Made by a program: the position numbers and the translations under genes
Shown here: positions 1 to 64,000 of the stretch, piece after piece
Layout: each line of letters opens with the position of its first letter
How positions within the stretch are numbered: the stretch's first letter is position 1
The notes under the pieces: generated by a model
Database searches by the model: none
Told to the model about the DNA's origin: nothing
The model's input: the letters and a program-made list of their open reading frames with translations, nothing else
Assembly (NCBI GenBank): GCA_963575745.1
Contig: CAUYUJ010000037.1
Coordinates: 124,001 to 188,000 of the forward strand
Reading direction: 5' to 3'
DNA from: Prorocentrum cordatum
Lineage: Eukaryota
Length of the DNA: 64,000 bases

Positions 1-1565
1 TCAGCAAAATCCTCGCCGGGACCCCCCCCATTTCCCCTGACACAGCCAGCCTCCTGAGGCCTCTGGGCATGGGTTTTTCGTAGGTTTGACGGCTCCCCCA
101 CTCAGCAAAATCCTCGCCGGGACCCCCCCCCACCCCCTGACACAGCCAGCCTCCTGAGGCCTTCTGGGCACGGTTTTCGCAGGAGGTTTGAAGGCCCCCC
201 AACTCAGCAAAATCTCGCGGGACCCCAATCCCCCTGACACCTCCAGCCTCCTTGAGGTCGGGGGCATGGACTTTTCATAGTTTGAAAGGCCCCCCCCACT
301 CGCACAATCCTCGCCAGGACACCCCCCACCCTCCGAACAGCAGGGGCTCCCGCCTTGGGCCGGCCCACCCCAATTAGCAAAAATCTTCGCCGGGGACATC
401 CCCCACCCCCCCTGACACAGCCAGCCCCCTGAGGCCTCTGGGCATGGGTTTTTCCTAAGTTTGAAGGCCCCACCACTCGACAAAATCCTCGCCGGGACCC
501 TCCCCACCCCCCACACCCCCTAACACAGCCCACCTCCTGAGGACTGTGGGCATGGGTTTTTCGTAGGTTCGAAGGAACCCCCACTCAGCAAAATCTTCGC
601 CGGGACCCCCCCCATCCCCCCCTGACACAGCCAGCCTCCTGAAACCTCTGGGCATGGGTTTTTCACAGGTTCGAACGCCCCCCCATTCAACAAAATCCTC
701 GCCGGGACCCCCCCCACCCCCCCTGACACAGCCAGCCTCCTGAGGCCTTTGGGCATGGGTTTTTCGTAAGTTTGAAGGCTCCCCCACTCAGCAAAATCCT
801 CGCTGGGAGTCCCCCCACCCCCCTGACACAGCCAGCCTCCTGAGGCCTTTGGGCATGGGTTTCTCGTAGGTTTGATGGCCCCCCCACTCAGCAAAATCCT
901 CGCCGGGACACACTCCACCCCCCCTGACACAGCCAGCCTCCTGAGGCCTCTGGGCAGAGTTTTTCGTAGTTCGAAGGCCCCCTACTCAGAATCTTCGCCG
1001 GGACCTCCCCGCCCCCTGACACATCCAGACTCCTGAAGCCTCTGATTATGGCTTTTCGGTAGGTTGGAAGTGGCCCCCCCCCCACTCAGCAAAATCACGC
1101 GGGGACCCCCCCCCACCCCCATGACAAAGCCAGCCCCCTGAGGCCTATGGGCATTCAGTGTTCGTAGGTTTGAAGGCCCCCCCACTCAACAAAATCCTCG
1201 CCGGGACCCCCCCCCACCCCCTCTGACACAGCCAGTCTTCTGAGAATTCTGGGAATGGTTTTTTTCGTAGGTTTGAAGGAACCCCCACTCAGCAAAATCC
1301 TCGCCGAGACCTCTCCCACCCCCCCTGACACAGCCAGCGCCCTGAAGCCTCTGGGCATGGATTTTTCGTAGGTTTGAAAGCCTTCCCACTCAGCACAAGC
1401 CTCGCCGGGACTTCCCACCCCCCCTGACACAGCCAGCCTCCTGAGGCCTCTGGGCATGGGTTTTCGTATGTTTGAAGGCCCCCCCACTCAGCAAAATCCT
1501 CGCCAGGACCTCCCCACCCCTCCTGACACAGCCAGCCTCCTGAGGCCTCTGGGCATGGTTTTTTT
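1..1565. repeat. ~100-bp GC-rich tandem satellite, left part (continues beyond window start)
   Basis: Unit ~ACTCAGCAAAATCCTCGCCGGGACCCCCCCCACCCCCCTGACACAGCCAGCCTCCTGAGGCCTCTGGGCATGGGTTTTTCGTAGGTTTGAAGGCCCCCC recurs with ~100-bp spacing (1, 102, 204, ... 788, 888). Confidence 0.95.
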
Positions 1566-2059
1566 GTGGGCGCCCAACGCCATCGAAAGCGCGCGCGCTC
1601 GCTTGTGCTGCGCTGTGCGCGGGCACAAATTTCGCGCCCGCGCCTGGCCCGCGCGCGGGCGGGCAAGCTGGGCGCGCGGGCCGCCTCCCGCTTTCCTGCG
1701 CCGCGCGGCGCGCGGCCCCACGAGAAGGGCCCGCGCGCGCGAGGCGGGGGGGCCTCAGCATGTGCCTCGCGGCGCGCGGCCCCACGCGAAGGGCCTGCGC
1801 GCGCGAGGGGGGGGGGAGCGACGGCACGTGCCTCGCGGCGCGCGGCCCCGCGCGAAGGGCCCGCGCGCGAGGGGGGTGCGTCGTCACGCGCGTGGCTAGT
1901 CTGCTCTTCTGCTCGCTTTGCGTCGAACGCCCCGTGCAGGCGCGCCGCGGGGATCGCGTCGGGGCGGCTCGCGGCGCGGCTCGGGGTCGTGCGATGTGCA
2001 GGCATTGGTGCTTGCATCTCGCAGGCATGTGCGCCTGCGTCCCGCCGTGGCGGACGGCG
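1566..2059 (+). repeat. Split direct repeat A1 (494 bp)
   Basis: Near-identical to 3580-4076 (a handful of substitutions and homopolymer indels). Contains three internal ~65-bp CGCGGCGCGCGGCCCC...GAAGGGCC repeats. Confidence 0.95.
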
Positions 2060-3279
2060 GCGGAGTAGCTATCGCACTCGCGTCAAGCCTTCAGGTTCGC
2101 GGACTTCGCGCCGCGCCCCTGCTGCATCGCGCCCGCGTGCGCGCGCAGGAGGCAGCACAAGTCCAGAGGCCGGCTCCGGCGCGGGAGCAGGCCGCCGGGG
2201 GCATTGCCGTTGACGCGCTCCTCGAGACAAGGATTGCGAAGGCGCAGGGGGCCCGCGCGCCACAGTGCGGCGGGGGCCCGCGCGCGGAGCTCCGTTATCT
2301 TCGCCGGCGGCTTGACAGCGAGGAAGGCCCAGTGAGCGTCGCTGAGTGGCTGTCTTCGGCGCGCGCAGCGGCCCTCCTGGGCGCATGCCCGCGCTCCATC
2401 GCCTATTTCAAGAGCGGCGTGGCAGCATGGATCGCGTTCGCGCGCGAGGCTCTTGCGCTGCACGGGCGCGAGCTGCCGCCGTCTGCCGACGGGTTGCTCG
2501 CGTGGTCGCTGCTGTTTCGCTCCGACCAGACCTTTTCCAATTATGTCTCTCACGTCAAGCTGGCTTGTCAGGTTTGCGATCTCCCTGTAGACGTTTTTCG
2601 TGACACGCCCCTTCGCCGCGCCAAATGCGCGATTCGCAAGCGCGGCGCTTTCCTGCCCAGGGCGCCCCTATTCATCAGGGAGGACGCAGTTTGCGCGCTG
2701 CTAAATCTGGCAAAAGAGCGGCAAGAGTCCGCCGTTTTCGCGCAGCTCTTTCTTGTCACGTACGTGTTTCTCTTGCGACTTCCCTCGGAGGCCCTGGGCA
2801 TTTCGTTCGACGGCGTCGCCTTTCGTCAGGGCGCAGGGGCTTCCCTCATTCTGTGCGACGGCCTCCTGCAGCTCAAATTGGCGCGCCGCAAGAACAAGCA
2901 ATTCGGGTCCGTGCTGCAGCGAGCGTGCTGGTGCGCGCGCTGCACCAAGACGTGCCCGGTCCACGCGCTCGGCGCATGGTTCGCGGACCTGCCCGTGGGC
3001 ACCAGGCCGTTCGCGGACATTAGCGCGGCCAGCTCGCTGAGCACGCTGCGCTTTCTCCTCGGTCAGCTCGGCGTCAAAGACGCGGCGCTCTATCGCACGC
3101 ACGACCTGCGGCGCGGGCACGCACTGGACCTCCAGCAGAGGGGAGGCACCTTGCGCGAGCTCCTTCAAGCGGGCGAATGGTCCTCGCCCGCGTTCCTGTC
3201 GTACCTCGATTTGACGCAACTCGAACTCGGCGCCGTGGTCGAGGCGCATCTAGCTGAGTCCGAGGACGAACTTGCCTAG
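1918..3279 (+). CDS. Tyrosine recombinase (phage-integrase fold, DIRS/Ngaro type); true start uncertain, no in-frame ATG
   Basis: Catalytic motifs in order: FLLRLPSE (R), RRKN (K), CPVH, HDLRRG (HxxR), GEWSS (W), FLSYL (Y). The upstream segment (YFKSGVAAWIAF...FSNYVSHVK) resembles a core-binding domain. No internal stops. Confidence 0.92.
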   Translation: MRRTPRAGAPRGSRRGGSRRGSGSCDVQALVLASRRHVRLRPAVADGGGVAIALASSLQVRGLRAAPLLHRARVRAQEAAQVQRPAPAREQAAGGIAVDALLETRIAKAQGARAPQCGGGPRAELRYLRRRLDSEEGPVSVAEWLSSARAAALLGACPRSIAYFKSGVAAWIAFAREALALHGRELPPSADGLLAWSLLFRSDQTFSNYVSHVKLACQVCDLPVDVFRDTPLRRAKCAIRKRGAFLPRAPLFIREDAVCALLNLAKERQESAVFAQLFLVTYVFLLRLPSEALGISFDGVAFRQGAGASLILCDGLLQLKLARRKNKQFGSVLQRACWCARCTKTCPVHALGAWFADLPVGTRPFADISAASSLSTLRFLLGQLGVKDAALYRTHDLRRGHALDLQQRGGTLRELLQAGEWSSPAFLSYLDLTQLELGAVVEAHLAESEDELA

Positions 3280-3433
3280 GCAATGGCGACCCAGGCGTCG
3301 CGCGACGCCCTCGCGCGCACGCCTCCGCCGCTGCGTGTCACAACACCGCGGCGCCGCCGCACGCAACACCCGTTTCGCAAGGGGTGCGCGTGCCGCGCGC
3401 GTCGCCGCTGCGCGGTGCACCAGCATGCATCGG

Positions 3434-3579
3434 CTGGGGGTATTTGCATCCCTGGCGCCCCGCGCGTCGGCTCAGACTGGCACCGCCAGGCTGGACGGCG
3501 CGGGGGGTGCCGCACCCCTTGTCAAGTGGGTGCGGGCACCCTCGGGTGCGGGAGGCTTCTGGCGCAGCTGAAATTTGTG
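3434..3579 (+). repeat. Split direct repeat B1 (146 bp)
   Basis: CTGGGGGTATTTGCATCC...GCTGAAATTTGTG; matches 4105-4250 with one visible substitution. Confidence 0.95.
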
Positions 3580-4076
3580 GTGGGCGCCCAACGCCATCGA
3601 AAGCGCGCGCGCTCGCTTGTGCTGCGTTGTGCGCGGGCACAAATTTCGCGCCCGCGCCTGGCCCGCGCGCGGGCGGGCAAGCTGGGCGCGCGGGCCGCCT
3701 CCCGCTTTCCTGCGCCGCGCGGCGCGCGGCCCCACGAGAAGGGCCCGCGCGCGCGAGGCGGGGGGGCGTCAGCATGTGCCTCGCGGCGCGCGGCCCCACG
3801 CGAAGGGCCTGCGCGCGCGAGGGGGGGGGGGGAGCGACGGCACGTGCCTCGCGGCGCGCGGCCCCGCGCGAAGGGCCCGCGCGCGAGGGGGGGTGCGTCG
3901 TCACGCGCGTGGCTAGTCTGCTCTTCTGCTCGCTTTGCGTCGAACGCCCCGTGCAGGCGCGCCGCGGGGATCGCGTCGGGGCGGTTCGCGGCGCGCCTCG
4001 GGGTCGTGCGATGTGCAGGCATTGGTGCTTGCATCTCGCAGGCATGTGCGCTTGCGTCCCGCCGTGGCGGACGGCG
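3580..4076 (+). repeat. Split direct repeat A2
   Basis: Starts GTGGGCGCCCAACGCCATCG immediately after B1; copy of 1566-2059. Confidence 0.95.
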
Positions 4077-4104
4077 CGCGCGCTTTCGCCCCACCCTCCC
4101 GCTC

Positions 4105-4250
4105 CTGGGGGTACTTGCATCCCTGGCGCCCCGCGCGTCGGCTCAGACTGGCACCGCCAGGCTGGACGGCGCGGGGGGTGCCGCACCCCTTGTCAAGTGG
4201 GTGCGGGCACCCTCGGGTGCGGGAGGCTTCTGGCGCAGCTGAAATTTGTG
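4105..4250 (+). repeat. Split direct repeat B2 (element 3' end)
   Basis: Copy of 3434-3579 ending GAAATTTGTG, followed directly by satellite CGTTGGTTTGAAGG. Confidence 0.95.
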
Positions 4251-7200
4251 CGTTGGTTTGAAGGCTCCCCACTCGGCAAAATCCTCGCCGCGACCTCCCC
4301 ACCCCCCCTGACACAGCCAGCCTCCTGAGGCCTCTGGCCATTGGTTTTTCGCAGGTTCGAAGGCCCCCCCACTCAGCAAAATCCTCGCCGGGGCCCACCC
4401 CACCTTCCCTGACACAGCCAGCCTCCTGAGGCATCTGGTCATATGTTTTTCGTAGGTTTGAAGGGCCCCCCACTCAGCAAAATCCTCACCGGGACCCCCC
4501 CACACCCCCCCTGACACAGCCAGCCTCCTGAGGCCTTTGGGCATCTGTTTTTCGTAGGTTCGAAGGCGCCCCCACTCAGCAAAATCCTCGCCGGAACCCT
4601 CCCCACCCCCCCTGACACAGCCAGCCTCCTGAGGCCTATGGGCATGGGTTTTTCCTAAGTTTGAAGGCCCCCCCACTCAGCAAAATGCTCGCCAGGACCT
4701 CCCCCACCCACCCTGACAGAGCCAGCCTCCTGAGGCCTCTGGCCTTGAGTTCTTCCTAAGTTCGAAGGCCCCCCACTCAGCAAAATCCTCGCCGGGACCC
4801 CCCCCATTTCCCCTGACACAGCCAGCCTCCTGAGGCCTCTGGGCATGGGTTTTTCGTAGGTTTGACGGCTCCCCCACTCAGCAAAATCCTCGCCGGGACC
4901 CCCCCCCACCCCACTGACACAGCCAGTCCTGCTAGGCCCTGGGCACGGGTTTTTCGTAAGTTAGGCCCACAATTAGCAGAATCCTAGCCGCGGACCCCCA
5001 CCCATACGGACGAAAACATAGCCGAGCTCCGTCTAAAAAACGCACAAGAGGCACATCGGACGAACAATGGGTTTCACGCACAAAGTAACAAAACAGCTGA
5101 ATAGAGCCCCCACATCAAGCACAAAGAAACCCTCACAGACTGAAGACACCTCCTAACCAAGAACCTTTCCCGGGGACACAGAAAACAAGCACTAGACACG
5201 ACGGCAGGGGGTTTCGCCAGTTCGACATAGTCACACCACCAACCCAACAAAATCCCTGCACGGACCCAACACCCCCCCCAACACCCTCACCATAGGACAC
5301 GAACGCCGCAGCTAGTGAGGCTGCGGGCACAGAAGCCACCTGGAACTTATATTCCCTGATTAAATACGACATGTTGACGGCCCCCCAACTCAGCAAAAAA
5401 TCACATGCCAGGGAAACCCCACCTCACACGTCCCCCACCCCACACCCACCACAGACACATGCCAGCCTCCCTGCACATGAACCTGGGCAGTGATTTTTTC
5501 GCACGTTTTATAGAAGAAGTCGACCCACTCAGCAAAATCCTCGCCGGGACCCCCCACCCCCCCTGACACACAGCCAGCATCCTGAGGCCTCGGGCACGGG
5601 TTTTCGTAAGTTCTGAAGGCCCCCCCACTCAGCGAAATCCTCGCGGGGACATAACCCCCACACCCCCCCTGACACAGCCAGCCCCCTGAGGCCTCTGGGC
5701 ATGGGTTTTTCCTAAGTTTGAAGGCCCCACCACTCGACAAAATCCTCGCCGGGACCCTCCCCACCCCCCACACCCCCTAACACAGCCCACCTCCTGAGGA
5801 CTGTGGGCATGGGTTTTTCGTAGGTTCGAAGGAACCCCCACTCAGCAAAATCTTCGCCGGGACCCCCCCCATCCCCCCCTGACACAGCCAGCCTCCTGAA
5901 ACCTCTGGGCATGGGTTGGGTTTCGCTTACGTTGTGAAGGGCCACTCCAACTCAGCAAAATCCTAGCGGGGACCCACCCCACCCTCACTGACACAACACC
6001 CCCTGAGGCCTACTGGGCATTGGATTTTCGCGGGTCGAAGGCCCCCCCCAACTCAGCAAATCTTCGCAGGACCCCCCCACAGCCCCTGACACAGCCATAG
6101 TCCAGCCACTGAGGGGCAGCCTCCCCCCCATACTCAGCCGAGAAATCCGCTCGGGACCCCCCCGCCGCCCCCCCGACACAGCCAGCCTCATGAGGCCACT
6201 CACCTTGTGCACTCAGCAAAATCCTCACCAGGACCCCCCCACCCCCGACACAGCCAGCCTCCCGAGGCCTATGGGTTTTCGTTCGGTTCGAGGCCACCAC
6301 TCAGCAAAATCCTCGCCGGCCCCCCCCCCCACCTCCCTGACGCACCCAGCCTCCTGAGGCCTCTGGGCATGGTTTTTTTCGTAGGTTTGAAGGCCCCCCC
6401 ACTCAGCAAAATCATCGCCGGGACCCCGCCCACCCCCCTTGACGCAGCCAGCCTTCTGAGGCCTCTGTGCATGAGTTTTTCGTGGGTTTACAAGCCCCCC
6501 CACGCAGCAAAATCATCGCCGGGACCCCCCCCCACCCCTTCTGACACAGCCAGCCTCCTGAGGCCTCTGGGCATAAGTTTTTCGTAAGTTTGAAGGCCCT
6601 CCCACTCAGCAAAATCCTCGCCGGGACCCCCCCACACCCCCCCAGAGCCGGCCTCCTGCGGCCTCTGGGCATGGGTTTGTCGTAGATTTGAACGCGCCCC
6701 CACTCAACAAAATCTTCGCCGGGACCCGACCGACCCCCCTGACACAGCCAGCCTCCCGAGGCCTGTGGGCATTGGTTTTTTGTAAGTTTGAAGGCCCCCC
6801 CACTCAGCAAAATCCTCGTCGGGGCCCCCCCCCGACTCCCCTGACACAGCCAGCCTCCTGAGGCCTCTGGGCATGGGTTTAGGTTGAAGGCCCCCAATCA
6901 CAAAATGTTCGCCGGGACCCGCCCCCCACCCCCCCTGACACAGCCAGCCTCCTGAGGCCTCTGGGCATGGGTTTTCGTAGGCTTGAAGCCCCCCACTCAG
7001 CAAAATCCTCGCCGAGATTGCCCCGACCCCCCGAGACACAGCCAGCCTACTGAGGCTTCGGGGCATGAATTCGTTTTTCGCAGGTTTGAAAGCCCCCCCC
7101 ACTCAGCAAAATCCTCGCCGGGACCACCCGACCCCCCGACACAGCCAGCCTCCTGAGGCCTCTGGGCAAAATTTCATGGGTTTGAAAGACCCTTCCCCTC

Positions 7201-7895
7201 CGCAAAATCCTCGCTGGGACCCCCCCCACCACCCCCCCTGACCCAGCCAGCCTCCCGAGGCCTCTGGGCATATGTTTTTCGTAAGTTTGAAAGGCCCCCC
7301 AACGGAGCAAAATCTTCGCCGGGACCCCCCCGACCCCTCCTGACACAGGCAGTCTCCTGAGGCTTCTGGGCCGAAGTTTTCCTAGGTTTGAAAGACCCCC
7401 CACTCAGCAAAATCCTCGCGGGAACTCCCCCGACTCCCCCTGACATATCCATCCTCCTGAGGCCTCTCAGCATAAGTTGTTCGTGGATGGTCGACCCCCG
7501 CTGAGCCAAATCCTCGACGGAGCCTCCCCGACTCCCCCTGACACAGCCAGCCTCCTGAGACCTCTGGGCACTCGGTTTCCGCAGGTTTGCACAACCTCTT
7601 AACTCAGCAAAATCCTCGCCGGACCCCCTCGACCCCCCCTGACACAGCCAGCCTGCTGAGGCCTCTGGGCACGGGCTTTCCGTAGGTTTGAAGGACTCCC
7701 CACTCAGCGCCAGCAACGAGCCAGCAACGAGGCCAGCAAAATCCTCACCGGGACCCACCCCACCCCCCTGACACACCCAGCCTCCACAGGCCTCTGGGCA
7801 TAAGTTTATCGTAGCACCCCGGAGACTTCAGAGGTTTGAAGGACCCCCCGCTTAACAAAATCCTCACCAGGAGCCCCCCGCCACCCCTGACACGC
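4251..7895. repeat. ~100-bp GC-rich tandem satellite, right part
   Basis: Same unit as 1-1565. Strongly garbled between ~4925 and 5520 and more diverged toward 7.9 kb. Confidence 0.93.
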
Positions 7896-7939
7896 CCAGC
7901 ATCCCCCTCCTTTCCCTCCGCCTCTGGACGCTTCCTTTG

Positions 7940-10900
7940 TGCTTTCCGCCTCCACGCAGCCCTCATCTCCCCCAGTATTCCGCTGTACCTTTTGTTTGGT
8001 TTTTCGCGCCACGACGTCATGCGACAAGTCTGCCACGCGCTTCCGGCCGCGCTCCTGGTCTGCGTCGCACTCATTACAACGCTGCGTCCCGTTCGGTCTC
8101 TGCGTCGTTCGCTTTGACAACCACGCGCTAAACCTCGCGGTTTCGAAGGAGTCCTTACACTGCACGCACTTCCAATACCCGAGCTGGTTGTTGGCCCCTT
8201 TCACGCACTCGTCGCACTTGCGATGCTTGCTGGCGACCTTCGACCACATCTTCCCAGAGAATGCGGCTTGAGGCTTTTCCGCGCCGCAAGCCGTGCACGA
8301 CTTCATCTCTTTCCTCGTATATTTCCGTGCGCCTCTGTGCTTCTCGCCCCTTTCGTCTGCGGCCCGCGCGACGCACTCAATGCATACTCGCGGTCGCGGC
8401 CTCTCTTCCCACAGAGACCCAGAATAGAAGTCGCGCGGTTTCTCCGCGCGGCACGTCGAACACTTCTTCCGTTCCGCCTCTCCCTGGCGCCGCTTCTGCT
8501 CCCTGTTCTCCGCTCTCTTGCATTTGTCGCACACGCGCTCCGGGTCATCGACGTCGCGCTTCGCGAAGTGGGTGGCGACCTTGCTCTCCTTGCAGCGACC
8601 GCATAAGAGGTGCCTCTTTCACTCTCTGCGCACATTCCTCCTCCACCTCGGCTGTTCCCCGATTGTTCCCACTGATACTGCGCGAACGCCTCCTCGTATT
8701 TTCGAATTTCGCACACGCGGCAACTCCCTCTCGGGGCAGTTCACGCAACGCCGCGTTGTCAACTTCGACGGGTGGTGCTGCGAGGCGGGGAACGCCCCCT
8801 GGCATTTCCATAGACAACACTCCATGCATTGCCACGGGGTGCCCATCCTCTTCTTGTCTTCCAGGCACGCGCTGCACACGCGAAGCCCGTCTGCACGACT
8901 CCACTGCCCTACCGTCGGGTAATTACATGTTCTTGTACTTCGTGCATCCGCAGACCGCGCACCTGCCAGACGGCATGAACCCATTCTCTATCGCCTCCCA
9001 GTCCAACACTTCCCCGCGCAGGGTGCGCAACAGCAATCCCGGCCCCCTCCGCTCGCCCTTCTTCTGATACGGCGCTATGTCGAAAGGACGAAAGATGAGC
9101 ATGTCCTCCCGGCGTTGTACCCGCGTCAGTGCCACGTAGCTCGAGAAAGGTGACGCGCCCCCGCCAATGCGCAGGTCCACGGTGACACCTTGCTTAAAAG
9201 TTTGCACCTGCGCCGTATGGGCCGTCACCCCGAAGGCCGGAGCCAGCGGGAACTGCCGTCTTTTCACCTTCAGCCGCGGGCGCGGACGACCTTTGTCCAC
9301 GAACCACTCCTTCTTTTGCGGAACCGCCGGGTACAAGCCGGGCGTCCTTAATCCCTCGATCGTCCACTTGCACGGCTTCCGACCGCCCTTTCCGTCGAAC
9401 AACACGAAAATCACTTTCGAGGTTTTTCTTCAGAGTGGTCTCACCCCCGCGCGTGACCCGATCGTGCTCTCCGTCCCCGTCGCAAACCCAAGACTGAACG
9501 CGGCCGACGCGACCGCGCAGGAGGTTCTTGTCCTCGCTGCGATCGACGTGATCAGTCAGAGCGACTGGCACGCCTTCTGCGATGGACAAGAAGCCGTACA
9601 GGTCTCCGCTCTCCTTGTCGTGTCGTTGGAGCCATGCCATCTTCTGCTGCGCCAGATCTGGTCGCTCGCGGAGCGTCTCCGGCGTTGGCGTATCCCGCAC
9701 AGGGACGTACACCATCGGCTTCCCGTGCCTGCGCGCGTACTGCGACGCTCGGAGCTTGTTGGCCTCATATTTGACGTTGTTCGGAAACACTCCCGGCGCG
9801 ATGAAGGACTTCTCCGACTGCAGACGCGGATCGCCCGGGCCATCCTCCACCAGACGGCGCCGCGAACGTTCCCCTCTGCACACCTGACACTCCTGTTGGC
9901 GGATCTCCTTCGACGTTACCTTGCGTCTTCGACGTTGACCCGCTGCACCCGCCGCTTCATCCTTTGCGCCATCGCACAACTCCTGGCATGCCCGATTCCG
10001 GCAACCCACGTCTCCGTGCAGCCAGCTCCCCGTAACGACGGCGGTGTCCCTGCCGCGCAAGAACGCGCGCGCGTTCGCCGACAGCGCCCCTGTACGGAAT
10101 TATTCCTGCACCTCCTTCAGCCAGGCGTCGTCGCACCGCTCGCACTCCACCAGCTCGGTCACGCCCTGCACCCCGCACTCGGGTCCACCCCACAGTAGAG
10201 ATTGGCCATGGAGCACAGGTGGCAGGGATGTGTACTTGCGCGCCGCCGATATGCGCTCGGTGGGGACGTCCGCCAGGAAGCCACCGTCGGGGGGGGGGCA
10301 GTCGCCAGAAGTCACCACTCAGCACGACGTTCAAACCGCCGAACGGGCGCGGCACGCCTCCGTCTCCGCGCTTCGTTGTGCCCACATCCCGGATCACCCC
10401 TCGCAGTTTCGCGTCTACTTCTGCCAAGAGTCTGGCGCTAACCATGCTGATCTCGTCGATAAACAGCCACCTCCACTGGAGCACGCGCTTGGCAGTCTCG
10501 CACTGCAGCTTCACATCCTCCCCCTGGTCGGCTCCCCGCTTGATAGCTGGTATGCCGCACGCATGGTGGATGGTGTCCCCTCCAAACAGCTGCGCCATGA
10601 CGGACGGCTTGCAGGGCGGCGATTTGGAAGTTCACCCCAATCGTCCACTTCATCAATCCTTCGAACAGTTCGTAGCGAAGAATGCGCAAGACGTGTGATT
10701 TGCCCGTCCCAGGGACCCCGTGCATACACCATTGCAGGGGTTCCCCCATGGCCGCTTCACCCCTTCCCTCGCCATCGATCTCCTGCATTACCCGACACGC
10801 CACCTTCTTCACCATCTTGAACTGCTTCGCGTTCACTACGCGCCGCCCCGTGTCCTTGTTCACCCGGAACTCGAGGTCCGCGAGCCACCTGGCCACGTCA

Positions 10901-13760
10901 TCCGAAGTGGCGGCCGCGCCCGCGACAACGACCCCTCCAGCGGCGTCCGCCATCCTGTCGGCCATGGAACACTCTTTGTTCCGAGACTTCCGCGCTTCCC
11001 GGAAAACCAAGTCCAAGTCACAAGCCTGATCTGCCGGCCAAGCGGCTGCTAACTCGCTGAGCGGCGTTTCGCCGTCCCGGAGCCCCCACGCCTGCTGCGC
11101 CACAGCCATGCCCCATTTCGAGTTGTCGTAATGAGATGTGCCTCCCGCCCCGTCGTCTTGACCCTCCTCCTCGCTGGCGCTGTCTCCGTCCCCGTCTTTC
11201 CGTCGCTTCCCCCCCACGCGCGACTTCAGCGCCTCGTCGCGCTGATCGAAGCCCACGTCAAATTCCATGTCGCTCACGTCTTCGTCGCTCCGTTCCTCCG
11301 CTTCGCCAGCATCCCGTGGCCGGACGCGGTACACACCCAGGAGGTTCCCCACGTACCGCGCGGCCTCCTTCGCCCGCACTCCGCCGCCCAGCCACTCAAC
11401 AATGGCTGCGTCCCACGACGGTGCTTCGCCACGCAGGCCCCCTGCGAACACTACGTATTGGTCCGCCACGTCGGGCCTCAGGGTCCACGGGTGGAAATAC
11501 GTCATGACGACACGCGCCGACCGCTCCGCTTCCCTGGACGCCCGCGCGGCACGGGCGCTCCGATAAAAAGTAGGTGCCATGGGCCTCCTATTCCGCATGA
11601 GAACCCACGTGTGGCGAAGGCGGGCGCACCCTTCGGTGTCCGGATAAGGAACCCAATCGTCACCTCCGTCTTCCTTCACCGTGTAGTCCACCCCGGGCAC
11701 CAAGTCCTCCTCCAGACTCGCGTTCCCCCGCCCCTGACGCAGTTTGTCCTTGCCCCACTGCGTCAAGACTGCACGATGGCGCGGATTCTCCGCATCTGCG
11801 ATTCTCGTCGGGAAGGACAGTAACACCGGCGTCCAGTACGTTGCGAACTCATACGGAGATAGGTCCCACAGGCCGGAACTCTTCGGACGCAGCCCATACA
11901 ACATGCCCACATTTCGAACAGTCACCTTTCGGCGTCCCTTCTGCCGCATGTCAACTTCGGCAAACTGAGCTTTGCGACCCCCAGACGCGCGGTCTGCCAA
12001 GCGCTCGACCAAGTCCACGTACTCGCGCCCGTACAACGCTGCCGTCTCACAGGACTTCATTGCCTCCGCCGCAGTCACGTCGCCCTCTCGCGCGAAGGCC
12101 CTCAGGCTTGCACATCCGACTTGGTCGCGCACGATGCCCTTGCCATCAGCGTCGCTCATGATTCGGTTGGCTGCCCTCTTACCGACACGATTCACGCTCT
12201 CGCCCTGCAGCTGCCTGCCGAGCTTCTCGACTCCTTTGCAACACTCTTTCACCTCGTGGAAAGCCATGGGCTGCCGCTTCGTACAGTAGTCGCAGGCGTA
12301 TCCTGCCTGCGCGTCCTGCGCCATCTGCGCGACCCTGATGGTCGCTGCGTCGTCGAGCTTCTTGTCGCATGCTTTCTGGCACGTGAACAGACCTTCGCGA
12401 TGGGAAATCGATACGGCAGCTGCACGTCCGAATTCAATCGCTGCGCGGACAACATGCACGGATGCGTGCCATTGAGGCTCGCGTGATTCATCGGCCCGCG
12501 TAGGCTGCCAGTCCGATATCGACGCCCTGCCCTCGGCATGTCCAACGCCACCGCCTGCCCCGGACACACGACGATGGCGCGGTCAATGATCTGCGCCGTG
12601 CGGGGGAAATCCGCCTTACACAACTTCGGGTTGTCCTTCCGACAGCACGCTGGCAGAGGTACTCGCTCCCCAGTCTCTTCATTTTTCAGATGGACGTGGC
12701 TATGCTTCCTCTCTTGCAAGTACTGTACGTCCGCGTCCAGATATTCTTTCTTCCATGCCACAGCGTCGTCCTGAGCCTCTGTCGTCGATGCTTTTGCATG
12801 GAGAGCGCGGGGTTTGAAACGCGGGCCTGCCAAGGAGCCCGCCCTCGTCTTTGAACTCCGGCCAAGACATCTCCGCCTCCCCCAGCCTCCGATTGATTTC
12901 CTCCGCCGACACCTGCTGCGAATAAACCTGCCGACAGACGCGACTCTTGTGCTCCAAATACCCCAGCACAGTCTTCTTGCCCCGGTCCTGCACGTCGTCA
13001 CAGACGATTTCGAACACCTCCTCGAGCGGCGTGTGCTGGTGCAGGCACTGTACGAATACCTGGCAGTGCCCGTGCAAAGATCCCGTAGATCTCTGCGCTT
13101 CTATGGGCACGCAGTAAGCATCCACGCGCCCGAACGCGCCCCCGCCTGGCATGGCGTCGCTTCCGAACAGGTCCTGGCACGGGACCCCCCCTCGGCGTGA
13201 TTGCAACGCGGGCAGTTCGGGCAAGTCCGCAGCCCGAACAGGTGCCGGAGCGTCGCGTCCACAAGGATGCGGAAGCCGTCAACGCTGGCCATGGGGTCCC
13301 GCGCGAGGATTTGTCTACGCTCGGCCCACGTCGGCACCCCAGCCTGTCCTGCATCCATCGGAAGATCCAGGCGCGCCTCGTCTACGTCGGGGGCTACGCG
13401 CGGCCACTCCCGATCCCCCGCCAGCCGCGACTGCACTTCATTATCAGCTGCCGCGTGCACAGGGTCTTGCCGTCGCGTGCGCGACAGGCGGACCATGAGC
13501 AGATTGTGCCCTTCGTCGGGCGAGAAAGTTACGAAGATTGGGGCGCCATACCGGACTCGCAGAGGGTTCGTCTCGAACCTCATCACACGGCAAGATTCCT
13601 GTGTACCTGGGAGGCGCCGCGACGTGTGCGCAGTGTGAGTGAGAAGCTTGTGGGCGGTTTTCCCCAGACTTGGCACATCCCCATCGATCCCTGCCGCACC
13701 AGGAGCCCCCCACTGCCACACCCCACGATGCCAACCAAAAACAACTTGAAATACCCCCAA
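7940..13760 (-). pseudogene. Helitron/Helentron-type RepHel (HUH Rep + Pif1-family helicase), multiply frameshifted
   Basis: Collinear motifs across overlapping minus-strand ORFs. Rep: PIFVTFSP, EAQRSTGSLHGH (HUH), HSHVH...CKADFP, NSDVQL, YACDYCTK. Helicase: HGVPGTGKS, FIDEISMVS, PFGGLNVVLSGDFWRLPP, RRQFPLAPAFGVTAHTAQVQT, YVALTRV. Confidence 0.93.
8040..8980 (-). other. Cys-rich zinc-binding repeat region at the RepHel C-terminus
   Basis: Repeated CxxC...K...[FY]S...W...CxxC modules: CSTCRAEKPRDFYSGSLW..CIEC, CTACGAEKPQAAFSGKMW..CDEC, CVQCKDSFETARFSAW..CNEC, CMECCLWKCQGAF..CVNC. Confidence 0.7.
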
Positions 13761-13838
13761 GCGGCTCCACCATAGGAGCTCAGAAACGCGGTGCGATCCG
13801 TCAGAACAATGATCATCATATTGTCATGGTTATGTGGA

Positions 13839-14460
13839 TCCGCCACCGTGCCTCTCGGCCCGGGGTGGGCGCGCCCTCAAGTCCTTCCATCGTCCTCGCA
13901 ACCTCACCCGTCATTCCTGAAGAATCATTCAGGGACCTAGACCCCGCATCGCGAAATCTTCTCCTGGGGCTTCTCGCATTTCTCGCGTGACTGTTTCGGA
14001 GCAAAGAAGGCACCCAAACGGGAAAACAGGGCCCACGGAGGCCCACGACGGCCCCAAAACACCCAAACATCGCCCCAAGACGCCCTACATGGCCTCATCA
14101 TGGCGCAAGAGGCCTCCAGAAAGCCCCAAGAGGCCTCGAAGATGCCCGAATTGACTTGCCGTCGTTGTTTGAAAAATGTCGGCGTACTCGCGTGTTTTCT
14201 TTCCGACGCTCCTAGACAGCCCGAGGTTCCCCATGCAACCCCAGGACTGGCCTAGAGGCCCCCAAGAGGGCCCCGAAACCCCCAAGAGGTACCCAAGAGG
14301 CCTGAAGAGGCTCCAAGACGACCCCACGGGACCCAACAGCGATCCGACGAGGCTCCAAAACTGCATCAAATTGGCCGCAAAGGTCCACAACGAAATCCCC
14401 ACGCACATCCAATAGGCTGAATACCTACGACCTAGGCACTGTGGCCGGGAGGCCATTCGA
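13839..14460 (+). mobile_element. Non-autonomous element (CCGCCACCGTGCCT family), diverged copy
   Basis: Begins TCCGCCACCGTGCCT, has internal CCAAGA-type short repeats, and ends AGGCACTGTGGCCGG (imperfect inverse). Same layout as 33601-34530. Confidence 0.6.
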
Positions 14461-15023
14461 CAAAGGGGAGTGTCCGAAATGCAACGGAGAATCATGAATC
14501 CAGGCGGCGAGGCTCAGTCTTGGAAGTCTCAACGGAACCCTGTCGTACTTGGAAAGACACCCCGACAACGAATGAATAAAACATACGTCGCCTCAATCGG
14601 GGTCGGCGGCAGAGGCGGCAGCCTTTACATTCCAACGCAAGGGCGCTATTCTTCAGTAAATTGCAAGCAAGTCTCCAGCGAGAGCGCGACTCCAGAGCGC
14701 AGGAGGAGCGATTCCTGAATAAATCGTAAGGAGGTCCCAAGCGAGAGCGCGACTCTTGAGTAAAATGCGAGGAAGTCTCGGGCGGGAGCGGGGGTCCTGG
14801 CTAAATTGAAAGGAAGTCTCAAGCGAGAGCCGTTGTTGTTGTAACCCGGGGGCCAGGGGGCCAGTCTGAGCAGGAAGACTTTCCTTGACGAAAAACTAGG
14901 TGCGAGCCCCGGGGGAGCACTTCAATTAAAAAAATCCATGTGCACCGGTGGGGGGGATCAACAATAATTATTCTTCAAGAATGAGAGTTCAACAACAACA
15001 AGAACAAATAAAAATTAAAAATG

Positions 15024-15120
<97 letters not shown>
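15024..15120 (+). repeat. 97-nt poly(A) tract
   Basis: Uninterrupted A run preceded by CAA/AAT-rich sequence. Confidence 0.95.
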
Positions 15121-15121
<1 letters not shown>

Positions 15122-15146
15122 GCGGTGCGCTGGTGAGGCGGGATGG

Positions 15147-15530
15147 GCCCTAAGATGAAGCCAGGACGAGGATAACATCGGATACAGTGGAGGTCAGTCC
15201 ACAAGAAACCTTCCACAAGAAACCCAACACTGAGACCCCAGGACGCCCATTGGATTTTGGCGTGGGAACGTCGCGCTCTCCACCGCAAAACCATCGAAAC
15301 CCCAGAAGCCCAGGGCATCCTGGAGGCAAGCAGGGTGTTTCTTGGCATGGGCCTCCACTGTAAGGATACATCGAGAATCTCTGAGATCCGGCGGCTCTAG
15401 AATATGTCTTGGGCGCCGCGGCCTTCTCAGAGCGTTCCCGAACGCTCTGGGAGTGTGCTGGAACGCTATGGACGGACTTGTCCTCGTCCCAGCCCCTTCC
15501 AAGACCCCCTTGGGGGCGACCCCCCAGGGA
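15147..15530 (+). repeat. Dispersed repeat, related copy at ~41154-41345
   Basis: Shared TAAGAT(G/A)AAGCCA..AC.AGGATAA and TGTCT(T/C)GGGCGCCGCGGCCTTCTC(A/G)GAGCGTTC...TCCTCGTCC.AGCCCC...GGGCGACCCC segments. Confidence 0.7.
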
Positions 15531-15582
15531 TATCAACGAGCGCGGAGCATTCGCGCACGGGGAGACACTCCGCGGAGACTTT

Positions 15583-15890
15583 CAAGCACTGTTGCCAGCC
15601 CCTGGCGAGTGCACACGAATCTGCGCCCTGGCGGATCTGCAGCACAAACTTAGCGGCGTGCACAAGAAGTAGTGGGAAGGGGGAAAGCTTCTTAGAAGGA
15701 GGGTGCTTCTTAGAAGGCGCCGGCCCTACACCTACAGACGAGGCCCGCGCCATCTAAGAAAGAAGCAGGGGGGCTTCTAAGAAGCCTTCCCCGCTCCCCC
15801 ATACCCCCCTCTGCGCGTGGCTGACAAGCACTGTTGCCAGTCCCTGGCGAGAGCACAAGAATCTGCGCCCTGGCGGATCTGCAGCACAAA
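15583..15890. repeat. 66-bp direct repeats flanking a short inverted-repeat insert
   Basis: CAAGCACTGTTGCCAG...GGATCTGCAGCACAAA at 15583-15648 and 15825-15890. Between them, GGGGAAAGCTTCTTAGAAG / CTTCTAAGAAGCCTTCCCC form an inverted pair. Confidence 0.75.
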
Positions 15891-17302
15891 AACAGCCCGA
15901 GAGGCAGACACGCGCACAGCGCCCAGCTGGGCTCCAGCGAACGACTGCGGCTCTGCCTGACGCAGCAGTGCCGGTCACGCCATGCAATAGAAAAGACTTC
16001 GAGATATAGCCGTGCAGAGCACTGACCTTGAATCCAAAGGAGAATGGCGGACTCGGACTCGCGGCACGGAGACTGAAGACGTGTTTCAATGAGAACGACG
16101 GTTGAGTGTAGATCTGCGGATAGGAAGCAAACACCAAAAATATGGTTCGACGCATGGCTTGAGTTGCAAGGCCATGGGCCAACGAAATAGCGGCGTCACG
16201 TGTACGTGGTGGATCTGTCAAGACTGAAGAATTCTGCCGACGTGACAACACTAATTGGTGCTGGATACAAAGGCAAGCTGGAGCAATAAGATGGTAAACG
16301 CAGATCTGGCCTGATACACGCATCCAGAGATCCTTCAATCGTCTCGTTCAGTTTGCCCTGGATTCTATGCATCTTCTTGTAGTGTGTCTCGGCGATCTCG
16401 AACTTGCTGTTAATTCCCTGGCGGCGGGCTATTTTCTGTGTTTTCCGCCGCACTGCCGTATGGGCCCACAACCCCTAGCCGTCTATCAAGTTTGCTTTCC
16501 CCATCTGTACGAGACTGACCGAGAAACCCATGACATCGACACGAAACAGCGTAGATGCTCATGCGGAACCCGTGTACCTTCGAACGATTCATTGCAAAAA
16601 GCCGCTGCTCGTGCTCTGATCATGCATAAGATACGCGCTGGCAGTCCGTGAAATGAGACCCGACGTCTTAAGACTGTTCATGGCACCGACACGCACGCTC
16701 GCCATCAAATTCAATGACGCTGTCAGTTTCTGAAGGGCCACTGCAACATCCCACACCCAAAGCAATGCAACACAATGACGTGACGTTCCTTCCTCCCTCT
16801 CCGCGTTACCTCTTTTCTTCCTCGTCATACTCCTCCTTGTCGGGATCCTCCTCCCCTCATTTTCTAAAATGAAACACAGTCTGCGCTGACGCGCGTCTGC
16901 GCGCACATAGCCGCACCGCAAGCAGCGACGTCCAACTCGAAAAGCCTCGATGTCTTCAGGTGTGAGCGCAGCATTGTCCCGTGGAACGCGGCGGCAACAC
17001 CGTGGTCGACGAAATTTCACAGTACCGACATGATGATAGCTTGCAGCTGGTAAGTGTAACATGGCGGGGGTGGCCAAGTACCTCTACCACATATTTTGAA
17101 AGACTGATTCGCATCATGAGTTCAATAGAGACTGCTACACCTTCAGCCAAGAGGGAATGCACGCCATCTAGCCAGAATGTAGGCGCAACGACTGCTAAAG
17201 ACGTGCAAGCGGCGAAGCGCTGAAGGTGGCCCTCTAGGTTCCGTTCATTATCGAGGAGCAAAGAATCAGTGGCACGCATGCCATGGCTCTTTCACACAAA
17301 CG

Positions 17303-17392
17303 AGGGGGAGGAGGAGGAGGAGGAGGAGGAGGAGGAGGAGGAGGAGGAGGAGGAGGAGGAGGAGGAGGAGGGGGAGGGGGAGGGGAGAGGGG
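17303..17392. repeat. (GGA)n microsatellite
   Basis: Long GAG/GGA run. Similar tracts occur at 18895-18970, 35923-35995 (CCT), 36465-36570, 37355-37620, 40861-41000 and 47450-47800. Confidence 0.95.
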
Positions 17393-17409
17393 AGACGAGC
17401 AAACAACGT

Positions 17410-18075
17410 GCGCAAGCGTCATATATCTGACGTCCTACCCCTCTCTCGCATCCCTTACCATTGCGTAGACATCCTCTCTACTCGCACAGTCGGATGTCGA
17501 ACAGGGCAATGATCCCGGGAGAGTATGCGATGCATGGTATCGCTCGGCAAAGCATGGCATAGAAGAGCACGGCATAACGTAGCATGTCGTAGCACGATTT
17601 GGAAGACTCGGAAGAAGCGAAACAATGAAATGAGGTCAGCGCTGCAGCGGGAACATGATCTGAACGGACTGAAAAAGCGAAAATGGAGCCAACGCTGCAG
17701 CGAGAGCCCCAGGCGGAAAGGAATAAAAACGCTCGGATTGGACAAAAACACAGATGAATTATCAACTCGGCGGCATCCTGTGCAGCGGGAGCGCGACTTC
17801 GAAGGACCGAAACTGCGGAAATGAGACCAGCGCTGCAGAGGGAGCACGATTTGGAAGGACTGGGAGCGCGGAAACGAAGTCGACGGGGTAGCAGGAACAC
17901 GATCTGGAAGAACCGAAACAATGAAATGAGATCAGCGCTACAGCGGGGACATGATTCGGAAGAACTGAAAACGAGAACATGTACCCAACGCCAGCGGGAG
18001 CGCCATTCTGAGAGGACGCAAGCGTTCGGATTGGAAAAAGTACCTGTTCATTTATCATTTCGGCGGCATCCTGTG
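17410..18075 (+). repeat. Dispersed repeat with internal tandem CAGCGCTGCAGCGGGAGCACGATT units (copy 1)
   Basis: Head ATATCTGACGTCCTACCCCTC...GCGTAGA.ATCCTCTCTA.TCGCA..GTCGGATGTCGAA shared with 30714-31430. Both copies follow purine-rich tracts. Confidence 0.8.
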
Positions 18076-18690
18076 TTAAAACACAATACGCAGAGGAGGC
18101 CAGGACACCTCACCTGCGTCTTCGGGGGAGACGGGACAGCAGTACATATTCAGATTGTACAATTGTCAGGAGGGGAAAAGGACTAGGAAGGGGGGGGGGA
18201 CAATCAAGGACAGAGCAGAAGGGGGGAGCACATGGCGGCGGAGAAAGAGGAGGACACAGGAGACGGAGGACGGGGCGAGAATGGGGGAGGGAGGACGAGG
18301 ACGGAGGAGGCCGAGAATACAGAGCAGATAATCCACCCCTATGACAGATAAACACCCCGACAGGCGAAGCCGTCTAGTAAACGCACCCAAGGAAGGAATC
18401 GAGCAGGGCAGGGCTGTTTCAGTAAACGCCCAGGGCCGCTTGGTCAACGCCAATTATCAGGGTCGGGATGGTTTTCCCGAATTTGGGAAAGGGGGGCGCC
18501 ACAAGCAGGGAACGGAGTACCGCACGTAGACGCGAGGGGGGAATGAGGGGACGGAGCAGAAGCAGTCACAAAAGCGGCCGAAACAACCGGGGGCCGCGGC
18601 GGATCCCAGGGGGCTGATACGCAGGGCAAAGAGTGCCTAGGTAACAAGGTCGGGGAGGGGACGGTGTGCTGGGCGGCGGGCGAAGAAGCA

Positions 18691-19029
18691 TTATCCTGGC
18701 GAATGACCCAACCATACGCAAGTGTGAGAACCGCTAGGCAGGTGGGACGAAGCAAAGGAATTCCAAATGGGGCCTCGAACCATGTGAGGGGTGCGCCAAA
18801 ATGGGGCGGGGCCGCCATGCGAACCCTGCCACTGGGGCCTTCGGTGGAGCTCCCTATGGGGCCACGAAACGCTGTACTGGGTGGGTGAAACGCAGGGAGG
18901 AGGGAGGAGGAGAGGAGGAGGAGGAGGAGGAGGAGGAGGAGGAGGAGGACGCGGGAGGGAGGGAGGGAGGGACGCGGGGCGCTGTCTCTTCAAAACGAAG
19001 ACCCAACACCACAGGATGGTTGGGAAAAA
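18691..19029. mobile_element. Non-autonomous element (CCCAACCAT/ATGGTTGGG family), short copy
   Basis: Left end TTATCCTGGCGAATGACCCAACCATACGCAA; right end GGGGCGCTGTCTCTTCAAAACGAAGACCCAACACCACAGGATGGTTGGGAAAAA; about one 78-bp unit inside. Confidence 0.6.
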
Positions 19030-19286
19030 GGGTTGGCTGTGGGGGGAAGGGGGGCGCGAGGCCACTGCCATGCCGAAGTACAAAAGTCGAGGAGCAAAGG
19101 GCGTTCTGCCTGGCAGGCGAGAAAGAGCTCGGCTTGCTGTGCGGGCGGGGGGAGGGCGTGGCGCCGGTGGCGCGACGAAAGACCAAGGTCGGAGCAGAAA
19201 GAACGCGGTGGCTGGCGGGCAAGAAGGAGCTGGGCTGGCCGCGGGGGCGCAAGGGAAGGCGCGGTGCCGGTGCCGCGCCGAACACG

Positions 19287-21101
19287 TTAGCCTGGCGAAA
19301 AACCAACCATATGCAATTGTGGGTACCGCATCTAAGGATACCGTCCTCCGTGGAGCTCCACATGGGGCCACGAAACACTGTACTGGATGGGAGAGACGTA
19401 CGCGAACTGCGCCGATGGGACTTTCGGTGGAGCTCACTATAGGGCCACGAAATGCTGTACTGGGTGGGGAGACGCATGCGAACTGCGCCACTGAGACCTT
19501 CGGTGGCGTTCTCTATGGGGCCACGGAACATTGTACTGGGCGGGGGAGACGCATACGAACTGCGCCACAAGGGCCTTCGGTGGACCACCCACTGGGGCCA
19601 CGAAACGCTGTACTGAGCGGGGGAGGCGCATGCGAACTGCGCCACTGGGACCTTAGGTGGAGGTCCCTCTGGGGCGGGGAAACGCTGTGCTGGGCAACGG
19701 GAAGGCATGCGAACTGCGCCACTGGTCACTTCGGTGAATTCCTCCTGGGGCCACGAAAGGCTGCACTGGGCGGGGGAGACGTATGCGAACTGCGCCAGTG
19801 GGACCTTCGGTGGAGCTCCTTCTGGGGCCACGAAACGCTGTGCTGGGTAGGGGAGACGAATGCGAACTGCACCACTGGGACCTTCGGTGGAGCTCCCTAT
19901 GAGACCATTAAACGCTGTGCTGGGTGACGAAGACGCATGCGCACTGCGCCACGGGGACCTTCGGTGGAGCTGCCTATGGGGCCACGAAACGCTGTCCTGG
20001 GTGGGGGAGACGAATGCGAACTGCGCCACTGGGACCTTTGGTGGAGCTCCCTACGGGGCCACGGAACGCTGTGCTGGGCGGGGGAGACGCACGCGAACTG
20101 CGCCACTGGGACCGTCGGTGGAGCTACCTGCGGGGCCACGAGACGCTGTGCTGGGCGGGGGAGACGTATGCGCACTGCGACTCTGGAACCTTCGGCGGTC
20201 CCTATTGAGCCAGGAAGCGCTGCACTGGGCGGGGGAGACGCATGCGAACTGCGCCACTGGGACCTTCGGTGGAGCTTCCTACGGGGCCACAAAACGCTTT
20301 GCTGGGCGGGGGAGACGCATGCGAACTGAACAACTGGGACCTTCGGTGGATCTCCCTCTGGGGCCACGAAAGGCCGCACTGACCGGGGGAGACGCATGCG
20401 AACTGCGCCCCCAGGACCTTCGGTGGAGCTTCCTACGGGGCCACGAAACGCTTGGCTGGGTGGGGGAGACGCATGCGAACTGAGCCACCCACGAAACGCT
20501 GTCCTCTGTGGGGGAGACGCATGCGGACTGCGCCAGCGGAGCTCGCTACTGGGCCACGGAACGCTGCGCTGGGCGGGGGAGACGCATGCGGACTGCGCTA
20601 CCGGGACCTTCGGTGGACCTCCCTATGGGGCCACGAAACCCCTACCAGGTGCAGGAGACGCGTGCGAACTGCGCCTGTGGGACCTTCGGTGGCGCTCCCT
20701 ATGGGGCCAGGAAACGCTGTACTGGGCGGGGGGACGCATGCGAACTGCGCCACTGGGACCTTCGACGGAGCTCCCTATCGGGCCACTAAACGATTGACTG
20801 GGTCGGGAAGACGCATGCGGTTCTGCGCCTCTGGGACCTTCGGTGGAGCTCCCTAGGGAGCCACGAAACGCTGCGCTGGATGGGGAGACGCATGCGAACT
20901 ACGCCACTGGGACCTTCGGTGGAGCTCTCTACGGGGCCACGAAAGTGCGCTGGGTAGGGGAGACGCATGCGAACTGCGCCACTAGGACCTTCGGTGGACC
21001 TCCCTGCAGAGCCACGAAACGCTGTATTGGGTGGGCGAGACCAAGGAGGGGCGCTGCCTCTTCGAAACGCGGACCCAACGCCAGAAGATGATTGGGAAAA
21101 A
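19287..21101. mobile_element. Non-autonomous element (CCCAACCAT/ATGGTTGGG family), long copy carrying a ~78-bp satellite
   Basis: Same two ends as 18691-19029 (TTAGCCTGGCGAAAAACCAACCATATGCAA; GGGGCGCTGCCTCTTCGAAACGCGGACCCAACGCCAGAAGATGATTGGGAAAAA). Confidence 0.6.
19345..21040. repeat. ~78-bp tandem satellite (~20 units)
   Basis: Unit GGGGCCACGAAACGCTGTGCTGGGCGGGGGAGACGCATGCGAACTGCGCCACTGGGACCTTCGGTGGAGCTCCCTAT. Confidence 0.95.
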
Positions 21102-21572
21102 TCCGGCGGAGGGGGGCGCGCTAGCTGGCGGGCGAGCCATGGCCAGGCTGGCCGCGGGGGAGGCAAGGGGCGCAGTGCCAGCGCCGCGCCAACATATTAC
21201 AAGGGTGCAGGCGCAGAGGGCGCGCTGCCTGGCGAGGAGGAACTGGGCTTGCTGTGGGGCGGTGGAGAAGGCGACTGGCTGCGGAAATGGGAACGGGGGC
21301 GGGCGCGGCGCTGGCGCCGCGGTCGCGGCGGAGGGGGCGCGCTGGCTGGCGGGGGAGGAGGGGGCGGATTGGCCGCGGAGGGGGGCGGGGACGCGGGCGC
21401 GCCACTGGCGCCGTGACGAAAGAAAGTCGGGGCGGAGGCGGGGCGCTTGCTGGCGGGGGAAGAGGAGCCGGCCGCGGGAGGAAGGTGGCGAGCGCAGCGC
21501 TGGCGCCGTGCCGAAATAAAAATTATATGTCTATCTATATATATATAATATATAGTATGAAGATTTAATATT

Positions 21573-21606
<34 letters not shown>

Positions 21607-22050
21607 CGGGGCGCGCTGGCTGGCGGGGAAGAGAAGCGGGCCGACCACGGAGATAGGGAAGCGGGCGGGCGCGGCGCAAACGCGCGCCGGGGCGTTCCGG
21701 CCGGCAAACGACAGGGGCGCGGGCGGGTCGGCTGCTGGAGCAGGGGGCGGAGGGGGGGGGGCGGAGCGGCACCGTGCCGAAATTCATAAGTCGGGAAGGA
21801 AGTGACGCGCTGGCACGCGCGGGAGAGAGCCGCGCGCGGCGCCGGCGCCGCCCCGACATAGAAAGGTCGGGGCGAAGGGGGCGTGCTGGCCAGTGGTGGA
21901 AGAGTAAGTGTGCTTGCCGCGGGGGGGGCCGGCGCGGCGCCGGCGCCGCGCCGAAATAAGAGCGTCGGGGCGAGTGGGGCATGCCTGCTGGCGGGGGGGG
22001 TCTGGCTGCGGAGGGGGCCAAAGGCGGACTTGTGCCGCGACGAAATACAC
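21102..22050. repeat. Degenerate G-rich tandem repeat with a (TA)n insertion
   Basis: Recurrent GGGCGCGCTGGCTGGCGGGG and GCCG(T/C)GCCGAAAT motifs, also seen at 19030-19285. (TA)n at ~21525-21605. Confidence 0.65.
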
Positions 22051-25000
22051 GCCGGGCGCTAAATCATGCATTCTTGAATGCACACGTCCGAATAGACTTC
22101 AAGCGCCCTCCTCTTTGCTGCGTTTTGCGATTACCTGGGAAAGGGGGAAGGCCTGAACCCAATACACTGCATTAGCCTTCCTGCCCCACTTGTGCACCTA
22201 CTTCTTCAAACCGACACGCAAGGAGGCCGGGGCGGAAGGGGCGCGCCAGCGGCTGCGGAGACAGTCGGACGGGGGGCAGGCGCACCGCAGGAAAAAATGT
22301 TCGGAGCTGCACGACATACATTTATATATATGTATATATATATATATATGTATATATATACTGTGCACTGATCGGGGATGGGTCAGGCAGCACAGCGGGC
22401 AGGAATGGTTGCGCCGCGTTCCAACTCAGGGCCGTCGACGGAGCGCGCAGCAGGAGAACGATAGAGGACGCTCTGCCTCTACCGATCAAGCGGTCAGCAC
22501 CCAAGCTCTGGAGCGCGCGCCTCGAGAACCCTCCAACGCGGGAAAGATGAGGTCCCCGAGGCGACGAGGGAGGAGGAAGACCAACGCCGACCCAAGAAAT
22601 CTGGGCGGAACTCCGAAAGCTGTACTAGTAAGAAAAATCCGCAACGAAGTGCACACAGGCGCGACGTGGCAAGCGCATGCCGAAATCTCAAAACCTGAGG
22701 CTTCGCAAAGATATCAAAATCGAACGCCGAAGAAATATATAAATCACATGGTTCTGCAACAAATGTCGGTGCCCATCAAAGCCCCGCAAGAGTACGCCAC
22801 TGTCGAAAGAGCCCCAGGCGCGCCCCTTCAGCCATCATATCCCAGGCGCCACGCCACTGCGCGTCATTTGCGATCCCGAGTTCCAGAAACATTCTAAGCC
22901 AACTAATGAGGCCAAGCAACGTTTTGCTAGTTATGCACGTGTCTTCGGGTCCCTGCCAGGGAGAGACTTGCAAACGGATTCGGTAGCAATCGCAGAAATA
23001 CATTGAAACAGAGCCCACCAAATGTCTGGGTCCTGACGGGGTCAACGGATCCCTCATGAGCTCGTGCACCGTCACTACGGTAGGATAGGATTCACCCACG
23101 ATGCGCGCAGCAGCAAGTGCTCCAGCAGCGTAGCTCGTCCGAACTTGGAGGCGATGAAACTCACACAGGCTGTCGACGCAATGCATGACCTCATCCCCAC
23201 TGCTCGCGAATCCATGATGCAGCAGGTCACACCCTCGAAAGCCGGAGCCTTCCGTCTCGTCGCCCTGTTCCCCCGGGAACTCTCGATAGCCCGAGTCGCT
23301 GCGCAGGTCCACCTTGCCGTCGGGAATCATCGTAAAATAAGTGAAGTTCTGAAGGTATCGAAATGATTTGCCAGTGACGGCATTCTGACGTCTCACCCGA
23401 AGGCTCGCTGGTGCCAGAATGAGCACGGCAGTGGCACCGCGCACACAAGAATCCAGAGTTGGGCGAGAGCGGAGAAGGCAAGTCCACCTCGAAGACTGAC
23501 GCACAAGTCGCCGACAGTCTTGCTAGCCGTCGCTTCTGGCGATGCCCCGACGAGATCGGGGCATGCAATTGGGCGAAATTATGTGATGTACTCGTCTTGT
23601 CCCATGATCACGTCGCGCTTGTCCGCCTTGGTGTATATCACTGCACAGTTTGCGCACGCGCGCTCGTTAAGCGTATTGCACTTCCCAAACACTTGCGTTA
23701 CTTTGCGTACATAAGAATCGAGAGTAGCATCCTTGCCATCTACGTGTCTGGCAGTAAGCAGGTTCGTTAAAACTTCGAAGTCTTGACGATAATACATCGA
23801 ATTGAAAACGACGCCCCTGGAGGCGCTCTAGCGGTTGAGAGAGAAGGCTGGAGGAGCATCCTCCGTGTTAGTGCTAGGTTTGAGACATTAAGGCAGTGGC
23901 GGGGCTCGCCATGATCTTCGCTAAACCAGATAGGCGCGCGCTGGACGGAGGCACTTCTAGAAGGCAATGTGAAGTATACAAGGAGCTCCCTCTCCCTGGT
24001 AGCTCCAACTAATTCTGCATGACTTTGTCCACGTCGAGACCGGCGAGGACCCACTCCTCGCGACAAGCAGCTTCGCTGGCCAGCGAGTACCACGAGGTGC
24101 GCTTGTCCGCGCCTGGAAAGGCTCCAACGGCAAAGCCGATTGGTCCATGAACCCTCTCAATACTAGACGGAGTCGGATGTCTCGCTCAATCTCGCTAGAG
24201 TCAGTCTGCACGGACTTACATGTATACACGACGCGAGAGGTCTTGACATGTTGGGCTGTGGGCGCAGGTTCCTCGGCGAATCACCGCCTCCCCTGTCATT
24301 CTAGGACAGAACTTCGCTTGATACGTGCCTAGGACGACTCACGACGTCCGGCTCGGTCAACAGGTCGTCCTCCCCCACAACAACAACAGCAACGCGCGTG
24401 ACTTCCGCCGAAACGCAGACACGCCCTGTCCGTAGCTCGTAACACCCCATGGCGCTGAGTTAAGCCAAAACCACCCTGGTCAAGTCTGTGGTGAAAGCTA
24501 GCTCGGCGCACTCATCGTGGGAGTCCGCGTCGAGGTCGCAGTCATCTGCAGCTTCGCAAATAGGCACTGCAATCGCAATAGTGCGGCCACCCCACCATTG
24601 GTGAGAGAATAGCACGTCGTGCTGGATGCGCCCGCAGAAGTCCACGGCGCCCGCGTGAAAAATACGGCCCCCATGATCATGCGAGACCAGGGCTGCGTTG
24701 GCCGGCAAGACAGGGGCGCGGACCACACACATGGAGAAGATGAAACTGCCATGTCATCAAAGTGTATGTTTCGATTTACTGGTGGACAACGCAGACCAGT
24801 TCGTGGTACCAGCCATGCACTGTCATCGCGTACTCCTCTTGTTCGCCCTCTCCCTCGCCGACGGTGGATACTCGGCTAGCGCCCCTCTCGGATTCCATCG
24901 GGGTCTCAGGGAGGTTCAAGTTTCCACGCTCATCTCTCTCTCCTGGGGACCGTCGGCTAGGTCGGGGACTCTTGATTGTTCTCATTCGAATGAGTGCACT

Positions 25001-27369
25001 GGCCTGAAGAAGAGCAAGCACTGCATCAGTCGGGCATGACTTCTGCCTGAAATTTCGGGCACGTTCAGGAAAGCACTGGTTGGCTCATAGAAGTGGAAGC
25101 CAGCTTGAACCTCTTTGCCGCAGTAGATCAATGGACTGCGATCAGCAACAAGGCAGGACGGTAAGGCGCGAATGCTTTTGGCCAACCTGACAAGAATAAC
25201 ATTGTCGGTCCTACAACAAGTCCGAAAACGCACTGCAACGACATCAACTTAAGGAGACATCAACTTAAGGAGCCAACTTGCCCCCCGCAGACAGCCAGCA
25301 CAACTTCTTGTGGTCAGCGAGGTAGCCAACAGCAATAAGAGCTCTATATCAGCTGGAAGTGCTCAGATTCGTGAGATGGCGGTGTCCAGGGCCGTGTTTT
25401 CCACGACAACTTTCCTGACAATGAATACCACGATTAAAAAGTTTAATCTCGCGTCGGGATAGTGAACAACACCTCTGTCCCCAAGCTTGACCACGAGCTG
25501 GCCGCGGGCTTGACTACACTGACCGTGCATGGGCCATTCCAGCCCTCGCGGTCATGCTTCGCTGCAGTTGGTCGGTGATAGTCCTGTTGGTCTCCCGCCC
25601 GAAAAACTCCTGCCACTGTCGGCTGCGGTCTTCGCTCTGAGAGCCCTGTTCACAATGGCCACAGCGGTGGCCTGGACAGTGGCTTCCAGAGCGCCGACAA
25701 TAATATGTCGCCCCCGCGCCCGGCTGGTCGTTTCGAGTGCCTCGAGGTCGGGCCCTTCAAAGATGGGCAACATGGGTAGTCGTCAAAGTAGGCGTTGCAA
25801 GGAGATGGACCGTCGCAGAACGCGAAAGCATCACAAGCGAATAAAGCTTCGGCCAGCAGTCGGAAGAAGGCAAGGGGGGGCGCCAGGGCCTCGCGAAGCC
25901 CCCCCCCCCCCCCATGGCACGCATGACTCCCGAGCTCCATTGGCGTTAGCGCGTTGCCCCGAAGCTCGAATGCAGACCTCGGCCTTATGGGACTTCAGCC
26001 GGCTCTTGGCTTCATCGTTGATGAGACCCCTTCAGAATTACCGTATCATATGTTGGCGGCACGGTCGCAGTTGAAGCACGCGCCCAGGAGGGCATCATCT
26101 GCTCTCTTGGAAATGTCGTATCCACTGGCATATATGTTGCATCGGCCGATGATGTGGAAGCGATGCGCTGGCTGTAAGAGGACAGGTCGCACTCAACTCA
26201 CTCATAGACTCGCCCAGGCAAGCTCAGCGATGGCAGCGCGGAAGCGCCGGGTCGCGCCCAAGTCCCGCGCCCATGGCAAAGGCCAACGATCGGCCTTATC
26301 ACGTTGAGTCTTACGTCGTCCAAGCCTACTCGCCGTAAGATCCGACGCATTTCTGGCTCCTTTGCGCGGGGGAACCCGAGGCGCGGTTTCCTGAGTTACG
26401 CGTCGATGCCCGCTGGGACGACGCACCTGAGCGTCCGGAGACTGGATGGGATGTTGACCCGAGACAGATGGGACCGTGATCGGGCCAGCGCCTGGCCAGG
26501 CGAATGGGCGTGCCCGGCGGAAAAAATGATGGCGCACTGGTTCAGGAGGAACAGGACCCGTTCCTCAGCCTCAATCGCGTCTCCACGGGTGGCTCGACAG
26601 GCTGCGGCGCTGTCCGTCTCGGCCGTTGGTCATCAATCGCACGCGGTCGTCGCGGCCGCCCCGGATGGGCCCCGAATCGCCGAGAGGACGAAGCGGCTTA
26701 TCCGCTCCCCAGCTCAACGATCTCAGAAAGTCCCAACCGTCCTTGGGACTGAGAGACACGGGTGCATCGTGCCTAAGGCGCCCGCCAAACGGTTTGGCGG
26801 AATGTCACTCGCCAGTGACATGACCGCGTCCAAGTTCACGCTGACTATAGCCTCTCCTACATGTATCACAATCACACTGGACCGGGATCGCGTCGCAGCA
26901 TCGACAAGCGCGAGGACCTTTTGTGCGAGATTAGCTGTTCGCATGAAAATGCTCGGCGCGTCCAAGACAGCCGCGTCCACTTGGCGGGGCCCTGCCAAGC
27001 CTGGGCGGATTGGCGGCTCGCGTCGCCTGGTCGGAGTCCGCAGGGCCGGCAGCAGCGGTCGGAAGCGCGTCAGCGCATGTATGAAGTGGAGGCATCAAGC
27101 TTCCTCGAACGCGTCGGCGCCATGGAGCCGCTGTCTTGGCCAAGATTACAACCTTTTTTGTATCTTTTTATATACACATATATATACATATAGATACATA
27201 TGGATATAACTGGCACAATTCGGCAGTGCATCGGGCTGCCCTGGAGGGCGCCTTGTCGCAGTTGTTGCCATGTTCGCGACGACCGCTGCACTTTCACTCC
27301 TGTACAAAATTGGGATATACTGGACGGTTGACAACACTTTCCGTTAGCACACGCATTCGTATTTCACGT

Positions 27370-27815
27370 ATCTCTGAACTTCGCCATGCACTGATCAATA
27401 AAAATTGTGCGAAATTTGGCTCCTCGTTAAACTTGGGTCCAAGGCTGGATCTCGTTTATCCAGTGTGCCGCTGTCTGTTCCTGCATCCGGCATCGGCCAG
27501 GCTGTTCCTGACAAAGAGCTACCCGTCCGCAATACTTACTGTGCGGGAGGTGTGTCTCGCGTCGCTTTGTCCACGCGTCGTAGTTAGCCTTACAGTTGAA
27601 CCACGAGTTCGGGCCAGTCAGTCTGCAGTTTGGTTGTAGGATGGTAACCAGAACGCAGCAAGTGCCCAAGAAATGGCCACAACCCCTTTTGATACTGTGG
27701 TGACCAAACTCTACGAAGGTGGCGACTATGTCCAAGTTGCTGGCTCAGGAAACGTCCCCGGGTAAAAGCCGACACGGAGATGCCACTTTATCCCCACAAA
27801 ATTTCAAGATCTCTT
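27370..27815 (-). pseudogene. Cytosine-methyltransferase-like domain fragment inside the copia remnant
   Basis: With frameshifts: E(I/F)CG..GISVSAFTRG, NLDIVA, VLVTILQPNC, CGRVALCQ..EQ, PW..V, FIDQC. Spacing is reminiscent of C5-MTase motifs I/IV/VI; judged by eye only. Confidence 0.5.
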
Positions 27816-28309
27816 GGTTTCCATTCTTTCCGTAGCATCGGGAGAAAGCAATGTTGTAGAGGTGGGCCTGTTCAGGCTTACTCAGAGAGTACAGATGTCC
27901 TCGTAGTCGTTATCGTCGTCGCTTGTACAGGTCGCCTTACATCAAAAAGTGAAATATCTCTACCCAGACCACTTAGGTCATCCCCACCACAGTCGTCGTT
28001 GCCGTCCTTGACAGATTTGGGGATTATCCTGGGTTTTATGCCAGCTCCCTTAGCTATTTCTTCTTCCGTTTCTGTCGCATTCGTGCGTCAGTGGGGAGCG
28101 CCGTCCTTTTTCCATGGCCACTTATGTTAGTCATGCTTCCATGATCCGCTTGCGCAGATGGAGAGACAAACGTGGTAACCCCACCATCAGCATGTGTCGG
28201 ACGGGGGGAAGAGTCGGCATCTAGGATGACGACCTGTCTGGTTCTTTGTGAATGATGGTCGTCAACTGCGACTTGATCCTCCTCATTATAGTACAAGCGC
28301 GTAGTATAA

Positions 28310-28544
28310 ACATACATGCATACATACATACATACATACATACAAACATACATACATACATACATACATATATACATACATGCATGCATACATACATACA
28401 TACATACATGCATGCATGCATACATACATACATACATACATACATACATACATACATACATGCATGTATACATGCATACATACATACATACATACATACA
28501 TACTGACAGAGAGACAGACAGACAGACAGACAGACAGGCATATC

Positions 28545-28576
<32 letters not shown>
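28310..28576. repeat. (TACA)n/(GACA)n/(TA)n compound microsatellite
   Basis: Directly visible. Confidence 0.95.
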
Positions 28577-29242
28577 CCATGCTGTAGCTGAGCTTCCCAA
28601 TCATATCAAATTGGGGTCTCCTTGACCTGGATGCCCTGTATTACCTACTTGTGCTGGTCGGCGTTCATAAGAACTCCTCTTCCAACCAGGTTCCAGTCGG
28701 GCATCCCAGGGTCGGGGTCGATGGATTTGACGAAGCGTGTGGCGTTGGGGGCATGACGCTCGTAAAGGCTGAAGTTAGTATGCGTGTTGGTGGTATTCGT
28801 CATTGGTCATCTGACGAAGGTTTCCGTGAGCTAGTTCAGGACATCGTGTCTCCACTTACTATGGTGTTCCGTCTTCCCGTACCAATGTAAGACGTGTTCA
28901 TGAAAGCCCATGAGGAAAGACCATGACCAGGAGTGTCGGTATACGCCATGAAGATGCGACCTGCATGTATGTACCACTTGGGGTCGTGTTACTGATATCG
29001 TAATTGTACCCAGAAAATGGCATAGGCGTATACGTAGAACACTAAAGATGCCGTCACACAGGAACTCACGCATGAGCGGCAGGTGCCAGAATTACCCCGG
29101 TGGTCCGAGGAGGATGATGTCCATCTTCGGGTCATGGGACTTGACCACGAGGTTTTGGATCTTCTGCCAACGTGGCCCGGGTCGCTTCTTTTGCACACGG
29201 ATATACCAGTCACATGGTGACTTGATCCATAATAAGGTGTAC

Positions 29243-29600
29243 TGATACCGTAGGAAAAAAATTGTTTGGGATATAGGGCTACAGGGCCATAGGGCTATAT
29301 GGGCTACAGGGCTATAGAGCTACAGGGCTATAGGGCTATAGAGCTATAGGGTTATAGGGCTATAGGGCTATAGGGCTATAGGGCGATAGAGCACCGGGGC
29401 ACCCAGGCACCCGGGCACCCGCGGGCACCTCCGGGCACCCCCGGCCACCTCTGGGCACCCCCGGGCACCCGAGCACCCAGGCACCCCCAGGCACCCGGGC
29501 ACTCGGGCACCCGGGCACCCGGGCACCCGGGCCGGCCACCGAAATCGGCGGCCCACCTCACCTAACCATATGAATCCAGAGGCAAACACTGATTGGGGAA
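29243..29600. mobile_element. 358-bp insertion carrying (GGGCTATA)n and (GGGCACCC)n minisatellites
   Basis: Removing it joins ...KLLKG to EYTLLWIKSPCDWY... in frame on the minus strand. No target-site duplication. Confidence 0.7.
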
Positions 29601-30284
29601 TCACCCTTGAGTAGTTTACCAAGCTACTGCATTCCATCAGAAGCCATTAACTCGTCATGGCATTTCCTATCACACATGACGCGGTGCTGGCGGAGAGTGG
29701 AGCAGGCCATACGTACGCATTCTATCACGAGGGCGCGAGGCTTCTGTACAGGTACTGTGCGGCCCTTGCTAGAACAAGCTGCCATCGGACCGTTGGCAGC
29801 ATGTCCCCTTCATGACGATGAAGAAAAAGAGGCCTGCTGGTGGGTCGAATTTTCTCGATTGCCAATGTCGGCTCCCGCCTGCACCTTGGTACATCTACTG
29901 TCGAGGAGGACGGTGGTGTGCCCCGTGTCGCTGGTGTTGTTCTCCATCGCGGAGAATTTCAAGATCATCCGTGGTGAAGAAGTATCAGGCGAAACGCCGG
30001 GCCGCCCTGCCGACGCGTCTGGGGGTGCGGCATGGAAAAATTACTTGTAAACCAAAGGGTGGGAGGAAAGAAGGGACGACATGGAGTGCTTATAAGCACA
30101 AGGGTGGGACGAGGGAGGAGAGGACGACATGGAGTTACCGCTAAGAAAAAAACAGGGGGGAGGTGGGAGGAGGGAGGAGACACTTTCCCCTCCGCACCCG
30201 TCGCCCGGCCGCTCCTGGATCGCGTCGGCGCTCCCCTTAAGGGCGCTGCTGATGCGGGCCACCTGCTCGAGGCTCGACGCGGGT

Positions 30285-30702
30285 TGAGGAGGAGGAGGAG
30301 GAGGAGGAGGAGGAAGGGGAGGGGGAGGGGAAGGAGGAGGAGGAGGAGAAGGAGGAGGAGGATAAGGAGGAGGCGGAGAAGGGAAGGACAGCAAAGGCAG
30401 GCAGGAGAAAGGAGGAGGGAGCGAAGGGTCACGATGTCACGGGCGCCTCGCTCGACCAGCGGCCTGCCCTGGAAGAAGAAGGAAGGAAGGGAAGAGGGAA
30501 AGAGAGAGGGAGGCAAAGAGAGAGGGAAGGAGGAAAGAAGAGGGAAGGGGAGAGGGAGGGAAAGGAGGGAGTGGGAGGGAGGAAGGGAAAGGAGGGAAGG
30601 AGAGAGGGAGGGAAAGGAGGGAGGGAGGGAGCCCTGGAAGGGAGGGAAGGAGAGAGGGAGGGAGAGGAGGGAGGGAGAGGAGGGAGAGGAGGGAGGGAGG
30701 GG
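30285..30702. repeat. Polypurine (GAG/GGA/GAA) low-complexity tract
   Basis: Directly visible. Confidence 0.9.
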
Positions 30703-30713
30703 ATCTAGCTAGG

Positions 30714-31430
30714 TGCGCTCGCGTTATATCTGACGTCCTACCCCTCCCCTCCATCCCTTAGCATAGCGTAGATATCCTCTCTATTCGCAGTCGGATGTCG
30801 AAGCAGGGCATAGCATTACATGGCATAGCATAGTGTTGAAGATCAACGCGTAGCCTGACATAGCATGGCGTGGCGACGCCACAACGTGGGTGGGGGGGGC
30901 TTCTGCGGGCCAAGAAATCAACGAATCGACACCATGTGTTATCACTTCCGATGGTTGTTTCGGAAGTAAATTTGGGGGCCTATTTGAAGGACCGAAAACC
31001 ATGTTATAGCATGGCGCTGGAAATAATGACGCCAGCGCTGCAGCGGGAGCACGATTCGGAACGAGCGGAAGCGCGGAATTGAGGCCAGCGCTGCAGCAGG
31101 AGCACGATTCGGACGACGCGTAGCCTGACATAGCATGCATGGCGACGCCACCAAGGGGGGGGGGGCTTCCACGGCCCAAAAAATCAACGAACCGACACCG
31201 AATGTGAAATCACTTCCGCTGGTTTTTCGGGGGGGCTGTTTCAAGATTTCGGGGCCTACTTGGAAGGACCGAAAACCAGGCCGTGGCGTGGCGCTGGAAA
31301 TAATGTCGCCAGCGCTGCAGCGGGAGCACGATTCGGAACGAGCGGAAGCGCGGAAATGAGGCCAGCGCTGCAGCGGGAGCACGATTCGGAACGAGCGGTA
31401 GCCCGAAAATGAGGCAAGCGCTTCAGCGAG
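30714..31430 (+). repeat. Dispersed repeat with internal tandem CAGCGCTGCAGCGGGAGCACGATT units (copy 2)
   Basis: Shares head and internal units with 17410-18075. Has an internal ~290-bp duplication (from ~30846 and from ~31116). Confidence 0.8.
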
Positions 31431-33600
31431 AGCAGCTTTTTTGAAAAAAACAAATCGAGAACCCGTTTCCCATGAATCCTCCGTGTAAAAATAAGTTGCA
31501 CAGCCTGCCGCCTGGCAGCCTGCCATGCCAGCTTCCCCCTCCCCAGCTGACGCCCCGCTGCTGCTGGTCCCCACCCCCAGCGCCGCCCTGCCGCGCGCCT
31601 GGCCCTGCTCTGAGCGGGCCCGGCCTCCATCTCCCTCCCGCCACCGCCGGGCGTCTTCCTCCTCCCCCCTCATGCATCGCGGCCTAATTCGCGTTCGTTT
31701 ATCCTACCGACGCCCTATCCGCCATCGCAGTCCTTCTGCCTAGCCGCCGACGTGAATAAAAAACAGTGTAATTGTAGAGAGAGGAAAGGGAGAGGGTGTG
31801 ACAGACGAGCAGGGGGCCAGAGCGGGATGAGAGGGGGAGCGAAAGGAGGGAAGGGGAGCCGCGGCACGAGGGAGAGGGGGACCACGAGGAGGGATCGGGA
31901 AATGAGCTCCCGCTCGAAGCTCTTGGCAAAGCCCACACCCTAGCGGGAAGGAAACGGGTCCTGGAGGGGTCACCGATTCGACTTCGCGCATCTCGCCCAG
32001 CGATGCGCGTCGCACGGTGAAGTGTCTTCACGCAATCGCGCCACCCTCTGGAGAACGCCAGCTCAGCGGCCCCAGTCACGAAGCGCGAAGCGATGACATG
32101 TCGCGCACCTCGGGGTGGCTGGAGGCGAGGGGGGCCCTGAATCTTCGCGCTCGCCGCTGACAGGCCCCTGGGGCCATCCACGGGCCACAGGACCGTCCGA
32201 AAACGGCACACGGTCAAGAGCTGTCGAACGCACCGAGGTTGGAACACCGCCGAGGACCGACGAGAACGTCCGAAAACCTCGAACCTCAATCCGGCGACGG
32301 GTCGGGAACCCGCGGACGAAGCGGCCCAGGGACACGCACACAATATGTTCAAGCTCCAGGGTTCCACACACGTTTTTGCATGTCCTGGGGTTGCGTCTGC
32401 CCCTCCATCTCACACACGCTTCCCACTTCCTGTTTTGTCTCTGCGCTCATTTCTCCCTCCTGAGCTTCTCCCGTGGCGAACATGCACACCCAGAGATCAG
32501 ATGTCGTGATTCTTTCAGTGCGGGGTCCCTGGAAGTCTCGCCCCATTCCCCAGGACCGGTTTTCCATCCTGAGTCGTTTCTTGACGGTCCCGGGGCCCGG
32601 CGAGGGCCCCCAGAGGCCCAGAACTGCGAAAAACCTCCGCCTTGTTTTTTGTCAATGCGTTGGATCTCTGGGCACCCGGCCGCCGTGGCCGGGGTGGCCC
32701 CGCTGGCCGCCCCGGCGACGCAGCCCGGACGTCCCTCGCAGGGGCACCCCGGGCCGGGCATGGGCGCCGGCGAGTTCGGCCATCCCAGCGCAGGCCGCAC
32801 ACGACGGCCGCACGCCCGAGGGAGGGGAGTCGATCACGGCTTCCAACGCTCGTGCTCGTGCTCGTGGTCGCGCTCTGGGAAGGGCGGAATCTGTCCCCCG
32901 AGGCTGGCCCGTGATGCTGCATGCAGGCTCAGCCACCCTGTGCTCTGTCTCCCCGATTAGAGCTTTGCGTAGCCCGCCTAGCTTTTAACCGGAAGAGGCT
33001 CGCTCTGGACCCGCAGACCAAAAATGCAGGCGCAGCCACCCGCGATGCCACCAAGGGTGCGCCTGCGGCAGGCAGAGCCCCAGGGAGCCACCAAAGACAG
33101 GCCACAGGCCCAGGCCGACCGCTCACGACGAGGCACATCGTCGGGGGGATCGACCACGGCTTCCACCTCCGATGAGGTCCAGGCGCGATGCTCTCACACG
33201 TCGGGCGACGTCGCCCCGCTTCGGGCCCTGGGGCCCTCGCGGATCGCTCCGGGCAGAGAAATGCCAGAAAAGGAGAGAGAGAGAGAGAGAGAGAGACAAG
33301 GTCCAGGGCCCAGGCCATGACTTCCAGGATGCTGCAACCTGCTCCGCTGCGCCAGCTCTGAGTCCTCCTCCTCCTCCCTGGCCATCCGCCGATGTGTCGA
33401 TACAGATACGACGTCTTCGGTGCGCGGCCCCAGAGGCCCCCGGCCCTGTCCCCCGGGGTCAGCGCCTCGCCCCCCCGTTGATTTTGGTAGCCCCGGGGAC
33501 CCGAGGCGGGCCCAGGAGGCCGACGTACGCCCCGATTGAGAAAGAAACGCACCGTCGGAGGTCAGGGTCCTCCCCCCTTTGTGACGCCAGGCAAACTGAG

Positions 33601-34530
33601 TCCGCCACCGTGCCTTCAGCCCGTGGTTCGGGTCGGGCGAAAGGGGGGGATAGCAAAGGGGGGGTTTGAGAATCAGCTCGCGTAGCTGATTTTCCCGGCG
33701 CCTCCCAGCGCCGGGAGGTGCCAATGTATCGAGGAATGGGCCCCTCGGTGAGGCCGAAACCAACTGCATGCAGCAAATTTCGTAACCCCCCCTTTCCCAA
33801 TCCCCCCCTTTCGCCCGGCCCGAGTGGTGGAGTGCCCCGAGGCTCACGCAACCCTGAGAAATGACAGGCTCGTGAAGTTTGAGGGCCCAGCCCCCCAGTT
33901 TCCCAGGCGCTCCTGGGCGCTGCCGGGCGCAGCCAGAGCGCACTGCATGGGCCTCTGGGGCGGTGATCCCGCCAAACAGGGCCCCAAAACAGGCGAAGAG
34001 GGCCCCAAGAAGCCCCCAGCAGGATCCAAGAGGCCCCCGAGACGGCCCAAGAGCTTTCCAAGACGTCCACGGTGGCCTCCAGACGGCTCTCGAGGCCATG
34101 CCCCCAAGAACAATCCAAAGAGGGCCCGTAGAGGCAAAATCGTCACATCCCCACAGGAAAACACACATGTTTCGCGTCTTCGACTTTTCGGCGTCAAGTC
34201 GTTCAAGACGGCCAAAGAAGCCTCCAAGATCGGCCTTACAAGAGAGCCCTAAGACGGCCCCAAGTGAGGCCCAAGAGGGAGACCCGAACCGACAATTCCA
34301 GCTTTCTGCCCCAAGATGCCCCCACGAGGCCCTAGGAGGCCCCCGAGACGTCCCCGAGAGGCCCCCAAGAGACCCTAGAGGCCCCCAGAGCCCTCCAAGA
34401 CGCCCCCAGAGGCTCCAAGACGGCCCCCAAGAGGCTTCAAAACTGCCGCCAAGAGGACCCCGAGCGGCCTCCCACGAAATCCGAACCAACATCCAACAAC
34501 CCAGGCACGGTGGCGGGATGGGCCGAAGAT
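33601..34530 (+). mobile_element. Non-autonomous element with a 14-bp asymmetric inverted repeat (CCGCCACCGTGCCT family)
   Basis: CCGCCACCGTGCCT at 33602-33615 and its exact inverse AGGCACGGTGGCGG at 34503-34516, followed by GATGGGCCGAAG. Internal CCAAGA repeats. Confidence 0.65.
33628..33823. mobile_element. MITE, 196 bp, ~40-bp imperfect TIRs, 5-bp TSD GTGGT
   Basis: TCGGGTCGGGCGAAAGGGGGGGAT... / ...ATCCCCCCCTTTCGCCCGGCCCGA; GTGGT at 33623-33627 and 33824-33828. Confidence 0.85.
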
Positions 34531-34679
34531 CAGCCGCCGCCCCATGTCGATTCATCGCAGGGGTGCCTGGCGTGCTGGACGATTTCGGTTTGGGTTATGT
34601 TCTTTTCCAAAAGAACTTCCCCTGGGGCTTCGGCCCGTCCCGCCGGCCACCCAGAAGACCCGGTTGCAAACGGCGTTCC

Positions 34680-35922
34680 TGCTCCAGACGGCCCCGAGAT
34701 GGCCCAAGATGGCCCAAGATGGATTCCAAGACGGCTAAGATGGCCCCAATATGCCTCCAAGACGGCCCAAGATGCACCCAAGACGGCCTAAGATAGCCTC
34801 AAGATGGCCTAAGACGGCCCAAGAGGCCCCCAAGAGGCCACTCCTCCAGGAGGGCCCGAAGAGGCCAAAACCATTGATTTCCCTTATGAGTTCGCCCCGA
34901 GATCGCCCAAGAGGCCTCCAAGAGCGCCCCATGACGGCCCAAGAGGCCTCCAAGACGGCCCGAAGGGGGCCCCAAGACGGCCCAAGAGGCCTCCAAGACG
35001 TCCAAGATGGCCTCCAAGACGGCTGAGATGGCCCCAAGATGCCTCCGAAACGGCCCAAGATGCACCCAAGACGGCCTAAGATGGCCTCAAGATGGCCCAC
35101 GACGGCCCAAGAGGCCCGCAAGAGGCCTCCAAGACGGCCCAAGAGGCCTCCACGGGGTCCTGGAGGCCCGAAGAGGCCAAAATCAGTGGTTTTCCTTTGG
35201 TTTTTGAAGGATGTTGGCTTTTGCTTCTTTTCGGCAATCCGACGGCCCAAGACGGCCCAAGAGGCCCCCAGGATCGCCCACGAGGCCTCCAAGATGGCCC
35301 CATGACGGCCCAAGAGGCCCCAAGACGGCCCCAAGACGGCCCAAGAAGCCTCCAAGACGGCCAAAATGGCCTCCAAGACGGCTAAGATGGCCCCAAGATG
35401 CCTCCAAGACGGCCCAAGATGCACCCAAGACGGCCGAAGATGGCCTCAAGATAGCCCAAGACTGCCGAAGAGGCCCCCTAAGAGGCCTCCAAGACGGCCC
35501 AGAAACCATCCAGGAGGTCTTCCAGGAGAGCACGAAGAGACCAAAATCATTGATTGTCCTTAGGTGTTTGAAAGAGTTTGGCTGTGTTTTTTCTCGGCAT
35601 TCCGACGGCTCAAGACGGCGCAAGAGGCCCCCAAGATCGCCCAAGAGGCCTCCAAGATGGCCCCATGACGGCCCAAAAGGCTCCCAAGACGGCCCCAAGA
35701 GGACCCCCAATCGGCTCAAGAGGCCTCCAAGACGCCCAAGATGGCCTCTAAGAACCCCTGATATGCCCCAAGAGGGCTTCCGACGGCGTCAGATAAGCCA
35801 GGAACGCCCTCCGACGGCCAAAGAGGCCCCCAAGAAGCCCCGAAAGGCCCCCGAAAACCATCCAGGAGGCCCCAGGAAGCTCCCAGGAGGCCCCAAGAGT
35901 GCCCCAAGATGCGCCCAAGAGG
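34680..35922 (+). repeat. 10-11-bp CCAAGA(C/G/T)GGC minisatellite with ~300-bp higher-order periodicity
   Basis: CCAAGACGGC/CCAAGAGGCCT/CCAAGATGGC units; the block GGCCCAAGATGCACCCAAGACGGCC recurs at ~34765, 35052 and 35411. Confidence 0.9.
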
Positions 35923-35999
35923 CCTCCTCCTCCTCCTCCTCCTCCTCCTCCTCCTCCTCCTCCTCCTCCTCCTCCTCCTCCTCCTCTTCCTCCTCCAGC

Positions 36000-36355
36000 T
36001 CTCTTGGAAACCTTTTGGGACCCTCAGGGACCTCTCATGGGATTCTTGGGACTCTCTTTGGCCGTCTTGGAGCCCAATTAGGCCGTCTTGGGGCCCGGTT
36101 GGGGACCTCTTGGGCCGCCTTGTGGCGGTCTTGGGGGCATCTTGGGCCGTCTCGGACACTGTTCAGACTAGAGAGGCGGATGTGCTACAAGTGCACGTTT
36201 TCTGGGAGGAGTGGGACGATGTTTACCGTTTGGGGGTCCTTTTAGGAGCCTCTGGGAGCGTCTGAAAGGTCTCTCTCGCCGTCTTCGGGTCGTCTTCGGC
36301 TCGCCTTGAACGCTCTTAGGCCGTCTTGGGGTCCTCGTGGGCCCATCTGAGGCCG
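36000..36355 (-). repeat. Same CCAAGA minisatellite family, reverse orientation
   Basis: GGCCGTCTTGG units. Confidence 0.75.
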
Positions 36356-39034
36356 TCCTTATATTAACTTCCCAGCCGCCAGGGGACAGGCGCCCACGAT
36401 CGCGGAGCTGCATGTCTTGTACGGTTCTGCGCCCGCGAACGAAGGAGGCACCCAGGGAAGAGAAGGAGCAGGAGGAGGAGGCGGAGGAGGAGGACGATGA
36501 GAACGAGGAGAAGGACGACGAGGAGGACGAGGAGGACGAGGAGGAGGACGAGGAGGAGGACGAGGAGAAGGACGGGGAGCGGGAACGACAGGAGGAGGCG
36601 AAAGGCAAAGAGGAGCGCACCAGGAGATAGCCCCGATCACGGCGTGGAAGACGCGATACAAGTGAGAAATCGAGCATCGACAAAAAAAACGGGGAATGCA
36701 AGGTGCCTGGCAAAAGCGCCAATTCACTGCACCACGCCGGACGCATATCAGAAAAAGGCGGCGGATACTTTGACGAGCTCCCTTTTCTAATGTTGAGAAA
36801 TCGCAGCGTGTACAATGGTCGACTATCATCGGCCAAACTTCCTTGGCAAAAGAAGGGGCCAGCATCCTCGGAATATGTTTAACCACGACTTCCCCCTTTT
36901 GAGCCGAGGATGCTCCTTCCCCGGTTAGGGTATCGCAGACATGCGCGGAGCTAGTTCACACGAGGGCTCGAGCCGTCATTCCGAACCTCTCGTCGAGCCT
37001 GCCGCTCGTCCAAGGAAGCGGTCAGCACTGACACAGCTCGAGGCGCGCCCACGACAGCAATCGGAAGCGACTGCCTGCAGCCAGGGCCAGGCAGAGGAAC
37101 ACTCGCCCCGCGTGACTTCTCACACATCGGCGCCCACACCGACTGCGTTCGCTGCACGGCCGGCGACGCTTCGGCACCAGCGGCTCCACCTCGAAGCATG
37201 CGTTGCAGGGGCCGTTGCCGCGAAGGCGCGCGCACGAGCCCGTGGCCAGCGCATGCCACAGCAGGGCGGAAGATCCCGCTGCGTGCCTCGCGGCGCGCGG
37301 AGGGGCCCACGGCGCCCCGGGGCGCAGGTCGTCCCGATGAGCAGTTTGGGCGGAGGAGGCAGGGGATGAGGAAGAGGAGGAGAGGGGAGGAGGAGGGAAA
37401 GAAGGAGGAGGAGAGGGGATGAGGAAGAGGAGGAGAGGGGAGGAGGAAGGAAAGAAGGAGGAGGAGGAGGAGGAGGAGGAGGAGGGTGAGGGGGAGGAGG
37501 AGGCGCAGGAGAATGATGAGTAGGGGAGGGCACGAGGCGGAGGAGGAGAAGGCAGAAGCGGAGAAGGAGAAGAAGGAGGAGGAGGAGCAGGAGCAGGAGG
37601 AGGGAGGAGGGAAGAGGAGGCGCTGCCTGGGGCCGTCTGAACCGAGAACATGCCCAATAGAGACCATTCTGCATATCTCGCTGCGCGAAAAAGGTTCCAG
37701 AACGCCTTGAGGCCCAGGTCGTTCCAATGAGCCCGCTGGGACGAGATTGGGAAAGGGACCAAGCTCGATGAACGGAGCTCGACGAGGGGGGGGCAAGGGA
37801 CCAAGCTGGAAGCGGAGGCTCCATCCCGTACCGCCACTAAGCCATCCCGATCGGCACGCTGGGGAGGCGAGGAGTAAGGGACGAGGGGGGACACGCTGGG
37901 GAGGCGAGGAGTAAGGGACGAGGGGGGAAATGGGACCATGCTCGACGATCTGGGCTCGAAGGGAGGCGGCACGAGCGCCCCCGATTGGCTCCTTCCCTCA
38001 TCCTCCCCCTCGGATCATCTCTGAATGACCGTGTACTTCCCTCTTGTACGGGGGAATCACAGCGAAACTGCTGCAGCGCCCATGAGCAACGACTCTCGCC
38101 GAAGACGGCGAAGGAGAAAATGGCAGTGCACAAATTCTGCTTCGGTAATGTGGAGATGGAGACAGAACTATTGTTCCTCCATCGTGACGACTTGTGCCCT
38201 GGCTGATGGCACCGCGTGAATCGCTCAACCTTGAACGATCGTCGCTCTCCGACAGGGCGGATCGTTCGATGCCGATCGATTCCTGACCACCAATGGCATT
38301 AAACCTTGAACGACCGCGCTGAGGTTGCCGCCGCACGGCGCGAACTTGCGGTATGCCCTCCCTCCCTCTCTCTCTCTCTCTCTCTCCTGCGCCGATGCCA
38401 GAGAATGTGGGTATTGTTACACATATCCGCATCCCCACTGGGACAGCCTTGGTCCCGCTGGTTGCACCAGGTAACCCTGACCCACTGGGGATGGGGAGAG
38501 GTCTGACGATTCCGAGGATTATGTCGTCCCCCTCGTACTTCAGGACTCCATCCCAGAAATAATTTCGAGCACTCAGAGAATTATCGAAACAGTATCTACC
38601 CGACACGCCAGCGAGGTGTCGAACGAATGTAACCTCCCAGAGCCCAGCACGTGAAAACCCACCAGTTTCGGTGCGCCCTTGGCGCTCGAAAGTCTTCCTG
38701 GCGATCAAGGCTGAAGTAGGTTGGAACATCATCAGCCGAGGAGAGGACCTGCTTCTCGTCCATCGAATGGGTGACCCCCATTGCCGCGGCGCAGAAGCTG
38801 CCGGGCAGCGGCCCAGCACCTGGGCGATTGTTCTGCTGTCGGTGTCGTTGCTTCACTACTTTTGTGCGTCACGTGATCCCTCTGTGTGTCGTCACGCTCA
38901 CGCGCTTGTGTGCAGCATTGCTTTTGCTGCTCATCCCTGCGAGTTCTCGGTGCCGTCGCCTCGCCCCAGCCACCCCCGCCCGTCGTACTCGTCGATCTTC
39001 TGCGCGTGCCCTTGTCTCCTACCTCCTCTACATT

Positions 39035-39186
39035 AGGGGGCCACATGCGCACCCTACCCCTACCCCCCACGACTTCTGAGGGGGAGGGTGGGGTTCACTT
39101 CGCTCGAGAGCTCCCGAACGAAGTGAACCCCACCCTCCCCCTCAGAAATCGGGGGGGGTAGGAGTCAGGTTCGCATGTGGCCTCCT
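39035..39186. mobile_element. Foldback MITE, 152 bp
   Basis: Perfect 29-bp inner arms at 39074-39102 and 39119-39147. Outer arms AGGGGGCCACATGCG / CGCATGTGGCCTCCT. Flanked by CTACATT / CTACATG. Confidence 0.85.
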
Positions 39187-40498
39187 CTACATGTCACTCT
39201 GCACGAAATCTGACTGCGGAGCCTACGGTTCCGCAACCTAGGCGGCCAACCAGGCAGCCAGCCAGACAGGCAGCCGGCCAGCAGCCGAGTTGACAACCTG
39301 CCAACCAAACTACCAGTCAACGGACCCACGCAAGCAATCAAAGGACGGGATAGTGGAAGGGAGAAAGGACCTTCAGAGAAAGGCTTGGTAAGATGCATAA
39401 CACATCAGACGCTATTGGCAACGGAGAAGTAGAGAACGCAGGGATCCATCCGTCTCCTAGCCAACTTTGCTACCGGTACACAGAAACATGCCAATTTTTC
39501 TGGGCATCCCTTCACACGTATGCTGACCACCTAGGCTGTTCATGGACATTAATCATCGAGTCAACATGGTGGCATGCAATGCAAACGACGGGGTTATGCA
39601 ACGGGACGTTGAACCATCCGCCTCTTCATCTGCCTCCTTCCCCCATCCCCGAGAGGGAACGGCACAATCCTTCGAGTACCCATACCTGCATAGACACCAG
39701 AAAGGAACAATCAAATCCAGGACTCCACCAAAACACCATCCGTTTTTGAATGAGGCATTGAGGCAAGCACAGATACCGGCTTATGCCGCTCCTGATGCAC
39801 AATCGTTTTCAGGATGGCCCGAGGATCATGTCAGAGCCACCAGGGAGCACGCACTTGGTAACACATGCTGTTGATATGACTACCTGTACCACCCGACAGG
39901 CACTGCATATATCAAAATAAAAGGAGGGGTCTGATTTGAAGAGAGGATCTGATTTGAGACATCTTGGGGGGTGTCTGGGCAGAAGCTCGCTCTTTCATGG
40001 CTGGTCGGGGGGGGTCTTAAATTGCCCGTCTAGGAGGGTTGTGAACTATGCCCCTTGGATGTGAAGTCCGCAGCGGGAACGGGACTTGGGACGTCCGAGG
40101 AGCGCTGCGAGGAGGGCGGCGCCGATGAGGCATCCGGGGCCTGGGCCCCTCCTCGGCAGCTCGACCGCTGCTGCACACACGCGCGTGAGCACGCGCTTCC
40201 AGGAGCACCGCAGTCAAACCTGATAGCAAGAGTATGCGCGAGAAGGATGCAAGCCCCCTGGACGCGAATGCCCAAGGCTTTTGGGGCGGGGCCGGCCGTC
40301 GAGTGGTCGAGGACGCACCGAAGAGGCAAGGATGCAAGGGTGCCTTTGCAAAGGCTACCCAACCTTGCTATCGGTGTCGACTGTAGGCCTGAGAAGCGTT
40401 CGGCCCGGAGCAGTTCCACAGCACCGCCGCCGCTGCCGCAACCGTCGGCCTCGTCGCCGTCGCATTCGTCGTCGCCGTCGGCGGCTTCGGCGGTCTTC

Positions 40499-40687
40499 TG
40501 ACGATCGAACAACACGCACCCATACCCATAGGGGGGACGGAGGAGGCTATGGGTGCGTGTTGTCGGATGGGGGTCCCCGCTCGAAAGGGAGCTTCCCCCA
40601 GGGTCCGACAACTCGCACCCATACCCATAGCCAGTTCCCCTCCTTTCGACCCTCCTATGGGTATGGGTGTGAGTTGTTCGCTCGTCA
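40499..40687. mobile_element. MITE, 189 bp, TG...CA ends, 5-bp TSD TCTTC
   Basis: TGACGATCGAACAACACGCACCCATACCCATAGG / CCTATGGGTATGGGTGTGAGTTGTTCGCTCGTCA; TCTTC at 40494-40498 and 40688-40692. Confidence 0.85.
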
Positions 40688-43644
40688 TCTTCGGCTTTTC
40701 TGCTGCCTCCCGTGGCGCGCGGTGATCCTACCCTCACGCCGCGAGCCTGGCGGGGTGCGGCCCTGCGGCAGCCCCCCAGGACGCGGCCCCGATGGGGACC
40801 CAGGGCCCCAAGAGTCCTCTCTGGAGGCCGCGGGAGGCCCCCGCGGGGCCCCACGGGCACGGAGAGGGGGAGGAGGAGGAGGAGGAGGAGGAGGAGGAGG
40901 AGGAGGAGGAGGAGGAGGAGGAGGAGGAGGAGGAGGAGGAGGAGGAGGGAGGAAGGGACGGAGAACGAGGACGACGAGGAGGAAGAGGAGGAGGAGGAGG
41001 GGGAGCACATCCCCCCCCGGCACTGGGCCGTCAAAGCTCCGCGCCAGGACCCGCGCAAAGCGACGGCAGCGCCGAGCTCTGCCGAGCTCGAGCCTCACGG
41101 GTCTCCCCGACGGCAGGAGAGCGAGATGCAAAGGGCCGAGGAAGAGGGAGCCACCCTGTAAGATAAAGCCAAGACAAGGATAAAATCGGGGGAGGGCCAA
41201 TAGAGAATATCTGAGGTCCAGGGGCTCTGTCTCGGGCGCCGCGGCCTTCTCGGAGCGTTCTGGAACGCTATGAGAGCGTTCTGGAACGGATTTATCCTCG
41301 TCCTAGCCCCGTCCAATCCCAGGTCATGGGCGACCCCGGGGGACCTCCTCGGAAGCGCGGGTGGGAGGTCCCACACCTTCGTCCGCCATCCTCTTGCACC
41401 ACCACAACCACCACCACCACCACCACCATTCCGAGACCCCGAGCTTGCCACTAGAGGGTCTTGCATACCCCTGTAGCTCGTTGGAAGTTGCCTGCAAGCC
41501 ATGGGAAGTCCGACGAGGTCCTCCAGGCCATGTGGCCGCCTCCAGGAGGCCCCAGACCCGTGCAGTTCTGATCCAACCGCGTGCTACCCTGGGTGCTCAA
41601 CGCGCTGCGCTGTGTGCTTCCCAGTTGGGGAAAATCCTGGAGGCCTCGCGCAGCAACATGCGAGCCAGCTTACATCGGCCGTACGTCGGATGTACGTCGG
41701 ACAGAAGTCGGAACATCGCCACCGTCGTCCTGTATCTTACCCGGCGGACGTGTGGACTGAATCTAACGACTGCGCGCCGTGCAAGACCTCCAGGATATTC
41801 CTCATAGCTTCCCGACTTCTCTTGCTCGTACTCTGTCGGGTTTGCCCGTTTGGGGCCCCTGGAGGCTATCAGCGGGCGCCGTGGCCCTCCAGGAAACAAC
41901 TCGGAAAAACGGGTCCTCGGGAAGTCGGCAAAGCGCCCGTTGGCCCGCGCCATGAGAAAGGCGGCCACGTGGAAGTGATCTTCTAACATTCGGGGGGGTC
42001 GCGTGGCGAAAGGAAGCACGTCCGAGGTCTGGGTGACTGGGCACGTCAAACTGCAGTTTGGCGTGAGGCTCGAGACGGCACCGTCACATGCAGGCCCCGC
42101 CTGCGATGGCCATGTACTACAGCAAATGCGGAGCCTCGAGCCAGAGGTAGGAGCGGACAGGGATAGCAAAAGAGGTATGGCTAAGGACGCCCATGGATGA
42201 CATTCGCACGCCGTCGTCTGACAGTAACAACGACGCCCTCTGAGCACCCCGCCCAGAGAAAGCACTGCGCACAAAACTCTGTGCAAGAAGATTCATATGT
42301 CGATTGGGCTTCGACCATGATCTTGGTGCGCGAATACTCTTGCTCTTGCCCAACAGGGACGACAGAAGGACGGAGCGTTAAGGAGGATCGATGCGCGATC
42401 CAATGAAATTGGTTGGGATGTCCGCGCCTACTATCTCAATCCATCGACGGCTGGACGCCGACTCGCACATCACCTCACGAACCGCCCTGCTCGTCGCGAC
42501 GCTCATAGACCCGCTGATCCTTCCACCAAAACGTTACGGCCGCAGTTTTGAAGCAGTAAGTATCCCGTGCTTGCACGCTCCTGACCAGTCTGGCCCTGGT
42601 CAACTGAAACACGGAGGCTCAGCTGAGGCGTACTCTGCTGGGGTCTGACTGTGTTTTACTGTTGTCGTTGTCTCTCCTCCGACTTTCTCTCCCGCTCTCT
42701 CTCTCTCTCTCTTTTACCTCTCTCTCTCTCTCTTCCTCTCTGCGTTACGACATTCACGCGTGGGTGATTATATTATGAGGCACTGTGATTCTATTATGAG
42801 GTAGTCATCGCCTCTGATCGGCCCCACCGCTGCTCCACTCACTTGCACGTGGACATCTTCTGGCCTTGATGGAGAATCTAGACCATCTAATGGCCTGGCG
42901 GCGGCGGTTGGCTTGGTGGAGTGGGGTGTCCTAACCTCCGTTTTCCACAACCCTCGAACACCTGGCAGGTCTCAATTGGATCGGATCGCGAAATCGTCTC
43001 GGATCGGGGACGGATCGGTTCGCGAGCGCACGGCCCAGCACCAGATCGAAGTCGGATCGCCGCGTCTGGTTCCAGCTGGCCCCAGCCGACGCCAGCGAAT
43101 CGAAAAGTATCGAACCGACTCATGACTCACGGCGCCGCGCGGCGAATCGCGTCTCATCGGATATCGAGGCGTGGGCGGCGGCCCCGCCTGCTCCCCCCCG
43201 AAGGCCCCAACTTCGCCACGGGCACTGGCCACACACCTTCCCGCGCGGATCCCAAAATCGGAACTCCGCGGGGCACCACGGGGGGGCCCGCACCCTGCCG
43301 AGGGACAGCCGCGGGACAACTGGCACTGGACGTGCCTCCACAGACGCTTCTCGCCGTGAAGCTGCGTCGCCTCGCCCGCACTCGCAGCGCGAAGTGGAAC
43401 CGGCACCGCACGTCAGGCGGGGGGCGCCGCGTTCCATCAAATATCCTCCCGAAGTCGCCGACTACATGGGGCCACGGCGAGACCACGGATCGACCAGACC
43501 GACCCTGAACAGCCACGAACAAGCCAATCCGAAAACCACAACGGGAAAGGAAAAACAGCGGAGGCCATGCAAAAGAAAGAGCGAGCCAGCGCTTGCATGC
43601 CTGTCCGCCCGAACACTTCAAACAAAAGCGGGTCAGAGTTCTTC

Positions 43645-44785
43645 AACATACGTGTATATAAATATATGTGTGTATACATACGTGTGGGTTTGAATACGTA
43701 TGTAGTCATATGTGCACGCAAACGAAAATACACCGATATATATATACCAATACATATACATCTACATAAACATAAGCATAGGAATTACACATACAAACAC
43801 AAAAATAGACGTATAACTACATATACATGTACATGTCCATATATGATATGTATATGTATACTAAGTTGATAAGTACATATGCATATGCATGTATACATAT
43901 GTGTATACATATGTGAAATCCTTACTCATATACATACACATATGCACATGCATGTCTGAATGCAAATATGTATACAAGTAAATGGATATAAACATATACC
44001 TATGACTATACGCATACGCGCTTACATATACATACACAATTGCAGATGCATGTACGTACACCTGCACACACATATTTACATATATGTATAGATACATGCA
44101 TATACACATACATAGGCATATACAAATACACACACATACAGATACGTATACGCTTGCTAAATCATGAACATATACATATGCAACAACATATCCATATACG
44201 TTACAAATATATGTACGTGTGGACATACATGCAAGTATGCATGTACATACATATATATGCAAACGGCCATAAACAGCATCATAAACATAAACATACATAT
44301 ATATATACACAAATACATACATAAAACATAAGAATGCTATTATGTAAAAAAACATGAACAAATACATAAGCATGCACAATCATATGCACATGTGCATATA
44401 CATGCACATTCCCATGGACATGCATATGTAAAGAAACCTTCGGACATGCCAATGTACATCTCCATATACATGTAGGAATACACATACACATACAGACACG
44501 TATGTACATACTGAAGTCATATACAAAAACGGTTGGATATTCAATAACCATACATAAACATATACATACGCATACATAAACATACACCTATCCGTATACA
44601 TATACACAAAAAATACACCAACAAATATTCACACACCATACATACAGAAACATAATGGTACATATGTACATATGGACATAAACATGTACATACGCATGGC
44701 AACAAACATATGCATTGGCGTATTCGTAAACATATACGTTTACATATAATGCAGTATTAAGTATTAAGCTATATACATATCTGAT
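43645..44785. repeat. AT-rich degenerate (CATA/TA/CA)n microsatellite
   Basis: About 1.1 kb of alternating purine-pyrimidine sequence, followed by (GA)n. Confidence 0.9.
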
Positions 44786-45633
44786 TCAATGTGCAATAAG
44801 ACGAAAAAAGAGAGAGAGAGAAAGAGAGAGAGAGAAAGAGAGACAGAGACAGAGGAAGGGCGAGAGAGAGAGAGAAATGAAAAAAAGAAGAGAGAAGGGG
44901 GGGGAAGAAGGAAAAAAAAAAAAAATGACTTGAGCAACACGTGATAGGAGGAGGAATCATGAATATGCGAAACATGGGAGAGCAGGAGGGGCCCCAAAAA
45001 AGGACGCGAGGAAGAAGCAAGACAGGACGGGAGGGCATTTCTGTAAGTCGAATTCCCACGCCCGTAGCTGCAGCATTACTATCGGAATACTTGGGGGAAC
45101 CGACGTCGCATAAAACCCGAAAAATACATCTTTGCGAGGTTTCAAGATGACATTCGAAAACGCTTCCTCCTTGTCATCTGAACACTGACTGGGCGCGTTA
45201 AGAGCTCTACGAGGGCCCCGGCGGTAACCTGGTTGACGGTTTACCGCCAGCTCCCAGCATTTGAGGAAGCTCTTTTCGCGTAGCATTCTAAGCACTACTT
45301 CGCGCGTCACGAGCTCTACGAGGTCCCCGGCGGCAACCTGGTCGACGGTTTACCCCTGGCCCCCAGTACCTAGAGCTCTTCGACATGGGCGAGCTGGAGG
45401 AATTCCGGCGCGGGGTGGAGCAAGTGACTTGTAGGGCTTCCCTAAGAGCGAAGCGGCGAAGCTAGAGAGTAATTCCGCCGCGCTGGGGGGCTAGTGACTC
45501 ATAGAGCTTCCCTAAGAGCGAAGCGGCGAAGCCAGAGAGTAATTCCGGCGCGCCGGGGGGCTAGTTGGCCCAAAAAACCTCGACGGACGTCTGTCTTTTT
45601 TGAGCATATGTAAAATCAGTTAGGGCTCTAATG

Positions 45634-46098
45634 TACCTCGTAGAGCTCTTCGGCATCGATGAGCTAGAGGAATTCCGGCGTGGGCCACCCGGCCCGGACG
45701 GACAATGTGTCAACCTGGGGGCGGTTGTTTGAAGATTGTGGAAGAATTGAGGGTTCGTTAGGGGGAACTGTCGGCGAGCGGGATGCATTTCCCGAGATGA
45801 TAATGGATTTGCGAACTTAACTGACGCAGCAAACTCGCTACACAGCTCTAGTCTTCCCTGCGTCTGTAGCAGGTCAAGGCGCGTCAGACCGTCGAATTCT
45901 CAGATCCGCAGCGGTAGCATTACTATCAAACGACTTGACAGAACCAACACCCTATAACACTAAGAAAGTACATGTTTGCAGTTTTGAACAGATATTTGGA
46001 ATAGATTTCTCGTCGTATTCTGAGCACTACTCCGCGCATCAAGAGCTCTACGAGGGCCCTGGCGGCAACCTGGTTGACGGTTCACCGCCGGCCCCCAG
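45634..46098 (+). mobile_element. Subfamily 1 element, complete copy
   Basis: 5' TACCTCGTAGAGCTC ... GAGCTCTACGAGG + hairpin + CCCCCAG, followed by a T run. Confidence 0.7.
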
Positions 46099-47807
46099 TT
46101 TTTTCCTCCAGCACAGCAATCGAGAGTAAATCATCAGGAGCACGAGTCTCAAGTATCAGGAAGCCCGAACTCGGTCTGCTTCCATAGCTGGAACCACGAA
46201 ACTATTCGTGCTCTGCCCATTATTGGAGATAGTGCTCATTTCCTTAACTCGAGCCGAAGATGAGCTATAGAGCTCTTCGGCACAGCAACCGAAGGGAATC
46301 ATCAGAACGCTAGTTTCAAGTATATGGATGCACGAACTCGGTGTGCTACTAGAGCTTGTACCAAAAAAACTAATCGTACTCTGCAAGTTTGATGATGATT
46401 TTTTCAACTTAACTCGAGGTGCAGATTAGTTACAGAGCTGTACGGCACATCAATCGGAAGGATATCATCAGGAGCACTAGTCTCAGGTATCTAGATGTCC
46501 GAACTCGGTCTGCTACCAGCTGGAACCAAAACACTACTCGTACTCTGCATTGTTTAGAGACGCTGGAGGTTCCCTCTACTATATTGGAGCTGCAGGTTGG
46601 CACCGACAAGCATTTTTCGAAGCAGAAGCAATGTGTGCAGTTTGGGCCGGTTGGACGAACACTGCAAGAGATTTAACCATTCGTGCTGAGAACTCGTATT
46701 TTTCGCACCTGTAGTGGGTGACGCCGCGTCTGCCAGTCAAATACCCAGGTTCGTAGCTGCAGTATTACTATCGAAACACTTGGGGGAACCGACGACGTAT
46801 AAAATCGAAAAATAAAGTTTGCGAGTTTTCAAACTGACATTGGAGAACGCTCTCTCCTCGTAGTCTGAGCTCTGATTTGCATGTTGAGAGCTCCACGAGG
46901 GCCCCTGCGGCAACCTGGTTGACGGTCTACCGCCGGCTCCCAGTTAGCACGCCCGGCCCGGGCAGAGCTCTTCGGCATCGATAAGCAAGGGGAATTCCCG
47001 CGCGAGCTGAAGCTAGTTGGCCCATCTTGGCAGGTGTCGTTGGCGTTCTTAACTCAATTCGAGCTACAGATGAGCTACAGAGCCATTCGGCAGAGCAATC
47101 AAAAGAAACGTATCAGGCGCGTTAGTCTCAAGTATATAGATGCCCGAACTCGGTGTGCTACCAGAGCCGGAACCAAAACATTCTTTGTAGTACGCAAATT
47201 GTCTTAAGAGATGATGACTAGTTCCTTAACTTCACTCGAGCTACAGATGAACTACAGAGCTGCACGGCACAGCGCTCGCAAGAATAGCATCAGGAACGCT
47301 AGTCTCAAGTATCCAGACTGGGGGCGGTAAACCGCCAACCTTGGTTACCGCTGGGAACTCGTAGAGCTTCCCTGCGATATACATCACGGCACGCGGGCGC
47401 GGCAATCTCACATTCCGAGCGCGCCAGGGCGCGGTTTCATGGACGAGGACGCGGAGGAGGAGCGAGGAGAGGAAGGAAGTGAAGGAGGCTGAGGAAGAGA
47501 AGGACGTGGAGAAGAAGAGGCAGGACAAGAAGGATGAGCGGGAGAAGGAGAAAGAACGGATGACGAACAGGGCGACGATGAGGGGGCGGAGGAGGAGGAG
47601 ACGAAGGAGGAGACAGATAAGAAGAAGGAGGAGAAAGAGGCGAAGGAACAGATGGAGGCGGAAGAGCAGGAGCACGAAGAGGAGGATGAGGAGAAAGAGG
47701 AGGAGGAGAAAGACGAGGAGAAGGAGGAGGAGCAGAAGGAGGGGCAGGAGGAGGAGGGGGGAGGTGGAGGAGGAGATGGAGGAGGAGGAGAAGAAAAAAA
47801 GGAGTGG

Positions 47808-48497
47808 TCGACCACGACCACGGCCACGGCCACGGCCACGGCCACGGCCACGGCCACGGCCACGCCACGGCCACGGCCACGACCACGACCACGGCCACGG
47901 CCACGACCACGGCCACGGAAACAGCCACGGCACGGCGACGGCGACGGCGACGGCCACGGCGACGGCCACGGCGACGGCGACGGCGACGGCGACGGCCACG
48001 GCCACGAAAACGGCCACGAAAACGGCCACGAAAAAAGGCCACGGCCACGGCCACGGCCACGGCCACGGCCACGGCCACGGCCACGGCCACGGCATGGCCA
48101 CGGCCACGACACGGCCACGCCCACGGCCACGCCCACGGCCACGCCCACGGCCACGGCCACGGCCACGGCCACGGCCACGGCCACAGCCACGGCCACGGCC
48201 ACGACCACGACCACGGCCACGGCCACGGCCACGGCCACGGCCAAAGCCACGGCCACGGCCACGGCCATTGCCACGGACACGGCCACCGCCGGCTACCGCC
48301 ACGGCCACCGCCACGGCCACGGCCACGGCCACGCCCACAGCCACCCCGGCGGCCACGGCCACGGCATCGCCACGGCCACGGCCAGGGCCACGGCCACGGC
48401 CGTCACGGCCACCGCCACGGCCACGACCACGACCACGGCCACGGCCCCGGCCCCGGCCACGGCCACGACCACGGCCACGACCCCTAGAGCCACGGCC
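47808..48497 (+). repeat. (GGCCAC)n hexamer minisatellite
   Basis: Directly visible; related copy at 49031-49390. Confidence 0.95.
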
Positions 48498-49030
48498 AGC
48501 CGGCAGAGAATTCGAAAATCACGTTTCGCAACTCAGCCCTAGCGTGCCTCGCGAAGTTCTCTTGATTCCTATCCATAATAACTCTCTAGCTCATCTGCAG
48601 CTCGAGTTAAGTGAAGGAACTCATTTATTTCGAAAAAAAACGATCGAATGCTAATATCTGTGCGGATATAGTTGAACCAGTAGACTGAATTCAGGCTCTA
48701 GAACTGACAAACGTGCCTAATTATTCAAAATCGGTTTCTGTAAGTATCAGCTCTTTAGCTTTCTGAAATCTCGAGTGATGTTTGAAAACCGTAAAGGCGG
48801 ACTCGAACACACAATCGGTTCCAGCAAGGGTTTTGTAGTAAATTTCACTGGCAGACACGTCATTACGCACTACAGATTGGAAAAATCTGTTTTTGACACA
48901 AATTTTCAAATTTTGCCCAAAAATTGAAAAACCTACCCCAAGTCGTCACATTCTCTCTTCTGGTCGGGTCGCCCAACTAGCTCCACCCCGCGCCGGAATT
49001 CCTCTAGCTCATCGATGCCGAAGAGCTCTC

Positions 49031-49085
49031 CACGACCACGACTACGGCCACGGCCACGACCACGGCCACGGAAACAGCCACGGCA

Positions 49086-49119
<34 letters not shown>

Positions 49120-49390
49120 CACGGCGACGGCGACGGCGACGGCGACGGCCACGGCCACGAAAACGGTCACGGCCACGGCCACGGCCACGTCCACGAAACG
49201 GCCACGCCCACGGGCACGCCCACGGCCACGGCCACGGCCACGGCCACGGCCACGGCCACGGCCACGGCCACGGCCACGGCCGGCCACGACCACGACCACG
49301 GCCACGGCCACGGCCACGGCCACGGCCACGGCCAAAGCCACGGCTACTGCCACGGCCACGACGGACACGGCCACCGCCAGCTACCGGCAC
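49031..49390 (+). repeat. (GGCCAC)n hexamer minisatellite, second copy
   Basis: Shares rare variants with 47808-48497 (GGAAACAGCCAC, GGCCAAAGCCAC, GGACACGGCCACCGCC). Confidence 0.95.
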
Positions 49391-49792
49391 GGCCTCAGAT
49401 TGTCCGTCCGGGCCGGCTGGGCGAACTAGCTCCACCCCGCGCCGGAATTCCCCTAGCTCATCGATGCCGAAGAGCTCTACGAGGTACTAGCTCCACCCCG
49501 CGCTGGAATTCCTCTAGCTCATCGATGCCGAAGAGCTCTACGAGGTACCAGGTTTGCGCCCAGCTCCTGAGAGCTACTTGGTAGCGCCCAAACCCCGGAG
49601 AGCAAAGAGGAACTCACACCAGAGAGGTTGCCTGCCGAGCGCTGGACAGCTCTCCTACAGCGCTTCTGAAGCACTGCCTGGCACGCTTCCACGCGTGCCT
49701 GCACGCGTGCAGGCACGCGTGGGCGCCTGCCGGAAGCGCTCCCGGACCAGCTGCTGGGTCAAACAACTCCCTGCGGGGATTCTGGAGCGCAA

Positions 49793-50194
49793 CTGGGAAC
49801 CGGCGGTGAACCGTCAACCTGGTTACCGCTGGGGGCCTCGTGGAGCTTTTTTCCCTTGCGCAGGGCTGCTCAGAACACATGGAAAGAGCTTCATCAAGCG
49901 TTAGTTTAAACTCGAAAAATACATGTTTGTTGGTTTTCATCGAAAGTCGGTTCCGCCAAGTGTTTTGATAGTAATACTGCAGCTACGGACAGGAGAATTT
50001 CACTGGCAGACGCGGCACAACCCACTACAGGTGCGAAAAATACCGTTTCTCGGAACGAATGCTCAAATATCTCACAATGTTTTCCCAACCGGCCCAAAGT
50101 TCACACATTGTCCGTCGGGGCCGGGTCGGCCAACTAGCTGCACCCCGCGCCGGAGTTCCTCTAGCTCATCGATGCCGAAGAGCTCTACGAAGTA
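49793..50194 (-). mobile_element. Subfamily 1 element
   Basis: On the plus strand: CTGGG + hairpin + CCTCGTGGAGCT ... GAGCTCTACGAAGTA. Confidence 0.65.
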
Positions 50195-50269
50195 AGATGG
50201 GCTGCTGGCAGGCACCACCACCGCCCGGCTTCTAATCTAAAACCATATTTCTCTCAGAGAGCTCTCCGG

Positions 50270-52450
50270 GAATAGAGCTTTAGATTAGAAGCTGGATGGT
50301 GGTGGTGCCTGCCAGCAGCCCACCTGCGCCGCTCCACGATCCCCGCAGCGACTCGCCGGTCCCGGCAGCGGGTCCGGGAGCGCTTCCGGCACGCGTCCAA
50401 GCGTGCCTGCACGCGTGCAGGCACGCGTCGAAGCGTGCCTTGCAGCGCCTCAGAAGCGCTTCAGAGGAGCGCCCTCTTCGCTCTCAGGGTAACTCGTAGA
50501 GCTTCCCTTAGCTAGTTGCTGGAAGGTCAAGAGTAATACCTCGTAGAGCTTGTCGGCATCGATGAGCTAGAGGAATTCTGGCGTGGGGTGGAGCTAGTTC
50601 CCGGAGAGCTCACTGAGAGCTAGAGGGTTTTGGATTTGAAGCTGGACGGTCGTGGTGCCTGCCAGCAGCCCATCTTCGCCGCTCCAGAGTCCTCGCAGCA
50701 ACTCGTTTGTCCCGGCGGCCCGTCCGGGAGCGTTTCCGGCTTGCGTCCACGCGCGCCTGCACGCGTGCAGGCTCGCATGGAAGCGTGCTTGGCAGTGCTT
50801 CAGAAGCGCTTCAGGAGAGTCCCCAGAGCTCCCGAGGAAAGATTTCCCGTTCCCGAGGGTCTTTTCGCTTTCGGGGTTTTTCCCGGGGAGCCCCCTGGGA
50901 GCTATAGGGTTTCAGATGAAAAGCCAGACGTACTGGTGCCCGCCAGCAGCCTACCTCCGCCGCTCCACGATCCTCGCAGCAACTCGCTCGTCCCGGCAGC
51001 CCGTCCGGGAGCGCTTCTGGCACGCGTCCACGCGTGCCTGCACGCGAGCTGGCACGCGTTGAAGCGTGCGTGGCAGCGCTTCCGAAGCGCTTCAGAGGAG
51101 CGCCCTCTTCGCTCTCCGGGTTTTACCTCGTGGAGCTCTTTGTCATCGATGAGCTAGAGGAATTCCGGCGCGGGGTGGAGCTAGTTCCCGGGGAGCTCTC
51201 TGGGGGCTACAGAGTGTTAGATTGGAAGCTGGACGGTGGTGGTGCCTGCCAGCAGCTCCCCCACGGCGCTCCACGTTCGTTGCAGCGAGTTGCCCGGGGT
51301 CGCAGCGGGTCCGGGAGCGGTTCCGGCACGCGTCCACGCGTGCCCGCACGCGTGCAGGCACGCATGGAGGCGTGCCCGGCAGAGCTCCAGAAGCGCTTCA
51401 GAAGCGCTTCCACTTCGCTCTCCGGGTTTCGGACGCTACCAAGTACCTTGTAGAGCTCTTCGGCAAGATGAGTTAAGAGGAATACCTCGTAGAGCTCCTT
51501 GGCAAGATTCCCGGAGAGCTCTCTGAGAGCTAGAAGGTTTTAGATTAGAAGCCAGACGGTGGTGGTGCCTGCCAGCAGCCCATCTTCGCCGCTCCAGAGT
51601 CTTCGCAGCGACTCGTCCAGGGTCGCAGCGGGTCCGGGAGCGCTTCCGGCACGCGTCCACGCCTGCCTGGACGCGTGTAGGCACGCGTGGAAGCGTGCTT
51701 GGCAGTGCTTCAGAACCGCTTCGGGAGAGCCCCCAGAGCTCCCTGGGAAAGACTGGGCCGTCAACCAGGTAACCGCCGGGGACCTCGTAGAGCTCTTACC
51801 TCGTAGAGCTTTTCGGCATCGATGAGCTAGAGGAATTCCGGCGCGGGGTGGAGCTAGTTGGTAGACCCGGCCCAGGCGGACAAAGTGTTAACTTTTGGTC
51901 GGTTTTTCCCGGAGGGCTCTCTGAGAGCTTGAGGGTTTTAGATTAGAGACCGGGCGGTGGTGGTGCCCGCCAGCAGCCCATCTCCGCCGCTCCACGATCC
52001 CCGCAGCGCCTCGCCCGTCCCGGCAGCTGGTCCGGGAGCGCTTCCGGCAAGCGTCGACGCGTGCCTGCACGCGTGCAGGCACGCGTGGAAGCGTTCCTGA
52101 CAGCGCTTCGGAAGCGCTGCAGGGAGGCCCCCCAGAGCTCTCCAGGAAAGATTCTGTCCCCAAGAGTCTCTTCGCTGACCGGGTTTTGGACGCTACCAAG
52201 TTCCCGGAGAGCTCTCTGAGAGCTAGAGGGCTTTAGATTAGAAGCCGGACGGTGGTGGTGCCCGCCAGCAGCCCATCTCCGCCGCTCCACGATCCCCGCA
52301 GCACCTCGCCTGTCCCGGCAGCGGGTCCAGGGGCGCTTTCCACGCGTGCCTGCACGCGTGCAGGCACGCGTGGAAGCGTTCCTGGCAGCGCTTCAGACGC
52401 GCTGCCCCCAGCTCTCTACGAAAGATTTTCCCTCCCCAACGGTCTCTTCG
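50270..52450 (+). repeat. Tandem ~300-bp module containing a long perfect palindrome
   Basis: GAGAGCTAGAGGGTTTTAGATTAGAAGCC...GGTGGTGCCTGCCAGCAGCCC...ACGCGTGCCTGCACGCGTGCAGGCACGCGT repeated about 7 times; further copies at ~53.4 and 55.4 kb. Confidence 0.85.
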
Positions 52451-53651
52451 CTCTGGGTTTTGGACGGCAGCTACAGAGCTGATACGCACAGAAAACGATG
52501 CAGAATAATCAGGCGCGTTGGTCTGTTGCATCCAGAGTTCTGAACTCGGTCTGCTACTAGGTCACCGAAACTGTTCTTATCGTTCGAGTCATCTTGAGAG
52601 GTGCTGCCGGTTTTCGCACGTAACTCGGGCTGTAGGACAGATACAGAGCTGATACACGCAGAGAATGATTCGAAATTATCATGCGCGTTCGTCTGTTACA
52701 TCTAGAGGTCCCAACTGGGCTTGCTACTCGGGCTAGGTCCGCAAAACTATTCGTATTCTTCGAGTCATCTTGACAGATGTTGTCCATTTTCTGTATTGAA
52801 CTCGGGCTGTAGGAGAGCTACAGAGCTGGTGCGTACAGAAACCGATCGAGAATCAGGAGCGTTCGTCTGTTGCATCGAGAGGTCTGAACTCGGTCTGCTA
52901 CCCGAGCTAGGTTCACAAAATTATTCGTATTCGACCGATATTTTCTTCCAAATGATGGTGAATTGCTTAGCTGAACTCGAGCGGCCGAAAAATCAGAAGG
53001 AAATCATGAGGCGTGAAGTTCTCCCTAATGGTATTTTCTACACGCTGCAGATGAGATAGAACTGTTGAGCACAGCGATGGGATATCACTAGACGCCGGAG
53101 ATCAGTCTGCTAGCAGCCCGGGCTGAAAAACTATTCGTTCTCTGCTAATACTTGGGACATCATGCATGGTCAGGAAGCTCTACGAGTCCCCCGGCGGTAA
53201 GAAAGGTTGCCGGTTTACCGCCGGCGCCCAGTTGGACGCTACCAAGTGAGGTAAGACGCATTCGGGTGCAGAATGGAACTAGTAATTCGTAGAGCTTTGC
53301 TAAGCTAGTTGCTGGAAGCTTAAGAGTACCTCGCAGAGCTCTTTGGCATCGATGAGCTAGAGGAATTCCGGTGCGGGGTGGAGCTAGTTGGTCGACCCGA
53401 CCAGAAAGGACAATGTTCCCCGAGAGCTCTCTGAAAGCTACAGGGTTTAAGATACGAGGCCGCACGGTGGTGGTGCAAGCCAGCAGCCCATCTTCGCCGC
53501 TCCAGAATCCCCGCAGGGCTTGTTCGCCCCGGCACCCTGTCTGGGGTCGCTTCAGGCACTGTTCCACGCGAGCCTGCGCGTGGTGGGAGAATACCTAGTG
53601 GCGCGTGAGAAGCGCGTCAGGGGGGCTTCCCAGCGCCTGTCAGGAAAAGTG

Positions 53652-54160
53652 CACCTCGTAGAGCTCTTCGGCAAGATGAGCTACGAGGAATTCGGGCGCA
53701 GGATGGAGCTAGTTGGCCGACCCGACCTTAAGAGACAATGTGATAACTTGGGGTCGGTTTTTTTTGAATCTTTGTGCAAAATTCGAAAATTCGTTTTAAG
53801 AACTGGTGATTTTCCCACGTGTAGTGGGTGATGCCGCGTCTGCCAGTAAAATTCTCAGGTCCGTAGATGGAATATGACTATCAAAACACTTGAGGGAACA
53901 GACTGTGTTCCGAGTCATCCTGACACGCGTTGGCGGTTTTCGGGCGCGTTCTTTCCTCGCATCGAGAGGTCTGAACTCGGTCTGGTACTCGAGCTAGGTC
54001 CACGAAACGAAGATGCAAAATGGTAAAATACTTATTTTTCGAACTTGTTTCTTCACGCTTGAGAAAGCTTTTTTCGTGCGTTCCGAGCAGCGCCGCGCGA
54101 AACAGAGCTCTACGAGGCTCCCGGCGGTTACCTTTCTAACGGTTTACCGCCGGATCCCAG
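53652..54160 (+). mobile_element. Subfamily 1 element
   Basis: CACCTCGTAGAGCTC ... GAGCTCTACGAGGCTC + hairpin + ATCCCAG. Confidence 0.65.
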
Positions 54161-56621
54161 TCCAGAGCTGCCTCTTCGCTATCTGGGTTTTGGACGCTAC
54201 CAAGTGGCCGACCCGGCCCAGGCGGACAATATGACAACTTTTTGTCAGTTCTGCTAAGATTTGAAAGATATTTGACAATTGATTTTGAGAAATCAGATTT
54301 TTGCGCCAAGCATACGCATATAAGCTTCGTACCTCGTAGATCTCGTCGGCAACGATGAGCTAAAGGAATTCTGGGTCGAAAAAATAATAAACAAGTAAAT
54401 GAAAAATCTGTCGAATACAATAGATTTGCGGACCCAACTCAAGTAGCAGACTAAGTTCAGGCTCTAGATGCTTGCGACGCACGCGCCTGATGATTATCGA
54501 TCGATTACATGGGCGTAACACCTTTGTAGCCCCCCCCCCACAGCTCGAGTTAAGTACAGAAACCCAACAGGACCTGTCAAGATGACTCGAAGAAGACGAA
54601 CTGTTTCGCGGATCTAGCTCGAGACGCAAACCGATTTCAGATCTTTCGACACAACAGACGAACGCGCCTTACGATTCTCGATCGATTCGTCTGCGTTCCA
54701 GCTCAGTAGCACTCCTACAGCCCGAGTGAAGTACAGGAACCGACAGCGTCTGTCAAGATCACTCGTATAATACGAACAGTTTCGCGGATCTAGCTCGAGT
54801 AGCAAGCCGAGCTCAGACCTCTTGGGGGAACAGACGAACGTGCCTGATGATTCTGATTCGGTTTCTGTAAGCATCAGCGCTGTAGCTTCCTAAATCTCGA
54901 GTTGAGTAAAGAAAACCGTCAACGCGTGTCAAGATGACTCGAAACGGTCGACGGTTCCCTCCAGTCCTTTGATAATAATATTGCAGCTACGGACCTGATA
55001 ATTTCACAGCCGCGCGCGCAATTACCCACTACAGCTGGGAAACATACTTGCTCTTGAAACGAATTTTCAAATGTACACAAAGATAGAAAAACCGGCCCGA
55101 AGTCATCACATTGTCTCTTAAGGTCGGGTCGGCCAACTAGCTCCACTCTGCGCCCGAATTCCTCTTGGCTCCTCTTGCCGGAGAGCTCTACGAGGTAAGA
55201 GGCACTTGCAGAAACACAGCACACGCACGTGGCTCAGCATGCGCGGAGACGTTGGAAATCTTGCGAGACAGAGCTCTCGGGCCGCTGGAAAGCTTCCCCA
55301 CGTTCCTGTATGCTCTGGACAAGCTGTCCTCCACATCTCCGGACGCTCCCCTGCAGCGCTTCTGAAGCGCTGCCAGGAACGCTTCCACGCGTGCCTGCAC
55401 GCAAGCTATTTTCCCGGAGAGCTCTCTGAGAGCTAGAGGGTTTTAGATTAGAAGCCCGACGGTGGTGGCGCCCGCAAGGAGCCCATCTCCGCCGCTCCAC
55501 GATCCCCGCAGCGAGTTGCCGGTGCCGGCAGCGGGTTCGGGGGCGCTTCCAGCACGCATCCACGGGGGCCTACAAGCGTGCAGGCACGCTTGGAAGCGTT
55601 CCCGGCAGCGCTTCAGCAGCGCTTCTGGGGAGCCCCCCAGCGCTCTCCAGGAAAGATTTCCCGTTCCAGAGGTTCTTCGCTCTCCGGGTTTATTTCCCGG
55701 AGAGCTCTCTGAGAGCTACAGGGTTTTAGACGGGGAACCGACGGTAAACCGTCAACCAGGTTTCCGCCGGGACCCTCGTAGAGCTCTTTTCTCACACGGC
55801 GCTTCTCGTTAAGAATGAAGAAAACGTCTTGATCAAAACCGACATACTCGAAAAATCACGTTTATCTGTTTTTATACAACGTCGGTTCCCCCATGTGTTT
55901 TGATAGTAATACTGCAGCTACGGACCTGAAAACTTTACTGGCAGACGCAGCATAACCCACTACAGGTGGGAAAAATCTGGCTTCTCAAAATGAGTTGTCA
56001 AATATCTCTCAAATCACAGCAAAACCGACCCAAAGTCACCACTTTGTCTCGTAAGGCCGGGTCGACCAACTAGCTCCAGCCCGCGCGGGAATTCCTCTAG
56101 CTCATCGATGGTACCGGCGGTAAACCGTCAACCAGATTACCGCCGGAGCCCTCGTAGAGCTCTTTTCTCGCACGGAGCTGCTCGGCACACATGCAGGTAG
56201 AGTCTGGAAGAAGAGCCAAAAAAACTCGAATCAACACGTTTTTTTGTTTTTATCCAAAGACGGTTCCGCCAAGTGTTTTGATAGTAACACTGCACCTGCA
56301 GACCTGAGAATTTGACTGGCGAACGCGAAATAACCCACTGCAGGTGCGAACAATACCAGATCTCAAAACGAATGTTCAAATCTCTCACAAAATTCGTCCA
56401 ACCGACCCAAAGTTCGCACATTGTCCGTCGGGGCCGGGTCGGCGAACTAGCTGCACCCCGCGCCCGAATTCCTCTAGCTCATCGATGCCAAGGAGCTCTA
56501 CGAGGTATGCCGAAGAGCTCTACGAGGTATTAGAAGCCGGGCGGTGGTGGTGCCTGCAGCCCATCTTCGCCGCTGCAGAATCCCCCAGAGAGTTGTAACT
56601 CGCAGAGCTTCCCTTAGCTAG

Positions 56622-57011
56622 TACCTCGTCGAGCTCTTCGTTATCAATGAGCTAGAAGAATTCTGGCGCGGGGTGGAGCTAGTTGGTCGATCCGGCCAGA
56701 AAGAAGATGTGACAACTTGGGGTCGGTTTTGCTAAGATTTGAAGGATATTTAACAATTCATTTTCAAAAACAAGATTTTTCGCACCTGTAGACGACTGTG
56801 AGGACCTCTGCGTCTTAATATGAGCTCTGCAGCTGGACTTTTACTATCAAAGCACTTGGCGAAACCAACTTTATGTCGACATGAACATAATGAATGTTCA
56901 TTTTTTTGAGAAATTATCGAGAAGCTCTGCCCTTCGACTCTCAGCACTATCACGCGTGGAAGGAGCTCTACGCCGGCGGTGACCAGGTTGACGGTTCACC
57001 GCCGGCGCCAG
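56622..57011 (+). mobile_element. Subfamily 1 element
   Basis: TACCTCGTCGAGCTC ... GAGCTCTACG + hairpin + CGCCAG. Confidence 0.65.
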
Positions 57012-58120
57012 TTGCTGGAAGCTTAAGAGTAATTCCGGGGCGCTGGAGAGCTAGTTGACAAGAAAAATATCGACGGACCGTCGGTTGAAACTTTTGTTCT
57101 CGAAACTCAAAAATTCGTTCGAGCTCTAGTATTTTTTTCTGACCACATTCGATCTTATTCCCGCTCGCCATCTTGATCTTAGCCCGATCGGGTATCTTTT
57201 ACTGCTAAAAAGCGTTGCGGCGGGATTGGCCGTTTCGAGTCATCTTGACACGCGTTAACCGTTCTTTGTACTTAACCCGAGTTATAGAGGAGCTACAGAG
57301 CAGATGCTCGCAGAAACCGATTCATAATTAGCAGGCGCGTTCGTCAGTTGCATATAGAGGTCTGAGATCGGTCTGCTGCTCGAGCTAGGTCCACGAAACC
57401 GAGCTAAGTCGCGAAACTATTCGTATTCTACGATCTTCCTTGGCGGATACTGTCAATTTTCGGTGCTGTAGGAGAGCTACAGTTCTAATACGCATAAGTA
57501 ACTATTCAGAATCATCGCGCGCGTCGGTCAGCTGCATCCAGAGGTCTGATTTTGGTCTGCTACTCGAGCTAGGTATGGGAAACTATTCGCGTTATTCGAG
57601 TGATCGTGACAGGTTCTGTAGGTTTTGAATACTTAACTCGGGCTGTAGAAACAATTTAGAGCTGGCACCCATAGACACTAATTCAGAACAGGTGCGCTTG
57701 TCTGTTCCATCGAGAGGTCTGAACTAGGTCTGCTACTAGCCAGGTCCGCAAAAACATTCGAGTTATATGAACAGGGGCTGTTGGTGTTTTGTACGTAACT
57801 CGAGCTTCAGCACAGCTACAGAGCTTGTACACACATATAATTGATTCAGAATCACAGGCGCGTTCAGCTGAAGCATCTAGAGCTCTGCTAGGTCACAAAC
57901 CGATTCGTATTGGACCAATTTTTCTCCGAAGCGACGGTGGATTTCTTTACACAACTTGAGAGCTCTTTGGCACATAAATGAAATGGAAATCATAAGGCGC
58001 CGCTTGGCTGGATCTGTTCAGCACAACAATGGGAAAGGAATTATCAGCGGCAATAGTATATAGACGCCTGAGATCAGTCTGCTATCAGCGCTCGGGCTAA
58101 AGAAACATTCGTGCCCTGCA

Positions 58121-59343
58121 CTGGGCGCCGGCGGTAAACCGTCAACCTTTCTTACCGCCGGGGGACTCGTAGAGCTTCCTGACAACATATAATGTCGAAA
58201 ACAATTACACAGAAAAAATATTTTTTCAGCCCAAGCAATTTCAGACCTCTCGGATGCAACAGCCGAACGCCCCCGATGCTTCTGGATTGTCTTCTGTACG
58301 AGCTCTGTAGCTCTCCTACAGCCCGAGTTACGTGCGTAAATCGACAGCACCTCTCAAGATGACTCGAACAATACGAATAGTTTGGCAAACCTAGCTCGAG
58401 TATCAGACCGAGTTCAGACCTCTGCATGCGACAGGCGGACGCGTCTGATGTCTCTGCATCGATTCCTGTGATTACCAGCCTGCAGCCCCCCCTACGGCCC
58501 GAGTTAAGTGCAGGAAACCGACAGCACCTCTCAGGATGACTCGAACAATACGAATAGTTTCGCGGACCTAAGTCGGGCAGCAGACAGAGTTCGGAGCTCT
58601 GGATTCGAAAGGCGGACGCGCCTGATGTCTCCGAATCGATTCCAGTGATTACCAGCCATGCAGCCCCCCTACAGCCCGAGTTAAGTGCAGAGAACCGACA
58701 GCAGCATCTCTCAAGATGACTCGAACAATACGAATAGTTTCGCGATTCTAGATCGGGCAGCAGACCGAGTTCAGAGCTCTGGATTCAACAGACAACGGCC
58801 ACTGATAATTCTGAATTGGATTCTGTACGTATCAGCTCTGTAGCTGTCCTGTAGCTCGAGTTAAGTACAGAAAACCGAGAGCGTCTGTCAAGATGACTCG
58901 AATAATACGAATAGGTTTGCGGACCTAGCTCGGCTAGCAGACCGAGTTCAGACCTCTGGGTTCAACAGGCGAACGCGCCTGATCATTCTGAATCGATTAG
59001 CTGTGCTTACCAGCTCTGTAGCTGTCCTAAAGCTCGAGTTATCTTGAGAAAACCGTCATTGCGTGACAAGATGACCCGAAACGGGCGATCCCGCCGCAGT
59101 GCTTCTTGGCAGTAAAAGGTACCGGATCGAGCTGAGATCTAGATGGCGAGCGGGAATAAGATCGAATATCACGGAAAAATACTAGAGCTCTAACGAATGG
59201 TTGAATTTCGAGAACAAAATTTTCAACCAACCAAAAATCACCAAAAGGTCCGTCGAGATTTTTCTTGCCAACTAGCTCTCCAGCGCCCCGGAATTACTCT
59301 TAAGCTTCCAGCAATAACTTGCTGAGGGAAGCTCTACGAGTTA
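58121..59343 (-). mobile_element. Subfamily 2 element (1.2 kb) carrying ~178-bp tandem monomers; first of several tandem copies
   Basis: Minus strand: TAACTCGTAGAGCTTCC ... GGAAGCTCTACGAGT + hairpin + CGCCCAG. Further copies start at 59351, 60521, 60930 and ~62548. Confidence 0.7.
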
Positions 59344-62300
59344 CCCTGCACTGGGCGCCGGCGGTAAACCGTCAACCTTTCTTACCGCCGGGGGACTCGT
59401 AGAGCTTCCTGACAATATATAATATGGAAAAGAATTGTAGAGAACGAATAGTTTTTCAGACCTTTCGATGCAACAGCCGAACGCCCCTGATTTTGGATTC
59501 TCTTCTATACGAGCTCTGTAGCTTCTACAGCCCGAGTTACGTGCGTAAATCGATAGCACATTTCAAGATGACTCGAACAATACGAATAGATCAACAAACC
59601 TAGCTCGAGTATCAGACCAGGTTCAGAGCTCTGAATGCAATAGTGGGACGCGTCTGATGTCCCCGAATCGATTCCTGTGATTACCAGCCCTGCAGCCATC
59701 CTACAGCCCGAGTTAAGTGCAGAAAACCGACAGCGACTCTCAAGATGACTCGAACAATACGAATAGTTTCGCGGACCTAGCTCGGGCAGCAGACCGAGTT
59801 CCGAGCTCTGGATTCGACAGAAGGACGCACCTCCTATCTCCGAATCGATCCCTGAGATTACGAGCCCTTAGTTTCCCTACAGCCTGAGTTCAGTACAGCA
59901 AACCGACAGCATCTCTCAAGATGACACGAACAATACAAACAGATTCGCAATTCTAGATCGGGCACCAGACCGAGTTCAGAGCTCTGGATTCAATGGACAC
60001 CGCGACTGATGATTATGAATCAGTTTCTGTAAGTATCAGCTCTGTAGCTGTCGTATAGCTCGAGTTAAGTACAAGAAACCGAGAGCGTCTGTCAAGATGA
60101 CTCGAATAATACGAATAGGTTTGCGCATCTAGCTCGGCTAGCAGATCGGGTTCAGACCTCTGGATGGAACAGGCGAACGCGCCTAATCATTCTGCATCGA
60201 TTAGCTGTGCTTACCAGCTGTTTAGCTGTCCTAAAGCTGGAGTTATCTTGAGAAAACCGTCATTGCGTGACAAGATGGCCCGAAACGGGCGATCGCGCCG
60301 CAGTGCTTTTTGGCAGTAATATCTACCCGGTCGATAAGAGATCAATGCGCCGAGCGGGAATAAGATCGAATATCACGGGAAAAAACACTTAGAGCTCTAA
60401 TGAATATTTGGAGAGAACAAAATTTTCAACCGACCAAAAGTCACCAAAAGCTTCGTCGAGATTTTTCTTGCCAACTAGCTCTCCAGCGCCCCGGAATTAC
60501 TCTTAAGCTTCCAGCAACAACTGGGCGCAGGCGATAAACCGTCAACCTTTCTTACCGCCGGGGGACTCGTAGAGCTTCCTAACAATATATATATAATGAC
60601 GAAGAAAAATTGCAGAGAAATAAAAGTTTTTCAGCCCAAGCGATTTCAGACCTTTCGATACAACAGTCAAACGCCCCTGATTTTGGATTCTCTTCTATAC
60701 GAGCTCTGTAGCTCTCTTACAGCCCGAGTTACGTGCGAAAATCGACAGCACCTCTCAAGATGTCTCGAACAATACGAATAGTTCAACAAACCTAGCTCGA
60801 GTATCAGACTGAGTTCAGACCTCTGAATGCAATAGTGAGACGCGTCTGTAACGCCGAATCGATTTCTGTGATTACCAGCCCTGCAGCCCCCCTGCAGCCC
60901 GAGTGAAGTGCAGAAGCTTCCAGCAACAACTGGGCGCCGGCGGTAAACCGTCAACCTTGGTTACCGCCGGGGGACTCGTAGAGCTTCCTCACAGTAACTC
61001 ATGTGGAAAAAGATTGTTGAGAACGAATAATTTTTCAGCCCAAGCGATCTCAGACCTCTCGATGCAACAGCCGAACGCCCCGGATGCTTCTGCATTGTCT
61101 TCTGTACGGGCTCTGAAGCTCTCCTACAGCCCGAGTTACGTGCGTGAATCGACAGCACCTTTCAAGATGACTCGAACAATACGAATAGTTCGGCAAACCT
61201 AGCTCGAGTATCAGACCGAGTTCAGACCTCTGCATGCGACAGGCGGACGCGTCTGATGTCTCTGAATCGATTCCTGTGATTACCAGCCCTGCAGCCCCCC
61301 CCACAGCCCGAGTTAAGTGCAGGAAACCCACAGCACCTCTCAGGATGACTCGAACAATACGGTTAGTTTCGCAGACCTAGTCAGTAGACAGAGTTCGGAG
61401 CTCTGGATTCGAACGGCGGACGCGCCTGCTGTCTCCGAATCGATTCCAGTGATTACCAGACATGCAGCCCCCCTACAGCTCGAGTTAAGTGCAGAGAACC
61501 GACAGCATCTCTCAAGATGACTCGAACAATACGAATAATTTCGCGGTTCTAGATCGGGCAGCAGACCGAGTTCAGAGCTCTGGATTCAACAGACAACGGC
61601 CACTGATGCTTCTGAATCGAATTCAGCTCTGTAGCTGTCATATAGCTCGAGGTAAGTACCGAAAACCGAGAGCGTCTGTCAAGATGACTCGAATAATACC
61701 AATAGGTTTACGGACCTAGCTTGGATAGCAGACCGAGTTCAGACCTCTGGGTTCAACAGGCGAACGCGCCTGATCATTCTGAATCGATTAGCTGTGCTTA
61801 CCAGCTCTGTAGCTCTTCTATAGCTCGAGTTATGTTCAGAAAACCGCCACCGCCTGTCAAGATCACTCGAAACGGCCGATCCCGCCGGAGTGCTTTTTGG
61901 CAGTAAAAGGTACCCGATCGAGCTGAGATCAAGATCGCGAGCGGGAATAAGATCGAATATCACGGGAAAAAATACAAGAGCTCTAACGAATAGTTGAATT
62001 TCGAGAACTTGGCAGCGTTCAAAACCCGGAGAGCGAAGAGACCCTCGAGACAGGAAAAATGTTCTAGAGACCTCTGCCGGGCTCCCTTGAAGCGTTTCGA
62101 GAGCGCTGCCAAGTACGCTTCCATGCGTGCCTGCACGCGTGCAGGCACGCCTAAAGTGCTTCGAAAGCGCTGCCAGGTACGCGTCCATGCGCGCCTGCAC
62201 CCGTGCAGGCACGCGTCGACGCGTGCCAGAAACTCTCCAGGATTCGCTGCGACCCCAAACGAACTGGCGCGGGCGGTGAACCGTCAACCTCGTCACCGCC

Positions 62301-63400
62301 GGGAACCTCGTAGAGCTCCTTTGACGCGTAGGAGTGCTCAGAGTCGAAAGAGAGAGCTTCTGGAAGCATTTCTCGAAAAAGGGAAAAAAAGATTTTTTTC
62401 GTGTCGACATTAAGATGGTTCCGCCAAGTGTTTTGATAGTAAAAGTGCGCCTACGGAGCTCATACTAAGACAGAGAAGCCCTCATAGTCGTTTACAGGTG
62501 CGAAAAATCTGCTTTCACAAAATGAATTTTCAATTGGTAGCGTCCAACTGGGCGCCTGCGGGAAACCGTCAACCTTGGTTACCGCCGGGAGACTCGTAGA
62601 GCTTCCTAGCTCGACTTAAGTTGAGAAAACCAACAGCACCTACCAACATTCCGACTCATAGTGAATATGTTTTGACCTCTGAATGCGACAGGCGGACGCG
62701 TCTGATGTCTGCGAATCGACTCCTGTCATTACCAGCCCTCCAGCTCCCCTACAGCCGGAGTTATGTGCAGAAGACCGACAGCACCTCTCAGGATGACTCG
62801 AACAATACAGTAGTTTCGCAGACCTAATTCGGGCAGCAGACGGAGTTCCGAGCTCTTGATTCGACAGGCGGACGCGCCTGATGTCTTCGAATCGATTCAT
62901 GTGACCACCAGCACTGTAGCCCCCTCAGCGCGAGTTGAGTGAAGAAAACCGAGAGCACTTCTCAAGATGACTCGACCAATACGAATAGTTTCGCGATTCT
63001 AAATCGGGCAGCAGACCGAGTTCAGAGCTCTGGATTCGACAGACAAACGCAACTGATCATTCTGAATCGGTGTCTGTAAATATCAGCTCTGTAGCTGTCC
63101 TACAGCTCGAGTTAAGTACAGAAAATCGAGAGTTCCTGTCAAGATGACTCGAATAATACGAATAGGTTTGCGGACCTAGCTCGGCTAACAAACCGAGTTC
63201 AGACCTCTGGATTCAACAGGCGAACGCGCCTAATCATTCTACATCGATTAGCTGTGCTTACCAGCTGTTCTAAAGCTCGAGTTAAGTTCGGAAAACCGTC
63301 AGCGCGTATCAAGATGACTCAAAACGACCGATCCCGCCACAGTGCTTTCGATATTAATATTCACCCGATCGAGCTGAGATTAAGATGGCGCGCGGGAATA
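58240..63400. repeat. ~178-bp satellite-like monomers in ~1.2-kb higher-order units
   Basis: AGCCCGAGTT...TCAAGATGACTCGAACAATACGAATAG...AGACCGAGTTCAGA recurs at ~58320, 58497, 58673, 58853 and 59031. Reverse-oriented copies lie at 46.1-47.3, 52.5-53.1 and 57.2-58.1 kb. Confidence 0.9.
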
Positions 63401-63587
63401 AGATCGAATATCACGGGAAAAATACTAGAGCTCTAACGAATGTTCAAATTTTGAGAACATAATTTTCAACTGGACGCCGGCGGTAAACCGTCAACCTTTG
63501 TTACCGCCGGGGGACTCGTAGAGCTTCCTGACAACATGTAATGTCGAAGAAAATTACATAGAAAAAATTGTTTCTCAGCCCAAGCAA

Positions 63588-63984
63588 CTGGCGCCGGCGG
63601 TAAACCGTCAACCTGGTCACCGCCGGGAACCTCGTAGAGCTCCTAGCACGCGTAAGAGTGCTCAGCATCAAAAGAGAGGGCTTCTGGAAGCATTTCTCGA
63701 AAAAGAGAAACCATGATTTTGTCATGTCGACATAAAGATGGTTCCGCCAAGTGTTTTGATAGTAAAAGTGCATCTAGAGAGCTCATATTCAGACGCAGAG
63801 GCCCTCGAAGTCGTTTACAGGTGCGAAAAATCTGCACTCAAAATAAATTGTCAAATATCTTTCAAATATTCGCAGAACCACCGAAAAGTTGTCACATTGT
63901 CCGCCTCGGCCGGGTGGGCCAACTAGCTCCACCCCGCGCCGGAATTCCTCGTAGCTCATCGATGTCGAAGAGCTCTACGAGGCA
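63588..63984 (-). mobile_element. Subfamily 1 element, abutting the next copy head-to-tail
   Basis: CTGGCG + hairpin + CCTCGTAGAGCTC ... GAGCTCTACGAGGCA; CTGGGAACCGGCGGTA then starts at 63985. Confidence 0.7.
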
Positions 63985-64000
63985 CTGGGAACCGGCGGTA

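Follow-up and report, generated by a model that had tools for sequence, protein, structure and literature searches.

A split-direct-repeat element from Prorocentrum cordatum, very likely an internally deleted copy of a Ngaro-like tyrosine recombinase retrotransposon

The region 1566-4250 of the analyzed DNA from Prorocentrum cordatum (64,000 nt of contig CAUYUJ010000037.1, hereafter called the window) is very likely a non-autonomous derivative, shortened by an internal deletion, of a tyrosine recombinase (YR) retrotransposon that has split direct repeats and a Ngaro-type layout. The label "Ngaro-like" is assigned by structure (gag, RT/RNase H and YR genes, no methyltransferase) and not by phylogeny. 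Intact relatives are ~6.4-9.2 kb long, with the order A1 - ORF1 (gag-like) - ORF2 (RT/RNase H) - ORF3 (YR) - B1 - A2 - C-rich spacer - B2, and the window copy would result from the loss of some 4.7 kb in one event, which extended from the 3' edge of A1 into the YR gene as far as codon 69: the deletion would have taken ORF1, ORF2, the YR start codon and the N-terminal domain, and spared all non-coding repeats and the catalytic region of the YR. A minimal split-repeat element that encodes only a YR would have meant a new route of mobility; the evidence points to a deleted derivative of a Ngaro-type element that carries RT, i.e. to ordinary transposon debris and not to a new kind of element.

Split direct repeats and the satellite insertion site

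The order A1 - ORF - B1 - A2 - 28 bp - B2, with its coordinates, was reproduced from the original prediction, as was the near identity of the repeats. All parts lie on the forward strand: the 5' split direct repeat A1 (1566..2059, 494 bp) is followed by the ORF, by the unique 3' non-coding sequence that separates the YR stop codon from B1 (3280..3433) and aligns to the sequence downstream of the YR stop in the metagenome locus L001 (see below), by B1 (3434..3579, 146 bp, with the 3' end ...AAATTTGTG), A2 (3580..4076, 497 bp), a C-rich spacer (4077..4104, 28 bp, ...CCCCACCCTCCCGCTC), and finally B2 (4105..4250, 146 bp), which forms the right end of the element. An alignment of A1 with A2 has 5 mismatches and, within runs of G, 3 gap columns, and B1 and B2 are identical at 145 of 146 positions. 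A1 contains a tandem repeat of 64-66 bp (2.7 copies, 1700-1876). Long inverted repeats are absent from the element, which has only short GC-rich ones (at most 61 nt at 72%).

The trinucleotide GTG is found at both termini of the element, and the B1|A2 junction reads GTG|GTG, that is, two element ends joined. In the intact relatives, transcription and reverse transcription would lead to circular or joined-end DNA with a B|A junction like B1|A2, which the YR would insert without target duplication, in this case into a satellite monomer. Read contigs showed no joint that differs from the internal B1|A2 junction, and the joint of a circle would look alike.

The element is inserted within a single monomer of a 101-bp satellite. 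The array of the left flank (1..1565) has its last monomer broken after ...GGCATGGTTTTTTT, and the satellite of the right flank (4251..4962) continues from CGTTGGTTTGAAGG... back in phase; a target-site duplication was not found at the element's flanks. Contigs from the sequencing runs X2 and X3 carry unbroken monomers at the insertion point (loose ends at 1556-1564).

The recombinase gene and the deletion junction

An in-frame ATG is missing from the open frame at 1900-3279, the first ~50 residues of which merely translate A1. True YR homology runs only from codon 70 of the 472-aa relatives onwards, with the start and 69 codons absent, which leaves a 5'-truncated YR ORF at 2068..3279 on the forward strand (codons 70-472 and the stop codon, 403 residues). 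The close relatives P0001-P0003 are 472-481 aa long, exhibit 93-98% identity over the 328-aa query, and possess the N-terminus (the ATG and about 70 residues) that is missing from the window ORF. The catalytic region is well preserved: among 25 relatives, the columns R306, K344, R417 and W440 are invariant, and H414 and Y448 nearly so. P0001 (472 aa), which is 98% identical to the window YR, was taken to stand in for it in the analysis of the fold, and its predicted model (pLDDT 81) reported Cre/Tre as the best Foldseek matches (E-value 3e-8) over both domains, which places the family, with its catalytic residues, among the tyrosine recombinases with a Cre-like two-domain fold. The profile comparison with Cre (E-value 0.006) pairs the H-x-x-R, W and Y of the family with H289/R292, W315 and Y324 of Cre. 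The Pfam Phage_integrase profile matched the window YR with an E-value of 0.14, below the cut-off; in general, the RT and YR assignments in this work rest on motifs and predicted folds, with Pfam scores under the curated cut-offs. The window and L001 YR genes differ at 66 of 1212 nucleotides and 22 of 404 amino acids, with a dN/dS of 0.25, which indicates that the YR lineage has been under protein-level constraint for most of the divergence.

The YR had been described as uninterrupted, with the catalytic R, K, HxxR, W and Y all present; the residues are indeed there, but the gene is not intact, as it lacks an ATG and codons 1-69. After these losses, the element can no longer be credited with an integrase of its own. 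RT cannot be made from the window copy and a working recombinase is very probably not to be expected either, hence the copy could move only with help in trans.

The deletion junction (2060..2066, forward strand) consists of 7 bases with no counterpart in A2 or in the L001 YR gene; in comparison to L001, ORF1, ORF2 (RT/RNase H) and YR codons 1-69 are missing at this point. The alignment of L001 to window positions 2067-3739 (93.1% nucleotide identity) begins abruptly at 2067, which corresponds to L001 position 5425 and to YR codon 70, seven bases past the end of the A1/A2 identity. Contigs from X1 and X2 likewise match the window from 2067 on; upstream of it they contain intact coding sequence for the YR N-terminus (the loose end encodes ...DGGQKRCIRE) and not A1. 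When the N-terminal 110 residues of the window frame were used as a protein query, P0001 was the sole match, aligned past the junction.

RT-bearing relatives

L001, a metagenome locus with 93% nucleotide identity, is the nearest full relative. Upstream of its YR gene it carries a gag-like ORF1 (501 aa) followed by an RT/RNase H ORF2 (726 aa), the latter with the motifs KADIDSAFRR and RFVDDLF. The Pfam RVT_1 match of this ORF2 is sub-threshold (E-value 0.003), as it is in all six ORF2 proteins that were scanned, namely the one of L001 itself (P0108) and those of five relatives. The predicted model of ORF2 (pLDDT 84) matches the RT chains of CaMV, HERV-K, MMLV, Ty3 and HIV-1, with a top E-value of 5e-11 and matches that span up to ~640 alignment columns; a profile built from the ORF2 alignment found nothing beyond chance matches in the PDB. 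The 3' non-coding region together with B1 (3280-3579) is identical to L001 at 272 of 300 positions. The same N-terminal domain of 72 residues is common to ORF1 and the YR of L001.

Every one of the 21 related metagenome loci with at least 1500 nt of upstream sequence has an RT ORF ahead of the YR gene; for loci with at least 1000 nt the figure is 25 of 27, and for those with at least 600 nt it is 33 of 43. L001 and these 21 loci speak against an RT-less system of the kind originally proposed. The proposed link to Ngaro/PAT-type split-direct-repeat retrotransposons was right. The order gag, RT/RNase H, YR was found in L001, L011, L012, L025 and L052. No Dam/methyltransferase domain was detected in the three ORFs of L001 (E-value up to 0.1) or in the six ORF2 proteins (E-value up to 0.01), and the 193 nt between the end of ORF2 and the YR ATG in L001 leave no room for one.

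As to the repeats of the relatives, L012 exhibits the plan B1-A2-spacer-B2, and L028, L071 and L080 exhibit B1...B2 pairs; overlapping ends in L003, L011 and L078 define units of 6444, 7123 and 9248 bp. A1 is not recognizable in L001: its 5' 900 bp score 57 against the A repeat of the window (shuffle mean 58), and a tandem repeat of 96/192 bp, unrelated to A, occupies its first ~700 bp. For this very family, the complete A1-gag-pol-YR layout thus had to be assembled from L001 and more distant relatives with 40-50% YR identity.

The window itself contains no remnant of gag or RT of the L001 type, in agreement with the prediction that neither is present (tblastn with L001 ORF1 and ORF2, nothing at E-values up to 1). 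The window has 65 listed ORFs of at least 200 aa; no credible matches came from Pfam for the 38 of them that were scanned, or from Rfam for the whole window. The proteins of the family are unnamed in all sources searched, with the exception of a distant Prorocentrum cordatum fragment (36% identity). The ESM Atlas returned only unnamed clusters, which we regard as leads rather than evidence.

Affiliation and alternative explanations

Among the described systems, the closest counterpart is the Ngaro of Cafeteria burkhardae, for which the relevant sections of Hackl et al. (2021, PMC8547959) describe the organization A1-[ORFs]-B1A2B2, a GC-rich sequence, a length of about 6-7 kb, and the three genes ORF1 (gag-like), ORF2 (RT/RNase H) and ORF3 (YR with HxxR and the catalytic Y). 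The window element shares with Ngaro elements the split repeats A1...B1 A2 B2, the internal ones being downstream of the YR; the succession of gag-like, RT/RNase H and YR genes is found in the relatives and not in the window copy, where ORF1, ORF2 and the N-terminal part of the YR are missing, and a methyltransferase-like domain is absent from the L001 ORFs and the six ORF2 proteins. The family proteins differ in that they score below the Pfam cut-offs. VIPER of Trypanosoma cruzi likewise has A1...B1 A2 B2 repeats, and its relative SIRE consists of A2, an exclusive region of ~30 bp and B2, a parallel to the 28-bp spacer found here, as far as the pertinent parts of Ribeiro et al. (2019, PMC6681497) go. 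However, a figure legend of that paper gives the VIPER order as Gag-like, YR, RT/RH, whereas here the YR comes last, and VIPER is known only from kinetoplastids; neither the host nor the gene order applies to our case. SIRE is presented in the same parts as a truncated non-autonomous derivative, its origin and mobility being treated as open, and as highly repeated and devoid of coding sequence, in contrast to the 1.2 kb of YR coding sequence and the single known copy here. PAT-like and DIRS1-like elements are also YR retrotransposons, the former with split direct repeats; in the portions of Szitenberg et al. (2014, PMC4157794) and Muszewska et al. (2013, PMC3783388) that deal with them, the DIRS group is characterized by a methyltransferase-like domain (Pfam Dam), and DIRS1-like elements by inverted terminal repeats and an internal complementary region. 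Neither a methyltransferase nor long inverted repeats, whether terminal or as an internal complementary region, were found here. A literature search for Ngaro or DIRS elements in dinoflagellates or haptophytes yielded nothing specific.

Several other readings of the locus were considered. An element that moves at the DNA level like Cryptons, i.e. by excision and integration of a DNA circle without reverse transcription, could be suspected from the presence of a YR-type ORF alone in this copy and from the 3-bp GTG direct repeat at its ends; according to the passages of Kojima and Jurka (2011, PMC3212892) on the subject, Cryptons code for the YR only, have short terminal direct repeats and give rise to non-autonomous derivatives. 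The same passages describe them as devoid of TIRs, of long direct repeats and of RT-bearing relatives, whereas our element has split repeats of 494 bp and 146 bp, the YR genes most similar to its own are preceded by gag and RT/RNase H ORFs, and the YR is thus not the sole enzyme in all copies. Moreover, the YR gene of the window is truncated and without a start codon, and integration of a simple circle would leave no extra A2-spacer-B2, so that this reading finds no support and we consider it exceedingly improbable. Hardly more credible is an assembly artefact, in which A1 would have been misjoined to the middle of the YR gene of a full-length locus. It could be favored by one short GC-rich string, GACGGCGGC, that A and the YR gene have in common near the junction, and by the multi-copy nature of the element in the sequencing runs examined. 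Yet assemblers work with words much longer than the roughly 9 bases in common, and elsewhere the locus keeps its colinearity, with the satellite in phase to its left and right. The bin 1970-2063 is without cover in all 4 runs and no contig bridges A1 and the YR, but an uncovered part proves nothing.

Mobilization in trans by full-length relatives is an idea put forward for SIRE/VIPER and for MITE-like derivatives. Applied to our case, it would mean that the element belongs to a propagating non-autonomous lineage without RT, copied and inserted by the RT and YR of its full-length relatives. All the cis repeats (A1, B1|A2, spacer, B2) are indeed kept, and A1/A2 and B1/B2 are 98-99% identical; of the RNA library X18, one short contig falls within the YR gene and another covers the 3' region with B1, although they are not specific for this copy and DNA carry-over is possible; and RT ORFs cut short beside the YR occur in two further loci of 80 (L048 and L079). 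In the literature, the A2 - ~30 bp - B2 structure derived from VIPER in SIRE (PMC6681497, in part) and the deletion variants found at several loci of Cafeteria, where isolated AB repeats also occur and type 2b without ORF1 had spread (PMC8547959, in part), provide precedents. On the other hand, 1.2 kb of useless coding sequence is atypical of non-autonomous derivatives, and a second copy of the A1/YR junction was found neither in the window, which has one, nor in viral_contigs and genome_contigs (0 matches to the 31-base junction, in collections with hardly any eukaryotes), nor among 4587 candidate proteins (no chimeric A1/YR N-terminus, in a database that also lacks the window's own ORF). Such a lineage is unsupported, if not disproved, and we regard it as unlikely; we lean towards a one-off or low-copy deletion. 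The open frame of 403 codons and the 98-99% identity of the repeats are compatible with a young copy, and also with the deleted form having transposed. A small trans-mobilized lineage with all cis repeats and the conserved C-rich spacer, and perhaps with a truncated recombinase expressed via a non-AUG start or a spliced leader in A1, appears quite unlikely; if it existed, the N-terminally truncated recombinase could help or compete with the YR of full-length elements.

The C-rich tract is found at the same place, between A2 and B2, in L012, L028, L071 and L080, and the B terminus TTGTG is kept among the elements (ATTTGTG in the window, L001 and L012), both in spite of recombinases that are only about 45% identical. 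From the sequences, this conservation points to the spacer and the terminus as candidate cis sites for replication or recombination, which is of note as the mechanism of such elements is poorly known. The possibility that A1 once ended in the 28-bp spacer and lost it was rejected, as the spacer is absent after A1 in L011 and L012. Position 4093 in the spacer is crossed by contigs of X1 (n=5), X2 (n=4) and X3 (n=8). Two X1 contigs part from the window sequence after the first 13 bases of the spacer. The stretch is present in runs from 14 studies, and the relatives form a large, diverse and wholly unnamed marine-metagenome clade of YR retrotransposons, of which 202 were confirmed in one scan.

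Anatomy of the element and its recombinase

The element occupies positions 1566-4250 as a block of 72% G+C (58% for the whole window), and pairwise alignment and self-BLAST bore out the coordinates and repeat anatomy of the original prediction. The A repeats (A1, 1566-2059; A2, 3580-4076) differ by 5 mismatches and 3 gap columns, with the gaps located within G runs, the B repeats (B1, 3434-3579; B2, 4105-4250) are identical at 145 of 146 positions, and a unique 28-bp spacer (4077-4104) separates A2 from B2. GTG is found at both termini, and the B1|A2 junction reads GTG|GTG, i.e. both element ends are joined there. The insertion splits a monomer of the 101-bp satellite at the window start between a T run and CGT(A/T)GG; the satellite continues in phase past the element, with no target duplication. 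In the replication model of Poulter and Goodwin, the transcript is said to span A1 to B2, the ends are reportedly restored using B1|A2 as a template, and the tyrosine recombinase (YR) is said to insert without target duplication. Only one copy of the element was detected in the window by self-BLAST. Within each A repeat lies a G+C-rich tandem repeat with a unit of 64-68 bp, present in ~2.7 copies (1700-1876 and 3714-3899); in one contig from sequencing run X1, 67 bases at 3820-3888 are absent, which corresponds to one unit fewer, so the tandem copy number differs between copies of the element.

The YR is encoded in an open frame (1900-3279) that lacks an in-frame ATG and matches Pfam Phage_integrase only below the threshold (E-value 0.14). 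Searching 5.8 billion proteins with the residues encoded from 2293 onward gave 107 relatives, all unnamed metagenome proteins with the exception of one partial protein from Prorocentrum cordatum (36% identity). The closest relatives, P0001 (98% identity), P0002 (93%) and P0003 (93%), comprise 472-481 aa and possess an N-terminus of ~70 residues (MAGHGASMRVFLER...DGGQKRCIRE) that is missing from the window YR, whose homology to them starts at ...AIALA...; the frame before this point is A1 read-through. The catalytic set (R in LLRLPSE, K in RRKNK, HDLRRGH, GEW and Y in FLxYLD) falls in columns that are invariant, or nearly so, in an alignment of 25 sequences, the family profile aligned with Cre over the HxxR-W-Y segment (E-value 0.006), and both domains of the AlphaFold2 model of P0001 (pLDDT 81) matched Cre/Tre (Foldseek E-value 3e-8). 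On these grounds the family is a genuine tyrosine recombinase. The catalytic residues noted originally are thus confirmed, while the supposedly intact ORF is 5'-truncated and without a start codon. Its 403 remaining codons show 66 nt and 22 aa differences from the nearest full relative, L001 (dN/dS 0.25), which reflects selection on the active lineage, predating the creation of the window copy.

A probable reverse transcriptase-bearing parent family

The YR of L001, a JGI metagenome locus of 7098 bp, has 99% identity to P0001. The locus matches window positions 2067-3739 with 93.1% nucleotide identity, and the match begins at L001 5425 (YR codon 70), seven bases past the end of the A1/A2 identity (2059). 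Two ORFs lie upstream of the L001 YR: ORF1, which is gag-like (about 818/825-2330), and ORF2 (pol, RT/RNase H; 726 aa, 2846-5026), the latter only 193 nt from the YR ATG. ORF2 exhibits the motifs KADIDSAFRR and RFVDDLF; its match to RVT_1 is sub-threshold (E-value 0.003), as in all 6 ORF2 proteins scanned (P0108, identical to L001 ORF2, and five relatives), and its model (pLDDT 84, pTM 0.79) matches the reverse transcriptases of CaMV, HERV-K, MMLV, Ty3 and HIV-1, from E-value 5e-11 and with alignments of up to ~640 columns. A methyltransferase (MT; Dam) was matched neither in the L001 ORFs nor in the 6 ORF2 proteins. B1 and the start of A2 lie downstream, and the contig stops within A2; no recognisable A1 was found in L001, which opens with ~700 bp of an unrelated tandem repeat. 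Over its first ~72 residues, the L001 YR ORF is 61% identical to the ORF1 N-terminus (5219-5440 vs 827-1042), the ORF1 stretch lying in a different frame from the long ORF1; tblastn did not find this similarity in the other loci tried whose YR N-terminus could be extracted, e.g. L003, L011 and L012. Such a common N-terminal domain could link the YR to the Gag-like protein.

A single scan across JGI metagenome contigs yielded 202 confirmed relatives; 80 loci were retained. According to tblastn with the three L001 proteins, pol and/or gag lie beside the YR in 34 of the 80. Pol was found upstream of the YR in 21/21 loci with at least 1500 nt upstream, in 25/27 with at least 1000 nt (exceptions: L054 and L077) and in 33/43 with at least 600 nt; the rest do not extend far enough to display it. 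In the window no gag/pol remnant of the L001 family was detected at E-value <=1, in agreement with the predicted absence of gag and RT. The element DNA or close relatives were found in 20 listed runs from 14 studies, mostly marine metagenomes.

Logan contigs from runs X1 and X2 agree with the window starting at 2067, and upstream of this position they carry 30 letters encoding DGGQKRCIRE, i.e. the intact YR N-terminus. A deletion in a gag-RT/RH-YR element, with its ends at the 3' edge of A1 and at YR codon 69 (~4.7 kb, as estimated from L001), would yield the window copy; the breakpoint lies within 2060-2066, and a short GC-rich string, GACGGCGGC, is common to both sides near it. The window element is thus very probably a deleted, non-autonomous copy of a Ngaro-type retrotransposon of a marine eukaryote, of which the parent family is undescribed, yet structurally ordinary. 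The minimal YR-only element proposed originally is unsupported, given the truncated YR and the pol upstream in all 21 relatives with at least 1500 nt upstream. It is possible that the deleted form constitutes a small non-autonomous lineage: Ngaro deletion variants that spread are on record (Cafeteria type 2b, PMC8547959), and RT ORFs are cut short beside the YR in L048 (RT piece 31-351, YR 911-1921) and L079 (1-297 and 1059-2035), which retain RT residues 90-196 and 246-342, respectively, 560-760 nt before the YR and represent either additional variants with internal deletions or chimeric assemblies. Internal deletions therefore appear to recur in this group, which makes a one-off deletion unremarkable and such a lineage possible; a second A1/YR junction was not found in the window, in viral and genome contigs (hardly any of them eukaryotic) or by the protein search.

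Split direct repeats, the order gag-RT/RH-YR and the lack of an MT domain identify the family as Ngaro-like under the structural criteria of Szitenberg et al. 2014 (PMC4157794), Muszewska et al. 2013 (PMC3783388) and Hackl et al. 2021 (PMC8547959). PAT and DIRS1-like elements (MT domain typical of both, ITR plus ICR of DIRS1) and VIPER (different ORF order and host) were rejected, as were Cryptons, which according to Kojima and Jurka 2011 (PMC3212892) encode only a YR and lack long direct repeats.

Repeat plan and candidate cis sites

Self-comparison covered 14 loci out of the 80: the 10 longest plus four more. L012 shows B1 (102 bp), A2 (133 bp), a ~25-nt spacer (7096-7120) and B2, followed by a simple-repeat flank, and B1...B2 pairs are present in L028, L071 and L080. 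L011, a near-twin of L012, has identical contig ends (unit 7123 bp); across them the order is B, A, ORF1, and A is not followed by a spacer. Contig-end overlaps also occur in L003 (unit 6444 bp) and L078 (9248 bp); the overlaps of L003, L011 and L078 comprise 2733 bp at 99.9% and 123 and 141 bp at 100%, respectively. They are expected when an assembler walks from B1-A2 back into A1; circular or tandem copies would produce them too.

In all five readable elements, B2 is preceded by a C-rich stretch (...CCCACC[C/T]... up to ...CCTCC), located in the spacers of the window element and L012 and in the last 30-60 nt ahead of B2 in L028, L071 and L080; it is kept even beside an AT-rich A2. B terminates with ATTTGTG in three elements (window, L001, L012) and with AAATTGTG in L080. 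Since both are retained despite YR identity of only 40-50% among these elements, the C-rich spacer and the B terminus are likely conserved cis sites, as far as sequence comparison indicates. A parallel is found in VIPER: SIRE is described by Ribeiro et al. 2019 (PMC6681497) as A2 and B2 with an exclusive region of ~30 bp between them, resembling the 28-bp spacer arrangement here. Two X1 contigs track A2 13 bases into the spacer (4077-4089) and then pass into unrelated G+C-rich sequence; A may continue differently in some copies.

Surroundings of the element

The window consists mostly of tandem repeats (101-bp, 77-bp and ~176-bp satellites and CCACGG hexamer arrays; tracts at 1-1565, 4251-4962, 5525-6097, 6210-7708, 19350-21041, 47812-49379 and 52468-63231), and the flanking satellite is also present in runs X2 and X3. 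Pfam gave nothing credible for 38 of the 65 listed window ORFs of at least 200 aa, and Rfam nothing in the whole window. The longest stop-free frame (714 codons, 10441-12582, minus strand) matched neither Pfam nor the L001 gag, pol or YR, and high G+C may partly account for its length.

What the first reader, a model, noticed from the sequence alone, without database searches (positions are those of the whole stretch)
45045..64000. 19-kb nest of elements with co-varying asymmetric inverted repeats, a 3' hairpin and head-to-tail junctions
Seen: units start T(A)CCTCGTAGAGCTC and end GAGCTCTACGAGG + CCGGCGGTAA-loop-TTACCGCCGG + CCAG|T (e.g. 45634-46098, 53652-54160, 56622-57011, 63588-63984). A second subfamily changes both arms together (ACTCGTAGAGCTTCC / GGAAGCTCTACGAGT; 58121-59343), a compensatory pattern. 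Ends abut heads directly (CCAG|TACCT at ~45366; CCAG|TGCCTCG at 63985) and are nearly always followed by T. Two ends sit before the same TTGGACGCTACCAA site (53232 and ~62547). Established: a terminal IR, subterminal IR, 3' hairpin and T-rich target describe Helentron/Helitron2 non-autonomous elements. Inference: a rolling-circle family that inserts into itself and shuffles interchangeable cargo modules.
Basis: partly seen in the sequence, partly recalled or inferred. Interest (0 to 1): 0.7.

Follow-up and report, generated by a model that had tools for sequence, protein, structure and literature searches.

The report
Nest of decayed Helitron2-type transposons
The last 19 kb of the window is a pile-up of old, non-coding rolling-circle (Helitron2/Helentron-type) transposon copies that inserted into one another, an ordinary kind of repeat whose end structure is unusually easy to read here.

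Summary
Window 45.2-64 kb holds 20 copies of a 3' end and 25 copies of a 5' leader, and none lies in 1-45 kb. The 3' end is an inverted repeat, a 10-bp-stem hairpin, then CCAG followed by T. The 5' leader is T, the same inverted repeat, then a 5' hairpin.

At least three families share this plan with different repeat sequences:
- A: CCTCGTAGAGCTC.
- B, with a variant D: ACTCGTAGAGCTTCC.
- C: CCCGGAGAGC.

In the A and B/D leaders the first repeat base changes together with its hairpin partner in 23 of 23 cases. The complete copies show the same change in the 3' repeat. Four empty-site reconstructions show precise insertion next to T without target duplication, all into other copies of the same families.

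This matches the published definition of Helitron2/HLE2 non-autonomous elements. A decayed, 5'-truncated RepHel gene lies at 8034-13688 on the minus strand. Its full-length relatives carry DUF6570, a published HLE2 marker. It is not bounded by these ends, so the autonomous partner is unproven.

Copies are old (68-91% identical). Related copies occur in 6 metagenome contigs. Verdict: a new member of a known kind, of modest interest.

The parts
45634..46098 (+). Complete family A element (465 bp): 5' TACCTCGTAGAGCTC leader, 3' inverted repeat + hairpin + CCCAG, followed by T
45367..45565 (+). One A leader abutting the preceding 3' end (CCCAG|TACCT), then two D-type leaders (TGACT..GCTTCC) as a 70-bp direct repeat
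   Evidence: (period 70, 2.4 copies)
49419..49547 (-). Two A leaders in direct repeat (61-bp period); the second starts at the CTAG^T site of the first
49793..50194 (-). Complete A element (402 bp) inserted in a C element; joined flanks match uninterrupted C at 53469-53518 and 50652-50698
50490..50536 (+). B leader (5' hairpin part), uninterrupted; serves as the empty site for the A insertion at 56622
50598..52455 (+). Array of family C elements (about 300 bp; 5' T-CCCGGAGAGCTC, 3' GCTCTCCGGG-TTT-TGGACGCTACCAAG|T) interleaved with A leaders at 51124, 51444 and 51797
52468..53231 (+). B-type 174-bp satellite cargo and B 3' end (53172-53231), followed by the C 3' terminal piece at 53232-53246
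53652..54160 (+). Complete A element (509 bp; first base C instead of T) inside a C element
55730..56529 (-). Two A elements head to tail (56106-56507 and 55730-56104, junction partly deleted) plus a leader fragment at 56507-56529
56622..57011 (+). Complete A element (390 bp) inserted in a B leader: CTTAGCTAG[T..CCAG]TTGCTGG against the empty CTTAGCTAGTTGCTGG; no target duplication
58121..59343 (-). Complete family B element (1223 bp): leader TAACTCGTAGAGCTTCC, 177-bp satellite x4.6, 3' GGAAGCTCTACGAGT + hairpin + CGCCCAG; flanked on both sides by TGCAGGG
59351..62002 (-). Three further B copies head to tail, 5'-truncated or internally deleted (3' ends at 59351, 60521 and 60930)
62003..63587 (-). 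C copy (3' end at 62008), 5'-truncated A (3' end at 62264), C 3' piece (62534-62547), 5'-truncated B (3' end at 62548), B 3' fragment (3' end at 63470)
63588..64000 (-). Complete A element (63588-63984, 397 bp) whose 5' end abuts the 3' end of a further copy cut by the window end
8034..13688 (-). Decayed, 5'-truncated RepHel gene of HLE2 type (HUH, YxxxY and Walker A motifs kept; 7 frame switches, 3 stops). Not bounded by the nest's ends; link to the nest is inferred only

Best explanation
Window 45.2-64 kb is a nest of old, non-autonomous Helitron-like elements of the HLE2 (Helitron2/Helentron) type.

At least three families (A; B with variant D; C) share one plan. It runs: 5' T, a 10-15 nt inverted repeat starting 1-2 nt from the end, a 5' hairpin that uses that repeat, a non-coding body often carrying 170-180 bp satellite arrays, the complement of the repeat, a hairpin, then [C/A]AG followed by a T.

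Inferred mechanism, following the published Helitron2 model: a RepHel protein supplied in trans nicks one strand at the 5' end and unwinds it. The 3' end is marked by the hairpin and by pairing of the 3' repeat with the 5' repeat. The strand is released with its ends joined (..CAG-T-ACCTCG..) and is inserted next to a T without duplicating the target.

New copies landed preferentially in a few AG^T or T^T sites in the leaders and 3' ends of resident copies. This built the nest, the head-to-tail junctions and the doubled leaders.

Shown: the architecture, the covariation, precise insertion without duplication, and the presence of an HLE2-type RepHel relic in the same window.

Inferred: the rolling-circle steps, the nick position, and that a RepHel of this lineage is the partner.
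For: 1. Ends: there are 20 3' ends and 25 leaders, all in 45.2-64 kb, in consistent orientation. Nine nearest 5'/3' pairs lie 375-1223 bp apart.

2. Published Helitron2 features are met (PMC3627910 section 9; PMC11417382 passages). The 5' repeat starts 2 nt from the end. The 3' repeat sits directly upstream of a hairpin. The 5' hairpin includes the repeat (B -11.5 kcal/mol, z -4.15; A -7.9, z -1.4). The first base is T in 22 of 23 leaders.

3. Covariation: leader base 1 and its hairpin partner are C..G in 16 leaders and A..T in 7, with 0 of 23 mixed. The 3' repeat changes the same way: GAGCTCTACGAGG in A against GGAAGCTCTACGAGT in B. Family C has a different 10-nt repeat that is again complementary between its ends.

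4. Flanks: T follows 21 of 22 CAG termini against a background of 0.11. For C, 10 of 10 5' ends are preceded by TT and 8 of 8 3' ends are followed by T.

5. Empty sites: four reconstructions show no target duplication.
- A 56622-57011 sits in a B leader.
- A 50194-49793 sits in C.
- A composite, 51124 or 50490 to 53231, sits in a C 3' end.
- 45425-46943 sits in an A leader.

6. Ends are better conserved than interiors. In A the 5' end is 0.82 and the 3' end 0.75, against 0.50 for the interior. In B the 3' end is 0.95 against 0.63.

7. A RepHel relic lies at 8034-13688 (minus). It is 41-47% identical to proteins of 1546-3338 aa. Of the 7 I scanned, 5 have DUF6570 + Helitron_like_N + PIF1. DUF6570 is reported as an HLE2 marker (PMC11417382 passages).

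8. The same 3' end, each time followed by T, lies in 6 of the 20 metagenome loci returned. The other 14 are chance matches in GC-rich, bacterial-looking DNA.
Against: - No copy with these ends encloses a RepHel gene. The relic at 8-13.7 kb has none of these ends near it.
- The only complete B copy is flanked on both sides by TGCAGGG. This could be a 7-bp target duplication or a dimer that carried flank along.
- Mixed ends exist. The complete element in L005 has an A-type 5' repeat and a 3' repeat that is B-like in its distal part. The composite 51124-53231 would pair an A 5' end with a B 3' end. Either full complementarity is not required, or these are not single elements.
- The 3' hairpin is conserved in sequence rather than covarying, with only one compensatory AT to GC change in 23 copies.
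- Single-hairpin energies are mostly unremarkable. The family C 3' hairpin has z +0.59.
- All copies are old: A 68-87% and B 80-91% identical. There is no sign of present activity.
- Every copy seen lies inside other copies, so no isolated insertion in unique DNA was examined.
- Counts of flanks are not independent, because some junctions were copied by later duplication.
Confidence: 0.8

Rival explanations
1. The block is a complex satellite or segmental duplication. The 'ends' would be conserved parts of a higher-order tandem repeat spread by unequal crossing-over, not by transposition.
For: Many units lie head to tail. Arrays of 61, 70 and 167-177 bp period are present. All copies in the window sit in one 19-kb block. 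TGCAGGG is repeated with the B unit.
Against: The same ends occur on both strands and in at least 10 different flanking contexts. Four joined-flank reconstructions restore uninterrupted sequence of another element. Ends are better conserved than interiors. The ends also occur in other contexts in 6 metagenome contigs.
Confidence: 0.07
2. The elements belong to another class of DNA transposon. It could be a cut-and-paste element with target duplications, or an element moved by a single-domain HUH enzyme of the IS200/IS605 kind rather than by a RepHel.
For: The 7-bp TGCAGGG flanks the complete B copy. There are hairpins at both ends, and insertion occurs 3' of a short motif resembling the element's own junction: AG before the 5' T in 10 of 23 leaders against a background of 0.05. 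The comparison with IS608 is recalled, not tested.
Against: The inverted repeat is terminal at one end only. Four reconstructions show no duplication. No transposase of another class was found: 69 ORFs of 14-44 kb and 15 long ORFs gave no Pfam family above threshold. The one transposon gene in the window is a RepHel.
Confidence: 0.07
3. The units are genes for a structured RNA, or a retroposed SINE-like family.
For: Conserved hairpins and a conserved non-coding body shared between the window and the metagenome copies.
Against: No Rfam family reaches its gathering score in the window. The permissive search of 45-64 kb gave only sub-threshold miRNA-like hairpins. No tRNA was found. The copies have no poly-A tails, and they insert precisely without duplication.
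Confidence: 0.02

Closest known systems
Helitron2 non-autonomous elements (Helitron-1N1_CRe, CRe-1/2/3 of Chlamydomonas and others; Bao and Jurka 2013, PMC3627910; abstract, passages and section 9 read)
   Same: - Asymmetric terminal inverted repeats, with the 5' one 0-2 nt from the end and the 3' one just upstream of a hairpin.
- A 5' hairpin that uses the repeat.
- A 5' T.
- Compensatory changes between related families.
- That paper also reports variable 7-19 bp target duplications for some copies, which could match the TGCAGGG pair here.
   Different: - Here the 3' repeat ends about 43 nt from the terminus, against the 20-30 nt described.
- The end sequences are unrelated as far as I could see.
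- No autonomous partner is linked here.
- The host is unknown.
HINEs / DINE-1 (non-autonomous Helentrons; Thomas et al. 2014, PMC4067079; passages read)
   Same: - Subterminal inverted repeats of about 13 bp.
- A 3' stem-loop.
- T-rich or TT insertion sites.
- Central microsatellites or tandem repeats that can fill half of the element.
- Accumulation in repeat-rich regions.
   Different: - Helentron partners encode an endonuclease domain. None of the 7 relatives of the window's RepHel relic that I scanned has one.
- The repeats here are not themselves palindromic.
HelenXT233 of Xenopus (HELIANO, PMC11417382; passages read)
   Same: An HLE2 family with two left terminal sequences in direct repeat. 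The doubled leaders at 45425-45565, at 49419-49547 and in L001/L009 look the same.
   Different: It is an animal family with a known autonomous copy. There is no sequence relation.
IS200/IS605 family, e.g. IS608 (recalled, not tested here)
   Same: Single-strand HUH transposition guided by subterminal hairpins, with insertion 3' of a short motif and no duplication. It works like this only in a broad sense.
   Different: It is bacterial, uses a single-domain Y1 enzyme and has no helicase. No such gene was seen here.

Membership tests
HLE2 / Helitron2-type non-autonomous element | Short (8-16 nt) inverted repeats placed asymmetrically: 5' one 0-2 nt from the end, 3' one subterminal | tested here: met
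   A: CCTCGTAGAGCTC(TT). B: ACTCGTAGAGCTTCC. C: CCCGGAGAGC. Each starts 1-2 nt after the 5' T and recurs as its complement upstream of the 3' hairpin.
HLE2 / Helitron2-type non-autonomous element | [quoted passage not shown] | tested here: met
   A 10-bp stem CCGGCGGTAA/TTACCGCCGG lies 2-3 nt after the repeat in 23 of 23 copies collected. Family C has only a 4-bp stem, with z +0.59.
HLE2 / Helitron2-type non-autonomous element | 5' hairpin involving the 5' repeat (Bao and Jurka) | tested here: met
   Folds. Partner base covaries in 23 of 23 leaders. It is weak for family C.
HLE2 / Helitron2-type non-autonomous element | Insertion between T and T, no target duplication | tested here: met
   Four reconstructions show no duplication. 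T flanks are seen in 22 of 23 leaders and 21 of 22 3' ends. One T cannot be assigned to either element or target. One B copy has a 7-bp flanking repeat.
HLE2 / Helitron2-type non-autonomous element | An autonomous copy with the same terminal sequences encoding RepHel | tested here: inconclusive
   An HLE2-type RepHel relic lies at 8034-13688 but without these ends. No whole genome is held. Scans of viral and prokaryote collections were empty.
Helentron in the strict sense | RepHel with a C-terminal AP-endonuclease domain | tested here: not met
   0 of 7 full-length relatives of the relic have an Exo_endo_phos domain. The relic's C-terminus is Cys-rich with a sub-threshold Stc1 match. This applies only if this lineage is the partner.
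Canonical Helitron (HLE1) | 5' TC, 3' CTRR, insertion between A and T, no terminal inverted repeats | tested here: not met
   The ends are T[A/G][C/A]CTCG.. and ..CCAG or ..CAAG. They have inverted repeats and T flanks.
Cut-and-paste MITE | Symmetric terminal inverted repeats and a fixed-length target duplication | tested here: not met
   The 3' repeat lies about 43 nt inside the element. Four reconstructions show no duplication.

The most novel reading that the evidence does not exclude
The family may target itself by junction mimicry. The preferred landing sites all read AG^T or T^T, like the element's own joined ends (..CAG^T-ACCTCG..). These sites are:
- CTAG^TTGG at the end of the leader;
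- CTAG^TTGC in the B hairpin loop;
- AAGAG^TAATTC after the 5' hairpin;
- GGGTTT^TGGACGC before the C hairpin.

The Rep enzyme would then re-cut resident copies at pseudo-ends. That would produce nests, doubled leaders and 5'/3' chimeras between families.

The three-way complementarity (5' repeat, its hairpin partner, 3' repeat) would act as the switch that marks the true end. If so, this would be a natural dissection of how HLE2 ends are recognised.
Probability: 0.2. Interest if true: 0.55.

Novelty: new member of a known kind. Interest (0 to 1): 0.3.

Why it matters
The finding explains a 19-kb stretch that would otherwise be annotated as unclassified repeat and satellite. It adds families A, B/D and C to the HLE2 group in an unidentified GC-rich eukaryote that also turns up in aquatic metagenome assemblies.

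The three families, side by side, give a clear natural example of the three-way complementarity proposed for Helitron2 ends. They also show satellite arrays carried inside such elements. Neither point is new in kind.

Tried and rejected
- Whole genome: none is held, so ends could not be paired genome-wide.
- Earlier findings: three look-ups returned nothing.
- Sequencing runs: 24 runs were listed. The best holders had 0.23 and 0.20 of the sampled words, and the rest had small shares in aquatic and other metagenomes. No RNA holder was listed. None was laid, so I draw nothing from them.
Empty sites in other individuals and circle junctions could not be examined.
- Metagenome scan with the 3' end pattern: 6 of 20 loci are true copies, all on contigs of 1.4-2.2 kb. 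None is coding.
- Viral contigs: the DNA pattern gave 0, and the RepHel alignment gave 177 pattern matches with 0 confirmed.
- Prokaryote genome contigs: the RepHel alignment gave 29 pattern matches with 0 confirmed, and the hairpin pattern gave 0.
- Pfam on 15 long ORFs and 69 ORFs of 14-44 kb gave no family above threshold. One sub-threshold SR-25 match appeared.
- Protein atlas and the second protein search (best 46-55% identity, no organism names) did not identify the host.
- Rfam at gathering threshold gave 0. The permissive search gave 7 sub-threshold matches that I regard as chance. No tRNA was found.
- A paper search for the four end motifs gave only unrelated listings such as primers (listing seen only). 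I found no printed description of these ends in that library.
- I looked for covariation in the 3' hairpin and found almost none. The stem is simply conserved.
- Many rows of the joined-flank search are trivial matches caused by repeats. I kept only the four that restore an uninterrupted element.


Full report
**Observation.**
The window is GC-rich, repeat-rich eukaryote-like DNA. No whole genome is held for it.

- CCTCGTAGAGCTC (up to 1 mismatch) occurs 28 times against 0.07 expected.
- CCGGCGGTAA occurs 33 times against 4.81 expected.
- All but one match of each lie in 45.2-64 kb.

A regex for the full 3' end finds 16 copies in the window, and 15 are followed by T.

Profiles of both ends were built from the window's copies and six metagenome copies. 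They find 20 3' ends (E<1e-10) and 25 5' leaders (E<1e-6). All lie in 45.2-64 kb and none in 1-45 kb. A sequence-blind search for 'inverted repeat + perfect hairpin + AGT' also finds nothing in the first 45 kb.

**Anatomy.**
Three families share one plan.
- Family A is 390-509 bp. It starts TACCTCGTAGAGCTCTTCGGCATCGATGAGCTAGAGGAATTCC. It ends GAGCTCTACGAGG, 3 nt, CCGGCGGTAA, a 13-nt loop, TTACCGCCGG, 3-4 nt, CAG.
- Family B has one complete copy of 1223 bp at 58121-59343 (minus). It starts TAACTCGTAGAGCTTCC..GGAAGCTTAAGAGTAATTCC and ends GGAAGCTCTACGAGT plus the same hairpin. It carries 4.6 units of a 177-bp satellite.
- Variant D has TGACTCG.. leaders. It occurs at 45425-45565 and in loci L001 and L009.
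It starts T-CCCGGAGAGCTC and ends GCTCTCCGGG-TTT-TGGACGCTACCAAG.
- For family C, 10 of 10 5' ends are preceded by TT and 8 of 8 3' ends are followed by T.

**Covariation.**
The 5' repeat folds back on a downstream partner to make a 5' hairpin (B -11.5 kcal/mol, z -4.15; A -7.9, z -1.4; D -6.7, z -0.85; C weak).

One search printed 26 rows. I dropped three: two chance matches and one 3' repeat read on the other strand. Among the remaining 23 leaders, the first repeat base and its hairpin partner are C..G in 16 and A..T in 7. None is mixed.

The distal repeat bases also differ between A (..GAGCTC, paired with GAGCT) and B (..AGCTTCC, paired with GGAAGCT). The 3' repeats change in the same way.

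So three segments keep complementarity: the 5' repeat, its hairpin partner and the 3' repeat. This is the arrangement that Bao and Jurka describe and use in their model (PMC3627910 section 9).

The 3' hairpin is conserved rather than covarying, with one AT to GC double change in 23 copies.

**Insertion behaviour.**
I joined the flanks of candidate elements and searched for the joined sequence. Four cases restore an uninterrupted element.
- A 56622-57011 sits in a B leader. The filled site is CTTAGCTAG[T..CCAG]TTGCTGG. The empty sites are at 50491-50537, 59342-59290 and L014 918-969.
- A 50194-49793 (minus) sits in C. The empty sites are at 53469-53518 and 50652-50698.
- A composite with its left end at 51124 or 50490 and its right end at 53231 sits in the 3' end of a C copy, at GGGTTT^TGGACGC.
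- 45425-46943 sits in an A leader, at CTAG^TTGG.

None shows a target duplication. One T cannot be assigned to either the element or the target.

Flank counts:
- The first base is T in 22 of 23 leaders.
- The base before it is G in 16 of 23, against a background of 0.23.
- AG precedes it in 10 of 23, against a background of 0.05.
- T follows 21 of 22 CAG termini, against a background of 0.11.

These counts are not independent, because some junctions were duplicated later.

Head-to-tail junctions carry exactly one T between CAG and ACCTCG (45366), or TG at 63985. Leaders occur doubled at 45425-45565, at 49419-49547 and in L001/L009. A similar doubling is reported for a Xenopus HLE2 family (PMC11417382 passages).

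**Age.**
A copies are 68-87% identical and B copies 80-91%. Ends are better conserved than interiors. In A the 5' 62 nt score 0.82 and the 3' 56 nt 0.75, against 0.50 for the interior. In B the 3' 57 nt score 0.95 against 0.63. This is expected of non-autonomous elements that must keep the ends an enzyme recognises.

**A RepHel relic in the same window.**
The 714-aa ORF at 10438-12582 (minus) contains YACDYCTK and GVPGTGKS. Pfam finds PIF1 at 9957-10631 (E 1.7e-13). It also finds a sub-threshold Helitron_like_N match at 13101-13823 (E 0.019).

The ORF is 41-47% identical to proteins of 1546-3338 aa from metagenome and genome sources. tblastn with four of them tiles 13688-8034 on the minus strand in 8 pieces. 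There are 7 frame switches and 3 in-frame stops. The HUH, YxxxY and Walker A motifs are kept, and the first 450 residues or so are missing.

I scanned 7 relatives against Pfam:
- 5 show DUF6570, Helitron_like_N and PIF1.
- 2 lack the DUF6570 match.
- None has an endonuclease domain.

The HELIANO paper reports DUF6570 as a marker of the HLE2 clade (passages). So the genome once held an HLE2-type autonomous element. It is not bounded by the nest's ends, and I could not link the two.

**Relatives elsewhere.**
A scan of metagenome contigs with the 3' end pattern returned 20 loci. Six are true copies: L001, L002, L005, L009, L014 and L016. The other fourteen are chance matches in GC-rich coding-looking DNA.

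The six have the same hairpin, and each is followed by T. They carry homologous bodies and 180-bp satellites. Again they lie next to leaders or C-type elements.

L005 holds a complete element with an A-type 5' repeat. Its 3' repeat is A-like at the proximal base but B-like distally.

**Mechanism.**
Architecture, covariation, T flanks, absence of duplication and the RepHel relic together point to rolling-circle transposition of the HLE2 type. The nick sites, the joined-end intermediate and the role of the repeat pairing in marking the end are inferred from the published model. They are not shown here.

**Against.**
- No coding copy with these ends was found.
- TGCAGGG flanks the one complete B copy on both sides. 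Bao and Jurka report variable duplications for some Chlamydomonas Helitron2 copies (abstract). A dimer that carried flank along is equally possible.
- Mixed 5'/3' pairs exist.
- Most single hairpin energies are unremarkable.
- Every copy seen is nested in another.

**Comparison and verdict.**
The elements meet the structural definition of HLE2/Helitron2-type non-autonomous elements. They fail that of canonical Helitrons and of cut-and-paste MITEs. Calling them 'Helentron' in the strict sense is not supported, because the RepHel relatives lack an endonuclease domain.

I found no printed description of these end motifs in the library searched (listing only). This is a new member of a known kind, of modest interest.

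Noticed in passing
window 8034-13688 (-): Decayed, 5'-truncated RepHel gene of an unusually long lineage. Its relatives are 1546-3338 aa, with about 800 aa between the Rep and helicase domains and a Cys-rich C-terminus that gives a sub-threshold Stc1 match.
   Followed up: partly
window 1-7708: Arrays of a 101-bp C-rich satellite (1-1564, 4251-4962, 5525-6097, 6210-7708). They are interrupted by a roughly 2-kb segment present twice (inverted repeats at 1618 and 3632). The satellite starts directly downstream of the RepHel relic.
   Followed up: no
window 19350-21041: 77-bp satellite, about 15 plus 6.6 units.
   Followed up: no
window 15006-15120: Run of 115 A on the plus strand.
   Followed up: no
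window 47812-48479 and 49030-49379: Long (CCACGG)n microsatellites inside the nest, each next to an A leader that lacks its first 8 nt. Together they look like a duplicated composite.
   Followed up: no
window 50390-50440 and each further C copy: Family C carries a long internal palindrome, GCACGCGTCCACGCGTGCCTGCACGCGTGCAGGCACGCGTGGAAGCGTGC. It gives the sub-threshold miRNA-like Rfam matches.
   Followed up: no
window 14000-44000: No Pfam family in 69 ORFs of 110 aa or more. The stretch is rich in short-period repeats (CCAAGAGGCC-type at 34.3-35.8 kb, GGA/GAG runs).
   Followed up: partly
L001, L002, L009, L014: The 177-180 bp satellites carried by B/D elements share a conserved core (..AACTCGAGCTGTAGG.AGCTACAG..) between the window and the metagenome contigs, although the rest of the unit differs.
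   Followed up: no
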